Below, one piece after another: positions 1 through 41,639 of a DNA stretch of 41,639 nucleotides; positions within the stretch are counted from its first letter, which is position 1, and every line of letters starts with the position of its first letter. This stretch comes from Gemmatimonadales bacterium (GTDB lineage Bacteria > Gemmatimonadota > Gemmatimonadetes > Gemmatimonadales > GWC2-71-9): contig JBBSPX010000002.1 of assembly GCA_038258395.1 (NCBI GenBank), forward strand, positions 1 through 41,639. The letters run 5' to 3'. Both the position numbers and the translations under genes were made by a program. Under the pieces are notes generated by a model, which was not told the DNA's origin, did not search any database, and worked only from the letters and a program-made list of their open reading frames with translations.

Positions 1-860
1 CGTGTCGTCGGGTACGCCAACTCGATCCGGTCATTCGCCGCGAACGCCAGCAGCAGCTCCTCCCAGATCTTCTCCGCGCTGGAGCGCCGCTGATCGGGTC
101 GGCAGCGGTAACGCATCGTCAAGACCACGCCACTGTCTGCCACGCTCGTGATCACGCCTGGATCCCCTTCGAGCCACACGGCGACATGGTGACCGCCCCC
201 TGGTGGGGGAGTGCGCATCGTCTTGTCGCGTACCTGCAGTGTCTGCCGCGTGATGATCTCTTGCAGCATTTGCTTCGCCAGCTGCCAGTCGCTCTCGAAC
301 GTCACGGTCGTCGCGAGTTCGTTCCAGAGCAGCCCGGAGGCCGTGGAGTAGTTGGCCTGCGCCTTCGTGAACACCAGCCCGTTCGGGAGGTGGATCACCC
401 GGCCCGTGTGCTGATCCGCATTGACCCAGTTGCCGATCTCGAGAATCGTGAACTGGAACAGCCGAACATCGGTGACATCGCCGAGGTACTGCTCGACCTG
501 GATCCGATCACCGATGCGGAATGGGCGGCGCCAGAGAATGAAGAGCCAGCCGGCCAAGTTGGTCAGCGGCTGGTTGAGCGCGATGGCGAGGCCGGCCGTG
601 ACGATGCCGAAGAAGGCGCCGACCTGTGCGAGCCCATCGGACCAGGCGCGTGCCGCAAGCAACAGGCCGGTGATCACCAGGATGTAGGTGATCACCTTTC
701 GGATCCGGAATCGGATATTGGCGTCGTCCACCTGTGGCACCGCGAACCGGAACAGCACCCACCGCACAAACATCAGCCCCAGGACGACCGCGATCGTTTC
801 GGCCACGCGACCGCGCAGCACCGGATCAAGGTCTCGGATTCGGTCCCACAGGTCGGTCAT
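1..860 (-). CDS. MscS-family mechanosensitive ion channel (C-terminus runs off the left window edge; absent from the supplied ORF track)
   Basis: My own reverse-strand translation from ATG (cat at 858-860) gives MTDLWDRIRDLDPVLRGRVAETIAVVLGLMFVRW...FFGIVTAGLAIALNQPLTNLAGWLFILWRRPFRIGDRIQVEQYLGDVTDVRLFQFTILEIGNW...IWEELLLAFAANDRIELAYPTTR. It has TM helices followed by the MscS pore-helix/beta-domain pattern. The frame stays open to position 1. Confidence 0.85.
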   Translation of the reverse strand, partial: MTDLWDRIRDLDPVLRGRVAETIAVVLGLMFVRWVLFRFAVPQVDDANIRFRIRKVITYILVITGLLLAARAWSDGLAQVGAFFGIVTAGLAIALNQPLTNLAGWLFILWRRPFRIGDRIQVEQYLGDVTDVRLFQFTILEIGNWVNADQHTGRVIHLPNGLVFTKAQANYSTASGLLWNELATTVTFESDWQLAKQMLQEIITRQTLQVRDKTMRTPPPGGGHHVAVWLEGDPGVITSVADSGVVLTMRYRCRPDQRRSSAEKIWEELLLAFAANDRIELAYPTT

Positions 861-1108
861 GCCTTCATCTCCGGGATCGTGCTCGCGTCGCCCTGCCGGA
901 TCGCCATGTAAGCCGGCGAGGTGATCTCGACCCCACCCTTGGCGAAGTGGTCCTGCACAGCGGCGTGCAGCGCCGAGAGGGTGAATCGCATGCGCGCCGC
1001 ATCGTGGGTGTAGGCGGAGTCGGGAGCGCGGGGGGTCGCGGGTCGGCCCTGCGCACCGAGCGGCGCGAGGAGTCCGAGGAGCGCGAGGACCAGCGGTCGG
1101 AGCATCAT
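857..1108 (-). CDS. small ORF (83 aa) with signal-peptide-like N-terminus; its C-terminal half resembles the C-terminal domain of MscS-family channels
   Basis: Start moved to MMLRPLVLALLGLLAPLGAQG (cat cat at 1103-1108). The stop overlaps the mscS-like start in ATGA (857-860). The segment RFTLSALHAAVQDHFAKGGVEITSPAY parallels IWEELLLAFAANDRIELAYP of the downstream channel. Confidence 0.35.
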   Translation of the reverse strand: MMLRPLVLALLGLLAPLGAQGRPATPRAPDSAYTHDAARMRFTLSALHAAVQDHFAKGGVEITSPAYMAIRQGDASTIPEMKA

Positions 1109-1178
1109 GGCTTGAATCTCACCCGGTAGCCGAGTTCGGCAAGTATCTTCGAGGCATCTGCCACCCGGAGCCAAGCCT

Positions 1179-2426
1179 GTGACGGTGTTCGACCTCATCG
1201 CTGCCCTGACCACGATCGCCGCGGTGCTCGCGTGGGCCAACTATCGCTTCGTCAAGCTGCCCATGACCATCGGCCTGATGGTGCTCTCGCTGGTCAGCTC
1301 CGTCGTGATCGTCATCGCCGGACGGCTGGGGGTGGTGCCGATCGGCGGCCTCACCGATTTCGTCCAGGCGATCAACTTCGACGACACGGTCCTCAACGGC
1401 ATGCTCGGTGCCTTGCTCTTCGCGGGCGCACTGCATCTCGACAGTGCCAAGCTGATGAAGTATCGCGGCCTGATCCTGACACTCGCCACGCTGTCCGTGC
1501 TGATGACCACCGCGGTGGTCGGCATCGGCGGTTGGTATCTCTTCACCGCGCTCGGCCTCACCATTCCGCTCTCGTGGATGCTCGTGTTCGGTGCCCTGAT
1601 CGCGCCCACCGATCCGATCGCGGTCGGTGCGATCCTCCGACGCGTCGGTGTCCCCAAGGAACTCGAGACCACGATTACCGGCGAATCGCTCTTCAACGAT
1701 GGCGTCGGCGTCGTGTTGTTCATCCTGCTGATCGAGCTGCTCGGCGGCGAGGGGATCACCGCCGGTGTCGTCGCAAAGCTCATCGCCGTCGAGGTAATCG
1801 GTGGCCTGCTCTACGGCGCGATCCTGGGCTACATCGTTTTCCGGATGCTGCGCGCCGTCGACAACTACGCAGTGGAAATCCTCCTCACGCTCGCCCTGGT
1901 CACCGGCGGATATGCCTTTGCGCACGTGTTCCATGTCTCGGGGCCGCTCGCGATGGTGGTCGCGGGGCTGATCATCGGCACACGCGGTCGACAGTACGCG
2001 ATGTCGGAGACCACGCGGCATCGGCTCGATCAATTCTGGGAGCTGGTCGACGAATTCCTGAACGCGGTGCTGTTCGTGTTGATCGGCCTCGAGGTCGTGA
2101 TCCTCGACGTGAGCGACAAGGTGCCGATCGCGGCGGTGATGGCGATCCCGCTGGTGTTGGTGGCCCGCTACATCTCCGTGGTGATCCCGGTGTCGGTGTT
2201 GCCGAGCGGGCGGAGCCTGCCGCGTGGCGCGGCGGCGATCCTCACCTGGAGTGGTCTCCGCGGCGGGATCTCGGTGGCACTCGCGCTGTCGCTCCCGGCG
2301 AGTCTCTACCGTGACAAGCTGATCGCGATCACCTATGTGATCGTCTGCTTCTCGATCATCGTGCAGGGGCTCACCGTGGGAAAGGTGACGGCGAAGATTT
2401 TGGCGGGGTCCCAGCCGCGGCCGTGA
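1179..2426 (+). CDS. CPA1-family Na+/H+ (cation:proton) antiporter
   Basis: 415-aa polytopic membrane protein with a GTG start. It carries the conserved exchanger motifs APTDPIAVGAILRRVGVPKELETTITGESLFNDGVGVVLF. Confidence 0.9.
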   Translation: MTVFDLIAALTTIAAVLAWANYRFVKLPMTIGLMVLSLVSSVVIVIAGRLGVVPIGGLTDFVQAINFDDTVLNGMLGALLFAGALHLDSAKLMKYRGLILTLATLSVLMTTAVVGIGGWYLFTALGLTIPLSWMLVFGALIAPTDPIAVGAILRRVGVPKELETTITGESLFNDGVGVVLFILLIELLGGEGITAGVVAKLIAVEVIGGLLYGAILGYIVFRMLRAVDNYAVEILLTLALVTGGYAFAHVFHVSGPLAMVVAGLIIGTRGRQYAMSETTRHRLDQFWELVDEFLNAVLFVLIGLEVVILDVSDKVPIAAVMAIPLVLVARYISVVIPVSVLPSGRSLPRGAAAILTWSGLRGGISVALALSLPASLYRDKLIAITYVIVCFSIIVQGLTVGKVTAKILAGSQPRP

Positions 2427-2434
2427 GGCCGCGG
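2415..2434 (+). terminator. stem-loop overlapping the antiporter stop codon (candidate intrinsic terminator)
   Basis: ccgcggcc-gtga-ggccgcgg forms a perfect 8-bp stem, and the loop contains the TGA stop (2424-2426). There is no strong U-tract. Confidence 0.4.
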
Positions 2435-2457
2435 TGTGGTGCGCCGAACACTGATCT

Positions 2458-2480
2458 GTCACGCCGAACGCAGTGAGGCG
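2458..2480. repeat. single arm of a dispersed REP-like repeat (GTCACGCCGAACGCAGTGAGGCG)
   Basis: Identical to the left arm of the long inverted repeat at 41341-41367. A shorter reverse-complement piece (ttcggcgtgac) lies at 31478-31488. Confidence 0.85.
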
Positions 2481-2587
2481 AGCGGTATATCGTAGTGGCG
2501 GAGTTGCCGGCGACACTTCGCACAGCCTCCACGACCATGAGCTAGCTTTCACATTGTTCCCATCTCCCCATTCGAAGGCACTCCACC

Positions 2588-3028
2588 ATGTCCGATAGCG
2601 CTCCGCAGTCCGCCGCCGGGTACGCCCGCTGGCGCCCACCGTATCACTTCTTTGTGGGACCGATCCTGTTGCTCTACTTCGGGACCACGGTCTACCACCT
2701 GCGGCACGGGCTCAACTGGGGCAACGTGCTCGCGGTCCTGCTGGCGGCCGCGTTGATCGTGTTCTACTTCCAGGCGCGATTGATGGCGCTCTCGGTGCAG
2801 GACCGGGTGATCCGTCTTGAGGAGCGGCTCCGGTTGGCGCGGTTGCTGCCGGCGAGCCTGCACGGCCGAATCGACGACTTCACGGTCGAGCAACTGGTGG
2901 GGATGCGCTTCGCGTCGGACGGTGAGTTGCCAGCGCTGGCCGAGCGGGTGCTGAGCGAAGGGATCACCGACCGGAAGAAGATCGTGGCGATGATCACGAC
3001 CTGGCGACCGGACCACCAGCGGGCATGA
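2588..3028 (+). CDS. hypothetical membrane protein (two predicted TM helices)
   Basis: 146-aa ORF. It has hydrophobic segments FFVGPILLLYFGTTVY and VLAVLLAAALIVFYF followed by a charged soluble tail. I do not recognise a family with confidence. Confidence 0.65.
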   Translation: MSDSAPQSAAGYARWRPPYHFFVGPILLLYFGTTVYHLRHGLNWGNVLAVLLAAALIVFYFQARLMALSVQDRVIRLEERLRLARLLPASLHGRIDDFTVEQLVGMRFASDGELPALAERVLSEGITDRKKIVAMITTWRPDHQRA

Positions 3029-3233
3029 GTCCCGCGCGGGTCTTCATCCACATCGCGTTCGGTGCATGCGCCGGCCAAGCTCATCGAGGTACTGACCACG
3101 ATGTCGGGGCGGTATCTCGGGACGGGCGATGGAGGTAGTAGTGAATGAGGTGGGACGGAACACGTGAAGCGTCGCTAGCGCCACCCCACGGTGTGCCGTA
3201 TGCTCAGCTGTCTCCTTCCCCCGAGGCTGCACC

Positions 3234-3653
3234 GTGAACCGACTCCTTCCTCTTGCCGTTGTCATCCTCGCGTGCTCCTTCGGAGCGGCGTGCGTGGCCG
3301 GACCGATGCCGCTCCCAGAGCCAGCCACGCCGACGGCGATGTCGTCGCCGGTCTGCGCCGACTCGATGCCGTTCACCGGCGACACCACGGGCGTCGGCCT
3401 GTATCCACCGCAGGCGCTCCGGATCGTGATGCCCGAGGTCTCGTTCGAACGAAGGGGCGGGACCGAGGTCACGGTCCGGCATCTCGTAAACACCGCAGGC
3501 AGGGTGGACAGCGTGGTACTCGACGGCGTCGCGCACAAGAAAGACATCGAGGCGCTGGAGAAGGCGGGCATGGCCACCAGATACGCACCGGCCTGGCGCA
3601 ACGGCTGCCGACTGCGCGGGTGGTCCACCGGGAAGATGACGTTCAACAGGTAG
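3234..3653 (+). CDS. lipoprotein with TonB C-terminal-like domain
   Basis: GTG start. It has a lipobox VVILAC and a C-terminal pattern YPPQALRIV...GTEVTVRHLVNTAGRVDSVVLDG...YAPAWRNG typical of TonB_C domains. Confidence 0.65.
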   Translation: MNRLLPLAVVILACSFGAACVAGPMPLPEPATPTAMSSPVCADSMPFTGDTTGVGLYPPQALRIVMPEVSFERRGGTEVTVRHLVNTAGRVDSVVLDGVAHKKDIEALEKAGMATRYAPAWRNGCRLRGWSTGKMTFNR

Positions 3654-3700
3654 GCGGCGACCCGCTACAATCCGACACCCTCTTTCCGCATGGAGCAATC

Positions 3701-3919
3701 ATGGCACACGACGTGGAATTCACCGTCCCTACTCGCCCGCTCGGCCGAGCGGATGTCGAGTTTGCCGTCAACAAGGATGGCGAGCTGCTGGGCACGCTCG
3801 CGGTCTCCAACGGCTCGCTGGTCTGGTTCCCGAGGTCGACGACCAATGGTCACAAGATCGGCTGGGAGGAGTTCGACCAGCTGATGAAGGAGCAGACGAC
3901 GCGGATCGAGCGGCGGTGA
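3701..3919 (+). CDS. small hypothetical protein (72 aa)
   Basis: ATG at 3701 is preceded by GGAG (3692-3695). The sequence is MAHDVEFTVPTRPLGRADVEFAVNKDGELLGTLAVSNGSLVWFPRSTTNGHKIGWEEFDQLMKEQ. The longer 3191 start was rejected because that region is R/G-rich and overlaps the upstream gene. Confidence 0.55.
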   Translation: MAHDVEFTVPTRPLGRADVEFAVNKDGELLGTLAVSNGSLVWFPRSTTNGHKIGWEEFDQLMKEQTTRIERR

Positions 3920-3937
3920 GGGGGGGGACTCACCGCC
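3912..3937. terminator. bidirectional stem-loop between convergent genes
   Basis: ggcggtgag (3912-3920) pairs with ctcaccgcc (3929-3937), a 9-bp stem with an 8-nt G-rich loop. It spans both stop codons (TGA at 3917-3919 and tca at 3930-3932). Confidence 0.45.
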
Positions 3938-6900
3938 CTGCAACCACCTCGGCCGGCGCTGAGTCCGTCACGATCACCTGCACCGTGGCAACCGCGGTGA
4001 AGGTCGGATCCTCATACCGCGGACGATCATCGGGACAGAGAAGTCGGGTGCCGTCAATCCGTCCTCCACCCCAGGCATGTCTCAGCACACTGTCGGGAAC
4101 CTGGAGCAGGTCATTGCCATCGTCCCAGACCGCAGTGAGGCACGCCCAGTTCGTCCGCGAGAAGATCCACTGGGCCGCCGGTTCCGCCGCCTGCGCCCAG
4201 ACCAGCCAGTAGGAGCCCGGCGCGGTGGGCGCCGTCATCTCGATCATGGCGCCGAGCGTTCCGGCCGTGGCCCCGGTGATGAGACTCGAGACGCTTGCGG
4301 TGTCGCGGGCGGTGGTCGGGAAAGTCGAACTCCGTGCAGCGAACCAGAGGACGGGAATCGTGGGCGTATCGTAGCGCAGGACGACCCGTCCCGAGATCCG
4401 CTCCCCAGGTGCGACGCGGATGGTCGGCTTGTCGCGCCCGAGTTCCTGCCCATTGACGATACCGCTGTGGATCGACAGCGCGTGGTGGTCATACCCGCGT
4501 GCCAACACGAGTGGCTTGGTCGCCAGCTTGCCGACACCGAAGCTCGCCACCAGCGAATCGTATCCGCTCGGCGCCCAGAGCTGGAACGCCGACGCGATGA
4601 CGCTACCATCGGTGACCACCATCGCGTCGGAGCGGGAGACGGAATCCAACCCAAGCACACTCGTCAGGTGGAGTGGCTGGCCGTCGAGCTTGGTGGAGAC
4701 CTCACCGCGTCGGTTCCGGACCGTGAGCAGCGCACTCACCTCATTCCAGATGGCGGGATGATCGGTGTCCCTCGGGAACATCGCCGGCGTGTTCTCGAGT
4801 CGGAGTGACGCGGGCTGATCCATCCACCAGGACCACGCTTCTGCTCCGCCAAGCAGGACCGTGACCAGCGCCGCGACCGCGGCCACACGAGCGAGTGGGC
4901 CGTGCGTCCACGGTAGTCCGCGCCGCAAGGCCGGGAGTTTCGCCTGCGCTCCTGCACTCGCGGCGAACTGCTTGAGGAGATGTTCGGCACGCCCCGTCAC
5001 GCGCTGCTCACGCTGGTGGGCGATCCACCGGCGCGCCAGATCCGGGAACAGCGTGTCATCGTTGGCGTCCACGGCGTGGCCGAGCGCCCGGATGAGTGCC
5101 CTCCCCCGCTCGGGGCCATCGACTCGGGCCAAGGCGCCGGCGATGGTGCGATGCAGTGCGGTGCGGCGATCATCGGGCAGCTCGCCGAGCGCGGCCTCCG
5201 CATAGCGATCGTGGCTCGCCTCCCATCCCTGCGCGCCCTCGCGCACCAGCCCGGCGAGTTCGAGCGTCTCGAGCGATTGTGTCACGTCGATGCTCGAGGG
5301 GACGAACTGTGCGATCAGGGCCCGAGGGACCGGATGGCCGGCGATGGCGATCGATTCCAGAATGCGGCGGGATCCATCCGGGAGTCCCAGCACACGCTGG
5401 CGGACTGGCGCCCGGCCTTGCAGTGCGGCGGCCACCGCGGTTCGATCTCGTATTGCGAGCACCTCTCCACGCAAGACGATCGCTCCGATCGATTGGAGCG
5501 TGCGCAGCGCCTCGAGCAGGAGCAACGGCGTCCCGGCTGTGGAGTCGGCGAGTTGACCGACCAACCAGGCCTCGTCCGACTCCGGCACGTCCCCCAGTTG
5601 TGCCAGCAAGTCGGTGATGCCCTCGCAGTCGAGCGCCGTCAGCACGATGTGCCCACTCGGAACACCCGGAAGGCCACCGGACTGCCTGCTGGTGGTCACC
5701 ACCAGGAGGGGGGCGCCTTCGAGTCGTGCGACGACGATCCCGAGGATCTCGAGTGACGCCGGATCGGCCCAGTGGAGATCGTCGAGCATCACGGCGATCG
5801 GCTGTTCGTCCATGAGGGTACGGACGAGGTCGGTGGTACACGACAGCAGCTGGTGCGAGTCTGGTGTCCCCTCGTGTGGTGCCGGTGCTCCCGGGAACAC
5901 GCTCTGCAGAGTGGGGACGATGCGGACGAGTGTGGCCGCGGTGCTCTGGTCGATCCCCGCCGCGCCTGACAGTCGGGCCAGCTGATCGAGCGTGGCCGCG
6001 AGGAAACTGAACGGGTAGTGACGTCCACCAGAGACGGCGCGGCAGACCGCCACCGGGGCCGGTAGATCGGTGAGGCGCTCGACCAGCGCTTGGAGCAGGC
6101 GCGACTTGCCGATGCCGGCTTCGCCCTCGATGTGCACCAGCGTCCGCTGACCGGCGGTCGCGTGCTGCCACGCGCCGAGGAGCCGGGTGAACTCGCTGGT
6201 CCGACCCACCAGATCGGGGTGGGCGAGTGGATCGTGTGCCTGGTGTGCGGCGCCATTGGAGCGGTGTCGGACCCAACGATCGATCAGGTCGACCGTGGCC
6301 CGTTGGGGCTGTATGCCGCGAGTGGTGAGTGCGTGCTGGAGCGCCTCGACCTCGTGGCGAGCGGCGCGGCTGTTGCCGGCCTGCACGTGGGCGCCGACCA
6401 GGAGTCGCCAGAAGGGTTGGTGATGAGGATCGAGTTCGCGGGTCTGGATGGACTGGGCGATCGCTGCCTCGTGGTCACCGCGGTCGAGTGCGGCTCCGAT
6501 TGCGGTCTCGGAACTGCTCCGCCACATCCGATGCAGGCGTTCGGCCTCCTCGTCGCGCCACTCCTCGAAGCGTGCACCACCAGGGATTGCGAGGCCCGAG
6601 AGGAACCGTCCCTGATAGAGGTCGGCCACGCGGTCGGTGTTGCCGACGCGGAAAGCTTCGAGGAACTCGTTACGGTCCGATCCGACGCCCGGCTTGAGGC
6701 GGATCAGATCGGCATTGGACTCGAGCTGTTCCGCTCCCAGCACGCGGCGCAGGCTGTGGAGCGTCTGTCGGAGTGCGTGGCGGCCGCGATCGGGGGGGAG
6801 GTTTGCCCAGAGCAGATCGAGCAATTGATCTCGGGTCGCTTCGCCGCCGTTGGCTTGAAGGTAGATGAGCAGCGCGAGTGGCTTGCCGGCGGGGAGGAGT

Positions 6901-6956
6901 GCCGTGCCGCCCGGGGCATCGAGGAGTTGGAAGGCGCCGAAGGTGGTGAGGTACAT
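3930..6956 (-). CDS. SARP/BTAD-family transcriptional regulator fused to an AAA ATPase, one TM helix and a large extracytoplasmic C-terminal domain
   Basis: Start reset to MYLTTFGAFQLL (cat at 6954-6956). It has a winged-helix/BTAD region (LLDLLWANLPPDRGRHALRQTLHSLRRVLG, FEEWRDEEAERLHRMW), Walker A GEAGIGKSRL and Walker B VMLDDLHWAD. The TM helix is VAAVAALVTVLLGGAEAWSWW, followed by about 330 aa of unknown fold. Confidence 0.85.
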   Translation of the reverse strand: MYLTTFGAFQLLDAPGGTALLPAGKPLALLIYLQANGGEATRDQLLDLLWANLPPDRGRHALRQTLHSLRRVLGAEQLESNADLIRLKPGVGSDRNEFLEAFRVGNTDRVADLYQGRFLSGLAIPGGARFEEWRDEEAERLHRMWRSSSETAIGAALDRGDHEAAIAQSIQTRELDPHHQPFWRLLVGAHVQAGNSRAARHEVEALQHALTTRGIQPQRATVDLIDRWVRHRSNGAAHQAHDPLAHPDLVGRTSEFTRLLGAWQHATAGQRTLVHIEGEAGIGKSRLLQALVERLTDLPAPVAVCRAVSGGRHYPFSFLAATLDQLARLSGAAGIDQSTAATLVRIVPTLQSVFPGAPAPHEGTPDSHQLLSCTTDLVRTLMDEQPIAVMLDDLHWADPASLEILGIVVARLEGAPLLVVTTSRQSGGLPGVPSGHIVLTALDCEGITDLLAQLGDVPESDEAWLVGQLADSTAGTPLLLLEALRTLQSIGAIVLRGEVLAIRDRTAVAAALQGRAPVRQRVLGLPDGSRRILESIAIAGHPVPRALIAQFVPSSIDVTQSLETLELAGLVREGAQGWEASHDRYAEAALGELPDDRRTALHRTIAGALARVDGPERGRALIRALGHAVDANDDTLFPDLARRWIAHQREQRVTGRAEHLLKQFAASAGAQAKLPALRRGLPWTHGPLARVAAVAALVTVLLGGAEAWSWWMDQPASLRLENTPAMFPRDTDHPAIWNEVSALLTVRNRRGEVSTKLDGQPLHLTSVLGLDSVSRSDAMVVTDGSVIASAFQLWAPSGYDSLVASFGVGKLATKPLVLARGYDHHALSIHSGIVNGQELGRDKPTIRVAPGERISGRVVLRYDTPTIPVLWFAARSSTFPTTARDTASVSSLITGATAGTLGAMIEMTAPTAPGSYWLVWAQAAEPAAQWIFSRTNWACLTAVWDDGNDLLQVPDSVLRHAWGGGRIDGTRLLCPDDRPRYEDPTFTAVATVQVIVTDSAPAEVVAGR

Positions 6957-7516
6957 GACGTCCGATGGGTCAGCGGGGTGGGAGGACCGCACAAGTGTAT
7001 GCGTTGCGCGACAGCTGGGGAAGGAATCACAGAAAGCTCGCGTCCACGGAATACCATGGTGGGCAAGCGTTTGACGACCCCTGACGCCGGATGACACGAT
7101 CGGAACCGCACTTGCGGACCGGTGGCGCCGTGCAAGCATTCCCCGGCTTTCGCCCCCTGCTCCGTGTGCTGGTCCGGAGGTCGGCGGGCGTGTGATGACC
7201 TGAGTGGTGCGCCCCCGGCCATGAACCTCGGCATCACACGACCTGTCGGCGGGCCAGGACTCAGCAGAGGTCCTGGCCCCGTCCGCTCTGGTCCCAGTGT
7301 CACACCCCATTCGCAGATTTTTCGGGCCTGACGCGGCAGACTCTACCGTGCAGGATGCCGGGTTCGGGCGACATCTGCGAGCGCGCGAGAGTACGGCAAG
7401 TCGTTATCCGGCAACCGGTTGTCGCCGAATGACACCGATTGAATGTGATGGCACAGCGTTCGCATAATCATTTGGCAAGGTATTCCCTTCCCCCCCCGCA
7501 ATTCAGGAGCAGCTGC

Positions 7517-8050
7517 ATGCGCTCACGCCTGATCGGATTCACCCTCGCACTCACGACCCTCGCCCCCCTGACCGCGACGGCGCAGAATGCTCAGACTCGG
7601 AGCGGCTTCTGGTTCAACGTCGGACTCGGTTATGGCTCGCTCGGCTGCCAGGATTGTACGAGTCGTGAGGGTGGCCTGAGTGGCCAGCTCTCGCTCGGTG
7701 GAACGCTGAGCCGGCATGTCTATCTCGGTGTCGGCACCAGCGGATGGACCAAGTCGGAGGACGGCGTCACGCTCTCGGTGGGCGCCCTGACCGCGCTGGT
7801 TCGCGTCTACCCCTCATCGACCGGTGGGTTCTTCCTGACGGGTGGGCTGGGTGTCGGCCGTGTCGACCTCTCGATCGACGGACTTGGGACCGGCGGCGAA
7901 AGCGGCACCGCGGCACTGCTGGGGATCGGCTACGACTTCAGGGTCGGCCGGAACGTGAGCCTGACGCCGTATTGGAACGGCTTCGCCGTGAGTCACGATG
8001 TGGGCGACGCGAATGTCGGTCAGCTCGGGCTCAGTGTGACGGTTCATTAG
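7517..8050 (+). CDS. small outer-membrane beta-barrel protein
   Basis: ATG at 7517 is preceded by AGGAG (7505-7509). It has the signal peptide MRSRLIGFTLALTTLAPLTATAQ and an alternating G/hydrophobic strand pattern (GFWFNVGLGYG, LLGIGYDFRVG, LGLSVTVH). Confidence 0.65.
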   Translation: MRSRLIGFTLALTTLAPLTATAQNAQTRSGFWFNVGLGYGSLGCQDCTSREGGLSGQLSLGGTLSRHVYLGVGTSGWTKSEDGVTLSVGALTALVRVYPSSTGGFFLTGGLGVGRVDLSIDGLGTGGESGTAALLGIGYDFRVGRNVSLTPYWNGFAVSHDVGDANVGQLGLSVTVH

Positions 8051-8378
8051 TGGTGATGCGGCGGTCGTGATTTTGGAGGAGGGTGTTCTGACGGGGTGTC
8101 CGCATACGACCGGAATAGTCCGATCGGTGATCAAGGAGTGGGCGGGGAGGACCAAGGAGGCGATGTGACGAGTAGGGTGCTGCATCTATGCTCCGTATCC
8201 TTTATTTGGTGGCCTTGGCCTGAATCCTCTACGATTACCGCACTATGGCTCTTGTGGATTCCACTGCAAGCAAAGGCTTCGCTGAGTCAAGACTGGCAGC
8301 CACCGGCAGCACCTTTCCCTCCGCTGGTATAACGGAGTTGCCAAACAATCCCCCAGTCCATTGGGAGGGTCTCGCACG

Positions 8379-9875
8379 ATGAGCCGAATCCAACTCATCC
8401 CACCAGCAGCGTCCTTGATGGGATCGATGCGCGGTGTGGGCTACGACGCCAAAACTGCAGTCGCAGATCTCATTGACAATTCGATCTCAGCCGATGCGCG
8501 AATTGTTTGGCTCAGCTTCAACTGGGCCGGGGCAGGTTCCACGGTTGGTATCCTTGATGACGGGCACGGCATGAGTCCCGAGGAGCTCGAGAGGGCGATG
8601 ACCCTCGGGAGTTCTCACCCGAAGAAGAAGCGGGATGCTGGTGATCTTGGGCGCTTTGGATTGGGTCTCAAGACTGCGTCTCTATCTCAGTGCAAACGCT
8701 TCATGGTCGCAACCAAGAGAGAGGGGCAGCCGATCGTCCTGATGGTTTGGGACTTGGATGTAGTCGAAGCGACCAACGATTGGGTCGTCGAGTCGACCTG
8801 CAGAGAAGCAGAGCGCAGTGCGCTTGAGCGCCTTGAGGGGCTGCATCACGGCACCTTGGTGCTTTGGAGCAATTTGGATCGGTTGCTAGGTGAAGAACTG
8901 ACTGAAGACGCGGGGTTGGTGCGAGACTTTCAGCGCATTGCAAGTGAGGTGGAGACACATCTGGAGATGACTTTCCATCGCTTCCTTGAGGGGCCGTCCC
9001 CAAGTCTCCGACTGTATATCAACGGAACTGACGACGAGTTTCGCGTCAAATCCTGGGATCCGTTCTATCAGCGCAATCCCGCTACTCAGCAGCTCCCGAC
9101 CGCAAGACGGGGCACACGCGGAGGGCAGATCGAGCTCCAAGGGTATGTGTTACCACACAAGGATCGGGTCCCTTCGAGCGAAGCAGAAATGGCGTCCGGA
9201 CCGAACGGGTGGATCGGGCAACAAGGATTCTATGTCTATCGGAACCGACGCCTCTTAGTGGCTGGTTCGTGGCTGGGGCTCGGGCGCCCTCGGCGGTGGG
9301 GCCGTGACGAGCAACACAAGCTTGCGAGGATCCGTCTCGATTTACCCAATTCAATGGACGCTACGTGGGCGCTCAACATCACAAAATCCACGGCAAAGCC
9401 CCCTCCCGCGCTCCGCGAATGGCTCACACGGATGGCGGAACAAGTCAGAGACCCCGCCCGCGAGGTTTTTGTTCACCGGGGACAACGGGCCACTCCTGGC
9501 CCGAAGGCCACCTACCACCCGCTCTGGTTGGCAGGTAGCGGCATGGCGCCGGTCTACTACATCAATCGGGACCATCCAACCGTGAAGGCGTTCATTGACG
9601 GAAGCGGTACCATTGGGATTCGTGCCCTATTGACGTTGTTGGAGTCTACTGTGCCGGTCCATCGGATCTGGCTCGACGTCTCCGACAAGCCCGAGGCTCC
9701 TCGCCCAGCCTCGACACAAGTAGCGGAAAAGGACATTCTCGCCCTTGCGCGAGACTTGGTGCGAAGCCTGATGGGTCAGGCAACGATCTCGCGAGAGCGC
9801 GCGGTGGCACAACTTCGGTCGATTGAGCCGTTTGACCAGTTTCCCCATATCCTCGCCGAGTTGGAGTCAGAATGA
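8379..9875 (+). CDS. GHKL-superfamily (HATPase_c_3, MutL/MORC-like) ATPase; first gene of the four-gene cassette
   Basis: ATG at 8379 sits about 10 nt after GGGAGGG. Bergerat-fold motifs are present: ADLIDNSISAD (N box), LDDGHGM (G1) and GRFGLGLKTAS (G2). Confidence 0.9.
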   Translation: MSRIQLIPPAASLMGSMRGVGYDAKTAVADLIDNSISADARIVWLSFNWAGAGSTVGILDDGHGMSPEELERAMTLGSSHPKKKRDAGDLGRFGLGLKTASLSQCKRFMVATKREGQPIVLMVWDLDVVEATNDWVVESTCREAERSALERLEGLHHGTLVLWSNLDRLLGEELTEDAGLVRDFQRIASEVETHLEMTFHRFLEGPSPSLRLYINGTDDEFRVKSWDPFYQRNPATQQLPTARRGTRGGQIELQGYVLPHKDRVPSSEAEMASGPNGWIGQQGFYVYRNRRLLVAGSWLGLGRPRRWGRDEQHKLARIRLDLPNSMDATWALNITKSTAKPPPALREWLTRMAEQVRDPAREVFVHRGQRATPGPKATYHPLWLAGSGMAPVYYINRDHPTVKAFIDGSGTIGIRALLTLLESTVPVHRIWLDVSDKPEAPRPASTQVAEKDILALARDLVRSLMGQATISRERAVAQLRSIEPFDQFPHILAELESE

Positions 9876-12682
9876 GATTGAGCCCAGAAGCGTTCCCCCT
9901 CCTCAACGTCGTCCGCATCTTCCTTTCCGGGGAGGCACGCGACGGAACTCTTCTCGACCGTCAGCACATCACCCAGACGGTAGAACGATTTGCTCCGATC
10001 GCCGGTCCCGGGCTGGATGCCCGCGACCTCGATGTGGTGATCAGTGAGCTGGAGAAGAGCTTCAATGTGTGGTCCGGTCGAGCTGGGGCTTTGCTGGGGA
10101 ATGATCCGGGCTATCAAGCTTGGTTGCCGGGCCGCAAGAGCGACGTGGATTGGCGGTTTTGGAATCGATACCGCCTGTTCATAGCCGGGAAGTTCCCACC
10201 ACGAGTTGTGGAGGAAATGGACAGCGTCACCGACGAGGTACTCGGCTATCTCGAAAATCCCGATCGAGTTGGAGCATGGCGCCGACATGGCTTGGTTGTC
10301 GGCCACGTCCAATCAGGGAAGACCGCGAATTATACTGGACTGATCTGCAAGGCAGCCGATGCGGGATATAAAGTCATCGTCGTACTGGCAGGAATTCACA
10401 ACAGTCTACGCTCCCAGACACAAATCCGACTAGACGAGGGCTTTCTCGGATATGCTCGGCCGTTTGACGGGAGCACAGCGCACGGAACGCCTGTCGGTGT
10501 TGGGCTCATCGATCCCAGTGTGATTGCGGATACGGTGACCACACGTGACGACCGGGGAGACTTCAGCGCACCCAAAGCACAGGGGTTCCAGATTCACGCC
10601 GGAGGGAACGTACTCTTGTTCGTCGTGAAGAAGAACGCTTCCGTGCTCAAGAATCTCCTCACGTGGGCTGAACTCAACGCGAAAACGACGACAGCGTCCG
10701 GTAGAAGGGTTGTCTCAGACGTTCCCCTGCTCGTAATCGATGATGAGGCAGATCAGGCTTCGATTGACACCAATCACCAAGTGTTTGACGAACACGGGTG
10801 CCCCGATCCTGACCATGACCCCAAGCCTATCAACAAGCTCATCCGCAGTGTTCTGCAACGATTCGAAAAGGCTGCATACATCGGGTACACGGCAACTCCG
10901 TTTGCGAACGTATTCATTCACCATCGCGGTGAGACCGACAAGCTCGGGCCCGATCTGTTTCCAAAACACTTCATTGTCAACCTCGCTGCTTCGACAGACT
11001 ATTTCGGGCCCGCCAAGGTGTTCGGCTTTGCAGAATCGATGTTGCCAACCCATGGAACTGTCCCGAGTCGCCTCCGATTCATCTCGGATGCGGAAGAGTG
11101 GTCACCACCATCCCACAAGAGCAGCTTGGTGCCGCGCTATAGGGGCAAGGACGGACTGCCACCATCCCTGCAGAAGGCGATCAGATCATTCATCCTCTCC
11201 TCTGCCGCTCGCCGGGCGCGCGGTCAAGAGCGAACTCACAAGTCGATGCTGGTCCACGTCACGCGATTCACGGATGTTCAGCGAATCGTGCATCGCCAAG
11301 TGCACAGATTTGTCGAGGAATTGCGCAATAGGTGGCGGAGCCGGTCGACGACCGCCGGAGAGACTGTGTTGGAGGACTTCCGGACTATGTGGCAACATGA
11401 TTTTGTCGCGACCTCACGTGCTCACGGCGGAAATGTGCCAAGCTGGGATCTTGTCGAACCCCACATTTGGCCGATTCTTGAAGTGGTAAAAGTGAACTTG
11501 ATCAATGCGAAAGCCAGCGATGCGCTGATCTACCAGGAGCACTCCAGGGATGGACTGCACGTCATCGCCATCGGCGGCGACAAGTTGTCGCGGGGCTTGA
11601 CGCTCGAAGGGCTAAGTGTCAGTTTTTTCCTACGTGCTTCACGCATGTATGACACCCTGATGCAAATGGGGCGGTGGTTCGGTTACCGCCCTGGGTACGA
11701 AGACCTCTGTCGCCTCTACCTCTCCGAAGAGCTCTCAAACTGGTACACCCACATCGTGGAGGCGTCCGAGGAATTGCGTGCAGAATTCGATCGGATGGTC
11801 CTCGAAAATGGCACACCGGAGGATTACGGATTTCGTGTTCGTACCCATCCCGTGTTGGCAATAACTGGGAAACTCCGCCCAGGGCTCAGGGAGATCACAA
11901 CGTCGCTGAGTGCAACCCCATTCGAGCCGACAATTCTCCGCGAGGACCGGGTGCTCGAAAACTGGGACTCCACCCTCGCCTTTCTGGGTTCCATCAGCGC
12001 AGCGCCGACGGTAGGTTTCCAGGCTGACGATTCAGGGGCAGAGGAACGGCGAGGTTCATGGCCTGGATCGGTCCTCTGGAGGGATGTCCCTGGGAGCCGC
12101 GTACTTGAATTCCTGAGGCGCTACAGCTTTGCGGACCAAGATCTCACTCGAACGCCATCGAGCGTTGTCCGAGACTACATCACTCAACGGATCGGTGAAG
12201 GTGAACTGACAGCATGGACTGTTGTACTCCTCGGCAAGCTCGACCCAGATGACAAGAACCCGTCAGTGCCGTACGGTATTGACGCCGTGCCGGACGGATT
12301 CCAGACTCTCTTTCGGAAGTACCACGGTACGATGCGAGCCGACCGGTACGTTGTGAAGCGAACTGGCAGCCCGAAGGACGAGGCCATCGACCTGACTCCT
12401 ACGGAATGGAAGCAAGTGGTTGAGCAGCGGAGTCGACTGTCCAAGTCCGTGGACGACGCCAAAGAGTACCGACTTGGCCGTCTTATTCGCCAAGCCCGCC
12501 CCGCGAGCCGTGCTCTCCTCATCCTCTATGCTCTGACGCCGTCGGAGAAGAAGCTGCCGAATGGGGTGGCAGTGCCAATGATCGCGCCATACATCAGTTT
12601 CCCGTATTCGAAAGCGGCATCCCCTATTACCTACAAACTGACAGCTCTTTACTGGGAGCAAGAATTGAGTGGGTCGGAATGA
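9872..12682 (+). CDS. Z1-domain protein (SF2 helicase-like ATPase)
   Basis: ATGA overlap with the upstream gene (9872-9875). It has Walker A GHVQSGKTANY, a DEAD-like box LLVIDDEADQAS, and the Z1 signature GGDKLSRGLTLEGLSVSFFLRASRMYDTLMQMGRWFGYRPGYEDLCRLY. Confidence 0.9.
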   Translation: MRLSPEAFPLLNVVRIFLSGEARDGTLLDRQHITQTVERFAPIAGPGLDARDLDVVISELEKSFNVWSGRAGALLGNDPGYQAWLPGRKSDVDWRFWNRYRLFIAGKFPPRVVEEMDSVTDEVLGYLENPDRVGAWRRHGLVVGHVQSGKTANYTGLICKAADAGYKVIVVLAGIHNSLRSQTQIRLDEGFLGYARPFDGSTAHGTPVGVGLIDPSVIADTVTTRDDRGDFSAPKAQGFQIHAGGNVLLFVVKKNASVLKNLLTWAELNAKTTTASGRRVVSDVPLLVIDDEADQASIDTNHQVFDEHGCPDPDHDPKPINKLIRSVLQRFEKAAYIGYTATPFANVFIHHRGETDKLGPDLFPKHFIVNLAASTDYFGPAKVFGFAESMLPTHGTVPSRLRFISDAEEWSPPSHKSSLVPRYRGKDGLPPSLQKAIRSFILSSAARRARGQERTHKSMLVHVTRFTDVQRIVHRQVHRFVEELRNRWRSRSTTAGETVLEDFRTMWQHDFVATSRAHGGNVPSWDLVEPHIWPILEVVKVNLINAKASDALIYQEHSRDGLHVIAIGGDKLSRGLTLEGLSVSFFLRASRMYDTLMQMGRWFGYRPGYEDLCRLYLSEELSNWYTHIVEASEELRAEFDRMVLENGTPEDYGFRVRTHPVLAITGKLRPGLREITTSLSATPFEPTILREDRVLENWDSTLAFLGSISAAPTVGFQADDSGAEERRGSWPGSVLWRDVPGSRVLEFLRRYSFADQDLTRTPSSVVRDYITQRIGEGELTAWTVVLLGKLDPDDKNPSVPYGIDAVPDGFQTLFRKYHGTMRADRYVVKRTGSPKDEAIDLTPTEWKQVVEQRSRLSKSVDDAKEYRLGRLIRQARPASRALLILYALTPSEKKLPNGVAVPMIAPYISFPYSKAASPITYKLTALYWEQELSGSE

Positions 12683-13674
12683 CGGAGGCTACTGAGGTCT
12701 TCCGCGAACTCCTTTCCTCGATGCCGGATGCTGCTGGGCGTGGCTACCGTGCCTTTGGTGGGCCGGACGGGATGACGGCTGTGGCGTTCATTGACGGAGC
12801 GACCAAGCGGCCCGGCCTTGAACTCAAGTTCCGTACGAAGTCCATACCTCGAGATTTTCAGATCCCCCTGATGCGCGGGGCGCTGGTCTCCCGCAGCCTC
12901 CAACCGTCGGGGGCAGATGCGGTCACAAGCTTCGAGATTATGGCCGCAGGAAGCGAGCACGCCGAAGTCTTTACCGAATTGGCAAGCCGACTGATCGCGG
13001 ACTGCTGTGCGGCCCAATCGTCCGGCGTGGCGCTACAGACAGTTTCGCGTCGATTGTCAGCATGGGTGCGATTCTTCAGTACTCGGGGGCCGGACGGCTT
13101 GTCGCGTACTGCAGAGCTGGGTCTCGTGGGTGAATTGCTTTGCCTCAAGGCGATAGCTCCCCACACGGGCCTCCCCGCTGCGGTGCTCGCGTGGCAGGGG
13201 CCCAGTGGTGGCCCACATGATTTTGTTCTTCACGGCGGTGGAGTGGAAGCGAAGTTGACTACATCAAGTGCCCCGGAGGTCATTCACATCTCTTCGGTCC
13301 GCCAACTTGATGAGTCCGTCTTGGACTTCTTGCTGCTCTTCGTTGTATTGGCCCAAGAGGTGCCTGAAGGCGTCTCGCTATCCAGACTTGTTGCGGAACT
13401 CCGCCAAGAGCTATCGGGGCGGGATCCAGCCGCGCGAAGTCACTTCGAGGATCAGCTCGTGTCGGCTGGCTGCACGGACAGCGACCTCCAGAAGGCATGT
13501 CGTGCGCTGCACTTCCACCGCCAAGAGTTCCTCCGCGTTGGTGGCGATTTTCCGCGAATTCTTCCGGGCGAAATTCGCACGGGCGTCGGGTCCGTTCGCT
13601 ATGACATTAGCTGGGGGGTCATTGCCCCCTATCGACTGGAAGGTGACCAATTGGAGACTCTTCTCAATGGATGA
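12679..13674 (+). CDS. PD-(D/E)XK motif protein (predicted restriction-endonuclease-fold nuclease)
   Basis: ATGA overlap with the Z1 gene (12679-12682). The candidate nuclease core is GGPHDFVLHGGGVEAKLTT (D ... E-x-K). Confidence 0.75.
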   Translation: MTEATEVFRELLSSMPDAAGRGYRAFGGPDGMTAVAFIDGATKRPGLELKFRTKSIPRDFQIPLMRGALVSRSLQPSGADAVTSFEIMAAGSEHAEVFTELASRLIADCCAAQSSGVALQTVSRRLSAWVRFFSTRGPDGLSRTAELGLVGELLCLKAIAPHTGLPAAVLAWQGPSGGPHDFVLHGGGVEAKLTTSSAPEVIHISSVRQLDESVLDFLLLFVVLAQEVPEGVSLSRLVAELRQELSGRDPAARSHFEDQLVSAGCTDSDLQKACRALHFHRQEFLRVGGDFPRILPGEIRTGVGSVRYDISWGVIAPYRLEGDQLETLLNG

Positions 13675-15745
13675 TTCCGTTGCCGCATGCCGAGACTTTG
13701 CCGAACAGCTGAACACGGAAGTTCGTGAGCGGGCAGCCTTGGGGGAGCCCTATTCCACGGAACTCGAATGCTTCGCGAGCAACGTCCTGACGCTGTTCGA
13801 AGAGGCAGGCGTTGTGGAGGATCCTGAGGTGTGCGTGCGTGGCGGGACACTTGGACGGGCCAAGTGGGAAATCGCAGGATGGGCCTTCCCGCCTTCGGAG
13901 GAGGAAGATCTCTCCCAATTGTCAGTGCTCGCCGTGCTCTTCCATGACGACCCCGAGATGCCGCCAGCATCTGGTGCGGAGCTCCGGCGACGGGGAGAGC
14001 TCGGGGTTCACTTCATCCGTGAAATGCTGGCCGGCCGAGCGGACGAGCTGGAGCCTGCGGCCGATGCCGCAGCTCTTGGTCGCATTATCCATGAACGACG
14101 GCACGCTCTGACACGTGTGCAGATTCATCTTGCTACCGACGGAATGACTCAGAGGCTTCGCGAAATTGAACCGGTGGATATCGATGGCGTTCAGGTCACC
14201 TGCAGCATCTGGGATATTGAGCGGCTGAGCCGGCTTGGTGATGCCTGGCAGGAAGATATCGAAATTGATGTTCCTTCCATGCTCGATGGGCAGGGGTTGC
14301 CGTGTTTGCGCGTGCCGGAAGAGGACCCCCACTACGACGCGTACCTGTGCGTTGTACCTGGGGTCTTGCTGTACAAGGCCTATGAGCAGTATGGGCAGCG
14401 GCTCTTGGAGCTGAACGTCAGGTCCTTCTTGTCAGGTACAAATAAGGTCAACAAGGGGATCCGTGAGACAATCCGAACCACTCCAGAACGATTCTTCCCC
14501 TACAATAATGGACTTGCTTTGACGGCCCGGAGCGTCGAGCTGCGGCAGACTGCCACAGGCCACTCAGAAATCACCCGGATCGTCGGGTTGCAGGTTGTCA
14601 ACGGCGGCCAAACCACCGTCTCTATCCATCGGGCGTGGAAGCTGGACAAGATGGAGGCGAATGTCAGGCAAGTCTTTGTACAGGGCAAGTTGACCGTCAT
14701 TACCACGGCCGAGGGTGATGGTGAAGGATTTGTGGAGATGGTTCGGAGCATCTCAAAGTTCGCCAACAGCCAGAGCGCTGTGCGGGCAGACGACCTAGAG
14801 GCCAACCAACCTTGGCATATTCTGTTCGAGAAGTTGTCTCGGGCTGTATGGACCCCAGACGCTCAGTCACACTGGTTCTACGAGCGGGCCCGGGGATCCT
14901 ATTCAGTTGCCAAGGCAAAGGATGCAACAACACACGCTCAGAAGGCTGCCTTCGACAGGTTGTGGCCGCGGAGACAACTCATTACGAAAGTAGATCTCGC
15001 CAAAGCGGTAAATGCATGGAATCAGCAGCCACAAACGGTCAGCCTAGGTAGCCAGAAGAACTTCAAGGCGTTTATGCACCAGCTTGGAACCCAGGTGCAC
15101 ACACCAAGGCTGGATGAGGACCTGTTCAAGCACATCATCGGACAGGTGATCGTCCTTCGCGAAGCAACAAAGTTGGTGCGCGACTTGAAGAACAGCATCC
15201 CGGCCTTCCGTGCGAACGTAGTCGCCTATTTGGTCAGCTATTTGTCGTTCCGGCTTCCGAATGGGCTCGATTTCAAGCGTATTTGGGAGCAACAGGAAAT
15301 GCCGTCGGCGGTCCGCGACACACTGAGCGCCTGGGCAGAGCCAATCTACGATACGATGGTTGTGTCTGCCGGGGGGCGCAATCTGTCGGAGTGGTCGAAG
15401 AAGGACGGGTGCTGGGAGGCGGTGAAGCACCTCGATCTCAGCCCAACGAGCGACCTCGACCGGCACGCCGCCACCGATGGAACGGGAAAGGCAGTCGGCT
15501 TGGTAGATGCGGCTGAGGCGGGGGAGATCTCCGAGTGCACCTCACTGACACTCGAAGAGTGGGACAGTCTGCTAAAGTGGGGCCATGAAGCTGAAAACTT
15601 GCACTGGAAAGTTCAGGGGATCATCAACACACTGCGTTCCTACGCTCTCCAAGGATGGAAGAAGCCACCGAGTGTCAAGCAGGCACGCAGCGCAGCAAAG
15701 GCGATTCGGAGCTGGAAGGAGGATGTCGGAACGGGCTCGCCCTAG
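13667..15745 (+). CDS. AIPR (abortive-infection phage-resistance) family protein
   Basis: Start reset to MDDSVAAC (ATG at 13667), an 8-nt overlap (ATGGATGA) with the upstream stop. AIPR-type signatures FFPYNNGLALTA and GLQVVNGGQTTVSIHRA are present. Confidence 0.85.
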   Translation: MDDSVAACRDFAEQLNTEVRERAALGEPYSTELECFASNVLTLFEEAGVVEDPEVCVRGGTLGRAKWEIAGWAFPPSEEEDLSQLSVLAVLFHDDPEMPPASGAELRRRGELGVHFIREMLAGRADELEPAADAAALGRIIHERRHALTRVQIHLATDGMTQRLREIEPVDIDGVQVTCSIWDIERLSRLGDAWQEDIEIDVPSMLDGQGLPCLRVPEEDPHYDAYLCVVPGVLLYKAYEQYGQRLLELNVRSFLSGTNKVNKGIRETIRTTPERFFPYNNGLALTARSVELRQTATGHSEITRIVGLQVVNGGQTTVSIHRAWKLDKMEANVRQVFVQGKLTVITTAEGDGEGFVEMVRSISKFANSQSAVRADDLEANQPWHILFEKLSRAVWTPDAQSHWFYERARGSYSVAKAKDATTHAQKAAFDRLWPRRQLITKVDLAKAVNAWNQQPQTVSLGSQKNFKAFMHQLGTQVHTPRLDEDLFKHIIGQVIVLREATKLVRDLKNSIPAFRANVVAYLVSYLSFRLPNGLDFKRIWEQQEMPSAVRDTLSAWAEPIYDTMVVSAGGRNLSEWSKKDGCWEAVKHLDLSPTSDLDRHAATDGTGKAVGLVDAAEAGEISECTSLTLEEWDSLLKWGHEAENLHWKVQGIINTLRSYALQGWKKPPSVKQARSAAKAIRSWKEDVGTGSP

Positions 15746-15766
15746 TGTAGCAAATCCCTCCTGTAT

Positions 15767-16010
15767 ATGGCCGCCGAGATGAGACTGCACTGCACCACGA
15801 TCGCCCGCATCAGGCCAGCACACGGCCTGCAACCGCATCGTGTCACGTCCTTCACGCTCTCGCGCGACCCCCACTTCGTCGCCAAGCTGGGTGATGTCGT
15901 CGGCTTGTACGTCAATCCAGCAGCGCGGGTGGTGATCCTTTCGTTCGAAGAGAAAAGCCAGATCCAAGCGCTTGATCAGACCCCGGCGGGCCTCCCGCTC
16001 GAGCGCGGCA
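15767..16010 (+). pseudogene. IS630-family transposase fragment (N-terminal/linker part only, no DDE domain)
   Basis: The translation TIARIRPAHGLQPHRVTSFTLSRDPHFVAKLGDVVGLYVNPAARVVILSFEEKSQIQALDQTPAGLPLERGK matches the conserved IS630 region (...HGLKPHR..TFKLS.DP.F..K..DVVGLY..PP......DEKSQIQALDRTQP.LP...G). Similarity stops around 16010 and no catalytic domain follows. Confidence 0.7.
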
Positions 16011-16065
16011 AGTGGGCAGCATCAGCGTCACACGCGGCAAAGGTAGCTTGCGCCCCACCTCTTCC

Positions 16066-16078
16066 TGACTTAAAGTCA
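16066..16078. promoter_or_regulatory. 13-bp palindrome TGACTTAAAGTCA immediately upstream of the HTH-methyltransferase start (candidate autoregulatory operator)
   Basis: Perfect 6-bp arms around a central A, ending 5 nt before ATG 16084. Its function is inferred from the HTH fusion only. Confidence 0.3.
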
Positions 16079-16083
16079 TCCAT

Positions 16084-17352
16084 ATGTCCCTCCGAACAGA
16101 AGCCGAAATCACCCCAGCAGCTCGCCTTCGGGCCTTGCGCGTCGATCTCGGGCTCACTCAAGCCCAAGCCGCGGAACTTGTCGACTATTCCGAACGCCAG
16201 ATTGCACGCTGGGAATCGGGGGAGGCACCAGTTCGTTCCGTCGTGCTGACAGCCTTGGAGTCGCATCGTGACCGAACTCGGGACGAGGAATCGAACTTCA
16301 CCTTCATCGACCTCTTCGCCGGGATCGGCGGATTTCACCTCGGCTTCAAGAGTGCGGGCGGACGCTGTGTTTTTACCTCCGAGTGGGACAAGTTCTCGAC
16401 GATAACGTACAAGCGTAATTTTCCTGGACACCGCATCCACGGAGACATCCGTACCGTCGAGGCGACCGACATCCCGGACCACGATGTGCTTCTTGCAGGC
16501 TTCCCGTGCCAGCCGTTCAGCATAGCCGGTGTGTCCAAGAAGAACTCACTTGGTCGGAAGCATGGCTTCGAGTGCGACACACAAGGCACCCTCTTCTTTG
16601 ACATCGAACGCATCATCGCGGAGAAGCAACCTCGCGCGTTCGTGCTCGAGAACGTGAAGAACCTGATGTCTCACGACCGAGGCAATACATTCGCGGTGAT
16701 CGTTCACACCCTCCGTGAGAAGCTCGGTTACAAGCTCTCGTGGCAAGTCCTCGACGCCCAGCACTGGGTGCCCCAACATCGGGAACGAGTCTTCCTGGTC
16801 GGCTTGCATCCTGATCTCGGAGCGAAGTTCGATTTCGACGAAGTCATCATCCCGGACGAAGGGCCCTTGCTCAGGAGCATCCTCCATCCGACCGACGGAT
16901 CTGGTCCGGTTGAAGAGCCTTATACCGACAAGGCCGGAAGACCGAACAAGAAGTACGTCCTTTCCGATCACCTCTGGGGCTATCTCCAGGACTATGCATC
17001 GAAACACAAGGCGAAAGGCAACGGATTCGGGTTCGGCATGGTCACGGCGCAGGGAGTCTCACGGACCCTTTCCGCACGATATCACAAGGACGGTTCGGAG
17101 ATCCTGATCAACCGTGGGCGAGGCAACCCCAGGCGCCTGACCCCTCGCGAATGCGCACGCCTGATGGGATTCGATCGGACGGGGTACGAACCCTTCAAGA
17201 TCGAAGTCTCCGACACGCAGGCGTACCGCCAGTTCGGCAATGCCGTTGCTGTCCCGGTGGTGTCGGCCGTCGCCAAGGCACTCGCGCCCTACCTTCGTGG
17301 TGAACGGACCGGCCATGGTATCGAGGCGGCGATGGAGCTCGAGCTCGTCTGA
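16084..17352 (+). CDS. dcm: DNA (cytosine-5)-methyltransferase with N-terminal XRE-type HTH domain
   Basis: The HTH is LRALRVDLGLTQAQAAELVDYSERQIARWESG. C5-MTase motifs are all present: I DLFAGIGGFHLG, IV GFPCQPFS, VI ENVKNL, VIII QHRERVFLVG, X QFGNAVAVPVV. Confidence 0.95.
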   Translation: MSLRTEAEITPAARLRALRVDLGLTQAQAAELVDYSERQIARWESGEAPVRSVVLTALESHRDRTRDEESNFTFIDLFAGIGGFHLGFKSAGGRCVFTSEWDKFSTITYKRNFPGHRIHGDIRTVEATDIPDHDVLLAGFPCQPFSIAGVSKKNSLGRKHGFECDTQGTLFFDIERIIAEKQPRAFVLENVKNLMSHDRGNTFAVIVHTLREKLGYKLSWQVLDAQHWVPQHRERVFLVGLHPDLGAKFDFDEVIIPDEGPLLRSILHPTDGSGPVEEPYTDKAGRPNKKYVLSDHLWGYLQDYASKHKAKGNGFGFGMVTAQGVSRTLSARYHKDGSEILINRGRGNPRRLTPRECARLMGFDRTGYEPFKIEVSDTQAYRQFGNAVAVPVVSAVAKALAPYLRGERTGHGIEAAMELELV

Positions 17353-17354
17353 CG

Positions 17355-17759
17355 ATGGCCGACATCGTCGATCGCGCGACCCGCAGTCGAATGATGAGTG
17401 GGATCCGTGGTCGGGATACCGCACCTGAATTGATCGTCCGATCACATCTTCACCGGGCCGGGCTTCGTTTCCGTCTCCACCAGAATGACTTGCCCGGTCG
17501 ACCCGATCTGGTTCTGTCGCGTTGGGATACCGTGGTTCTAGTCCACGGCTGCTTCTGGCATCGTCATGCAGGTTGTCGGTACGCGACGACCCCAGCGAGC
17601 AATCGTCAGTTCTGGCAGGCAAAGTTCCAAGCGAACGTCGAACGCGATATTCGGAATCGTGCGGAACTCCGGAAGCTGGGCTGGCGGGTATTCACCGTCT
17701 GGGAGTGCCGGACCGGCACTCGAGCGCTTGATTCTCTCGTGAGAAAGATCCGTCGATGA
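17355..17759 (+). CDS. vsr: very-short-patch repair endonuclease (T:G mismatch, 5mC deamination repair)
   Basis: RSRMMSGIRGRDTAPELIVRSHLHRAGLRFRLHQNDLPGRPDLVL...VLVHGCFWHRH...FWQAKFQANVERDIRNRAELRKLGWRVFTVWEC is collinear with E. coli Vsr. The gene starts 2 nt after the dcm stop. Confidence 0.95.
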   Translation: MADIVDRATRSRMMSGIRGRDTAPELIVRSHLHRAGLRFRLHQNDLPGRPDLVLSRWDTVVLVHGCFWHRHAGCRYATTPASNRQFWQAKFQANVERDIRNRAELRKLGWRVFTVWECRTGTRALDSLVRKIRR

Positions 17760-19006
17760 GTGAACAGTCTGCCGAACTTCTGGAGTTCGAGCACTGGTTG
17801 CTTGAAGTCTCCGGCCCCGAGTGGCTCTGGCACGTCAAGTACCTGGCGGCAAACGACACCTGCGCGAAGTCCAATGTGCACCAGAGTGGACCGCATATCA
17901 GCAGGGCACTCATCACCACGGCTTTCCCCGCACTTACCGCTCGGGCCGAGCGGATCAAGAATCCTGACTTGATTCTGCCGACCGTCGTCGATAGCCACAC
18001 GGAGTCGATGGATCTCCGACTGGTCTGGTACAACACCAAGCGAGTCGAGAGCAAGAAGAACGGTCGAGACGAGGCTCGATTGACCAGGTGGGGTGGTCAG
18101 GATTCTGCCGTGGTTCAGTCTGATGCCACCGGTTCACTGGTGGTGTTCGCATTCCGGCTGCAACCTGGCCGGGATGCTGATGCGCTTCGCGTCTGGCGAT
18201 GTCGATCCATCGAGGAGGAAGACTTTCTGCTCGAACGGATCGACACCGTCGAACCCGGGCGTGGCCAGCTCATCAGTCCGACGGGTTCCTACCTCGGGCA
18301 TGAGGCGGCTGGGCCATGTGCACTCACCGACGATGAGATCCCCGAAGAGTGGCGGACAGCATTCCCTCCGGGAGACGCGATCGTCCAATGGGTGATCCGG
18401 AATCGTCGTGATGCCGGTCGGCCGGTCGACAAGCGTCTGCTGTCACGGCGGGACTGTGAGTTCGAAGTGTTCCGATCCATCGAGCGGTTCCACGCCATGC
18501 CGCGAATCAAGAATGGATTCACATCAGTGGATGCCTTTGTCGAGTTCGCTGGTTCCCTCACGAATCGCCGCAAGTCGCGCAGCGGCAGGTCACTCGAACT
18601 TCAGGTCAAGCAGATTTTCGACGAGGAAGGCGTCCCCTATAGTTGGACACCAAAGACGGAGCATGGTAAGACGCCAGACTTCATCTTCCCTTCGATCGAC
18701 TCATACCATGATGCATCCTGGCCCGCGGAACGACTCCGAATGCTGGCGGCCAAAACAACCTGCAAGGACCGATGGAGGCAGGTGATCAATGAGGCAGACC
18801 GGATCGGCCTCAAGCACCTGCTCACCCTACAGCAGGGCGTATCCTTCGCCCAACATTCGGAGATGCGCCAGGCAGGAGTTCGCCTCGTCGTGCCCAACGG
18901 ACTGGTCAAGTCATATCCTGATGAAGTCGTCCCCGAGCTGATGTCGCTGGAGCACTTCATGGCGGACGTGCGATCGACCTGCGGTTCGAGAGATGAGATG
19001 CACTAA
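17756..19006 (+). CDS. EcoRII-family type II (IIE/IIP-like) restriction endonuclease
   Basis: ATGA overlap with vsr. The N-terminal effector domain is FEHWLLEV...HVKYLAANDTCAKSNVHQSG (compare EcoRII FHNWLLEI...YIKRLSANDTGATGGHQVG). The C-terminal catalytic region is NRRKSRSGRSLELQ...KTPDFIFPS...LRMLAAKTTCKDRWRQVINEADRI...LLTLQQGVS...GVRLVVP, nearly collinear with EcoRII (NRRKSRAGKSLELH...KKPDFLFPS...LRMLAVKTTCKDRWRQILNEADKI). Confidence 0.9.
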   Translation: MSEQSAELLEFEHWLLEVSGPEWLWHVKYLAANDTCAKSNVHQSGPHISRALITTAFPALTARAERIKNPDLILPTVVDSHTESMDLRLVWYNTKRVESKKNGRDEARLTRWGGQDSAVVQSDATGSLVVFAFRLQPGRDADALRVWRCRSIEEEDFLLERIDTVEPGRGQLISPTGSYLGHEAAGPCALTDDEIPEEWRTAFPPGDAIVQWVIRNRRDAGRPVDKRLLSRRDCEFEVFRSIERFHAMPRIKNGFTSVDAFVEFAGSLTNRRKSRSGRSLELQVKQIFDEEGVPYSWTPKTEHGKTPDFIFPSIDSYHDASWPAERLRMLAAKTTCKDRWRQVINEADRIGLKHLLTLQQGVSFAQHSEMRQAGVRLVVPNGLVKSYPDEVVPELMSLEHFMADVRSTCGSRDEMH

Positions 19007-19010
19007 CCCC

Positions 19011-19517
19011 CTACCTCCGCGGCACCAACCCCTCATGCCCCCACTCCGCGAGCGCCGCCAGGATCGGCTGCCAATCACCCGGCGCGATGTCGGGCACCGG
19101 CTCCAATCCCTTCAACCCGATCGGCTGTCCCCAGCCCTGCTCCCGGATCGCCTTCTCGAGTATCCCGAACGGCGGCAACGGCTCATCGCGCATCGACCGA
19201 TGCGCACATTGGCCACAGGTGGTGCAGTAGCCGACCAGCAGTTCGTGGTCCTGTTCGGTCCCGAACTCGAGCGGATACACCCACCCGTCGCAGACCGGAC
19301 ACGGTCCGCCCGCGGTCGCCCCCATCCCCCAGACCCGCGTGAGCAGCCCGACCGAGAGCGGGCCGATGCCGTGCAGCGTGAACCCGCCCACGGCCACACC
19401 AGGACAGTGCTTCATCAGCTTGAACGATGACTTGTGAATGGCACCCAGCACACGCGCGTGCTGCAGCGAGACAACGTCGGTCGCGGTCCACGGCGAGTCG
19501 GTTTGTTCGAGAGACAT
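19011..19517 (-). CDS. hypothetical protein with CxxC...CxxC zinc-ribbon-like motif
   Basis: Start reset to MSLEQTDSPW (cat at 19515-19517). It contains CPVCDGWVYPLEF...YCTTCGQC. I recognise no family. G+C is high, like the flanking chromosome. Confidence 0.5.
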   Translation of the reverse strand: MSLEQTDSPWTATDVVSLQHARVLGAIHKSSFKLMKHCPGVAVGGFTLHGIGPLSVGLLTRVWGMGATAGGPCPVCDGWVYPLEFGTEQDHELLVGYCTTCGQCAHRSMRDEPLPPFGILEKAIREQGWGQPIGLKGLEPVPDIAPGDWQPILAALAEWGHEGLVPRR

Positions 19518-19690
19518 GGCACCCTGCTTTCGATGATCAATGCCGCCCCGTCCGCGCATCCCCCATCGTGGGGCGCCACCGTGACCCTCGGGCGAGGGGT
19601 CGGTTGGCAGGTGGCCATGCGCCACCATTCCGAATGCCCGGCCCGCCGAGGCGACAACGAACCGTATGCCAAAGATAAGGGCGTCTCGGG

Positions 19691-19927
19691 TCAGCCCTCA
19701 ACCCGGTAGACCGTCGTGTCGCCCCGATCGTAGTGCTGCATCACCCGCCAGAGATCGCCCTCGTGGACGCGATTCGTTCCCCGGAGATCGCGCTCGTTCG
19801 AGTAGATCTCGAAATACGTCCCGTCCGAGAAGACCAGGATGACCTTGGCCTTCGGCTGAAGATCGCTCTCCTGCACCACCACCGCCTCGATCGTCCGACC
19901 CGGCAACGCCTGCCAATCACCCTTCAT
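19691..19927 (-). CDS. small conserved hypothetical protein (78 aa), paralog A
   Basis: MKGDWQALPGRTIEAVVVQESDLQPKAKVILVFSDGTYFEIYSNERDLRGTNRVHEGDLWRVMQHYDRGDTTVYRVEG, with GGAG upstream. The substitutions relative to paralog B are mostly synonymous, which supports a real coding gene. Confidence 0.65.
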   Translation of the reverse strand: MKGDWQALPGRTIEAVVVQESDLQPKAKVILVFSDGTYFEIYSNERDLRGTNRVHEGDLWRVMQHYDRGDTTVYRVEG

Positions 19928-19952
19928 CGTGGCTCCGTGGTTGGGGGTATGT
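19691..19952. repeat. direct repeat copy A (about 262 bp: 78-aa gene plus its 25-nt leader)
   Basis: Aligns base-for-base with 23542-23804. I count about 12 mismatches across the 237-nt CDS by eye. Confidence 0.9.
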
Positions 19953-20142
19953 CTCGGAGAGCTCGTACCGCGCGAGACACCACTCCGAACGGCAACTGAC
20001 GGGGTCGTGCTGGGGGCGAGCGAGGAGGCCCCGCCGCACGGCGCTTCGCGCCGCGGGCGGGGAGGCGCCGAACTGGAGCCCACCATCCCGAGCGGAGCGG
20101 CGAGATCCCTCGACTCCGCGCCAGAGGCGCGTCGCTCGGGAT

Positions 20143-20161
20143 GACGGCGCCGTAGGCGCCG

Positions 20162-20163
<2 letters not shown>
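20143..20163 (-). terminator. stem-loop overlapping the kinase stop codon
   Basis: gacggcgcc-gta-ggcgccgtc forms a perfect 9-bp stem. There is no U-tract. It sits next to a REP-like palindrome (cccgagcg...cgctcggg, about 20083-20140). Confidence 0.35.
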
Positions 20164-22912
<2,749 letters not shown>

Positions 22913-22942
22913 GGGGATCCTGATGGGGTGAACCGGAAATCA

Positions 22943-23329
22943 ATGAATCAATGGGGTCTACCGCAAGGAGGGACCAAACCGCGGCCTCATGGCCGCGACT
23001 CGGCTCGGCTCGGCTACCAGCGTCCGCTGAGAGCGGACCGAGCGCCAAGATCCCAGAGCTCAGGGCGGGTCTTACCCGCCGCCCCTGGCCGAGCCGTCGC
23101 TCTCAGCGACGAGCTCACCCTGTTCGGGACGGCTGCACGCGGCGAAGATCGTCCGGATAGCGACATCGACCTTCTCGTGAACCTCGCGCCCGGGAAGAGC
23201 CTCCTCGATCTTGCCAGGATGGAGATCAGCCTCGAAGAGCTCCTCCAACGACCGGTCGATGTTGTGACGCTCGGTGCGCTCACGGAACCGATGCGCAGTA
23301 CCGTCTTGAGCGACGCCATCGATGTCTGA
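22943..23329 (+). CDS. MNT-type nucleotidyltransferase (antitoxin of a HEPN/MNT pair); 5' region probably disrupted, possibly a pseudogene
   Basis: The catalytic core is LFGTAARGEDRPDSDIDLLVNLAPGKSLLDLARMEISLEELLQRPVDVV. The N-terminal 45 or so codons are built from repeat-like sequence (hairpin at 22980-22997; partial copy of the 23.9-kb element at 23061-23095), so the start is uncertain. Confidence 0.5.
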   Translation: MNQWGLPQGGTKPRPHGRDSARLGYQRPLRADRAPRSQSSGRVLPAAPGRAVALSDELTLFGTAARGEDRPDSDIDLLVNLAPGKSLLDLARMEISLEELLQRPVDVVTLGALTEPMRSTVLSDAIDV

Positions 23330-23503
23330 CGGCCGCCTGCACAAATTGCACCCTCGTTTCCATGGCGCGAAACTGCCAGAATGCGGGACCGCCTCACGCA
23401 CCATTACTGGGCGACCGACGACGACGTCGTGTGGGTCACCGCGAGTCAGGATGTGCCGGATTTAGGCCACGCCCTTCGGACACTGATCGACGATTTGAGC
23501 TGA
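23330..23503 (+). pseudogene. HEPN (DUF86-type) toxin remnant: C-terminal 57 or so codons only, no start codon
   Basis: In the same frame directly after the MNT TGA, my own translation gives RPPAQIAPSFPWRETARMRDRLTHHYWATDDDVVWVTASQDVPDLGHALRTLIDDLS*. It retains the R-x4-H motif (RDRLTH) and the DUF86 C-terminal pattern (h.Y..vD...VW..v..DLP.L). The N-terminal half of a normal 115-140 aa protein is missing. Confidence 0.6.
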
Positions 23504-23541
23504 ACGCTCGGAGAAGAGAGCCTGCCTTCCGGCGTCCCCGC

Positions 23542-23778
23542 TCAGCCCTCAACCCGGTACACGGTGGTGTCACCGCGATCGTAGTGCTGCATCACCCGCC
23601 AGAGATCGCCCTCGTGGGCGCGATTCGTTCCCCGGAGATCGCGCTCGTTCGAGTAGATCTCGAAATACGTCCCGTCCGTGAAGACCAGGATGACCTTGGC
23701 CTTCGGCTGAAGAGTGCCCTCCTGGACCACCACCGCCTCGATCGTCCGACCCGGCAACGCCTGCCAATCGCCCTTCAT
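23542..23778 (-). CDS. small conserved hypothetical protein (78 aa), paralog B
   Basis: MKGDWQALPGRTIEAVVVQEGTLQPKAKVILVFTDGTYFEIYSNERDLRGTNRAHEGDLWRVMQHYDRGDTTVYRVEG. It differs from paralog A at 4 residues. Confidence 0.65.
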   Translation of the reverse strand: MKGDWQALPGRTIEAVVVQEGTLQPKAKVILVFTDGTYFEIYSNERDLRGTNRAHEGDLWRVMQHYDRGDTTVYRVEG

Positions 23779-23804
23779 GCTGACTCCGTGGTTGGGGGGT
23801 ATGT
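23542..23804. repeat. direct repeat copy B (about 263 bp)
   Basis: Same orientation as 19691-19952. Similarity ends at ...ccgtggttgggg(g)gtatgt, upstream of the ATG. Confidence 0.9.
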
Positions 23805-23883
23805 GCGTGCCACAAAAGTATGGCCGCCCGGGTCCCGCCCCCTGAGCCCACGGGTGGTCCGTTCCTTCGCGCTGCTCAGGAAC

Positions 23884-23990
23884 GGACATCACCCGGGCTC
23901 GGCACAGAGGGAGGCTGAAGCCTCCATGCTCAACGAGTCGTTGAACCAGGCGGGTTTACCCGCCCTCCCGGCCGAGCCCGGGTGATGTCC
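23884..23990. repeat. 107-nt compound palindromic element: a 20-bp perfect outer stem enclosing three perfect hairpins
   Basis: The outer arms ggacatcacccgggctcggc (23884-23903) and gccgagcccgggtgatgtcc (23971-23990) pair perfectly. Inner hairpins are ggaggc-tgaa-gcctcc (23910-23925), tcaacg-agt-cgttga (23930-23944) and ggcggg-ttta-cccgcc (23949-23964). A partial copy of about 35 nt lies at 23061-23095. Confidence 0.85.
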
Positions 23991-24069
23991 CGAACGAAGT
24001 GAGGGACCACCCGTGGGCCAGTGGGTGAGAGCCGAGATCTGTGACGCGATCTCAAGAAGCCACCAACCA

Positions 24070-24120
24070 CTATACATGTCGCCGACAACATGTATAGATT
24101 TCCGATGGTTTCTATACATA
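24070..24120. promoter_or_regulatory. operator-like triple repeat of CTATACAT(G) upstream of fic
   Basis: ctatacatgt (24070-24079) and acatgtatag (24088-24097) form a perfect 10-bp inverted repeat with an 8-nt spacer. A third direct copy ctatacata lies at 24112-24120. The region is a locally A+T-rich stretch 24-74 nt upstream of the TTG start at 24144. Confidence 0.4.
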
Positions 24121-24143
24121 ACGCCGATCATAAGTAGGCTGAC

Positions 24144-25223
24144 TTGAATAAAACTATCCGCCCCCTCCGCGAGCTGGACCCGCGCCGATTCGAGACCCCG
24201 ACCATTCTGAGAGCATTGGTGGGAGCCTCGCGCGCGCTCGCCGAGCTCAAGGGGGTGATCGCCTCGATCCCGAATCAGCAGATCCTGCTGAACACGCTTG
24301 GGATCCAGGAGGCCAAAGACTCATCGGAGATTGAGAACATCGTGACCACCCACGATGAACTCTTCCGGGAAGCCTCACTGCTGGAGGCGAAGGGCAACCC
24401 GGCAGCGAAGGAGGTCCTCCGCTACCGCCAGGCGCTCAAGGTCGGCTTCGGCCTGATCCAACATCACGGGCTCCTGACCAACAACGATATCATCCGGATC
24501 CAGCAGGAACTCGAGGCGAACGACGCCGGCTTCAGGAAGTTGCCGGGGACGACACTCAAGAACTCCGCGGGCCGTGTCGTATACACTCCGCCGCAGGACG
24601 GGACCGAGATCAGTCGGCTGATGACCGAGCTGGAGTGCTTCGTGAATGGCGAGGTCGATTATCCGGTGGATCCGTTGATTCGGATGGCGCTGATTCATCA
24701 CCAGTTCGAGAGCATCCACCCCTTCTACGACGGCAATGGTCGGACCGGCAGGATCATCAACGTGCTCTACCTGGTGAAGGAGGGGCAACTCGATCTCCCG
24801 GTGCTCTACCTGAGCCGGTTCATCGTGCAGAACAAGTCCGAGTACTACCGGCTATTGCAAGCAGTCCGGCAAGAGGACGCCTGGGAGGACTGGGTGCTGT
24901 ACATGCTCCGGGCAGTCGAAGACACCGCGCTCGCCGGCGTCCAGACAGTGAAGGCGATACACTCGGCGCTTCTCGAAGTGAAGCATCAGGTGCGAGCCAA
25001 CTACAAGTTCTACAGTCAGGATCTGATCAACAACATCTTCTCACACCCGTATACCAGGGTTCAACTCATCGAGGAAGAGCTTGGCGTCTCCCGGATAACT
25101 GCCACGAAATACCTCAACCAACTCGCCGATGGAGGGGTCCTCGACAAGGTGAAGGTTGGTCGCAGCAATTTCTACATCAACACGCGCCTGTTTGCAATCC
25201 TTACCGCATCGGATCAGCAATGA
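24144..25223 (+). CDS. fic: Fic-family protein (class II, N-terminal inhibitory helix; SoFic-like architecture with C-terminal winged helix)
   Basis: The active-site motif is HPFYDGNGRTGR. The inhibitory motif [ST]xxxE[GN] appears as SSEIEN in the Fic_N region. The C-terminal segment ITATKYLNQLADGGVLDKVKVGRSNFY looks like a wHTH. TTG start. Confidence 0.9.
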   Translation: MNKTIRPLRELDPRRFETPTILRALVGASRALAELKGVIASIPNQQILLNTLGIQEAKDSSEIENIVTTHDELFREASLLEAKGNPAAKEVLRYRQALKVGFGLIQHHGLLTNNDIIRIQQELEANDAGFRKLPGTTLKNSAGRVVYTPPQDGTEISRLMTELECFVNGEVDYPVDPLIRMALIHHQFESIHPFYDGNGRTGRIINVLYLVKEGQLDLPVLYLSRFIVQNKSEYYRLLQAVRQEDAWEDWVLYMLRAVEDTALAGVQTVKAIHSALLEVKHQVRANYKFYSQDLINNIFSHPYTRVQLIEEELGVSRITATKYLNQLADGGVLDKVKVGRSNFYINTRLFAILTASDQQ

Positions 25224-25285
25224 GAGACGACCACACGAGAGGCGGACCCAACCGCGGCCAGACCCTTCGACTTCGCTCAGGGCAG

Positions 25286-25930
25286 GTGGCCGCGGCTCGG
25301 CTTGTACTGGTCCTCGCAATGACGGCCGCCCCACTCACCGCCCAGAACAACGGCCTGCCCACGCAGCAGCAAGGTGCGGTGCTGGTCGAGGTGATCGCCA
25401 TCCGTGGCGCAGAGTGCGAACTCCTCAAGCCCTGGCAAGCGGCAAGCCTCCGGATGCAGACCCGCGATCAGATCGCCCGCTTTGACGACTCGACCCAGGC
25501 CGCGATTCACGCCGACGTCGATGCACGCGCCAAGGCAATGACCTGCGACGACGCGGTCCTGGTACAGTGGATCACTGCCGCCGCACCCAACATGGAGCGC
25601 GAGTACCTGCCCGAGATGCTTACCGCTTACAAGGCAGTCGCCACGATGTCACCACGCCCCGCACCGTTCGACAGTGTGACCGGCCGCTCGGAGTACACCG
25701 ACGTCGTGGCACGCATCGACACCAAGCTCGCGGCAATGGTGGCGGCCGGTGTCCGGTTGCCCAGCGGCATGACACTCGACGCGCTGAACACGCGTCAGGC
25801 AGGCTTCGCCACGCAGATCGGTGCGGCCATTGCGGGCACCGACACCGTCGGCCGATTCACCGCCGACCAGGCCCGGCAGATCGTGATCGATGCAGTGCGG
25901 ATCGTGGAGCTGTGGCTGCACGAAGATTAG
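25286..25930 (+). CDS. hypothetical secreted protein
   Basis: The GTG at 25286 gives the signal peptide (M)AAARLVLVLAMTAAPLTAQ. An alternative ATG at 25220 overlaps the fic stop (ATGA), but its first 22 codons are encoded by a REP-like repeat (gacccttcgacttcgctcagggcag). Confidence 0.55.
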   Translation: MAAARLVLVLAMTAAPLTAQNNGLPTQQQGAVLVEVIAIRGAECELLKPWQAASLRMQTRDQIARFDDSTQAAIHADVDARAKAMTCDDAVLVQWITAAAPNMEREYLPEMLTAYKAVATMSPRPAPFDSVTGRSEYTDVVARIDTKLAAMVAAGVRLPSGMTLDALNTRQAGFATQIGAAIAGTDTVGRFTADQARQIVIDAVRIVELWLHED

Positions 25931-25950
25931 GATCGACCAGAAGGTCGATC
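25931..25950 (+). terminator. stem-loop directly after the stop codon; also part of a dispersed repeat module
   Basis: gatcgacc-agaa-ggtcgatc forms a perfect 8-bp stem starting 1 nt after TAG (25928-25930). The same module occurs at 33678-33697. Confidence 0.4.
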
Positions 25951-25971
25951 GGTCGCGACCAATGATGCTCG

Positions 25972-26022
25972 CCACCATCCAGAGCGCGGGCTGACGCACG
26001 CGCCTAAGGATGCGCAGGCGCC
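25972..26022. repeat. dispersed intergenic repeat, copy A (CCACCATCCAGAGCGC..GCTGACGCA.GCGCCTAA..TGC..AGGCGC)
   Basis: Aligns with 31495-31540, with a few substitutions and small indels. Confidence 0.8.
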
Positions 26023-26090
26023 TCAATGCGCTCGGGGGGACACGTCAACCCGGCTTGCCAGCAATACAGGAATACAGGTACCTGTCAGGA

Positions 26091-26354
26091 ATGAAAGTCA
26101 CCGCCGACATCCCAGACGAGTTGTATCGCCGCGTGAAAGCGAAGGCCGCGACGCAGGGCAGGGCAGTCCGTGAGGTGACCGAAGCGCTCTATTCCGCCTA
26201 TGTCGAGACGCCGGACGCGGAATCCAGGATTCGGGAGGGCGAGGCGTGGCTTGAACGTTGGCTCGACCTCTCGCGTCGGCTGCCGGCACCGCTCGACAGC
26301 TCGACCGCACGGGACCACCTCGACCGGGCCAGGGGTCGACTGGACGCGTCATGA
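26091..26354 (+). CDS. vapB: VapB-like antitoxin (ribbon-helix-helix type)
   Basis: ATG at 26091 follows AGGA. The sequence begins MKVTADIPDELYRRVKAKAATQGRAVREVTEALY, which is RHH-like. The stop overlaps the PIN gene start (ATGA at 26351-26354). Confidence 0.75.
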   Translation: MKVTADIPDELYRRVKAKAATQGRAVREVTEALYSAYVETPDAESRIREGEAWLERWLDLSRRLPAPLDSSTARDHLDRARGRLDAS

Positions 26355-26776
26355 CACCGGTCGTGGTCGATGCCTCGGTCTGGATCACGGCGGTCGATTC
26401 GGGAGACCAGGCACATGCGAGCGCCGCCGACTGTCTTTCCGCCATCGGGCGCCGACAGCTCCAGATCGTGGTACCGAGTCTCGCACGCATCGAGGTGGCC
26501 TGTGCACTCAGCCGACGGTTTGGAGATGCAGATGCATCGCGGGCACTTACCGCAACATTGTTCGATGCATCGTTCGTGTTCGAGGAGGTTGTCGATGCCA
26601 CGCTCGCGAGTCGAGCCGTGGCCGTTGGTACCACCGCGAGACTCCGCGGCGCCGATGCGCTGTACGCTGCGATCGCGGAGCGCGAGACCGCACCCTTGAT
26701 CACGCTCGACCGCGAACTCCTTTCACGAGGTGGAGGAGTCAGCCCCGACCAGTGGTTGGCAAGTGAGGGAGCCTGA
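26351..26776 (+). CDS. vapC: PIN-domain toxin (VapC family)
   Basis: MTPVVVDASVWI (first acidic residue) ...ARIEVACAL...RGADALYAAIAERETAPLITLDREL shows the typical PIN acidic quartet layout. Confidence 0.85.
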   Translation: MTPVVVDASVWITAVDSGDQAHASAADCLSAIGRRQLQIVVPSLARIEVACALSRRFGDADASRALTATLFDASFVFEEVVDATLASRAVAVGTTARLRGADALYAAIAERETAPLITLDRELLSRGGGVSPDQWLASEGA

Positions 26777-26830
26777 GCCAATCCGCCGCCTTCCTGCGCG
26801 TGTCCGGTAACCCTTCTCCGGAGTGCGCCG

Positions 26831-27430
26831 ATGTCCCGAGTTCCTTGCGTCCTTGTGGCCCTGACCCTGCTGGCCGCCTGTGGCGGTGATTCCACCGGCA
26901 CCCCCTCCGATGGCGTCGCCACGGTGACGGTGACCCCCGAGAACGTGTCGATCACCAAGGGCGGCACCACGACCCTCACGGCCGTCGCCCGAGATGGCAA
27001 CGGCAACGTCCTCACCGGCAAGACCTTCTCCTGGGTCTCGGGCACCTCGACCATCGCGTCGGTCTCGGCGAGTGGCGTGGTCACCGGGGTCAATCCCGGC
27101 GGACCGGCCTCGATCAGCGCAATGAGCGAAGGGATCAGTGGCTTCGCCAACGTCACCGTCACCCAGCCGATCGTTGCCAGCCTCGACCTCACGCCCGCCA
27201 CCAACACGCTCACGGTCGGTCAGACAGTCCAACTCATCGCGACGCCACGTGACGCCGCGGGCAAGGCACTTCCGATCAATGTCACGATCTGGGGGACCGA
27301 CAACGATCGGATTGCCTCGGTGTCGTCGACTGGGCTGGTGACCGCGGTGGGTGTGGGCGGCCCCGTCAATGTCGGCGCAGCGGTCGGGACGGTGAGCGCC
27401 GAAGTCACGGTGACGGTGACCGGACCGTAG
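26831..27430 (+). CDS. lipoprotein with two Big_2 (bacterial Ig-like) domains
   Basis: It has the lipobox LLAACGG and two repeats of the pattern VTVTP..xxIxxGxTxxLTAxxRDxxGNxLxG.....W.S......ASVSxxGxVTxxxxG. Confidence 0.85.
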   Translation: MSRVPCVLVALTLLAACGGDSTGTPSDGVATVTVTPENVSITKGGTTTLTAVARDGNGNVLTGKTFSWVSGTSTIASVSASGVVTGVNPGGPASISAMSEGISGFANVTVTQPIVASLDLTPATNTLTVGQTVQLIATPRDAAGKALPINVTIWGTDNDRIASVSSTGLVTAVGVGGPVNVGAAVGTVSAEVTVTVTGP

Positions 27431-27510
27431 TTGCAAGCGGCGAGAAGCGAGATGAGCTAAACCACTGACTTTCCACGCGTACTCTGGAGACCCTACTCCG
27501 GAGTACGTCC

Positions 27511-29178
27511 ATGTTCCGTCTGCCTTCGACGCTGGTGATCCTCGCCTTCCTGAGCGCCTGCGGCGGGGATTCGACCGGTAATCCCTCCAAGTCTGTCGCC
27601 ACAGTGACCGTCACCCCCTCCACGGCATCGATCGAGAAGGGGGCCACGCAGACATTCACCGCCGTGACCCGCGACGCCGATGGCAATGTCCTGACTGGCC
27701 GCACCGTGACGTGGCTCTCGACGACCCCGACCATCGCATCGGTATCGCAGAGCGGCGTGGTCACGGGTCTCAATCCCGGCGGACCGGTGGCGATCACCGC
27801 CTCCAGCGAGGGCAGGAGCGGCAGCGCCTCGATCACGGTCAATGCCACGCAGGTGGTCGTCGCGCGGGTCGACATCACTCCCGCCACCAACACCCTGGCC
27901 GTCGGCAGCACGGTGCAACTCGTCGCGACGCCGCGCGACGCCGCGGGCAACGCGCTCGCGGTCCCCGTCACCGTCTGGGCGACGAATAACGATCAGGTGG
28001 CGACCGTGGCACTGGGTGGTCTCGTGACGGCGGTCGGCGCCGGTGGGCCCGTCACCATTAGCGCACAGGCCGGCGCGGCGATCGGTCAGGCCACGGTCAC
28101 CGTCACGGCACCCGTCCCGGTCACCATCGCAGCCCTCGCGCTCGGCGGCTATCATAGCTGCGCCCTGATGAGCAACGGCTCGGCCAAGTGCTGGGGCGTC
28201 AACGCCGAAGGCGAGATCGGCGACGGGACCACCGTCAACCGCCTCGTACCAACCGCGGTCACCGGCGGCGTCCAGTTTGCATCGCTCTACGCTGGGCTCA
28301 ATTCCACCTGCGGCCTCGATCAGGCTGGCACGGCGTTCTGCTGGGGCCGAGGCCAGTACGGAGTTTTGGGCAACGGCAGTACCGCCGACAAGTTGGTGCC
28401 CACTGCCGTGACGTCGATCGGTCAGCCGTTCACGCGGCTCGAGTCATCGGGGTCCGGCAATGGGACCTGCGGGATCGCGCTCGCGACCACGATCTACTGC
28501 TGGGGAACCGACTCGCTGCAACTCCTGGGTGGAGGAGCGGACGTCCTCTCGCCCACGGTGCTCCCCATTGGGGCCACCCCACCAGTCGTTGACTTGTCGA
28601 TCGGCACCAACTTCGGCTGCGGCCGCACGAGTGCGGGAGCGACGTGGTGCTGGGGCGTGAACCAACTGGGACAACTCGGCGACAGCGGACTGACCAGCAG
28701 GCCCGCACCCGTCCTCCTCTCCGGCGGGCACCAGTTCACCAAGGTGCAGGTCGGCACGGCCCACGGCTGCGGCCTCAAGGCCAATGGCACCATCTGGTGC
28801 TGGGGCAATGGCACATTCGGTCAGCGGGGTGATGGATTGACGACCCCATATCGCTACTCGCCGTTCCAGGTGGCGGGCATCACCGACTTCACCGATCTCA
28901 CCGTCCGGGGATCGACCACCTGTGCGCTCCGTGGTGCAGGGACCGCGTGGTGCTGGGGGAACAACTTTGGTGGCCAGGTCGGCGATGGCACGAAGGTGAA
29001 CCGTCTCGTGCCCGTCCAGGTCGCCGGTGGCCACCTATTCAGCAAGATCGCGCTCGGGATCACTCAAGCCTGCGGCATCAGCACCGACGGCGTCTACTGC
29101 TGGGGTGCGAACGGCGGCCAGATTGGTGACGGCACCACCACCGATCGCCTCGTGCCGACGAAGGTGATCGGACTGTAG
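27511..29178 (+). CDS. lipoprotein with two Big_2 domains fused to an RCC1-repeat beta-propeller
   Basis: It has the lipobox FLSACGG. The N-terminal 200 or so aa are paralogous to the upstream gene. Repeated RCC1 units follow (HSCALMSNGSAKCWGVNAEGEIGDGTT, TCGLDQAGTAFCWGRGQYGVLGNGS, HGCGLKANGTIWCWGNGTFGQRGDG, ...). Confidence 0.9.
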   Translation: MFRLPSTLVILAFLSACGGDSTGNPSKSVATVTVTPSTASIEKGATQTFTAVTRDADGNVLTGRTVTWLSTTPTIASVSQSGVVTGLNPGGPVAITASSEGRSGSASITVNATQVVVARVDITPATNTLAVGSTVQLVATPRDAAGNALAVPVTVWATNNDQVATVALGGLVTAVGAGGPVTISAQAGAAIGQATVTVTAPVPVTIAALALGGYHSCALMSNGSAKCWGVNAEGEIGDGTTVNRLVPTAVTGGVQFASLYAGLNSTCGLDQAGTAFCWGRGQYGVLGNGSTADKLVPTAVTSIGQPFTRLESSGSGNGTCGIALATTIYCWGTDSLQLLGGGADVLSPTVLPIGATPPVVDLSIGTNFGCGRTSAGATWCWGVNQLGQLGDSGLTSRPAPVLLSGGHQFTKVQVGTAHGCGLKANGTIWCWGNGTFGQRGDGLTTPYRYSPFQVAGITDFTDLTVRGSTTCALRGAGTAWCWGNNFGGQVGDGTKVNRLVPVQVAGGHLFSKIALGITQACGISTDGVYCWGANGGQIGDGTTTDRLVPTKVIGL

Positions 29179-29238
29179 GGCCATCCCGAGCGACACGCCG
29201 CCCGCCGGATGCGATGAGCTGTGAGCGTCCGGCGGTGT

Positions 29239-29256
29239 GGTGGTGGCGCCACCACC
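29239..29256. terminator. perfect 18-bp palindrome between convergent genes (bidirectional terminator candidate)
   Basis: The palindrome is ggtggtggcgccaccacc. It lies between the RCC1 gene stop (29178) and the minus-strand lipoprotein stop (29260). Confidence 0.45.
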
Positions 29257-29259
29257 GCG

Positions 29260-29814
29260 TCAGTTGAACTTGTTCTGCAACTCACACACCATGTGCGCGA
29301 TGATCGCATTACCCTTTTCTGTGGTGCCGGTGAACGACACCAGCCCGAGCTTGGTCGTCTTGCCCTTGGGTACCTGCTCCCCCTCGAAGGCCACACGCGT
29401 GAGGGTACCGTTGGCACCACGAGCGGCCGAATTCCGGAAGGTGAAGACGCTGTCGGAATAGAAGGTGAAGTTCATGTCGGTGCCGGACTCTGCCTTCACG
29501 TTGTCCATGGCACCGATCATCTTCAATCCGGGCCGGTCATCGAGGGAGCCGAGGTCCTCGGCGCCATGTTTCCGGGAGATCTCGCACTCACCGCTGAAGC
29601 CGTCGAACTGCACGCCGTCCACCCAGAGCGTACCGGCGCCCTCGATGAGTTCCGGTGTGGCACTGGCCATCGGTGCCGCAGGCGTCGAGTTGCCGCCTGT
29701 CTCGGTGGCCGGATCTGCGTCCGCATCGGGGGACGCACACGCGGCAACGACGCAAGCCGTCAGCAGCAGCAGAGTCTGGCGCACACGAGCAGGGGAGATT
29801 CGGAGAGGAGTCAT
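29260..29814 (-). CDS. hypothetical lipoprotein
   Basis: It has the signal/lipobox LLLLTACVVAACAS. I recognise no family. Confidence 0.6.
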   Translation of the reverse strand: MTPLRISPARVRQTLLLLTACVVAACASPDADADPATETGGNSTPAAPMASATPELIEGAGTLWVDGVQFDGFSGECEISRKHGAEDLGSLDDRPGLKMIGAMDNVKAESGTDMNFTFYSDSVFTFRNSAARGANGTLTRVAFEGEQVPKGKTTKLGLVSFTGTTEKGNAIIAHMVCELQNKFN

Positions 29815-29918
29815 TGGTCACCCGGAATGTGAGGAAGGTGTCGCATCATGGCACCGCGCCACGGGGAGGTCAAGGATTCGCAGCGTGCGGGGGCACGGAT
29901 TCGTCGCTTTCTTTCACC

Positions 29919-31409
29919 ATGCCGACCACCAAGCGCTCATTCCTCTCCGCCCTCACCTGCCCCACCATGGGCTGGTACGAGCAACACACCAGCGGCGGCA
30001 CGCCCGCCCCGGGACTGCAATGGCGGTTCCACGAGGGACACCTGGTCCAACGGCTGGCGCGCGAGTGGCTCGGTCAGGGCACGCTTTTGCCCTCGGGCCA
30101 AACGGCGATGGCGCTCGAGCACAGCCGCGCAGCCATCGACGATCCGGCCAATACGCTCCTCTTCGAGGCGTCGTTCGCGGCCGATGGCGCGGTGGCCCGT
30201 GCCGACGCGCTGCGGCGGACTCCAGATGGCTGGGAGCTGATCGAGATCAAGGCCGGCAGCAGCCGCGACGACAACCCACTCAAGCCCGATCACATCAACG
30301 ATGTCGCCTACACCTGGGCCGTGCTCTCGACCGCGGGCGTGCCACTCACCGCCGCGTCGCTCGTCATGATCAATTCCGATCACGTCGAGGGAAGTGGCAG
30401 CGAGCCGCTCACCATTCGTGATGCGACACTCGAGATCACCGAACGCGCCGCACTCTTCCGCGACAACCTCGCCGACATCGCGCAGCAACTCGCCGGCGAT
30501 CGCCCAGCGCCGACGCTCATCTATGAGTGCCGCCACTGCGATCACTTTGGTGTCGACTGCTTGGGTGTCGGGATTCCCGATCCGCTGTTCGACCTGCCCG
30601 GTCTCCGCGTCCAGCGCTGGGACAAACTGATCCCGTTCGGTGAACGGATCTCCGACCTGCCCGTCGATGCCGACCTGACCGACAATCAGGCTGCGTATGC
30701 CGCGGTGCTGCGGTCGGGCGTGCCTGTGGTCGACCACGATGTGCTGAAGCGTCTCGACGAGATCGCCTACCCCATCCACTACCTCGACTTCGAGGCGATT
30801 CAGCCGGCGCTGCCGTGGTTCCAAGGCACGGGCCCGTACCAGAAGCATCCGTTCCAGTACTCACTCCATGTGCGGCCCACGGCCAATGCACCACTCGATC
30901 ACCACGAGTACCTCGCTCCGGCACATGGCGACTGGCGGCGCGAGTTCGCCGAAGCACTGCTCACCACCCTCGGCGATCGCGGATCGATCCTGGTCTACTC
31001 GAGTTACGAGGCACAGGTATTGAATCAATTGGCCGCGTGGTTTCCCGACCTTGAGCCGCGCATCGACGCAGTGCGGAAGCGACTGTTCGACCTCGAGAAG
31101 GTCGTCAAGAAGGGCTACCTGCACCCCGCGTTCCGCGGCAAGAGCTCGATCAAGAAGGTCTTGCCGGTGGTCGCACCCGACTTGTCATACGACGCACTCG
31201 ACGTCGCCGGTGGCGAGGATGCGATGGCGGTGTTCGGCTTCATGTATCTGGGCGAGTATCCTGAGCATGAGCACGCGCGTCACCGTGCTGCGCTGCTCGA
31301 GTACTGCAAGCTCGACACCGCGGCGATGGTGCGGGTGCATGAGGCGCTGGTTGAAGTGAGAAGTGAGAAACGAGAAGCACTGTCACCCCGAGTGCAGCGA
31401 GGGGGATGA
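29919..31409 (+). CDS. DUF2779-family protein (predicted PD-(D/E)XK nuclease N-domain plus RNase H-like exonuclease C-domain)
   Basis: Start reset to MPTTKRSFLSAL (ATG at 29919). It contains GWELIEIKAGS (ExK-like), the 4-Cys cluster YECRHCDHFGVDC, and the family hallmark IHYLDFEAIQPALPWF...PFQYSLH...ILVYSSYE. The last 15 or so codons are encoded by heptamer-repeat sequence. Confidence 0.75.
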   Translation: MPTTKRSFLSALTCPTMGWYEQHTSGGTPAPGLQWRFHEGHLVQRLAREWLGQGTLLPSGQTAMALEHSRAAIDDPANTLLFEASFAADGAVARADALRRTPDGWELIEIKAGSSRDDNPLKPDHINDVAYTWAVLSTAGVPLTAASLVMINSDHVEGSGSEPLTIRDATLEITERAALFRDNLADIAQQLAGDRPAPTLIYECRHCDHFGVDCLGVGIPDPLFDLPGLRVQRWDKLIPFGERISDLPVDADLTDNQAAYAAVLRSGVPVVDHDVLKRLDEIAYPIHYLDFEAIQPALPWFQGTGPYQKHPFQYSLHVRPTANAPLDHHEYLAPAHGDWRREFAEALLTTLGDRGSILVYSSYEAQVLNQLAAWFPDLEPRIDAVRKRLFDLEKVVKKGYLHPAFRGKSSIKKVLPVVAPDLSYDALDVAGGEDAMAVFGFMYLGEYPEHEHARHRAALLEYCKLDTAAMVRVHEALVEVRSEKREALSPRVQRGG

Positions 31410-31453
31410 GCCAAACCTTCGTACCATCCCCTCGGCTCCGCCGCCGGAGTCTA

Positions 31454-31477
31454 CCCCGCCCCCGAAGGGCGGCGGGG
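31454..31477 (+). terminator. GC-rich stem-loop downstream of the DUF2779 gene
   Basis: ccccgccccc-gaa-gggcggcgggg (one bulged C), followed by tt. Confidence 0.4.
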
Positions 31478-31494
31478 TTCGGCGTGACAGCTCA

Positions 31495-31540
31495 CCACCA
31501 TCCAGAGCGCCTGCTGACGCAGGCGCCTAAATGCAGGCGC
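31495..31540. repeat. dispersed intergenic repeat, copy B
   Basis: ccaccatccagagcgcctgctgacgcaggcgcctaaatgcaggcgc aligns with 25972-26022. Confidence 0.8.
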
Positions 31541-32329
31541 TTACGGCACCCGAATCGAGAGACAACTGAGTCCGCCGTCCATCTTCCGGAACTCACTCAT
31601 CTCCAACGGCACCACCTTGTAGCCGAGCAACGCGACGCGAGCGGTTACGCCGGGGAACCCGGTGGGCATCAGCACGCTGCCGTTCACCGAGACGCAGTTG
31701 GCCGCGTACGCCTCGTCGTCGGGCACCACCAGCACATCAAACCCGACAAGCGCCGGATCACCGGCAACCTCCGACACGGCCACCAACTGCTTGCCGTCCA
31801 ACCACGCCAGCCCACTCTTGAGATGCAGCAGGCCGGCGTCGCCGCGAATGTCGATGGTCGATGCGGTGCAGCCCTGCCCCTCGAGCCACGCGGTGAGCGC
31901 TGCCGCGCCCGCCTCGTTCGTGCGGGCGGAGAGCCCGACAAAGAAATGCGAGCCCGCCTCGCACACGTCGCCGCCGTCGAGCGTGCCGGGAGCGGTCATC
32001 GTGTCGACCGCGTCGTATATCGCCGCCAGCGCGTCATGCATTGCCGCCGTCTCGCCGCGACGGCTGGACGCACCGGGCCTGGTCAGCATGGCACCGTGCG
32101 CCGTGACCACCGCGGTGTCCTCGACGAAGGTCGAATCGGGATGCGCCCTGTCTGGTGGCAGTGTGATGATCTCGACACCGAGCCGCTTGAGTGCGGTGCA
32201 GTAGGTCGCGTGCTGCGCGCGCGCTACGACTAAGTCCGGCGCACCGAGCAGGGCGGTGGTGAGCCCACTGGCGTAGCTGTCCGCGGGTGGACAGACGATC
32301 GCGCGTGTGAAGGTGATGCCGTCGGTCAT
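31541..32329 (-). CDS. dimethylarginine dimethylaminohydrolase (DDAH)/amidinotransferase-superfamily enzyme
   Basis: 262 aa. It contains PDSTFVEDTAVV, LDGGDV, LLHLKSG and a C-terminal catalytic Cys context GGLSCLSIRV, which are typical of DDAH. Confidence 0.8.
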   Translation of the reverse strand: MTDGITFTRAIVCPPADSYASGLTTALLGAPDLVVARAQHATYCTALKRLGVEIITLPPDRAHPDSTFVEDTAVVTAHGAMLTRPGASSRRGETAAMHDALAAIYDAVDTMTAPGTLDGGDVCEAGSHFFVGLSARTNEAGAAALTAWLEGQGCTASTIDIRGDAGLLHLKSGLAWLDGKQLVAVSEVAGDPALVGFDVLVVPDDEAYAANCVSVNGSVLMPTGFPGVTARVALLGYKVVPLEMSEFRKMDGGLSCLSIRVP

Positions 32330-33642
32330 GTCGTGCCCCTCATGCGTTTCACCAGCAGGAAGACCGGCCAGCTCGCCGCGAGCAGCAGGATCGAGCGGAG
32401 TGAGTTGGTGCGGTCACTCAGGATCGACCCAACAATGAACGCGATTGACCCGAGCAGCACTAGACCAGTCGTATACGGGAATCCCGGGACGCGGAACGGT
32501 CGGGGAGTATCGGGCTCGGTGCGCCGGAGCACGAACACCGAGGTGAACGACAGGACATAGCTGGCGACGAAGAAGAAAGCCGCGAGCGCCAACACGGTGT
32601 TGAACGTCCCGCTCAGGATGAAGCCGAGCGCCAGACCGATCGAGGTCCAGTGCGCCACGGTCGGCGTGCCACCGTCGTTCACCGACGTGAACTGGTGGGG
32701 CATCAATCGGTCCTGTCCCATCGCCACTGGCACACGGGAGGTGATCATGACCATCGCGTTGACGCCGCCGAGGAGCGAGCCCAGGACCAGCAGCCGGAGG
32801 ATCAGGTCGCCCTTCGCTCCGAACAACGCGGTACTCGCGGTGGCCGCGACGAACGGGTCGCCGGCCATCGCTTCGATACCGACCACGCGGAGCATCGCGA
32901 TATTGAACAGCAGATAGATCGCGATCACGGTGATCACGCCGCCGATCATCGCGCGGGGAATCGAGCGACCGGCATCGACCGTCTCCTCGCCGAAGTAGAT
33001 CGGGCCGGTCCAGCCATCGTAGGTGAAGATCACCGACTGCAGGGCGAGGATCACCGCGCCCGCCACCGCCACGCCGACGGGGACCGCAGTGGCGAGCGGC
33101 GCGGCATGGTCGGGGACGACCATCACCAGGGCCGCAACGCTCAGGGCCACGAACGCAAGTGCCTTGAGCGCGCTCAGCAGTTGCTGGGCGATATCACCGC
33201 TCTTGACGCCTCGCCATTGCAGCACGCCAAACGCCAGGACCACCGTGCACGCCACCACCTGCTGACGCGCGGGGAACTCCGGCAAGAGCGGTGCACTGTA
33301 TTCGCCGAAGACGATCGCGATGAGGGCGATGGTGGCGGCACTTGAGAGCCAGTCGCTCCAGCCGACGACGAATCCTGGGTACGGGCCGAGCGCCCGATGC
33401 ACGATCGCGTACTGTCCACCTGAGCGGCGGATCATCGCCCCCGGCTCGGCGAGCGACATCGCGCCGAGGAGCGCGTAGAGTCCGCCCACCACCCAGACGC
33501 CCAGAAAGAGGCCGGTCGACGGGAGCTGTGCCGCGATTTCGCCCGGCGTGCGGAGGATGCCGACGCTGACGGTATTGCCGACGAGGACAGCGAGGCCGAA
33601 AGCCACGCCGAGGACTTGATGGAGCTTGCCGCGGCCGGTCAT
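32326..33642 (-). CDS. APC-superfamily amino acid permease
   Basis: Polytopic membrane protein whose stop overlaps the DDAH start (ATGA). I prefer the start at MTGRGKLHQVLGVAFGLAVLVGNTV (cat at 33640-33642), because the 40 upstream codons (to 33762) are encoded by a dispersed palindromic repeat. Confidence 0.85.
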   Translation of the reverse strand: MTGRGKLHQVLGVAFGLAVLVGNTVSVGILRTPGEIAAQLPSTGLFLGVWVVGGLYALLGAMSLAEPGAMIRRSGGQYAIVHRALGPYPGFVVGWSDWLSSAATIALIAIVFGEYSAPLLPEFPARQQVVACTVVLAFGVLQWRGVKSGDIAQQLLSALKALAFVALSVAALVMVVPDHAAPLATAVPVGVAVAGAVILALQSVIFTYDGWTGPIYFGEETVDAGRSIPRAMIGGVITVIAIYLLFNIAMLRVVGIEAMAGDPFVAATASTALFGAKGDLILRLLVLGSLLGGVNAMVMITSRVPVAMGQDRLMPHQFTSVNDGGTPTVAHWTSIGLALGFILSGTFNTVLALAAFFFVASYVLSFTSVFVLRRTEPDTPRPFRVPGFPYTTGLVLLGSIAFIVGSILSDRTNSLRSILLLAASWPVFLLVKRMRGTT

Positions 33643-33673
33643 GAAACGCTGAGAGGCATTGGGATCCCGGAAA

Positions 33674-33735
33674 TTAGGATCGACCGTGAGGTCGATCGGC
33701 ACGACCAATGATCGGTCGTCGTGAGGTCGATCGAC
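33674..33735. repeat. dispersed palindromic repeat module (ATTAGGATCGACC-nnnn-GGTCGATCGG..CGACCAATGAT...)
   Basis: 33674-33713 aligns with 25926-25966. It contains the hairpins gatcgacc-gtga-ggtcgatc and acgacc-aatgatc-ggtcgt, and the 10-bp palindrome gtcgatcgac (33726-33735). Confidence 0.8.
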
Positions 33736-33778
33736 GTCGGAGAGCAGAGAAGGTGCAAGCAATCATACACGCATCACG

Positions 33779-33826
33779 TTTCTCGCTTCTCGCTTCTCGC
33801 TTCTCGCTTCTCGCTTCTCGCTTCTC
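33779..33826. repeat. heptanucleotide tandem repeat (TTCTCGC), about 6.9 copies
   Basis: Six perfect TTCTCGC units plus a partial one, read directly from the sequence. It lies in the intergenic region between pgl and the permease. Confidence 0.95.
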
Positions 33827-33840
33827 GCTTCTCGTAGGAC

Positions 33841-34530
33841 CTACCCCGCCACCCGATCCGTCACCACTTCCGCGCGATCCTGCGCAACCCGTCCCGCCGG
33901 TACACTCGGATCGCCCCAGACCATGCGGTCGAGCGCCTCGTCCTTGTTGGGTCCGCTCACCACCCAGAGCAGTCGTCGCGCGTGGGCGAGCACCGGATAG
34001 GTGAGCGTCATCCGTCGATGGCCCTGATACGGCGCGGTCACCACGACATCATCCGTTGCCTCAAGTGCCGCATCTCCCGGCACGAGCGATGCCGTGTGTC
34101 CATCGGCGCCCAGCCCCAGATGGATGAGGTCGAGCACCGGCGGTGTTCCCGCCACACGGTGCAGCGTGTCGGCGTAGAGCGCGGCCGCATCGACCCGGTC
34201 GACGGCATCGACGGGCATCACGTGCAACTGATCGGCCGGCAGTCCGATCTTGGAGATGAGGTGCTCCTCGAGTCCGGTGAGATTGCGTGCCGCATCTCCG
34301 GCCGGTGCAACGCGCTCATCGACCTGGAACAGATGCACACGCGCCCAGGGGATCTCCAACTCGGCCAGCGCGTCAAACATCGGCAGCGGCGTCGATCCAC
34401 CACTCACCGCCAGCAGGAACTCGCCACGGTGGTGCACCGCGTCCCACGCCGCGGCGGCGATGACCTGCGCGGCGTGCGCGGCCACCGCCGCCGCATCGGC
34501 GAGCACGGTGATCCGTTCCTGCGGGATCAC
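33841..34530 (-). CDS. pgl: 6-phosphogluconolactonase
   Basis: It contains FLLAVSGGSTPLPMF, WARVHLFQVDERV and HLGLGADGHTASL. I prefer the GTG start at 34530, 8 nt after the gnd stop. An alternative ATG at 34572 would overlap gnd. Confidence 0.8.
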   Translation of the reverse strand: MIPQERITVLADAAAVAAHAAQVIAAAAWDAVHHRGEFLLAVSGGSTPLPMFDALAELEIPWARVHLFQVDERVAPAGDAARNLTGLEEHLISKIGLPADQLHVMPVDAVDRVDAAALYADTLHRVAGTPPVLDLIHLGLGADGHTASLVPGDAALEATDDVVVTAPYQGHRRMTLTYPVLAHARRLLWVVSGPNKDEALDRMVWGDPSVPAGRVAQDRAEVVTDRVAG

Positions 34531-34537
34531 TGCTTGC

Positions 34538-35551
34538 TCACCCCTTCTTCTCGTTGTGGCCACCGAACGCATGACGCAGCGCCGAGAGCAGCTTGTCGGC
34601 ATAGTCCGATTCGCCTCGCGATGAGAAGCGCTGATACAGCGCCGCGCTCAACACCGGTGCCGGCACCGCCTCGTCGATTGCCGCCTTGATCGTCCAGCGT
34701 CCCTCGCCGGAGTCCGACACGCGCCCCTCGTACCCTGCCAGGTCCGGCTGCCCGTGCAACGCGCCAGCCGTGAGATCCAGTAGCCACGACGCAATCACAC
34801 TGCCGCGTCGCCAGACCTCCGCGATCTCACCCACGTCGAGATCATACTGGTACAGTTCCGGCTCACGCATCGGCGTGGTCTCGGCGTCGTGTCCCACGGC
34901 GGTGGCGCCGACATTCGCATGACGCAGGATGTTGAACCCTTCGGCGTACGCGGCCATCATGCCGTACTCGATCCCGTTGTGGACCATCTTCACGAAGTGG
35001 CCGGCACCGGCGGGCCCGCAGTGCAAATACCCGTGCCCAGCGGTGCCCTTCGTGTCGTCGCGTCCCGGCGTCCCCTCCGCCGAATCGATCGGCGGCGCGA
35101 GGGCGGCGAACACCGGATCGAGGCGCTGGACCGGTTCCGGTTCGCCGCCGATCATCTGGCAGTAGCCACGCTCCAGGCCCCAGACGCCGCCACTCGTGCC
35201 GACATCGACGTAGTGCAGGCCGCGCGCCGCCAACTCCTTCGCACGCCGAATGTCGTCGACATAGTACGAGTTGCCACCGTCGATGATCGTATCGCCCTTG
35301 GCGAGCAGCGGCGCCAGCTCCGCGATGGCCGCATCGACCACGCCGGCGGGGACCATCAACCAGATCGCGCGCGGTGCCGGCAACTGGTCGACCAGTTCCT
35401 GGAGTGTGTGTGCACCGAGCGCGCCTTCAGTGACGAGTGCATCAACGGCATCGGGCATCCGATCATGCACGACGCAGGCGATGTCGGCGCGTGCGAGTCG
35501 TCGCACCATGTTGGCGCCCATCCTGCCGAGTCCGATCATGCCGAGTTTCAT
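34538..35551 (-). CDS. gnd: 6-phosphogluconate dehydrogenase (decarboxylating, short form)
   Basis: It contains [19 protein letters not shown] (Rossmann), IIDGGNSYY, GTSGGVWGLERG and GAGHFVKMVHNGIEYG. Confidence 0.9.
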   Translation of the reverse strand: MKLGMIGLGRMGANMVRRLARADIACVVHDRMPDAVDALVTEGALGAHTLQELVDQLPAPRAIWLMVPAGVVDAAIAELAPLLAKGDTIIDGGNSYYVDDIRRAKELAARGLHYVDVGTSGGVWGLERGYCQMIGGEPEPVQRLDPVFAALAPPIDSAEGTPGRDDTKGTAGHGYLHCGPAGAGHFVKMVHNGIEYGMMAAYAEGFNILRHANVGATAVGHDAETTPMREPELYQYDLDVGEIAEVWRRGSVIASWLLDLTAGALHGQPDLAGYEGRVSDSGEGRWTIKAAIDEAVPAPVLSAALYQRFSSRGESDYADKLLSALRHAFGGHNEKKG

Positions 35552-36228
35552 GGAGTGGATCCTGATGGTGAGTGATAGGGCGGTTGCCAGAGGCGGAAGC
35601 CGCCCGTGAATGCGTTGTCGTTGTCGCCCAGGAGGACATGCTCCGGCAGCTCATCGAGTCGGTCGGCGTTGCCGCCACCGATCACGATGTATTCCGGTTG
35701 CAACGCCGCACGGAGCAACTCAACGACTCGCCAGACATGTTTGGTCCACTTCTTCTCGCCGAGGCGGTCACGGCCGTCGTCGCCCAGGTACTCCTCGTAG
35801 CTCTTGTGTTTACGGTACGGCAAGTGCGCGAGTTCCATCGGCTGGATGATGTCGTCGACAATCATCGCCGAGCCGAGCCCGGTGCCGAGTCCGAGAAAGA
35901 GCATCGAGCCACCGTTGTAGCTGCCGAGTGCCTGCATGGCGGCATCATTGATGAGTCTCACGGGGCAGTCGAACGCGGTACGGAAATCGAAGGACGTCCA
36001 CCCAGCCGCGAGATTGCGAGGCTCCTTCGTGATGCGGCCGCGTTGCACCACACCGGGATAGCCGATCGTCACGGCATCGTAGTGCCAGTCGCTTGTCATC
36101 TCGCGGGCAGCGATGATCATCGCGTCCGGTGTCATGTCATGGCCCGAGTCGACCTTGCGCGATTCGTGTTGGTCAGAGGCCAATACCTTCACATGACTGC
36201 CACCGACATCGATCGTGAGCACGATCAT
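35548..36228 (-). CDS. ROK-family glucokinase (polyphosphate/ATP glucokinase-like)
   Basis: It contains [36 protein letters not shown] and IVIGGGNA. It has 4-nt overlaps with both neighbours. Confidence 0.8.
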
Positions 36229-37604
36229 GGTGTCGCCTTCGGGTTGGCCCAGCCACCGACATCACTCGCCAGGATTTCTGCGGCATCGGGGCCCCAGCTC
36301 CCAGCCTCATACTGATGCACCGGTGTGGCGTCGCCGAGCACCGGCTCGACGATGGACCAGGCCGCCTCGACGGCATCCTGTCGCGCGAAGAGCGTTTGGT
36401 CGCCGTCCATTGCCTCGCCGAGAAGTCGTTCGTAGGCACTCATCTCATCGCAGTCGGACCGGTTGAGGAGGACCAGTTCGGTCGGCACGCCTCGCATCGA
36501 ATCGCCGGGCTCCTTGATGAGTACCCCCATGGCGATGCGCAGGTCCGGATTGACGCGGAGGTGCAGATGGTTCCCGGTCCCGGGCGCGAGCGTGGTGAGT
36601 GGTGGTCGCTTGAACTCGACCACCACTTCGGTTGCGGTCACTGGCATATCCTTGCCGGCGCGGATCAGGAATGGCACGCCGTCCCAGCGCCACGAGTCGA
36701 CGGTCAGCCGGAGTGCGGCGAAGGTCTCGACCGTGGAATCCTTCGCGACACCCGCTTCGTCGCGATAGCCGGCGAACTGACCGCGGATCACATCTTCCGG
36801 AGCCAACGGCCGGATCTGCCGGAACACCTTGACCAGTTCGTCGCGGATCGCCTCGTTGTAGGTGGTCGCTGGTGGTTCCATCGCCACGAAGCCGATGATC
36901 TGCATCAGGTGATTCTGGATCACGTCACGGATCGCACCGGCCTCCTCGTAGAAGCTGCCGCGTCCGTCCACTCCGAACGATTCGGCCATGGTGATCTGGA
37001 CGCTCTCGATGTAGTTGCGGTTCCAGATCGGCTCGAGGAAGGTGTTGGCGAACCGGAACACCAGAAGATTTTGCACCGCCTCCTTGCCGAGGTAGTGGTC
37101 GATCCGGAAGACCGCGCGTTCGTCGAAGACCGTGTGAATCGTGTCACTCAACGCCTTGGCCGATGCGAGGTCGCGCCCGAACGGCTTCTCCACGATCACG
37201 CGGGCATCGTTGGCCGAGCCCGAGGCGCCGAGATGATCGACCACGACCGGGAAGAGACTGGGTGGAATCGCGAGATAGTGGATTGGGCGCTTGGCGTCGG
37301 CGAGTGCTTCCTTCAGCCGATCGAAGGTGCTGCGCTCGTTGTAGTCGCCGCCGACGTAGCGGAGCAGGTCACAGAGTTTCGCGCATGCGGCCTCGTCGAC
37401 GCCCTCGTCGCTCGCTTCGAGCGACTCGCGGGCGCGATCGCGCAGCTTGTCGAGCGACCAATCCTGGCGGGCCACGCCGATGATCGGCACATCAAGGTGG
37501 CCGTGGCGGATCATCGCCTGGAGTGCGGGAAAGATCTTCTTGAAGGCCAAGTCGCCGGTGGCACCAAAGAAGACGAAAGCATCGGACCGTGCAGGGTCGG
37601 TCAT
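36225..37604 (-). CDS. zwf: glucose-6-phosphate 1-dehydrogenase
   Basis: Start reset to [28 protein letters not shown] (cat at 37602-37604, ATGA overlap with the glucoamylase stop). It contains RIDHYLGKE and the active-site region EKPFGRDL. Confidence 0.95.
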
Positions 37605-40009
37605 GGTGTACTCGGTGTGGCGAGAATGATGGCGGTCCGGAAATCCTGGCCTTCCCATTGATCAGCATCATGCCAGTGCATGGTGAAATCGACGTGGGTA
37701 TCGGCCGGAAGGTTTCCGGTAGGGAGGTCGATCAGGTGGATTCCGAGTCCGGTGTCGCGGGCAGGGGTGTCATGCGTGGTGGCCCACCCGTCGATCGACC
37801 AATGCAAGGTCGCTGCAGCTCGGACTTCGATGCGGAGAATCAGGCCGGCCGACATCGTGCTCGCCCGCCGATCGAATCGCCAGCAGGCGAACGGTGTCCC
37901 CGGATGATCCTGATGGTAACGCTCGACCGGTTGTGGCGGCATGTCGAACACGGCGCCATCGGCCAAGGAGTGGCGCAGCTTGAGGTATTCGGCATGCGCC
38001 CAGACCAGCGGCATCGCCGACCCGGACGGCTTGCCACGGTAGAGTTCGCGCCGGGGAACATCGTCCTGATCCCAGACCTGTTCAGGGAGTAGCCCGCCGG
38101 CGTTGGCGAAATTGCCGTACACCTCGAGCAGATCGGCCGCGACGTCGAGTCGACCGGCGGCGATCTCGTAGTGCGCGCGCTCGCCGATCAGCAGTGGCCA
38201 GGGACGGCCGATTCCCACACCGTTGAAGGCAGAGCCGTCGGCGTGCTCTCCGTAGCCGTCACCATTGTATCGATACCAGACGGGTCCCTGCGGCAGCTCA
38301 ATCTTGAGTTTCGCGTCGATCACCTTGACCGTATTCACGATCCGGGGATCATCCGCGGTGCGGAGCCCGAATCGGACCAGCGCCAACGCATCGGGACTGA
38401 CCAAGTCGGCCGTCGCAACCATGCCCTCGCCCGATGCACGATTGTTGAGCTGAACGCTCCCCTCACGGGGCGACGCCGCATCGGCTGGCGTGATGCGCAC
38501 GTAGTAGCCATCGACGCCAACCTCACTCGCCAGCGCGGTGCCTTCGACATAGGTCCACTGCTCAATCGACGCATTCCACGCATCGGCCGTCTCGCGCAGG
38601 TACTCCGCTACCTCCGGTTCATACCGTTCCGCAAACTCGGCGGCCGCCAGCAACGCCGCGACCTCGACCGCGATCGTGTACACCGAGTAGCCGGATTCCT
38701 CTTCCCAGCGATCCTGCTCGGTGACGGGGCCGTGCTCCACGATGAACGCGGCGGCGCGGCGCACCATCGACCAGAGCTGGGCATGCACCTCGTCAGTGAT
38801 CGCACCCCGGCGATGCGCCAGATCGACCAGCAGGATCGGCAATCCGGTCTCGTCCATCTGGATCCCGGGCCAGTATGGCGTGCCGTCAAGCCACATGTTC
38901 TGCGGCCAGCGACCATCAGGCTCCTGCGTCACCGCGAGATAGCGGAGCACACGATGCACATCCTCATGGGCGCCGGCCGCGAGCAGGCCACCGGCGCTCT
39001 CCACCAGATCACGTGGCCAGGCGAGATGATAGCCGCCGAGATCGTGATCGCCCTTGGCGTACCCCCACGGAATCGAGAGCGACGCGATCATGCCGCCAGG
39101 AAAACGTGCCGACTCATGCGTCAGGAGGACCGCCGTCGAGACCCGGTAGAGATCGCGTGTGCCCGCTCGCACCGTTGGCGGCGCGGCGAGTGTCGCCTGC
39201 CACTCGCGCCATTCGGCGGTGTATTCGGCGAACGCCTCGTCAAATCCATCCCACAGCGACGCCGCCACGCGATGGCCCGCCTCCGAGGCCGTTCGGCCGA
39301 AGCCGACCGCGAGCGTGAATTCGCCGCCGGTGGCGAGCAGATCGATCTGGCCGGTGAGCGCAACGTTGCCGTTGGTCGCTCGGCTGTGCTGAGGCATCAG
39401 CCGGTGGGCGGCATGCAACTGCTGCCAGCCATCCGAAGTGCCCACGAAGCCGACACTCCGCGCGAGCCAGTCGGTGGAGCAGGCGAGCGCGAGTGCGGTG
39501 CCGTCGCGTTCGGCGAAGAGCATCGGGATACCCTTGCACTCCCCGACCCAGGCGGTGTTGCCCGCGCCGGCGTTGCCGAGGTGCGGCGCAAGCAGGGCGT
39601 AGAGGCCGTAGTCCTCGAGCGAGCCATGGAGTGCGCGGAACTTCACGCGCTGCAACACCACTTCGCGCTTCGGATCGGCGATGATCGTCTTCTCGATCAC
39701 GTAGCGATCGCCGGGGCAGCGGCTCTCGAGATGGAATGCCGGAATCCCATCGGTCGGGGTCGTCACCTCGTGGACGGCCTGCCGCTTCTCCTCGGCGAGA
39801 AACCCCTCGGGGCCGGTGATGACCAGCCCGAGGTCGCGGGTGCACGCCTGGTCGGCGCGCGGGTAGTAGATCTCGTTCAGGATGCCGTGACTGATCGTGA
39901 ACCAGACGCGGCCGTGCTCACCAAGCGCGGTGCCGACACCACTCTTGGCACTCGAGGTCCAGCGGGCGGGGATACCTGGGCCACCTGGTGCTTCCTCAGG
40001 GTCGTTCAC
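37601..40009 (-). CDS. GH15-family glucoamylase/glucodextranase
   Basis: It contains [18 protein letters not shown]...[46 protein letters not shown] and LPEQVWD. The start is uncertain: GTG at 40009 is chosen, TTG at 40039 is possible, and the ORF-track start 40165 runs through the heptamer repeat and the neighbouring gene start. Confidence 0.85.
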
Positions 40010-40071
40010 TGCGGCGACTTTCTCATCTGTGCAACACAACAGGATTGGGTCGCGGATGCAACTGGAGTACG

Positions 40072-40106
40072 TTTCTCGTCTCTCGTCTCTCGCTTCTCGC
40101 TTCTCG
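40072..40106. repeat. heptanucleotide tandem repeat, five units (TTTCTCG TCTCTCG TCTCTCG CTTCTCG CTTCTCG)
   Basis: Read directly from the sequence. It lies in the divergent promoter region and ends 2 nt before the AGGAG RBS of the 40119 gene. Confidence 0.9.
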
Positions 40107-40118
40107 CCAGGAGTCCCC

Positions 40119-41327
40119 ATGCCCCGCCTCAGCGCACTCGTCATCCTCCTCGCCGCATGCGCCACGCCGCCGGTCGATGCCCCGGCCGCGCCAGCGGGCG
40201 ATCACCACGCCTACATCTGGTCGATGGGCGACCGCACCGGCAGCGACGGGCTCCTGACCCTCGATGTCGACACCGCCTCGACCACCTACGGCCAGATCAT
40301 TGGCGGCCTGCTGCTCGATACCGCGGGGACGAGGCCGCACCATATCGAGCGACGGGTGCACGCCGATGGGCAACTGGTCGCCAATGGCTGGATGGCGAAC
40401 ACCAGCTGGATCTTTGATGTCCACGATCCCGCCCATCCGGTGATCCGGAGCACCTTCCGAACTGCTGGCGGCGTGATGGGCTGGGCCCACGACTTCTCGC
40501 GGCTCCCGAATGGTCACCTGCTGGTCGCCTTCAACGGCGGCCCGGGAGCGTACACCGGCCCAGGCGGCATCGCGGAACTCGACTCGGCTGGGGCGGTGGT
40601 GCAGTCGGCGATGGCCACGATGTCGGACATCGGAGATACCGCGGCAACCCCCTACGTCGTCACCCCGGTACCCGGTCGTGACCGTGCGCTCGTCGGCCTG
40701 GGCGAGATGGGGATGGGGAACGACTATCACTACCACAGCGTGAACATGATCGAGCTCTGGTCGACCAGTCCGCTCAAGCCGATCGCCCTCGTGCCGCTGC
40801 CCGCTTCGGGAAATGACCTCGGCCACATCGCGACCTCAAGCATCGTGGCAACCGCGAATGGTGAGATCTTTGCCAACACCTTCGGCTGCGGGCTGTATCA
40901 CGTGAGTGGCCTCGACGGCGATACACCCGTCGCAACCCGGGTGTTCACATTCCCCGGCGACATCGACGATGCCAGCTGTGGAGTCGGAACGACAGTCGGC
41001 AACTACTGGATCCAGGCCGTCGCCGCGCTCCCCGGACTGATTGTGGTCGACGCAAGCAACCCCGATAGCGTGCGCGAAGTCACCCGCCTGACACTCGACA
41101 GCACCGCATTCGCCGGCGCGCATTGGGTGTCTGTGAACAAGGCAGGCACGCGCCTCGCCCTCACGGGCAACGGATCGTGGTTGGTGATGGCGCGGTTCGA
41201 CCCTGGGACGGGACGGGTCGGCATCGACGACCATTTCGGCTCACGCGATGACGGGCTCCCCGGCATCGAGGTCCATGATACCAAGGGGCGCGTGGTGCAT
41301 CCACATGGTGTGGCCTGGGGGCCGTGA
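40119..41327 (+). CDS. beta-propeller lipoprotein, SBP56 (selenium-binding protein/methanethiol oxidase)-like
   Basis: ATG at 40119 follows AGGAG. It has the lipobox LLAACAT. The segment LLTLDVDTASTTYGQIIGGLLLD...RPHHIE resembles the SBP56 N-terminal region (LATVDVDPKSPQYCQVIH...LHHSGWN). The family call is tentative. Confidence 0.6.
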   Translation: MPRLSALVILLAACATPPVDAPAAPAGDHHAYIWSMGDRTGSDGLLTLDVDTASTTYGQIIGGLLLDTAGTRPHHIERRVHADGQLVANGWMANTSWIFDVHDPAHPVIRSTFRTAGGVMGWAHDFSRLPNGHLLVAFNGGPGAYTGPGGIAELDSAGAVVQSAMATMSDIGDTAATPYVVTPVPGRDRALVGLGEMGMGNDYHYHSVNMIELWSTSPLKPIALVPLPASGNDLGHIATSSIVATANGEIFANTFGCGLYHVSGLDGDTPVATRVFTFPGDIDDASCGVGTTVGNYWIQAVAALPGLIVVDASNPDSVREVTRLTLDSTAFAGAHWVSVNKAGTRLALTGNGSWLVMARFDPGTGRVGIDDHFGSRDDGLPGIEVHDTKGRVVHPHGVAWGP

Positions 41328-41340
41328 GACGTGAAGTCCT

Positions 41341-41444
41341 GTCACGCCGAACGCAGTGAGGCGGCGGCGTCATGCGATTCCGCCGTGCCGGGACAGGAAC
41401 GGAGAATTTTCGGAGCCCCGCCGCCTCACTACGTTCGGCGTGAC
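41341..41444. repeat. REP-like long inverted repeat (27-bp arms, 50-nt loop)
   Basis: gtcacgccgaacgcagtgaggcggcgg (41341-41367) pairs with ccgccgcctcactacgttcggcgtgac (41418-41444) with one mismatch. That mismatch would be a G:U pair in a minus-strand transcript. Confidence 0.85.
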
Positions 41445-41459
41445 ATGCTCGTTTCTCGT

Positions 41460-41639
41460 TCACGGATACGCAAACCGCTTGACCGGATACGCTGGCGGCG
41501 GCGGCACCGGCCGAGGGTCGGCGGCGATCATCGCCTTGAGTTCGGCGATTGCACGGTCGAGCTGCGCGTCGCCACCCATGTAGGTGGCATGCGGCAAGTT
41601 GTCGACCTCGATATCCGGGATCACGCCCTCCTGTTCCAC
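41460..41639 (-). CDS. C-terminal end of an S41/tricorn-like peptidase (N-terminus beyond the right window edge; absent from the ORF track)
   Basis: My own reverse-strand translation gives VEQEGVIPDIEVDNLPHATYMGGDAQLDRAIAELKAMIAADPRPVPPPPAYPVKRFAYP*, with the stop tca at 41460-41462. The pattern G(V)xPDIEVDN.P......G.D.QL..A resembles tricorn-core/S41 C-termini. Confidence 0.55.
   Translation of the reverse strand: MEQEGVIPDIEVDNLPHATYMGGDAQLDRAIAELKAMIAADPRPVPPPPAYPVKRFAYP

Follow-up and report, generated by a model that had tools for sequence, protein, structure and literature searches.

The DNA analysed here, referred to as the window, is a stretch of 41,639 nucleotides from the Gemmatimonadales bacterium assembly GCA_038258395.1 (contig JBBSPX010000002.1, positions 1 to 41,639, forward strand). 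Between an outer-membrane beta-barrel (OMP) gene and a convergent conserved hypothetical gene, ORF19011, it carries seven genes and an insertion sequence remnant. The genes fall into two modules, an MzaBCDE cassette and an EcoRII-type restriction-modification (R-M) unit (Table 1).

Table 1. Features of the island and of the genes that flank it
Feature	Coordinates	Strand	Evidence
Outer-membrane beta-barrel gene, conserved left anchor	7439..8050	+	weak Pfam OMP_b-brl match
Variable cargo, low-G+C island, 10.9 kb	8088..19005		L176 alignment break and G+C
MzaB-type GHKL (MutL/MORC-like) ATPase	8379..9875	+	Pfam HATPase_c_3 3e-32; PADLOC MzaB 1.7e-127; NCBIfam MzaB 1e-149
MzaC-type SF2 helicase, Z1 domain	9872..12682	+	Pfam Z1 8e-81; PADLOC MzaC 3e-216
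MzaD-type DUF4420 protein, predicted PD-(D/E)XK nuclease	12679..13674	+	Pfam DUF4420 1e-50; PADLOC MzaD 1e-19; NCBIfam MzaD 5e-43
MzaE-type AIPR protein (AIPR_N and AIPR)	13667..15745	+	Pfam AIPR 1.5e-80, AIPR_N 2.5e-25; PADLOC MzaE 1.6e-100
IS630-family transposase remnant, ~82 of ~300 codons	15767..16012	+	NCBIfam NF033545 positions 94-169 of 299, E 2e-8
Perfect 6-1-6 palindrome TGACTT-A-AAGTCA	16066..16078		read from sequence; 5 nt upstream of methylase ATG
Dcm/M.EcoRII-type C5 cytosine methylase, N-terminal Xre-type HTH	16084..17352	+	Pfam DNA_methylase 2e-84, HTH_31/HTH_3
Vsr very-short-patch repair endonuclease	17355..17759	+	Pfam Vsr 3e-26; TIGR00632 135.8 bits (cut-off 97.85)
EcoRII-type (Type IIE) restriction endonuclease	17756..19006	+	Pfam EcoRII-N 4e-26, EcoRII-C 2e-64
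Conserved hypothetical gene, right anchor (ORF19011)	19011..19628	-	homologues 82-92% identical

An earlier note on this DNA had described positions 8051-19010 as an island of lower G+C content with an abrupt right boundary and with no integrase, tRNA or flanking direct repeat, and the computed values bore out this description. G+C content is 58.5% in this interval, as compared to 66.0% in positions 1-8050 and 65.5% from 19011 to the end. Alignment with a related contig, L176, shifted the limits slightly, to 8088 and 19005, which gave 58.5% for the island and 65.6% for the rest of the window. The profile is not uniform: in 500-nt bins, mean G+C was 0.585 inside the island (n = 21) and 0.656 outside (n = 61; Mann-Whitney p = 7.6e-11), and GC3 was 0.61-0.71 for island genes versus 0.76-0.83 for flanking genes, considering only those with a credible reading frame. 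The left-anchor OMP gene has a host-like GC3 of 0.76. The sole further dip below 0.61 lies at 24006-25505 and contains a Fic/DOC gene. On the right, only 4 nt separate the end of the EcoRII-like ORF (19006) from that of the convergent ORF (19011). A tRNA search of the island found none, Rfam gave no match within it, and no direct repeats were found bracketing it. There is no space for an integrase, since the slot is filled by the seven genes and the IS remnant. The island does not qualify as an integrase-mediated genomic island on these grounds (no tRNA, no bracketing repeats, all coding space otherwise assigned). In an independent Logan assembly from a soil metagenome, the island and both junctions were covered evenly at ~9.5x.

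The left-hand module, which had been called Mza-like, matched MzaB, MzaC, MzaD and MzaE in order on one strand. The longest MzaB ORF begins at TTG 8361, and the ATG at 8379, with GGGAGGG ahead of it, is the likelier start; the gene call in L001 is 498 aa. A sequence search gave MORC2/3/4 and MutL as the closest solved structures for MzaB. MzaC keeps the GKT and DDEAD motifs and YDTLMQMGRWFGY, the last at residues 593-605, and its AF2 model resembles SF2 motors, including HsdR, EcoP15I Res and LlaBIII (Type ISP); its C-terminal domain (residues 668-936) had no fold match in the PDB. Adjacent ORFs overlap (9872/9875, 12679/12682 and 13667/13674), the start of MzaC overlapping the stop of MzaB by 4 nt, and the four genes thus read as one operon. 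All four NCBIfam scores fell below the equivalog cut-offs (499 against 850 for MzaB, 813 against 1500 for MzaC, 148 against 420 for MzaD and 431 against 1050 for MzaE), and the proteins are therefore homologues and not equivalogs. A tblastn search of the window with Enterobacter MzaA (L032) found nothing, and the stretch preceding MzaB is non-coding and just 291 nt long. The sigma-like MzaA was present in 60 of 125 loci and was missing from the window and from the whole window clade. All cassette ORFs are intact, and dN/dS values of 0.04-0.10, which average over the whole divergence, indicate that the cassette is under constraint.

The right-hand module proved to be what the note had taken it for, an EcoRII-type R-M unit with a Dcm-like methylase, the single methylase of the island. 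The best NCBIfam match of this methylase was the Dcm subfamily PRK10458 (417 bits), and it shares 52% identity with E. coli K-12 Dcm, the target-recognition region between motifs VIII and IX included. On the basis of this identity, its predicted specificity is CCWGG. Vsr, which starts 2 nt past the methylase stop, is 49% identical to E. coli Vsr and retains PGRPD and HGCFWH. The EcoRII homologue, whose gene shares its first 4 nt with the end of the Vsr gene, contains both EcoRII domains, aligns over its full length to 1NA6 (E 3.5e-92) and retains PDF...KTTCKDRWRQ; the presence of the EcoRII-N domain suggests that it may need multiple sites. The palindrome ahead of the methylase gene is a candidate operator to which the HTH of this enzyme may bind. 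L169 and L168 have similar GGAC...GTCC repeats in the corresponding position, and DNA homology to the methylase-Vsr-EcoRII triads of L169 and L174 starts at the palindrome. In the working that we propose for this module, the methylase would modify the inner cytosine of CCWGG, the EcoRII enzyme would cleave incoming DNA bearing several unmethylated CCWGG sites, and Vsr would mend T:G mismatches arising from 5mC deamination, while autoregulation of the operon probably proceeds through the HTH and the palindrome. Because such triads are also found on their own, without Mza (L169, L178), the module is self-sufficient.

Comparison with L176 showed that this chromosomal position holds other genes in a close relative. 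L176 matches the window on the left at 5288-8087 (89% nucleotide identity) and on the right at 19006-22378 (94.7%), and between these flanks it carries 7.19 kb of unrelated cargo, namely HNH, Fic, SLFN-like helicase, NUDIX and NOV_C genes. In L082, an Mza cassette adjoins a homologue of ORF19011, and homology to the window resumes at 19023. Since L176 shares both flanks around different defence genes, positions 8088-19005 are the cargo now carried by a defence-island hotspot on the chromosome of this soil bacterium, between the OMP gene and ORF19011, as observed in three metagenomic contigs (the window, L082 and L176), of which L082 matches on the right side only. The island is thus one of several alternative cargoes and not a one-off insertion.

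The two modules are separated by a transposase scar, as had been claimed, and it is an IS630 remnant. Over its residues 1-82, the ORF at 15767 scores 34 bits with the IS630 model, well short of the cut-off of 100, and the remnant is 61% identical to annotated rhizobial IS630 transposases. A complete IS630 insertion sequence was rejected, given the part of the model that is present (Table 1). Homology to the cassette of L082 stops at 15721, and the remnant lies exactly at this breakpoint. L082 carries the closest Mza cassette (MzaC 85% identical); its methylase is 27% identical to that of the window, and EcoRII is absent. The window EcoRII protein is 70-73% identical to those of the L169, L173 and L174 triads, as compared to 52% and 46% for the Mza-linked L083 and L168, and the closest triads stand alone or adjoin other Z1 proteins. 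Values of dS were 1.1-1.9 for the Mza genes versus 0.31 for a flank gene. These comparisons show that the two modules have separate histories and were joined secondarily, and module exchange at the hotspot probably united them. The earlier note had offered as its alternative a Type IV-like cassette that was brought in independently; the L082 and triad comparisons favour the independent arrival, while the Type IV-like activity is disfavoured, as discussed below.

The scar at the breakpoint would also fit a reading in which Mza is a stranded, inactive remnant whose own methylase of ~500 aa, of the L082 and L167 type, was lost in an IS630-associated exchange. The closest cassette does have this other methylase type, and no trace of a ~500-aa methylase was found in the window. 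However, all four Mza ORFs are intact, with catalytic motifs and overlapping stops and starts, and their dN/dS is low, although averaged over the whole divergence. Furthermore, methylases of the same Dcm-type lineage as that of the window join intact Mza cassettes without EcoRII in L086, L022, L009 and L166. We consider such a remnant very improbable.

Iyer, Abhiman and Aravind (2008; PMC2292703), cited in the earlier note, reported that GHKL/Z1/AIPR cassettes are linked to C5-methylase and Vsr genes. Our survey reproduced this linkage. Among 64 Mza loci with full flanks, a C5-methylase was present in 58 (91%), exactly one methylase in 57 (89%) and Vsr in 55 (86%); only 2 had neither. The window methylase and Vsr lie 340 nt downstream of the cassette, a linkage seen in 51 to 58 of the 64 loci. 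Thus, methylase and Vsr are the normal companions of such cassettes and not oddities of this locus. The unusual gene here is EcoRII, a type of enzyme found in just 1 of the 64 loci and rare among distant Mza loci (1 in ~160). Partner methylases vary in position and orientation and belong to very different lineages, with 22-30% identity across types. In L167, methylase, Vsr and MzaBCDE form a single gene run with 4-nt overlaps and no other nuclease. The combination of Mza with an EcoRII-type triad recurs in four arrangements, with the triad downstream of Mza in the window, upstream in L083/L084, convergent behind two unknown genes and an rve fragment in L168, and divergent in L011, a Caulobacter. 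In addition, the triad of L173 adjoins a GHKL-DUF4420-Z1 cassette and that of L174 a lone Z1 protein. A second methylase is possible at L083 and L168, because both contigs are truncated.

These findings bear on the question of whether the two modules depend on one methyl mark. The Mza proteins probably constitute an ATP-driven, R-M-like restriction machine that combines a MutL/MORC-type clamp with a translocase and a nuclease, and host C5-methylation would exempt the cell's own DNA from it. Since the locus has no second methylase, the Dcm-type mark would probably protect against both effectors. The idea is plausible: Mza loci as a rule contain a single methylase, this slot has just one, and the pairing of Mza with an EcoRII-type triad is found in four arrangements. 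From these sequence comparisons, we regard a Dcm-type mark common to both effectors as a reasonable reading, held tentatively. Mza itself would then be expected to read the mark. No 5mC-reader fold was found among the structure matches of the MzaC models, and by sequence MzaC, MzaD and MzaE matched no solved structure, MzaB matching only MORC and MutL ATPases. A methylase swap distinguishes the window from L082, and Mza identity is 62-100% in every 40-residue segment. That the methylase was exchanged without any segment of Mza makes a sequence-specific reader inside Mza unlikely. Hotspots collect unrelated systems anyway, which counts against a shared mark, as do the stand-alone triads, the 2 loci that lack both methylase and Vsr, the rarity of EcoRII-type genes among distant Mza loci and the validated Mza system, in which secondary citations mention no methylase.

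Mza would need no reader of its own if the C5-methylase acted as the recognition subunit and recruited MzaBCDE to unmethylated sites, in a Type III-like manner. This would agree with the single methylase per locus, with the translational coupling of methylase to MzaB via Vsr in L167, with the failure of any specificity-like Mza segment to co-vary with the methylase, and with the likeness of MzaC to Res and HsdR motors. However, the partner methylases are so divergent across types, and so variable in side and strand, that a conserved docking surface is unlikely, and the window methylase is of a triad type that functions in the absence of Mza. We therefore judge a Type III-like complex improbable.

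A stronger competitor is simple co-location, in which EcoRII, methylase and Vsr form a self-contained R-M system, MzaBCDE responds to a sign of infection unrelated to methylation, such as phage ssDNA or replication intermediates, and the hotspot brings both together. The solitary triads of L169 and L178, the unrelated defence genes in the slot of L176, the methylase swap with no matching swap in Mza and the missing reader fold among the matches of the MzaC models are all consistent with it. So is the description that secondary citations give of the mzaABCDE tested by Gao et al. (2020), as a set of five genes without a methylase that acts against ssDNA phages. Co-location leaves unexplained, however, why Mza loci carry a C5-methylase or Vsr as often as they do, across diverse lineages and placements, why methylase, Vsr and MzaBCDE overlap as an operon without other nuclease in L167, and why Dcm-type triads stand beside three different Z1 architectures. 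On balance, it appears somewhat unlikely. The reverse dependence, in which a Type IV-like MzaBCDE attacks modified phage DNA and arrived independently of the methylase, is supported by the evidence for independent arrival (L082, triad identities) and by the same secondary descriptions of a tested system without a methylase gene. Nevertheless, a 5mC-dependent nuclease would clash with the C5-methylase of 91% of the loci, dependence on another modification would leave the methylase linkage unexplained, and no SRA, EVE or YTH-type fold was found for the MzaC models; we regard this reading as extremely unlikely. Overall, the best explanation, and one that we consider somewhat probable, is that the island is hotspot cargo made up of two modules with separate histories, in which a Dcm-type mark may guard against both effectors.

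Integrase-free defence-island hotspots between conserved core genes have been described in Pseudomonas and E. coli. The locus resembles them in its conserved flanks with alternative cargoes (window, L082, L176) and in cargo that is lower in G+C and free of integrase, tRNA and direct repeats; it differs in belonging to a Gemmatimonadota-like lineage and in being known from three metagenomic contigs only. The right-hand module shares with the EcoRII R-M system (Type IIE, CCWGG) a full-length R.EcoRII homologue with both domains and the catalytic motif, and with E. coli dcm-vsr the adjacency of the methylase and Vsr genes, whose products are 52% and 49% identical to Dcm and Vsr. Unlike either, it forms one co-directional methylase-Vsr-enzyme operon, and in its methylase an Xre-type HTH replaces the N-terminus of Dcm; in comparison with EcoRII, its specificity and multiple-site need are predicted from homology. 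C5-methylases of the SsoII/Ecl18kI type carry a regulatory N-terminal HTH. The window methylase is similarly built, with the HTH fused N-terminally to the catalytic domain and a palindrome just upstream of the gene, whereas its catalytic part is Dcm-type and its autoregulation is putative. By analogy, the proposed arrangement is that of BREX and DISARM, where a methylase marks self DNA and a set of ATPase, helicase and nuclease hits unmarked DNA, although the proteins are not homologous save for a generic DrmMII-like score of the methylase.

With the validated Mza system (Gao et al., 2020; PADLOC; NCBIfam NF041932-35), which according to secondary citations is a five-gene mzaABCDE set that includes a sigma-like MzaA and lacks a methylase gene, the cassette shares the order, strand and overlapping ends of MzaB, C, D and E. 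It differs in having no sigma-like, ankyrin-containing MzaA upstream of MzaB, in scores under the NCBIfam equivalog cut-offs and in a slot that also holds a C5-methylase and Vsr. In gene content, the locus also resembles the paraMORC/Z1-helicase operons of Iyer et al. (2008), since it encodes a GHKL ATPase together with AIPR and restriction endonuclease (RE)-fold proteins, has Vsr and a cytosine methylase in its neighbourhood, and shows the SFII helicase motif DThhQXuRhFG, represented in the window MzaC by YDTLMQMGRWFGY. In that work, EcoRII-like nucleases are mentioned for the SWI2/SNF2 operon class and not for the Z1 class (PMC2292703). In contrast, the window, with its Z1 cassette, carries a complete EcoRII-type enzyme that is translationally coupled to the methylase and Vsr.

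Between the OMP gene on the left and the convergent, conserved hypothetical gene ORF19011 on the right, the sliding-window profile showed a clear G+C plateau of 0.56-0.61 from about 8,000 to 19,000, as compared to 0.64-0.69 on either side. Exact counts gave 58.5% for 8051-19010, 66.0% for 1-8050 and 65.5% from 19011 to the end, and in 500-nt bins the mean was 0.585 inside the island (n=21) versus 0.656 outside (n=61; Mann-Whitney p = 7.6e-11). Similarly, GC3 was 0.61-0.71 in the island genes versus 0.76-0.83 in the flanking genes that were in a credible frame. These results confirm the low-G+C island that an earlier note had claimed, together with its abrupt right edge, where the final island ORF stops at 19006 and the convergent ORF at 19011. 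As that note had also stated, searches of the window found no tRNA and no direct repeats bracketing the island; a few 14-33-nt repeat families were scattered in a chance-like manner. An Rfam search of the window returned zero matches, and a promoter/terminator scan gave counts no higher than in shuffled sequence. The Mza part of the island contained 13 CCWGG sites versus 22.7 expected, a shortage that is unusable as a signal because the flanks are also at ~0.75 of expectation. A separate Logan assembly, built from a soil metagenome run (11-kb contig L001), covered the island and both junctions at an even depth of ~9.5x, which shows that these junctions did not arise through misassembly of the window. 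When reads of three metagenome runs were searched for an empty site over 5000-22000, the occupied form alone was seen, at even depth and with no joint that skipped the island; relatives in two of the three runs were too fragmentary for use.

The island is composed of two modules. Module 1, in the left 7.4 kb, consists of four co-directional genes with overlapping stops and starts, which form an MzaBCDE-type cassette. Module 2 is a second tightly coupled operon, 3' of an IS630 transposase remnant. The first 82 codons of this remnant share 61% identity with rhizobial transposases annotated as IS630, and the portion of the IS630 model listed below is the only one present, which bears out the transposase scar that the earlier note had placed between the two units.

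Features of the island, with positions in the window
Feature	Position	Details
MzaB-type GHKL ATPase	8361/8379-9875	PADLOC MzaB 1.7e-127
MzaC-type Z1-domain SF2 helicase	9872-12682	PADLOC MzaC 3e-216
MzaC C-terminal domain	11873-12682	residues 668-936 (269 residues)
MzaD-type DUF4420 PD-(D/E)XK protein	12679-13674	PADLOC MzaD 1e-19; NCBIfam MzaD 5e-43
MzaE-type AIPR protein	13667-15745	PADLOC MzaE 1.6e-100
IS630 transposase remnant		begins after a 21-nt gap past MzaE; first 82 codons match model positions 94-169 of 299
Perfect palindrome TGACTT-A-AAGTCA	16066-16078	5 nt 5' of the methylase ATG
C5-methylase with N-terminal Xre-type HTH	16084-17352
Vsr	17355-17759	start 2 nt past the methylase stop
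EcoRII-N + EcoRII-C enzyme	17756-19006	4-nt overlap with Vsr

By sequence, the closest solved relatives of MzaB were MORC and MutL ATPases, and no solved structure in the PDB matched MzaC, MzaD or MzaE. The AlphaFold model of MzaC (pLDDT 79) matched SF2 motors generally, HsdR/EcoR124I, Res/EcoP15I, Type ISP LlaBIII and Cas3 among them. Its C-terminal domain was modelled confidently (pLDDT 85.6, pTM 0.88) and gave zero matches in a Foldseek search of the PDB (best E 0.49); judging from the model, it may represent an undescribed fold. No known 5mC-reader fold was found, either by sequence against the PDB for MzaC, MzaD and MzaE or by fold in the models of MzaC. The nearest homologue of MzaC is from a Gemmatimonadaceae MAG and those of the EcoRII-type enzyme are from a Gemmatimonadales MAG and G. 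aurantiaca, and on this basis the lineage is probably of the Gemmatimonadota. The only close DNA match was found in a soil metagenome.

Module 2 is very probably a CCWGG system, because its nuclease aligns with EcoRII (1NA6) over the full length (E 3.5e-92), with the catalytic signature PDF...KTTCKDRWRQ retained, its methylase shares 52% identity with Dcm of E. coli K-12, with similarity that extends through the variable, target-recognition region between motifs VIII and IX (GNGFGFG, RTLSARYxKDGSEILI), and its Vsr shares 49% identity with that of E. coli. By homology to this well-studied system, the methylase would modify CCWGG, the EcoRII-type enzyme, which is of Type IIE and has an effector domain that is autoinhibitory, would cut DNA carrying several unmethylated sites, and Vsr would mend the T:G mismatches that arise from 5mC deamination. 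The palindrome in front of the methylase gene would fit autoregulation by the HTH of the methylase and is a candidate operator. Related inverted repeats occupy the equivalent place in other methylase-Vsr-EcoRII triads, and DNA homology between triads starts there.

A homology search with ORF19011 identified a 92% identical homologue on a 16.5-kb Logan contig, L176. Read in the orientation of the window, L176 is 89% identical to window 5288-8087 and 94.7% identical to 19006-22378, and the variable slot is therefore 8088-19005, 37 and 5 nt away from the limits of 8051-19010 that the earlier note had proposed. In L176, the 7.19 kb between these flanks have a wholly different gene content (HNH, Fic, an SLFN-like helicase with AAA_16, NUDIX, NOV_C and several unknown genes), and the G+C of this cargo is also low (62% vs 67%). 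In another relative, L082, the left junction is off the contig, and the Mza cassette shares 78% nucleotide identity with that of the window (MzaC, 85% amino-acid identity). The gene on its right flank is the same, since the cassette is followed by an ORF19011 homologue with 87% nucleotide identity from window 19023. The dS between the two cassettes was 1.1-1.9, which is saturated, while that of the flank gene was 0.31, measured over 113 codons only; the cassettes thus predate the split of the hosts. This pattern suggests allelic exchange at the site and speaks against simple vertical descent. The Mza region lies 6-9 points below the flank G+C in L082, L083 and L166 too, rather than at the native composition that the earlier note had named as evidence against an island. 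The hotspot is defined here from three metagenomic contigs.

Further rearrangements were observed around the slot. A 719-bp piece of L176 (7403-8121) is 88.6% identical to window 3207-3922 (ORF 3191-3919); in the window it is found to the left of the BTAD regulator and in L176 it is part of the hotspot cargo, and genes therefore move between the slot and its surroundings. A second, smaller G+C dip (0.58-0.60) at window 24006-25505 coincides with a Fic/DOC-family gene on the forward strand (24144-25223; Fic_N, Fic, SoFic-like_C), and a Fic gene is also part of the alternative cargo of L176. A 274-bp direct repeat (93% identical; 19680-19952 and 23531-23804) brackets ~3.6 kb that include a Ser/Thr-kinase/TPR gene (20162-22912), and L176 has one matching copy. 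A tandem repeat of ~660 bp (70% identical; 26774-27426 and 27453-28112) is located in the region of a Big_2/RCC1-repeat gene (27511-29178). Homologues of the window OMP, 54% identical, are found a few kb from triads on the Gemmatimonadota-like contigs L169 (4864-5409), L174 (17912-18397) and L175 (14712-15197), and a defence region next to an OMP gene may be a more widely conserved feature.

The two modules have had separate histories. The window and L082 are homologous up to 15721, just within the 3' end of MzaE and directly before the IS630 remnant. Past this breakpoint, L082 lacks EcoRII and has a 506-aa C5-methylase on the opposite strand, together with a 131-aa ORF and a Vsr that is only distantly related (38% identical). 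The L082 methylase is 27% identical to that of the window and 50% identical to that of L167, which is the clearest case of a methylase and Vsr built into an Mza operon: in this locus (MzaC 59% identical), a 501-aa C5-methylase, Vsr and MzaB-MzaE form an uninterrupted run with 4-nt overlaps (6554-15913). No remnant of a ~500-aa methylase was found in the window, and comparison of the window and L082 cassettes revealed no specificity-like hypervariable segment co-swapped with the methylase (62-100% identity per 40-residue window). The EcoRII-type enzyme of the window is 73% identical to that of L169 and 70% to those of L173 and L174, versus 52% and 46% to the Mza-linked enzymes of L083 and L168. 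These closest triads stand alone or adjoin other Z1 proteins. L169 and L178 (labelled Gemmatimonas aurantiaca) have triads without a Z1 protein, the L174 triad adjoins a lone 648-aa Z1 protein, and in L173 (3967-11036; also in L172) a GHKL(505)-DUF4420(341)-Z1(967) cassette, in B-D-C order and without AIPR, is convergent with the triad. The simplest history would be that the window lineage swapped a modification module of the L082/L167 type for a Dcm-Vsr-EcoRII triad, in which case the IS630 remnant would mark the joint left by the swap. Taken together, the anatomy, the hotspot and the separate histories are held with high confidence.

Other genes were noted beside these triads. The L173/L172 cassette also adjoins HNH, REase-ARP/PDDEXK_13 and SLFN-like helicase genes. 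The stand-alone triads are followed by a shared trio of convergent, uncharacterised genes of ~240, 250-290 and 610-640 aa (L169 11307-14726; L174 11254-14686; L178 11270-14615), one of which is DUF6339 in L174; no such trio occurs in the window, and these genes may form a partner system that has so far gone unrecognised.

We collected 164 loci with an MzaC homologue (37-60% identity) in genome and metagenome scans, plus the close clade from look-ups; the scans yielded mostly distant loci (37-48% identical), and the close clade was reached protein by protein. Homologues of all seven island proteins were located in these loci by tblastn, and the resulting percentages are lower bounds, because only C5-methylases and Vsr proteins similar enough to the queries are detected. 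MzaB, C, D and E occurred in order in 132 loci, 64 of which extended at least 5 kb on both sides. Within these 64, a C5-methylase was present in 58 (91%), Vsr in 55 (86%), both in 51 and neither in 2, and exactly one methylase was found in 57. The linkage of Mza-type cassettes with methylase and Vsr, in print since 2008 (Iyer et al., PMC2292703) and cited in the earlier note, is thus reproduced and quantified. Both genes were found on either side of the cassette and on either strand, and most of the methylases were just 23-35% identical to that of the window. What is constant at Mza loci is the chemistry, C5-methylation and a repair nickase, and not one particular methylase. MzaA immediately preceded MzaB in 60 of 125 loci, and the linkage was equal with and without it.

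An EcoRII-type gene was found in 1 of ~160 distant Mza loci, that of a Caulobacter (L011), where the genes for the methylase and Vsr are succeeded by one for an EcoRII-C-only enzyme. Within the clade of the window, 3 of the 7 contexts examined had a full triad, each time in a different arrangement: downstream of Mza on the same strand in the window, upstream on the same strand in L083/L084, and downstream and convergent in L168, behind two unknown genes and an rve fragment. The L083 and L168 contigs are truncated and could carry a second methylase. L168 also has two genes without a Pfam match after MzaE (9000-11746; 483 and 432 aa), with overlapping ends, which could be additional components of this variant of Mza. 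Methylases of the window's Dcm-type lineage lie beside Mza without EcoRII in four further loci, with Vsr in L086, L022 and L009 and with no Vsr detected in L166.

A literature search found no mechanistic account of Mza, the mechanism being described there as unknown. We tentatively favor the reading that Mza is an ATP-driven, R-M-like machine that would be spared by host C5-methylation, for which the only mark available in the window's slot would be of the Dcm type. This reading is favored because a single methylase per locus is near-universal and because the Mza proteins are the sole nuclease candidates of the L167 operon. The earlier note's alternative, a Type IV-like Mza that depends on modification, is disfavored, since it would conflict with the presence of a C5-methylase at 91% of the loci. 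The main rival, which we consider somewhat unlikely, is that the modules are simply co-located in a hotspot and that Mza senses something other than methylation. In secondary citations, the tested mzaABCDE system (Gao et al. 2020) is described as five genes without a methylase and as active against ssDNA phages, as would be expected from co-location. Consistent with co-location as well, triads exist alone and unrelated systems occupy the slot in L176. However, the K-12 hosts in common laboratory use are dcm-plus, and dcm-vsr is present on the chromosome in Enterobacteriaceae, so that a methylase-free enterobacterial Mza is, by itself, compatible with 5mC dependence.

Sparing by C5-methylation could also take a form that we regard as unlikely, in which Mza would be a 5-methylcytosine-gated restriction machine that reads the chemistry of the mark and not its sequence, and any C5-methylase would license self DNA. 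If so, the window cassette could lose its own ~500-aa methylase and run on the Dcm-type mark of the EcoRII system, two effectors of different mechanism would be armed by a single methylase, and MTase-less enterobacterial Mza would rely on the host's chromosomal Dcm. The overall explanation, which combines anatomy, hotspot, histories and a shared mark, seems to us marginally probable.

The cassette is almost always accompanied by exactly one C5-methylase, this methylase is replaceable by one of a very different lineage without a matching change in the cassette, and the sole methylase available at this locus is of the Dcm type and also serves EcoRII. The locus thus offers a concrete and cheap test of how Mza discriminates self from non-self. 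If Mza is gated by C5-methylation, this would explain the linkage noted in 2008 and show one mark licensing two effectors; if it is methylation-independent, the locus is no more than an ordinary accumulation of two known systems. Whatever the mechanism of Mza, an integrase-free defence hotspot is defined in a poorly studied phylum.

In comparison with known systems, the four cassette proteins of the window match the NCBIfam "MZA anti-phage system" equivalog models strongly, all under the equivalog cut-offs. The Gao-type Mza has a sigma-like MzaA with ankyrin repeats and a sigma-70 region (L032), whereas the window and its whole clade are without MzaA. All parts of the island fall into known families, and the linkage of Mza with methylase and Vsr was already published. 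What is new is that the low-G+C block is shown to be one among several cargoes that a hotspot without an integrase carries in a Gemmatimonadota-like lineage, that the modification module is swapped beside an otherwise conserved cassette, that the slot holds a single methylase after the swap, and that the pairing of Z1-family cassettes with Dcm-Vsr-EcoRII triads is recurrent and independently assembled.

Follow-up and report, generated by a model that had tools for sequence, protein, structure and literature searches.

What do four overlapping genes for two ATPases, a nuclease, and an AIPR protein do for the Gemmatimonadales bacterium that carries them, and does the cytosine methyltransferase (MTase) encoded just downstream belong to the same machinery? 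The genes all lie on the plus strand at positions 8379-15745 of the window, the whole 41,639-nucleotide (41.6-kb) stretch of DNA analyzed here. In order, they encode a GHKL/MORC-like ATPase (ORF1, 8379-9875), a Z1 SF2 ATPase (ORF2, 9872-12682), a DUF4420 PD-(D/E)XK nuclease (ORF3, 12679-13674), and an AIPR protein (ORF4, 13667-15745). Each gene overlaps the next, through ATGA at 9872-9875, ATGA at 12679-12682, and ATGGATGA at 13667-13674. These reading frames and overlaps had been proposed in an initial annotation made from the sequence alone, and they stand. The ATG at 8379 has a Shine-Dalgarno-like sequence, GGGAGGG, 9 to 10 nt upstream, and the MzaB profile aligns from residue 4. Every motif quoted in that annotation is present, and comparison of about 80 homologous loci puts the conservation of each at 95% or more. 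Its domain assignments and operon structure are borne out by Pfam, PADLOC, and NCBIfam, with significant Pfam matches for all four proteins (HATPase_c_3, Z1, DUF4420, and AIPR_N/AIPR). Upstream, a noncoding leader at 8051-8378, presumably the promoter region, separates ORF1 from a host outer-membrane-protein gene. The GC content drops where this leader begins, making it the left edge of a low-GC island (about 8.05-19.0 kb, 57 to 61% GC versus 65 to 69% in the flanks).

To describe the four proteins, all of which have intact catalytic motifs, ORF1 (498 aa) is an MzaB-like GHKL ATPase of the MORC/MutL type (HATPase_c_3, 3e-32; PADLOC MzaB, 2e-127), and its closest solved structures are MORC4, MORC2, MORC3, and MutL. 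The GHKL residues D30/N34, D60-G62-G64, and G91-K98 (N-box, G1, and G2) are conserved in 79 homologues. Restriction enzymes of the BbrUII/HgiDII family also contain a GHKL ATPase domain and give a weak NCBIfam match to the N-terminal region of ORF1 (8e-7), but they are single polypeptides, and the match, at 28 bits against a cut-off of 550, reflects the ATPase fold only. ORF2 (936 aa) is an MzaC-like Z1-domain SF2 ATPase and putative translocase (Z1, 8e-81; PADLOC MzaC, 3e-216) with at least 8000 homologues. Its Walker A motif (G144-T151), DEAD-like box (IDDEAD, 289-294), motif III (TAT, 340-342), and motif VI (QMGRWFGYR, 598-606) are invariant among homologues. ORF3 (331 aa) is an MzaD-like DUF4420 nuclease (DUF4420, 1e-50; PADLOC MzaD, 1e-19) in which E152 and the catalytic D181 and E190-x-K192 are likewise invariant. 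An AF2 model of the protein (pLDDT 89, pTM 0.80) places D181, E190, and K192 on strands 182-184 and 187-194. ORF4 (692 aa) is an MzaE-like protein with AIPR_N and AIPR domains (2.5e-25 and 1.5e-80; PADLOC MzaE, 2e-100). It has 54 positions that are at least 95% conserved, including the NGGQT stretch N312-G313-G314-Q315-T316, and it has no significant match among solved structures.

How close is this cassette to the Mza system? The initial annotation had called it Mza-like, correctly: homologues of MzaB, MzaC, MzaD, and MzaE follow one another in that order in one operon (PADLOC, 1e-19 to 3e-216), and the PADLOC alignments are near full length. That annotation could not name the fifth Mza gene, which is mzaA, encoding a sigma-70 factor of about 700 aa directly upstream of mzaB. 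Here the 328-bp leader holds only short unsupported ORFs and no mzaA gene, and a tblastn search of the 41.6-kb window with Enterobacter MzaA gave a best E value of 0.75. Moreover, none of the four proteins reaches its NCBIfam equivalog cut-off (families NF041931-NF041935), each scoring at about half of the required value: 499 bits versus 850 for MzaB, 813 versus 1500 for MzaC, 148 versus 420 for MzaD, and 431 versus 1050 for MzaE. An Enterobacter locus (L044) passes all five, with MzaA at 829 bits versus 800, and ORF2 is about 41% identical to the canonical MzaC of Enterobacter. Because mzaA is absent and all four proteins fall below their cut-offs, the cassette is, judged by these profiles, a relative of canonical MzaABCDE rather than a member. 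The two have their four protein families and the order of the overlapping genes in common, and the profile matches are strong, whereas canonical Mza has mzaA and no MTase, Vsr, or EcoRII nearby, and the window cassette is the reverse.

What the relatives do is better documented than the initial annotation allowed. Phage protection by MzaABCDE is attributed by later papers to Gao et al. 2020. Biochemical work, of which that annotation knew none, does exist: according to a 2022 preprint, phage DNA is cleaved in vitro by the purified MzaD of E. coli, the homologue of ORF3. The same preprint reports 10^3- to 10^4-fold restriction of T4(C) and T4(hmC) by the E. coli mzaABCDE genes without growth arrest, impairment of the D187A and P297A mutants, and weaker defense in nuclease mutants. 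Growth arrest was absent at any multiplicity of infection, and the AIPR protein, for which an abortive effector role had been suggested, is therefore unlikely to be one; by analogy, the E. coli homologue speaks against an abortive-infection mode.

The wider class has a longer history. As the initial annotation had rightly noted, restriction-modification (R-M)-like operons built around paraMORC proteins were predicted in silico by Iyer, Abhiman, and Aravind in 2008 (PMC2292703). A C5-MTase-linked "type II" system was described by Miller, Stern, and Burstein in 2022 (PMC9523054). By gene content, the window belongs to this C5-MTase-linked paraMORC-Z1-DUF4420-AIPR class. It has an intact Z1 protein, a DUF4420 protein with the D...ExK core, AIPR and GHKL proteins, and an adjacent C5-MTase (of a minority subfamily) with Vsr. 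In the described members, a Z1 protein (about 925 aa) and DUF4420 likewise accompany a cytosine MTase, a MORC-like ATPase, and AIPR; Vsr is close by, and mzaA is often missing. The window stands out by an MTase from the minority Dcm/EcoRII type and by an attached conventional Type IIE nuclease. A Corynebacterium diphtheriae BH8 island (Puigbo et al. 2017, PMC5379612) carries an EcoRII-like endonuclease, Z1, an Xre-HTH-fused Dcm-like methylase, and DUF4420, the combination seen in the window; it comes from another phylum and was known from annotation only. No restriction experiment on an MTase-linked member turned up in the literature searched.

Type I and Type III R-M and DISARM also pair an SF2 ATPase and a PD-(D/E)XK nuclease with a self-marking MTase, and by this analogy the cassette most likely follows a similar logic. 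It lacks a recognizable specificity subunit, however, adds a GHKL ATPase and AIPR, and has only C5-MTase and Vsr as partners. None of the families that define Type I, Type III, or DISARM is present by Pfam or PADLOC.

What lies beyond the AIPR gene? The gap before the MTase gene is filled by an internal fragment of an IS630-family transposase (15767-16012, plus strand; transpos_IS630, 2e-8), in which ORF residues 5-82 align to positions 94-169 of the 299-position NCBIfam model. A syntenic relative (L001), whose cassette is 85% identical, lacks it. The C5-MTase and Vsr genes lie where the initial annotation put them, and a full-length EcoRII-family endonuclease gene, which that annotation did not mention, comes after them. 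The MTase (422 aa; 16084-17352, plus strand) starts 339 nt downstream of the cassette and is a Dcm-like enzyme fused to a helix-turn-helix domain (DNA_methylase, 2e-84; HTH_31/HTH_3). The Vsr very-short-patch repair endonuclease gene (134 aa; 17355-17759, plus strand; Vsr, 3e-26; TIGR00632, 135.8 bits versus a cut-off of 97.85) begins 2 nt past the MTase stop codon. Its own stop codon is overlapped, via ATGA, by the start of the gene for the Type IIE endonuclease (416 aa; 17756-19006, plus strand). In this enzyme, the EcoRII-N effector and EcoRII-C catalytic domains are both near full length (4e-26 and 2e-64), and an alignment covering 95% of its length shows 43 to 47% identity to EcoRII-family enzymes from plasmids. 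With an endonuclease, a Dcm-type MTase, and Vsr in coupled genes, 16084-19006 is, by homology, an EcoRII-type Type IIE R-M module. Across its catalytic and target-recognition regions, the MTase shares 52% identity with E. coli Dcm; for the MTase of L001, which is of the type usual in the family, the figure is 25%, in the N-terminal half, and the target-recognition region shows no similarity. Since that region is conserved with Dcm, the window enzyme is probably CCWGG specific. CCWGG sites are mildly underrepresented in the window (114 observed versus 150 expected), a deficit that does not decide the matter.

Is a C5-MTase a regular companion of such cassettes? A survey took in 82 related loci, bacterial and archaeal, 51 of them with full flanks. 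Nearly all of 84 loci, which span many bacterial phyla as well as archaea, retain the order HATPase-Z1-DUF4420-AIPR, and pairwise identities of Z1 and AIPR covary (rho, 0.88). Unbiased clustering of the flanking ORFs returned only three recurrent neighbors: (i) a C5-MTase, in 72 of 82 loci (PF00145 matched in every case) and within 7 kb in 50 of the 51 with complete flanks; (ii) Vsr, in 61 loci by tblastn; and (iii) an MzaA-like sigma factor, in 40 of 82, about half, versus the "few" of Miller 2022 (PMC9523054). No N6 or N4 MTase recurred among these flanks. The sole fully flanked locus without an MTase is the validated enterobacterial Mza. The MTases themselves are of several subfamilies, among them a typical type of about 520 aa (55 of 72 loci), a type of about 330 aa, and the Dcm-like minority type of the window (4 of 72). 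Identity among the typical MTases tracks that of Z1 weakly (rho, 0.39), and the gene is often on the strand opposite the cassette. Few conventional restriction enzymes adjoin the MTase or Vsr, and since most loci with the typical MTase have none, the cassette is their only candidate nuclease partner. The earlier proposal that the neighboring 5-methylcytosine (5mC) MTase belongs to the system is strongly supported across the family; in the window, the MTase is not the typical one and sits in an EcoRII operon of its own.

The reading that we favor, with somewhat better than an even chance of being right, is that the cassette encodes a Mza-family (MzaBCDE-type) ATP-dependent restriction complex that would destroy incoming DNA and would be coupled in function to the C5-cytosine methylation that the host genome carries. 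The Z1 ATPase would translocate on DNA, and the MutL/MORC-like GHKL ATPase may act as an ATP-gated dimerizing clamp that couples the parts. The DUF4420 protein, given the nuclease activity reported for its E. coli homologue, is the putative DNA cutter, and the AIPR protein may be an obligatory fourth subunit. The 5mC laid down by the linked MTase would be the self mark, with Vsr repairing the T:G mismatches left when 5mC deaminates. In the window, the family-typical MTase appears to have been swapped, in an IS630-associated event, for the Dcm-like MTase-Vsr-EcoRII module. If so, one MTase, probably CCWGG specific, would shield the host from both EcoRII and the cassette, and presumably no MzaA sigma factor controls this copy. 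Support for this explanation comes from homology with intact active sites, conserved gene order, MTase linkage, the co-transcription predicted in one locus (L087), the lack of another candidate nuclease partner in most typical-MTase loci, purifying selection, the preprint, and the earlier in silico prediction of this R-M-like class; the weak tracking of Z1 identity by that of the typical MTases counts against it.

Does the cassette need methylation, though? A rather unlikely but appreciable alternative is that it is a methylation-independent defense, working like the MTase-less canonical MzaABCDE and recognizing some sign of infection or a feature of DNA that is not 5mC, and that the MTase-Vsr(-EcoRII) genes are a separate R-M or repair module sharing the island. 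In Enterobacter and E. coli, neither an MTase nor a Vsr gene lies within 7 to 9 kb of canonical Mza, which in E. coli acts against phage; because this validated enterobacterial system lacks a linked MTase, methylation may be unneeded in cis, or at all. The one E. coli strain with canonical Mza that was checked, DX6, does have chromosomal dcm-vsr, however, so methylation could be supplied in trans. Within the window, MTase, Vsr, and EcoRII form a complete, internally coupled operon, and an IS630 scar lies between it and the cassette; since the MTase thus has EcoRII as a cognate nuclease, its adjacency to the cassette could be secondary. Close relatives have also swapped MTases without compensating change in the cassette. 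Against this stand the family-wide linkage (50 of 51 loci), the restriction of recurrent neighbors to C5-MTases, Vsr, and MzaA, and the 19 loci, of 58, in which Vsr comes directly after AIPR in the same orientation. In addition, MTase and Vsr belong to the same overlapping operon as the cassette in L087, where MTase-Vsr-HATPase-Z1-DUF4420-AIPR run on one strand with mostly 4-nt overlaps (14 nt at DUF4420-AIPR).

If methylation does matter, how would the cassette know which sites to spare? Comparison of the window with L001 revealed no hypervariable or specificity-like segment in any of the four proteins, and the MTases of the two differ completely; a classical, sequence-matched R-M pair is therefore hard to reconcile with the data. 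One quite improbable solution follows Type III logic: the C5-MTase would be the DNA-recognition subunit, as Mod is for Res, and an MTase swap would shift modification and restriction specificity together. This would suit the repeated exchange of MTase subfamilies around a conserved cassette, the lack of a variable segment, and the resemblance of Z1 (SF2) plus DUF4420 (PD-(D/E)XK) to a split Res subunit. But the 520-aa, 330-aa, and Dcm-like MTases would all have to dock on one complex, the MTase is often encoded on the opposite strand, and canonical Mza works without a linked MTase.

Slightly more doubtful again is a repair function, in which the MutL-like ATPase, helicase-like ATPase, nuclease, and Vsr excise T:G mismatches or lesions arising from the C5-MTase, with phage defense as a side effect. 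It would explain why only C5-MTases and Vsr take part in the association and why so many loci have Vsr in one operon with the cassette, and Iyer et al. (PMC2292703) drew the parallel to MutL-Vsr-UvrD cooperation in very-short-patch repair. The strong phage protection and phage DNA cleavage by the E. coli homologue count against it, as does the setting of the loci, which are horizontally mobile islands beside other defense genes (AbiE, AspBHI-like, HNH, and EcoRII); in the window, moreover, the vsr gene is coupled to those for the MTase and EcoRII rather than to the cassette. That the cassette is a decaying passenger, inactive after losing its cognate MTase, is very improbable: the typical MTase is missing and the IS remnant abuts the AIPR stop codon, but none of the four ORFs is disrupted, their start and stop codons overlap, the catalytic residues are all conserved, and dN/dS against L001 is 0.04 to 0.10 in all four genes, showing strong purifying selection.

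Overall, the cassette is an intact, ordinary member of a very widespread four-gene anti-phage Mza family, in an arrangement class already described in 2008, 2017, and 2022. What sets the locus apart is the EcoRII module that stands in place of the usual methylase, which makes it a natural test of how the cassette discriminates self from foreign DNA.

The four plus-strand genes of the cassette overlap at every junction. The first (positions 8379 to 9875) encodes a GHKL ATPase matching the Pfam family HATPase_c_3 (E value, 3e-32), the second (9872 to 12682) a Z1 protein (8e-81), the third (12679 to 13674) a DUF4420 protein described as a putative PD-(D/E)XK nuclease (1e-50), and the fourth (13667 to 15745) a protein with AIPR_N and AIPR domains (2.5e-25 and 1.5e-80, respectively). 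Read directly from the sequence, the junctions are ATGA, ATGA, and ATGGATGA. PADLOC labels the four products MzaB, MzaC, MzaD, and MzaE (E values of 1e-19 to 3e-216), after components of the antiphage system Mza (mzaABCDE). The initial annotation had named these four families from the DNA alone, and the Pfam and PADLOC profiles match all of them; its gene coordinates, overlaps included, hold throughout, and every motif it quoted is present and at least 95% conserved across homologues. The cassette it described is real and its domain-level identity correct, far beyond chance. Conservation was scored, at that 95% threshold, in alignments of 42 to 79 homologues from independent loci. The residues that reach it are D30/N34, D60-G-G64, and G91-K98 in the GHKL ATPase; the Walker A motif (G144-T151), IDDEAD (289 to 294), TAT (340 to 342), and QMGRWFGYR (598 to 606) in Z1; E152, D181, and E190-x-K192 in the nuclease; and N312-G-G-Q-T316 in AIPR.

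Do structures say more about these proteins? Sequence searches matched no solved structure for the Z1, DUF4420, or AIPR proteins. AlphaFold2 gave models of usable confidence for DUF4420 (pLDDT 89, pTM 0.80) and AIPR (pLDDT 84, pTM 0.48), and Foldseek searches of the PDB with both returned nothing at an E value of 1e-3 or below. The AIPR model bears weak resemblances to McrC, HamA, and MspJI (probability, 0.25 to 0.66), on which no reliance is placed. A reading of the AIPR motif NGGQT as part of a ParB/DGQHR-like, modification-sensing NTPase domain, comparable to GmrS and SspE, was abandoned because the fold search lent it no support. Pfam searches of the N- and C-terminal regions of Z1, the N-terminal domain of DUF4420, the AIPR tail, and the C-terminal half of the GHKL protein added no further domain.

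How close is the cassette to canonical Mza, in which all five genes score at the NCBIfam equivalog level? The fifth gene, which the initial annotation had been unable to name, is mzaA, encoding a sigma-70 family factor of about 700 amino acids. An Enterobacter locus in our survey (L044) is canonical, with all five proteins above the NCBI equivalog cutoffs. The window's proteins reach about half of these cutoffs (MzaB-like, 499 against 850; MzaC-like, 813 against 1500; MzaD-like, 148 against 420; MzaE-like, 431 against 1050), and its Z1 is about 41% identical to that of canonical Mza. Inspection of the upstream open reading frames (ORFs) and a tblastn search of the whole window with Enterobacter MzaA found no mzaA. 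This makes the cassette a relative of canonical Mza rather than a strict member. The two also differ in their surroundings: canonical Enterobacter Mza has mzaA and no linked C5-methyltransferase (MTase), whereas the window cassette lacks mzaA and is followed by a Dcm-like MTase, Vsr, and EcoRII.

Loci of this kind have been described before. Iyer, Abhiman and Aravind (2008, PMC2292703) predicted in silico that MORC/paraMORC GHKL ATPases act in restriction-modification (R-M) systems, in the company of SF2 helicases, restriction-fold nucleases, mostly cytosine methylases, Vsr, and AIPR. Puigbo et al. (2017, PMC5379612) reported a Corynebacterium diphtheriae BH8 island that combines EcoRII, Z1, an HTH-Dcm protein, and DUF4420. 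Miller, Stern and Burstein (2022, PMC9523054) defined a putative system with a core of Z1, DUF4420, and a cytosine MTase, the "type II" form of which adds AIPR and a MORC protein and shares only about 20% identity with mzaBCDE. For E. coli mzaABCDE, a 2022 preprint reported that T4 carrying unmodified cytosine or hydroxymethylcytosine (hmC) was restricted 10^3- to 10^4-fold and glucosyl-hmC T4 about 10-fold, that the system caused no growth arrest, and that purified MzaD cleaves phage DNA, with the D187A and P297A mutants impaired. A preprint of December 2025 still describes the Mza mechanism as unknown. The cassette is an MzaA-less, C5-MTase-linked member of the Mza family and belongs to the class that these 2008, 2017, and 2022 papers describe. 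The window copy brings no new component; its local oddity is an EcoRII R-M module that has taken the place of the typical methylase and is separated from the cassette by an IS630 scar.

The family is large: distinct homologues of Z1 (E value of 1e-10 or below) number at least 8000 and span bacteria and archaea. The closest named relatives among the matches listed are from Gemmatimonadaceae, so a source in that phylum is probable for the window. A sample of 80 genomic loci (Z1 37 to 48% identical), drawn from many bacterial phyla and methanogenic archaea and supplemented with several closer metagenomic contigs, was surveyed. The order HATPase-Z1-DUF4420-AIPR is kept nearly everywhere, and the divergence of Z1 correlates tightly with that of AIPR (rho 0.88). 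Label-free clustering of all flanking ORFs yielded just three recurrent neighbor families. (i) A C5-cytosine MTase lies near the cassette in 72 of 82 loci, and all 72 match PF00145. (ii) Vsr is found in 43 loci by clustering and in 61 by tblastn. (iii) A sigma-70 factor that resembles MzaA and has a long extension at its N terminus occurs in 40 of 82 loci, always directly upstream of the GHKL gene and on its strand (for example, L016 at 6399 to 8357, L036 at 6133 to 8337, and L085 at 3112 to 5364), mostly together with the MTase and Vsr. At about half of the loci surveyed, its frequency exceeds the "few" of the 2022 description. The same clustering found no N6 or N4 MTases among the neighbor families. 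Of the 51 loci flanked by 5 kb or more on both sides, 50 have a C5-MTase, the sole exception being canonical Enterobacter Mza, so the linkage to C5-MTase and vsr genes that the initial annotation had suggested surveying for is strongly borne out. In one locus (L087), MTase, Vsr, HATPase, Z1, DUF4420, and AIPR form a single same-strand array in which most junctions overlap by 4 nucleotides and the DUF4420-AIPR junction by 14; Vsr directly follows AIPR on the same strand in 19 of 58 loci. Conventional restriction enzymes are encoded by few of the ORFs adjoining the MTase or Vsr, which leaves most typical-methylase loci without one.

The remaining neighbor families, among them AspBHI-like methyl-directed enzymes, HNH, AbiE, integrases, WYL, and a second AIPR, each occur in at most four loci. 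AspBHI-like, 5mC-dependent enzymes lie beside the cassette and its C5-MTase in L085 (12556 to 13725), L061 (2839 to 4005), and L037 (15963 to 17129), and a related group occurs in L065, L070, and L072; one of these enzymes, on a Thalassospira plasmid, sits between mzaE and the MTase. Enzymes that make and cut 5mC are an unexpected pairing. In three loci, an HNH endonuclease gene follows AIPR at about 32 nucleotides (cluster median; for example, L075 at 15639 to 16454), and these are a small subvariant of the cassette. In L086, a relative of 57% identity from a contig of 1.09 Mb, gene calling placed an opposite-strand ORF of 231 amino acids (10826 to 11811) between Z1 and AIPR in lieu of a DUF4420 gene, which may reflect a disrupted nuclease gene or a gene-calling artifact.

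In the window, the cassette sits in a low-GC island of about 8.05 to 19.0 kb (57 to 61% GC, against 65 to 69% in the flanks), with a host beta-barrel outer membrane protein gene to its left and a gene without assigned function to its right. Farther out, at host-like GC and on the minus strand, are a BTAD and AAA_16 regulator of 1126 amino acids (3930 to 7310) and a Ser/Thr kinase of 916 amino acids with a zinc ribbon and TPR repeats (20162 to 22912), neither of which shows a link to the cassette in related loci. A second low-GC patch (about 24 to 26 kb, 59 to 63% GC) encodes a Fic/DOC-family protein with Fic_N, Fic, and SoFic-like_C domains (24144 to 25223) and may be another horizontally acquired element. 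Scans of the window for promoters, terminators, tRNAs, and Rfam families, and a search for repeats flanking the island, gave nothing usable.

The gap separating the AIPR gene from the MTase gene is taken up by a piece from the interior of an IS630-family transposase gene (15767 to 16012; E value, 2e-8; model positions 94 to 169 of 299). Then come an HTH-fused, Dcm-like C5-MTase (16084 to 17352), 52% identical to E. coli Dcm across the catalytic and target-recognition regions alike; Vsr (17355 to 17759), beginning 2 nucleotides past the MTase stop codon; and a full-length EcoRII-family endonuclease (17756 to 19006), joined to the vsr stop by an ATGA overlap and 43 to 47% identical over 95% of its length to plasmid-borne enzymes of that family. 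The initial annotation made no mention of the endonuclease and did not describe the module as an R-M system. The operon (16084 to 19006) is complete and translationally coupled and, since its MTase is Dcm-like and its nuclease EcoRII-like, the neighboring methylase belongs to a self-contained type IIE R-M operon. CCWGG is mildly rarer than expected over the window (114 sites observed, 150 expected), and the deficit is seen within the island at 8051 to 19010 (22 observed, 30 expected) as well as beyond it; this is consistent with R-M or methylation directed at CCWGG but is not decisive.

The closest relative, L001, shows what has changed. Its cassette proteins are 80 to 87% identical to those of the window and synteny extends to both sides, with nucleotide identities of 78% over the cassette and 87% over the gene right of the island. 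The two differ in the interval between the AIPR stop codon and the right-flanking gene, which is occupied in L001 by the typical MTase on the opposite strand and Vsr, and in the window by the IS630 scar followed by the Dcm-like MTase-Vsr-EcoRII operon. The IS630 remnant, missing from L001, probably marks the event that introduced the EcoRII module. Among the 72 linked MTases, the typical form of about 520 amino acids accounts for 55 and one of about 330 amino acids for 7; Dcm/EcoRII-like enzymes number 4 (the window, L002, L018, and L033). The L001 MTase is 25% identical to E. coli Dcm in the N-terminal half only, its target-recognition region being without similarity, which suggests that the two lineages very probably methylate different sequences. 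Did the cassette change with its methylase? The dN/dS ratio between the window and L001 is 0.04 to 0.10 for all four genes, and no hypervariable segment tracks the swap, the lowest 40-residue windows still being 62 to 68% identical, so no specificity-like segment changed alongside the methylase. EcoRII-type modules have repeatedly been placed beside the cassette in differing arrangements: upstream in L002 and L003; upstream on the opposite strand in L018, a Caulobacter genome; inverted in L088, 3 kb downstream and beyond a fragment of an integrase gene; in the C. diphtheriae BH8 island of Puigbo et al. (PMC5379612); and about 8 kb away on a Devosia plasmid.

How might the cassette work? Its four proteins are inherited together, have intact ATPase and nuclease sites, and are encoded in near-obligate linkage to a C5-MTase and Vsr. 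We lean modestly toward an R-M-like reading in which 5mC would mark self, the Z1 ATPase would translocate along DNA, the GHKL ATPase would act as a clamp coupling the parts, DUF4420 would cut, and AIPR would be an essential subunit. In the window, the Dcm-like enzyme would supply the mark for EcoRII and the cassette both. The main rival, which we regard as rather unlikely, is that the cassette is independent of methylation, which also appears to hold for canonical Mza, and simply has the EcoRII module as a neighbor. Less weight still is given to a type III-like arrangement, with the MTase as the recognition subunit, and to a repair-type role modeled on the MutL-like/Vsr parallel. That the cassette is a decaying passenger is contradicted by the purifying selection acting on it.

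If 5mC does mark self, must it lie in one matched recognition sequence? The Mza family might instead be a kind of "reverse McrBC," licensed by 5mC as such or by any C5-MTase present in the cell. Only C5-MTases accompany the cassette, enzymes of different specificity have been exchanged around it while it stays unchanged, and the sole member without an MTase is enterobacterial; a generic reading of 5mC is therefore possible, and we rate it as unlikely. Enterobacteria generally carry Dcm and Vsr chromosomally. In E. coli DX6 (L089, NZ_CP126345.1 1984864 to 1994064; L091, 36018 to 37886), the 9 kb around canonical Mza contain no MTase, and the chromosomal dcm-vsr lies 47 kb away; the system adjoins yecA in an island that also holds DUF2787 and IS elements. 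Of 5426 complete E. coli genomes, 55 contain canonical mzaABCDE. On the generic view, the validated enterobacterial Mza would do without a linked MTase because its host, in the E. coli strain checked, has chromosomal Dcm and Vsr, and Dcm might license canonical Mza in trans. In a Listeria study, a REBASE methylase is listed as part of an mzaABCDE system, and isolates with that methylase show G5mCWGC or G5mCNGC methylation; by elimination, the Mza-linked enzyme is probably the G5mCWGC-specific one. This differing specificity argues against a single family-wide motif and is compatible with a generic 5mC license. A link of the entire family to CCWGG methylation is made less likely by the Listeria methylation and by the typical MTase, whose target-recognition region shows no similarity to that of Dcm.

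Mza is among the most widespread defense gene families whose mechanism is still unexplained, and comparing the window with its relatives sharpens the question of how self is told from nonself. (i) Linkage to 5mC and Vsr is near obligate. (ii) The MTase can be exchanged for an unrelated one with no visible change in the four proteins. (iii) The one validated system without an MTase sits in hosts that carry Dcm. The value of the EcoRII replacement in the window is as a natural experiment, not as a new system. The biological role of Dcm in E. coli has long been unclear; if the generic license holds, Dcm would be the self-marking partner of Mza, and the window would show the same pairing in cis. 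For this very common family, the sharpened question is directly testable, and its answer could give Dcm a function.
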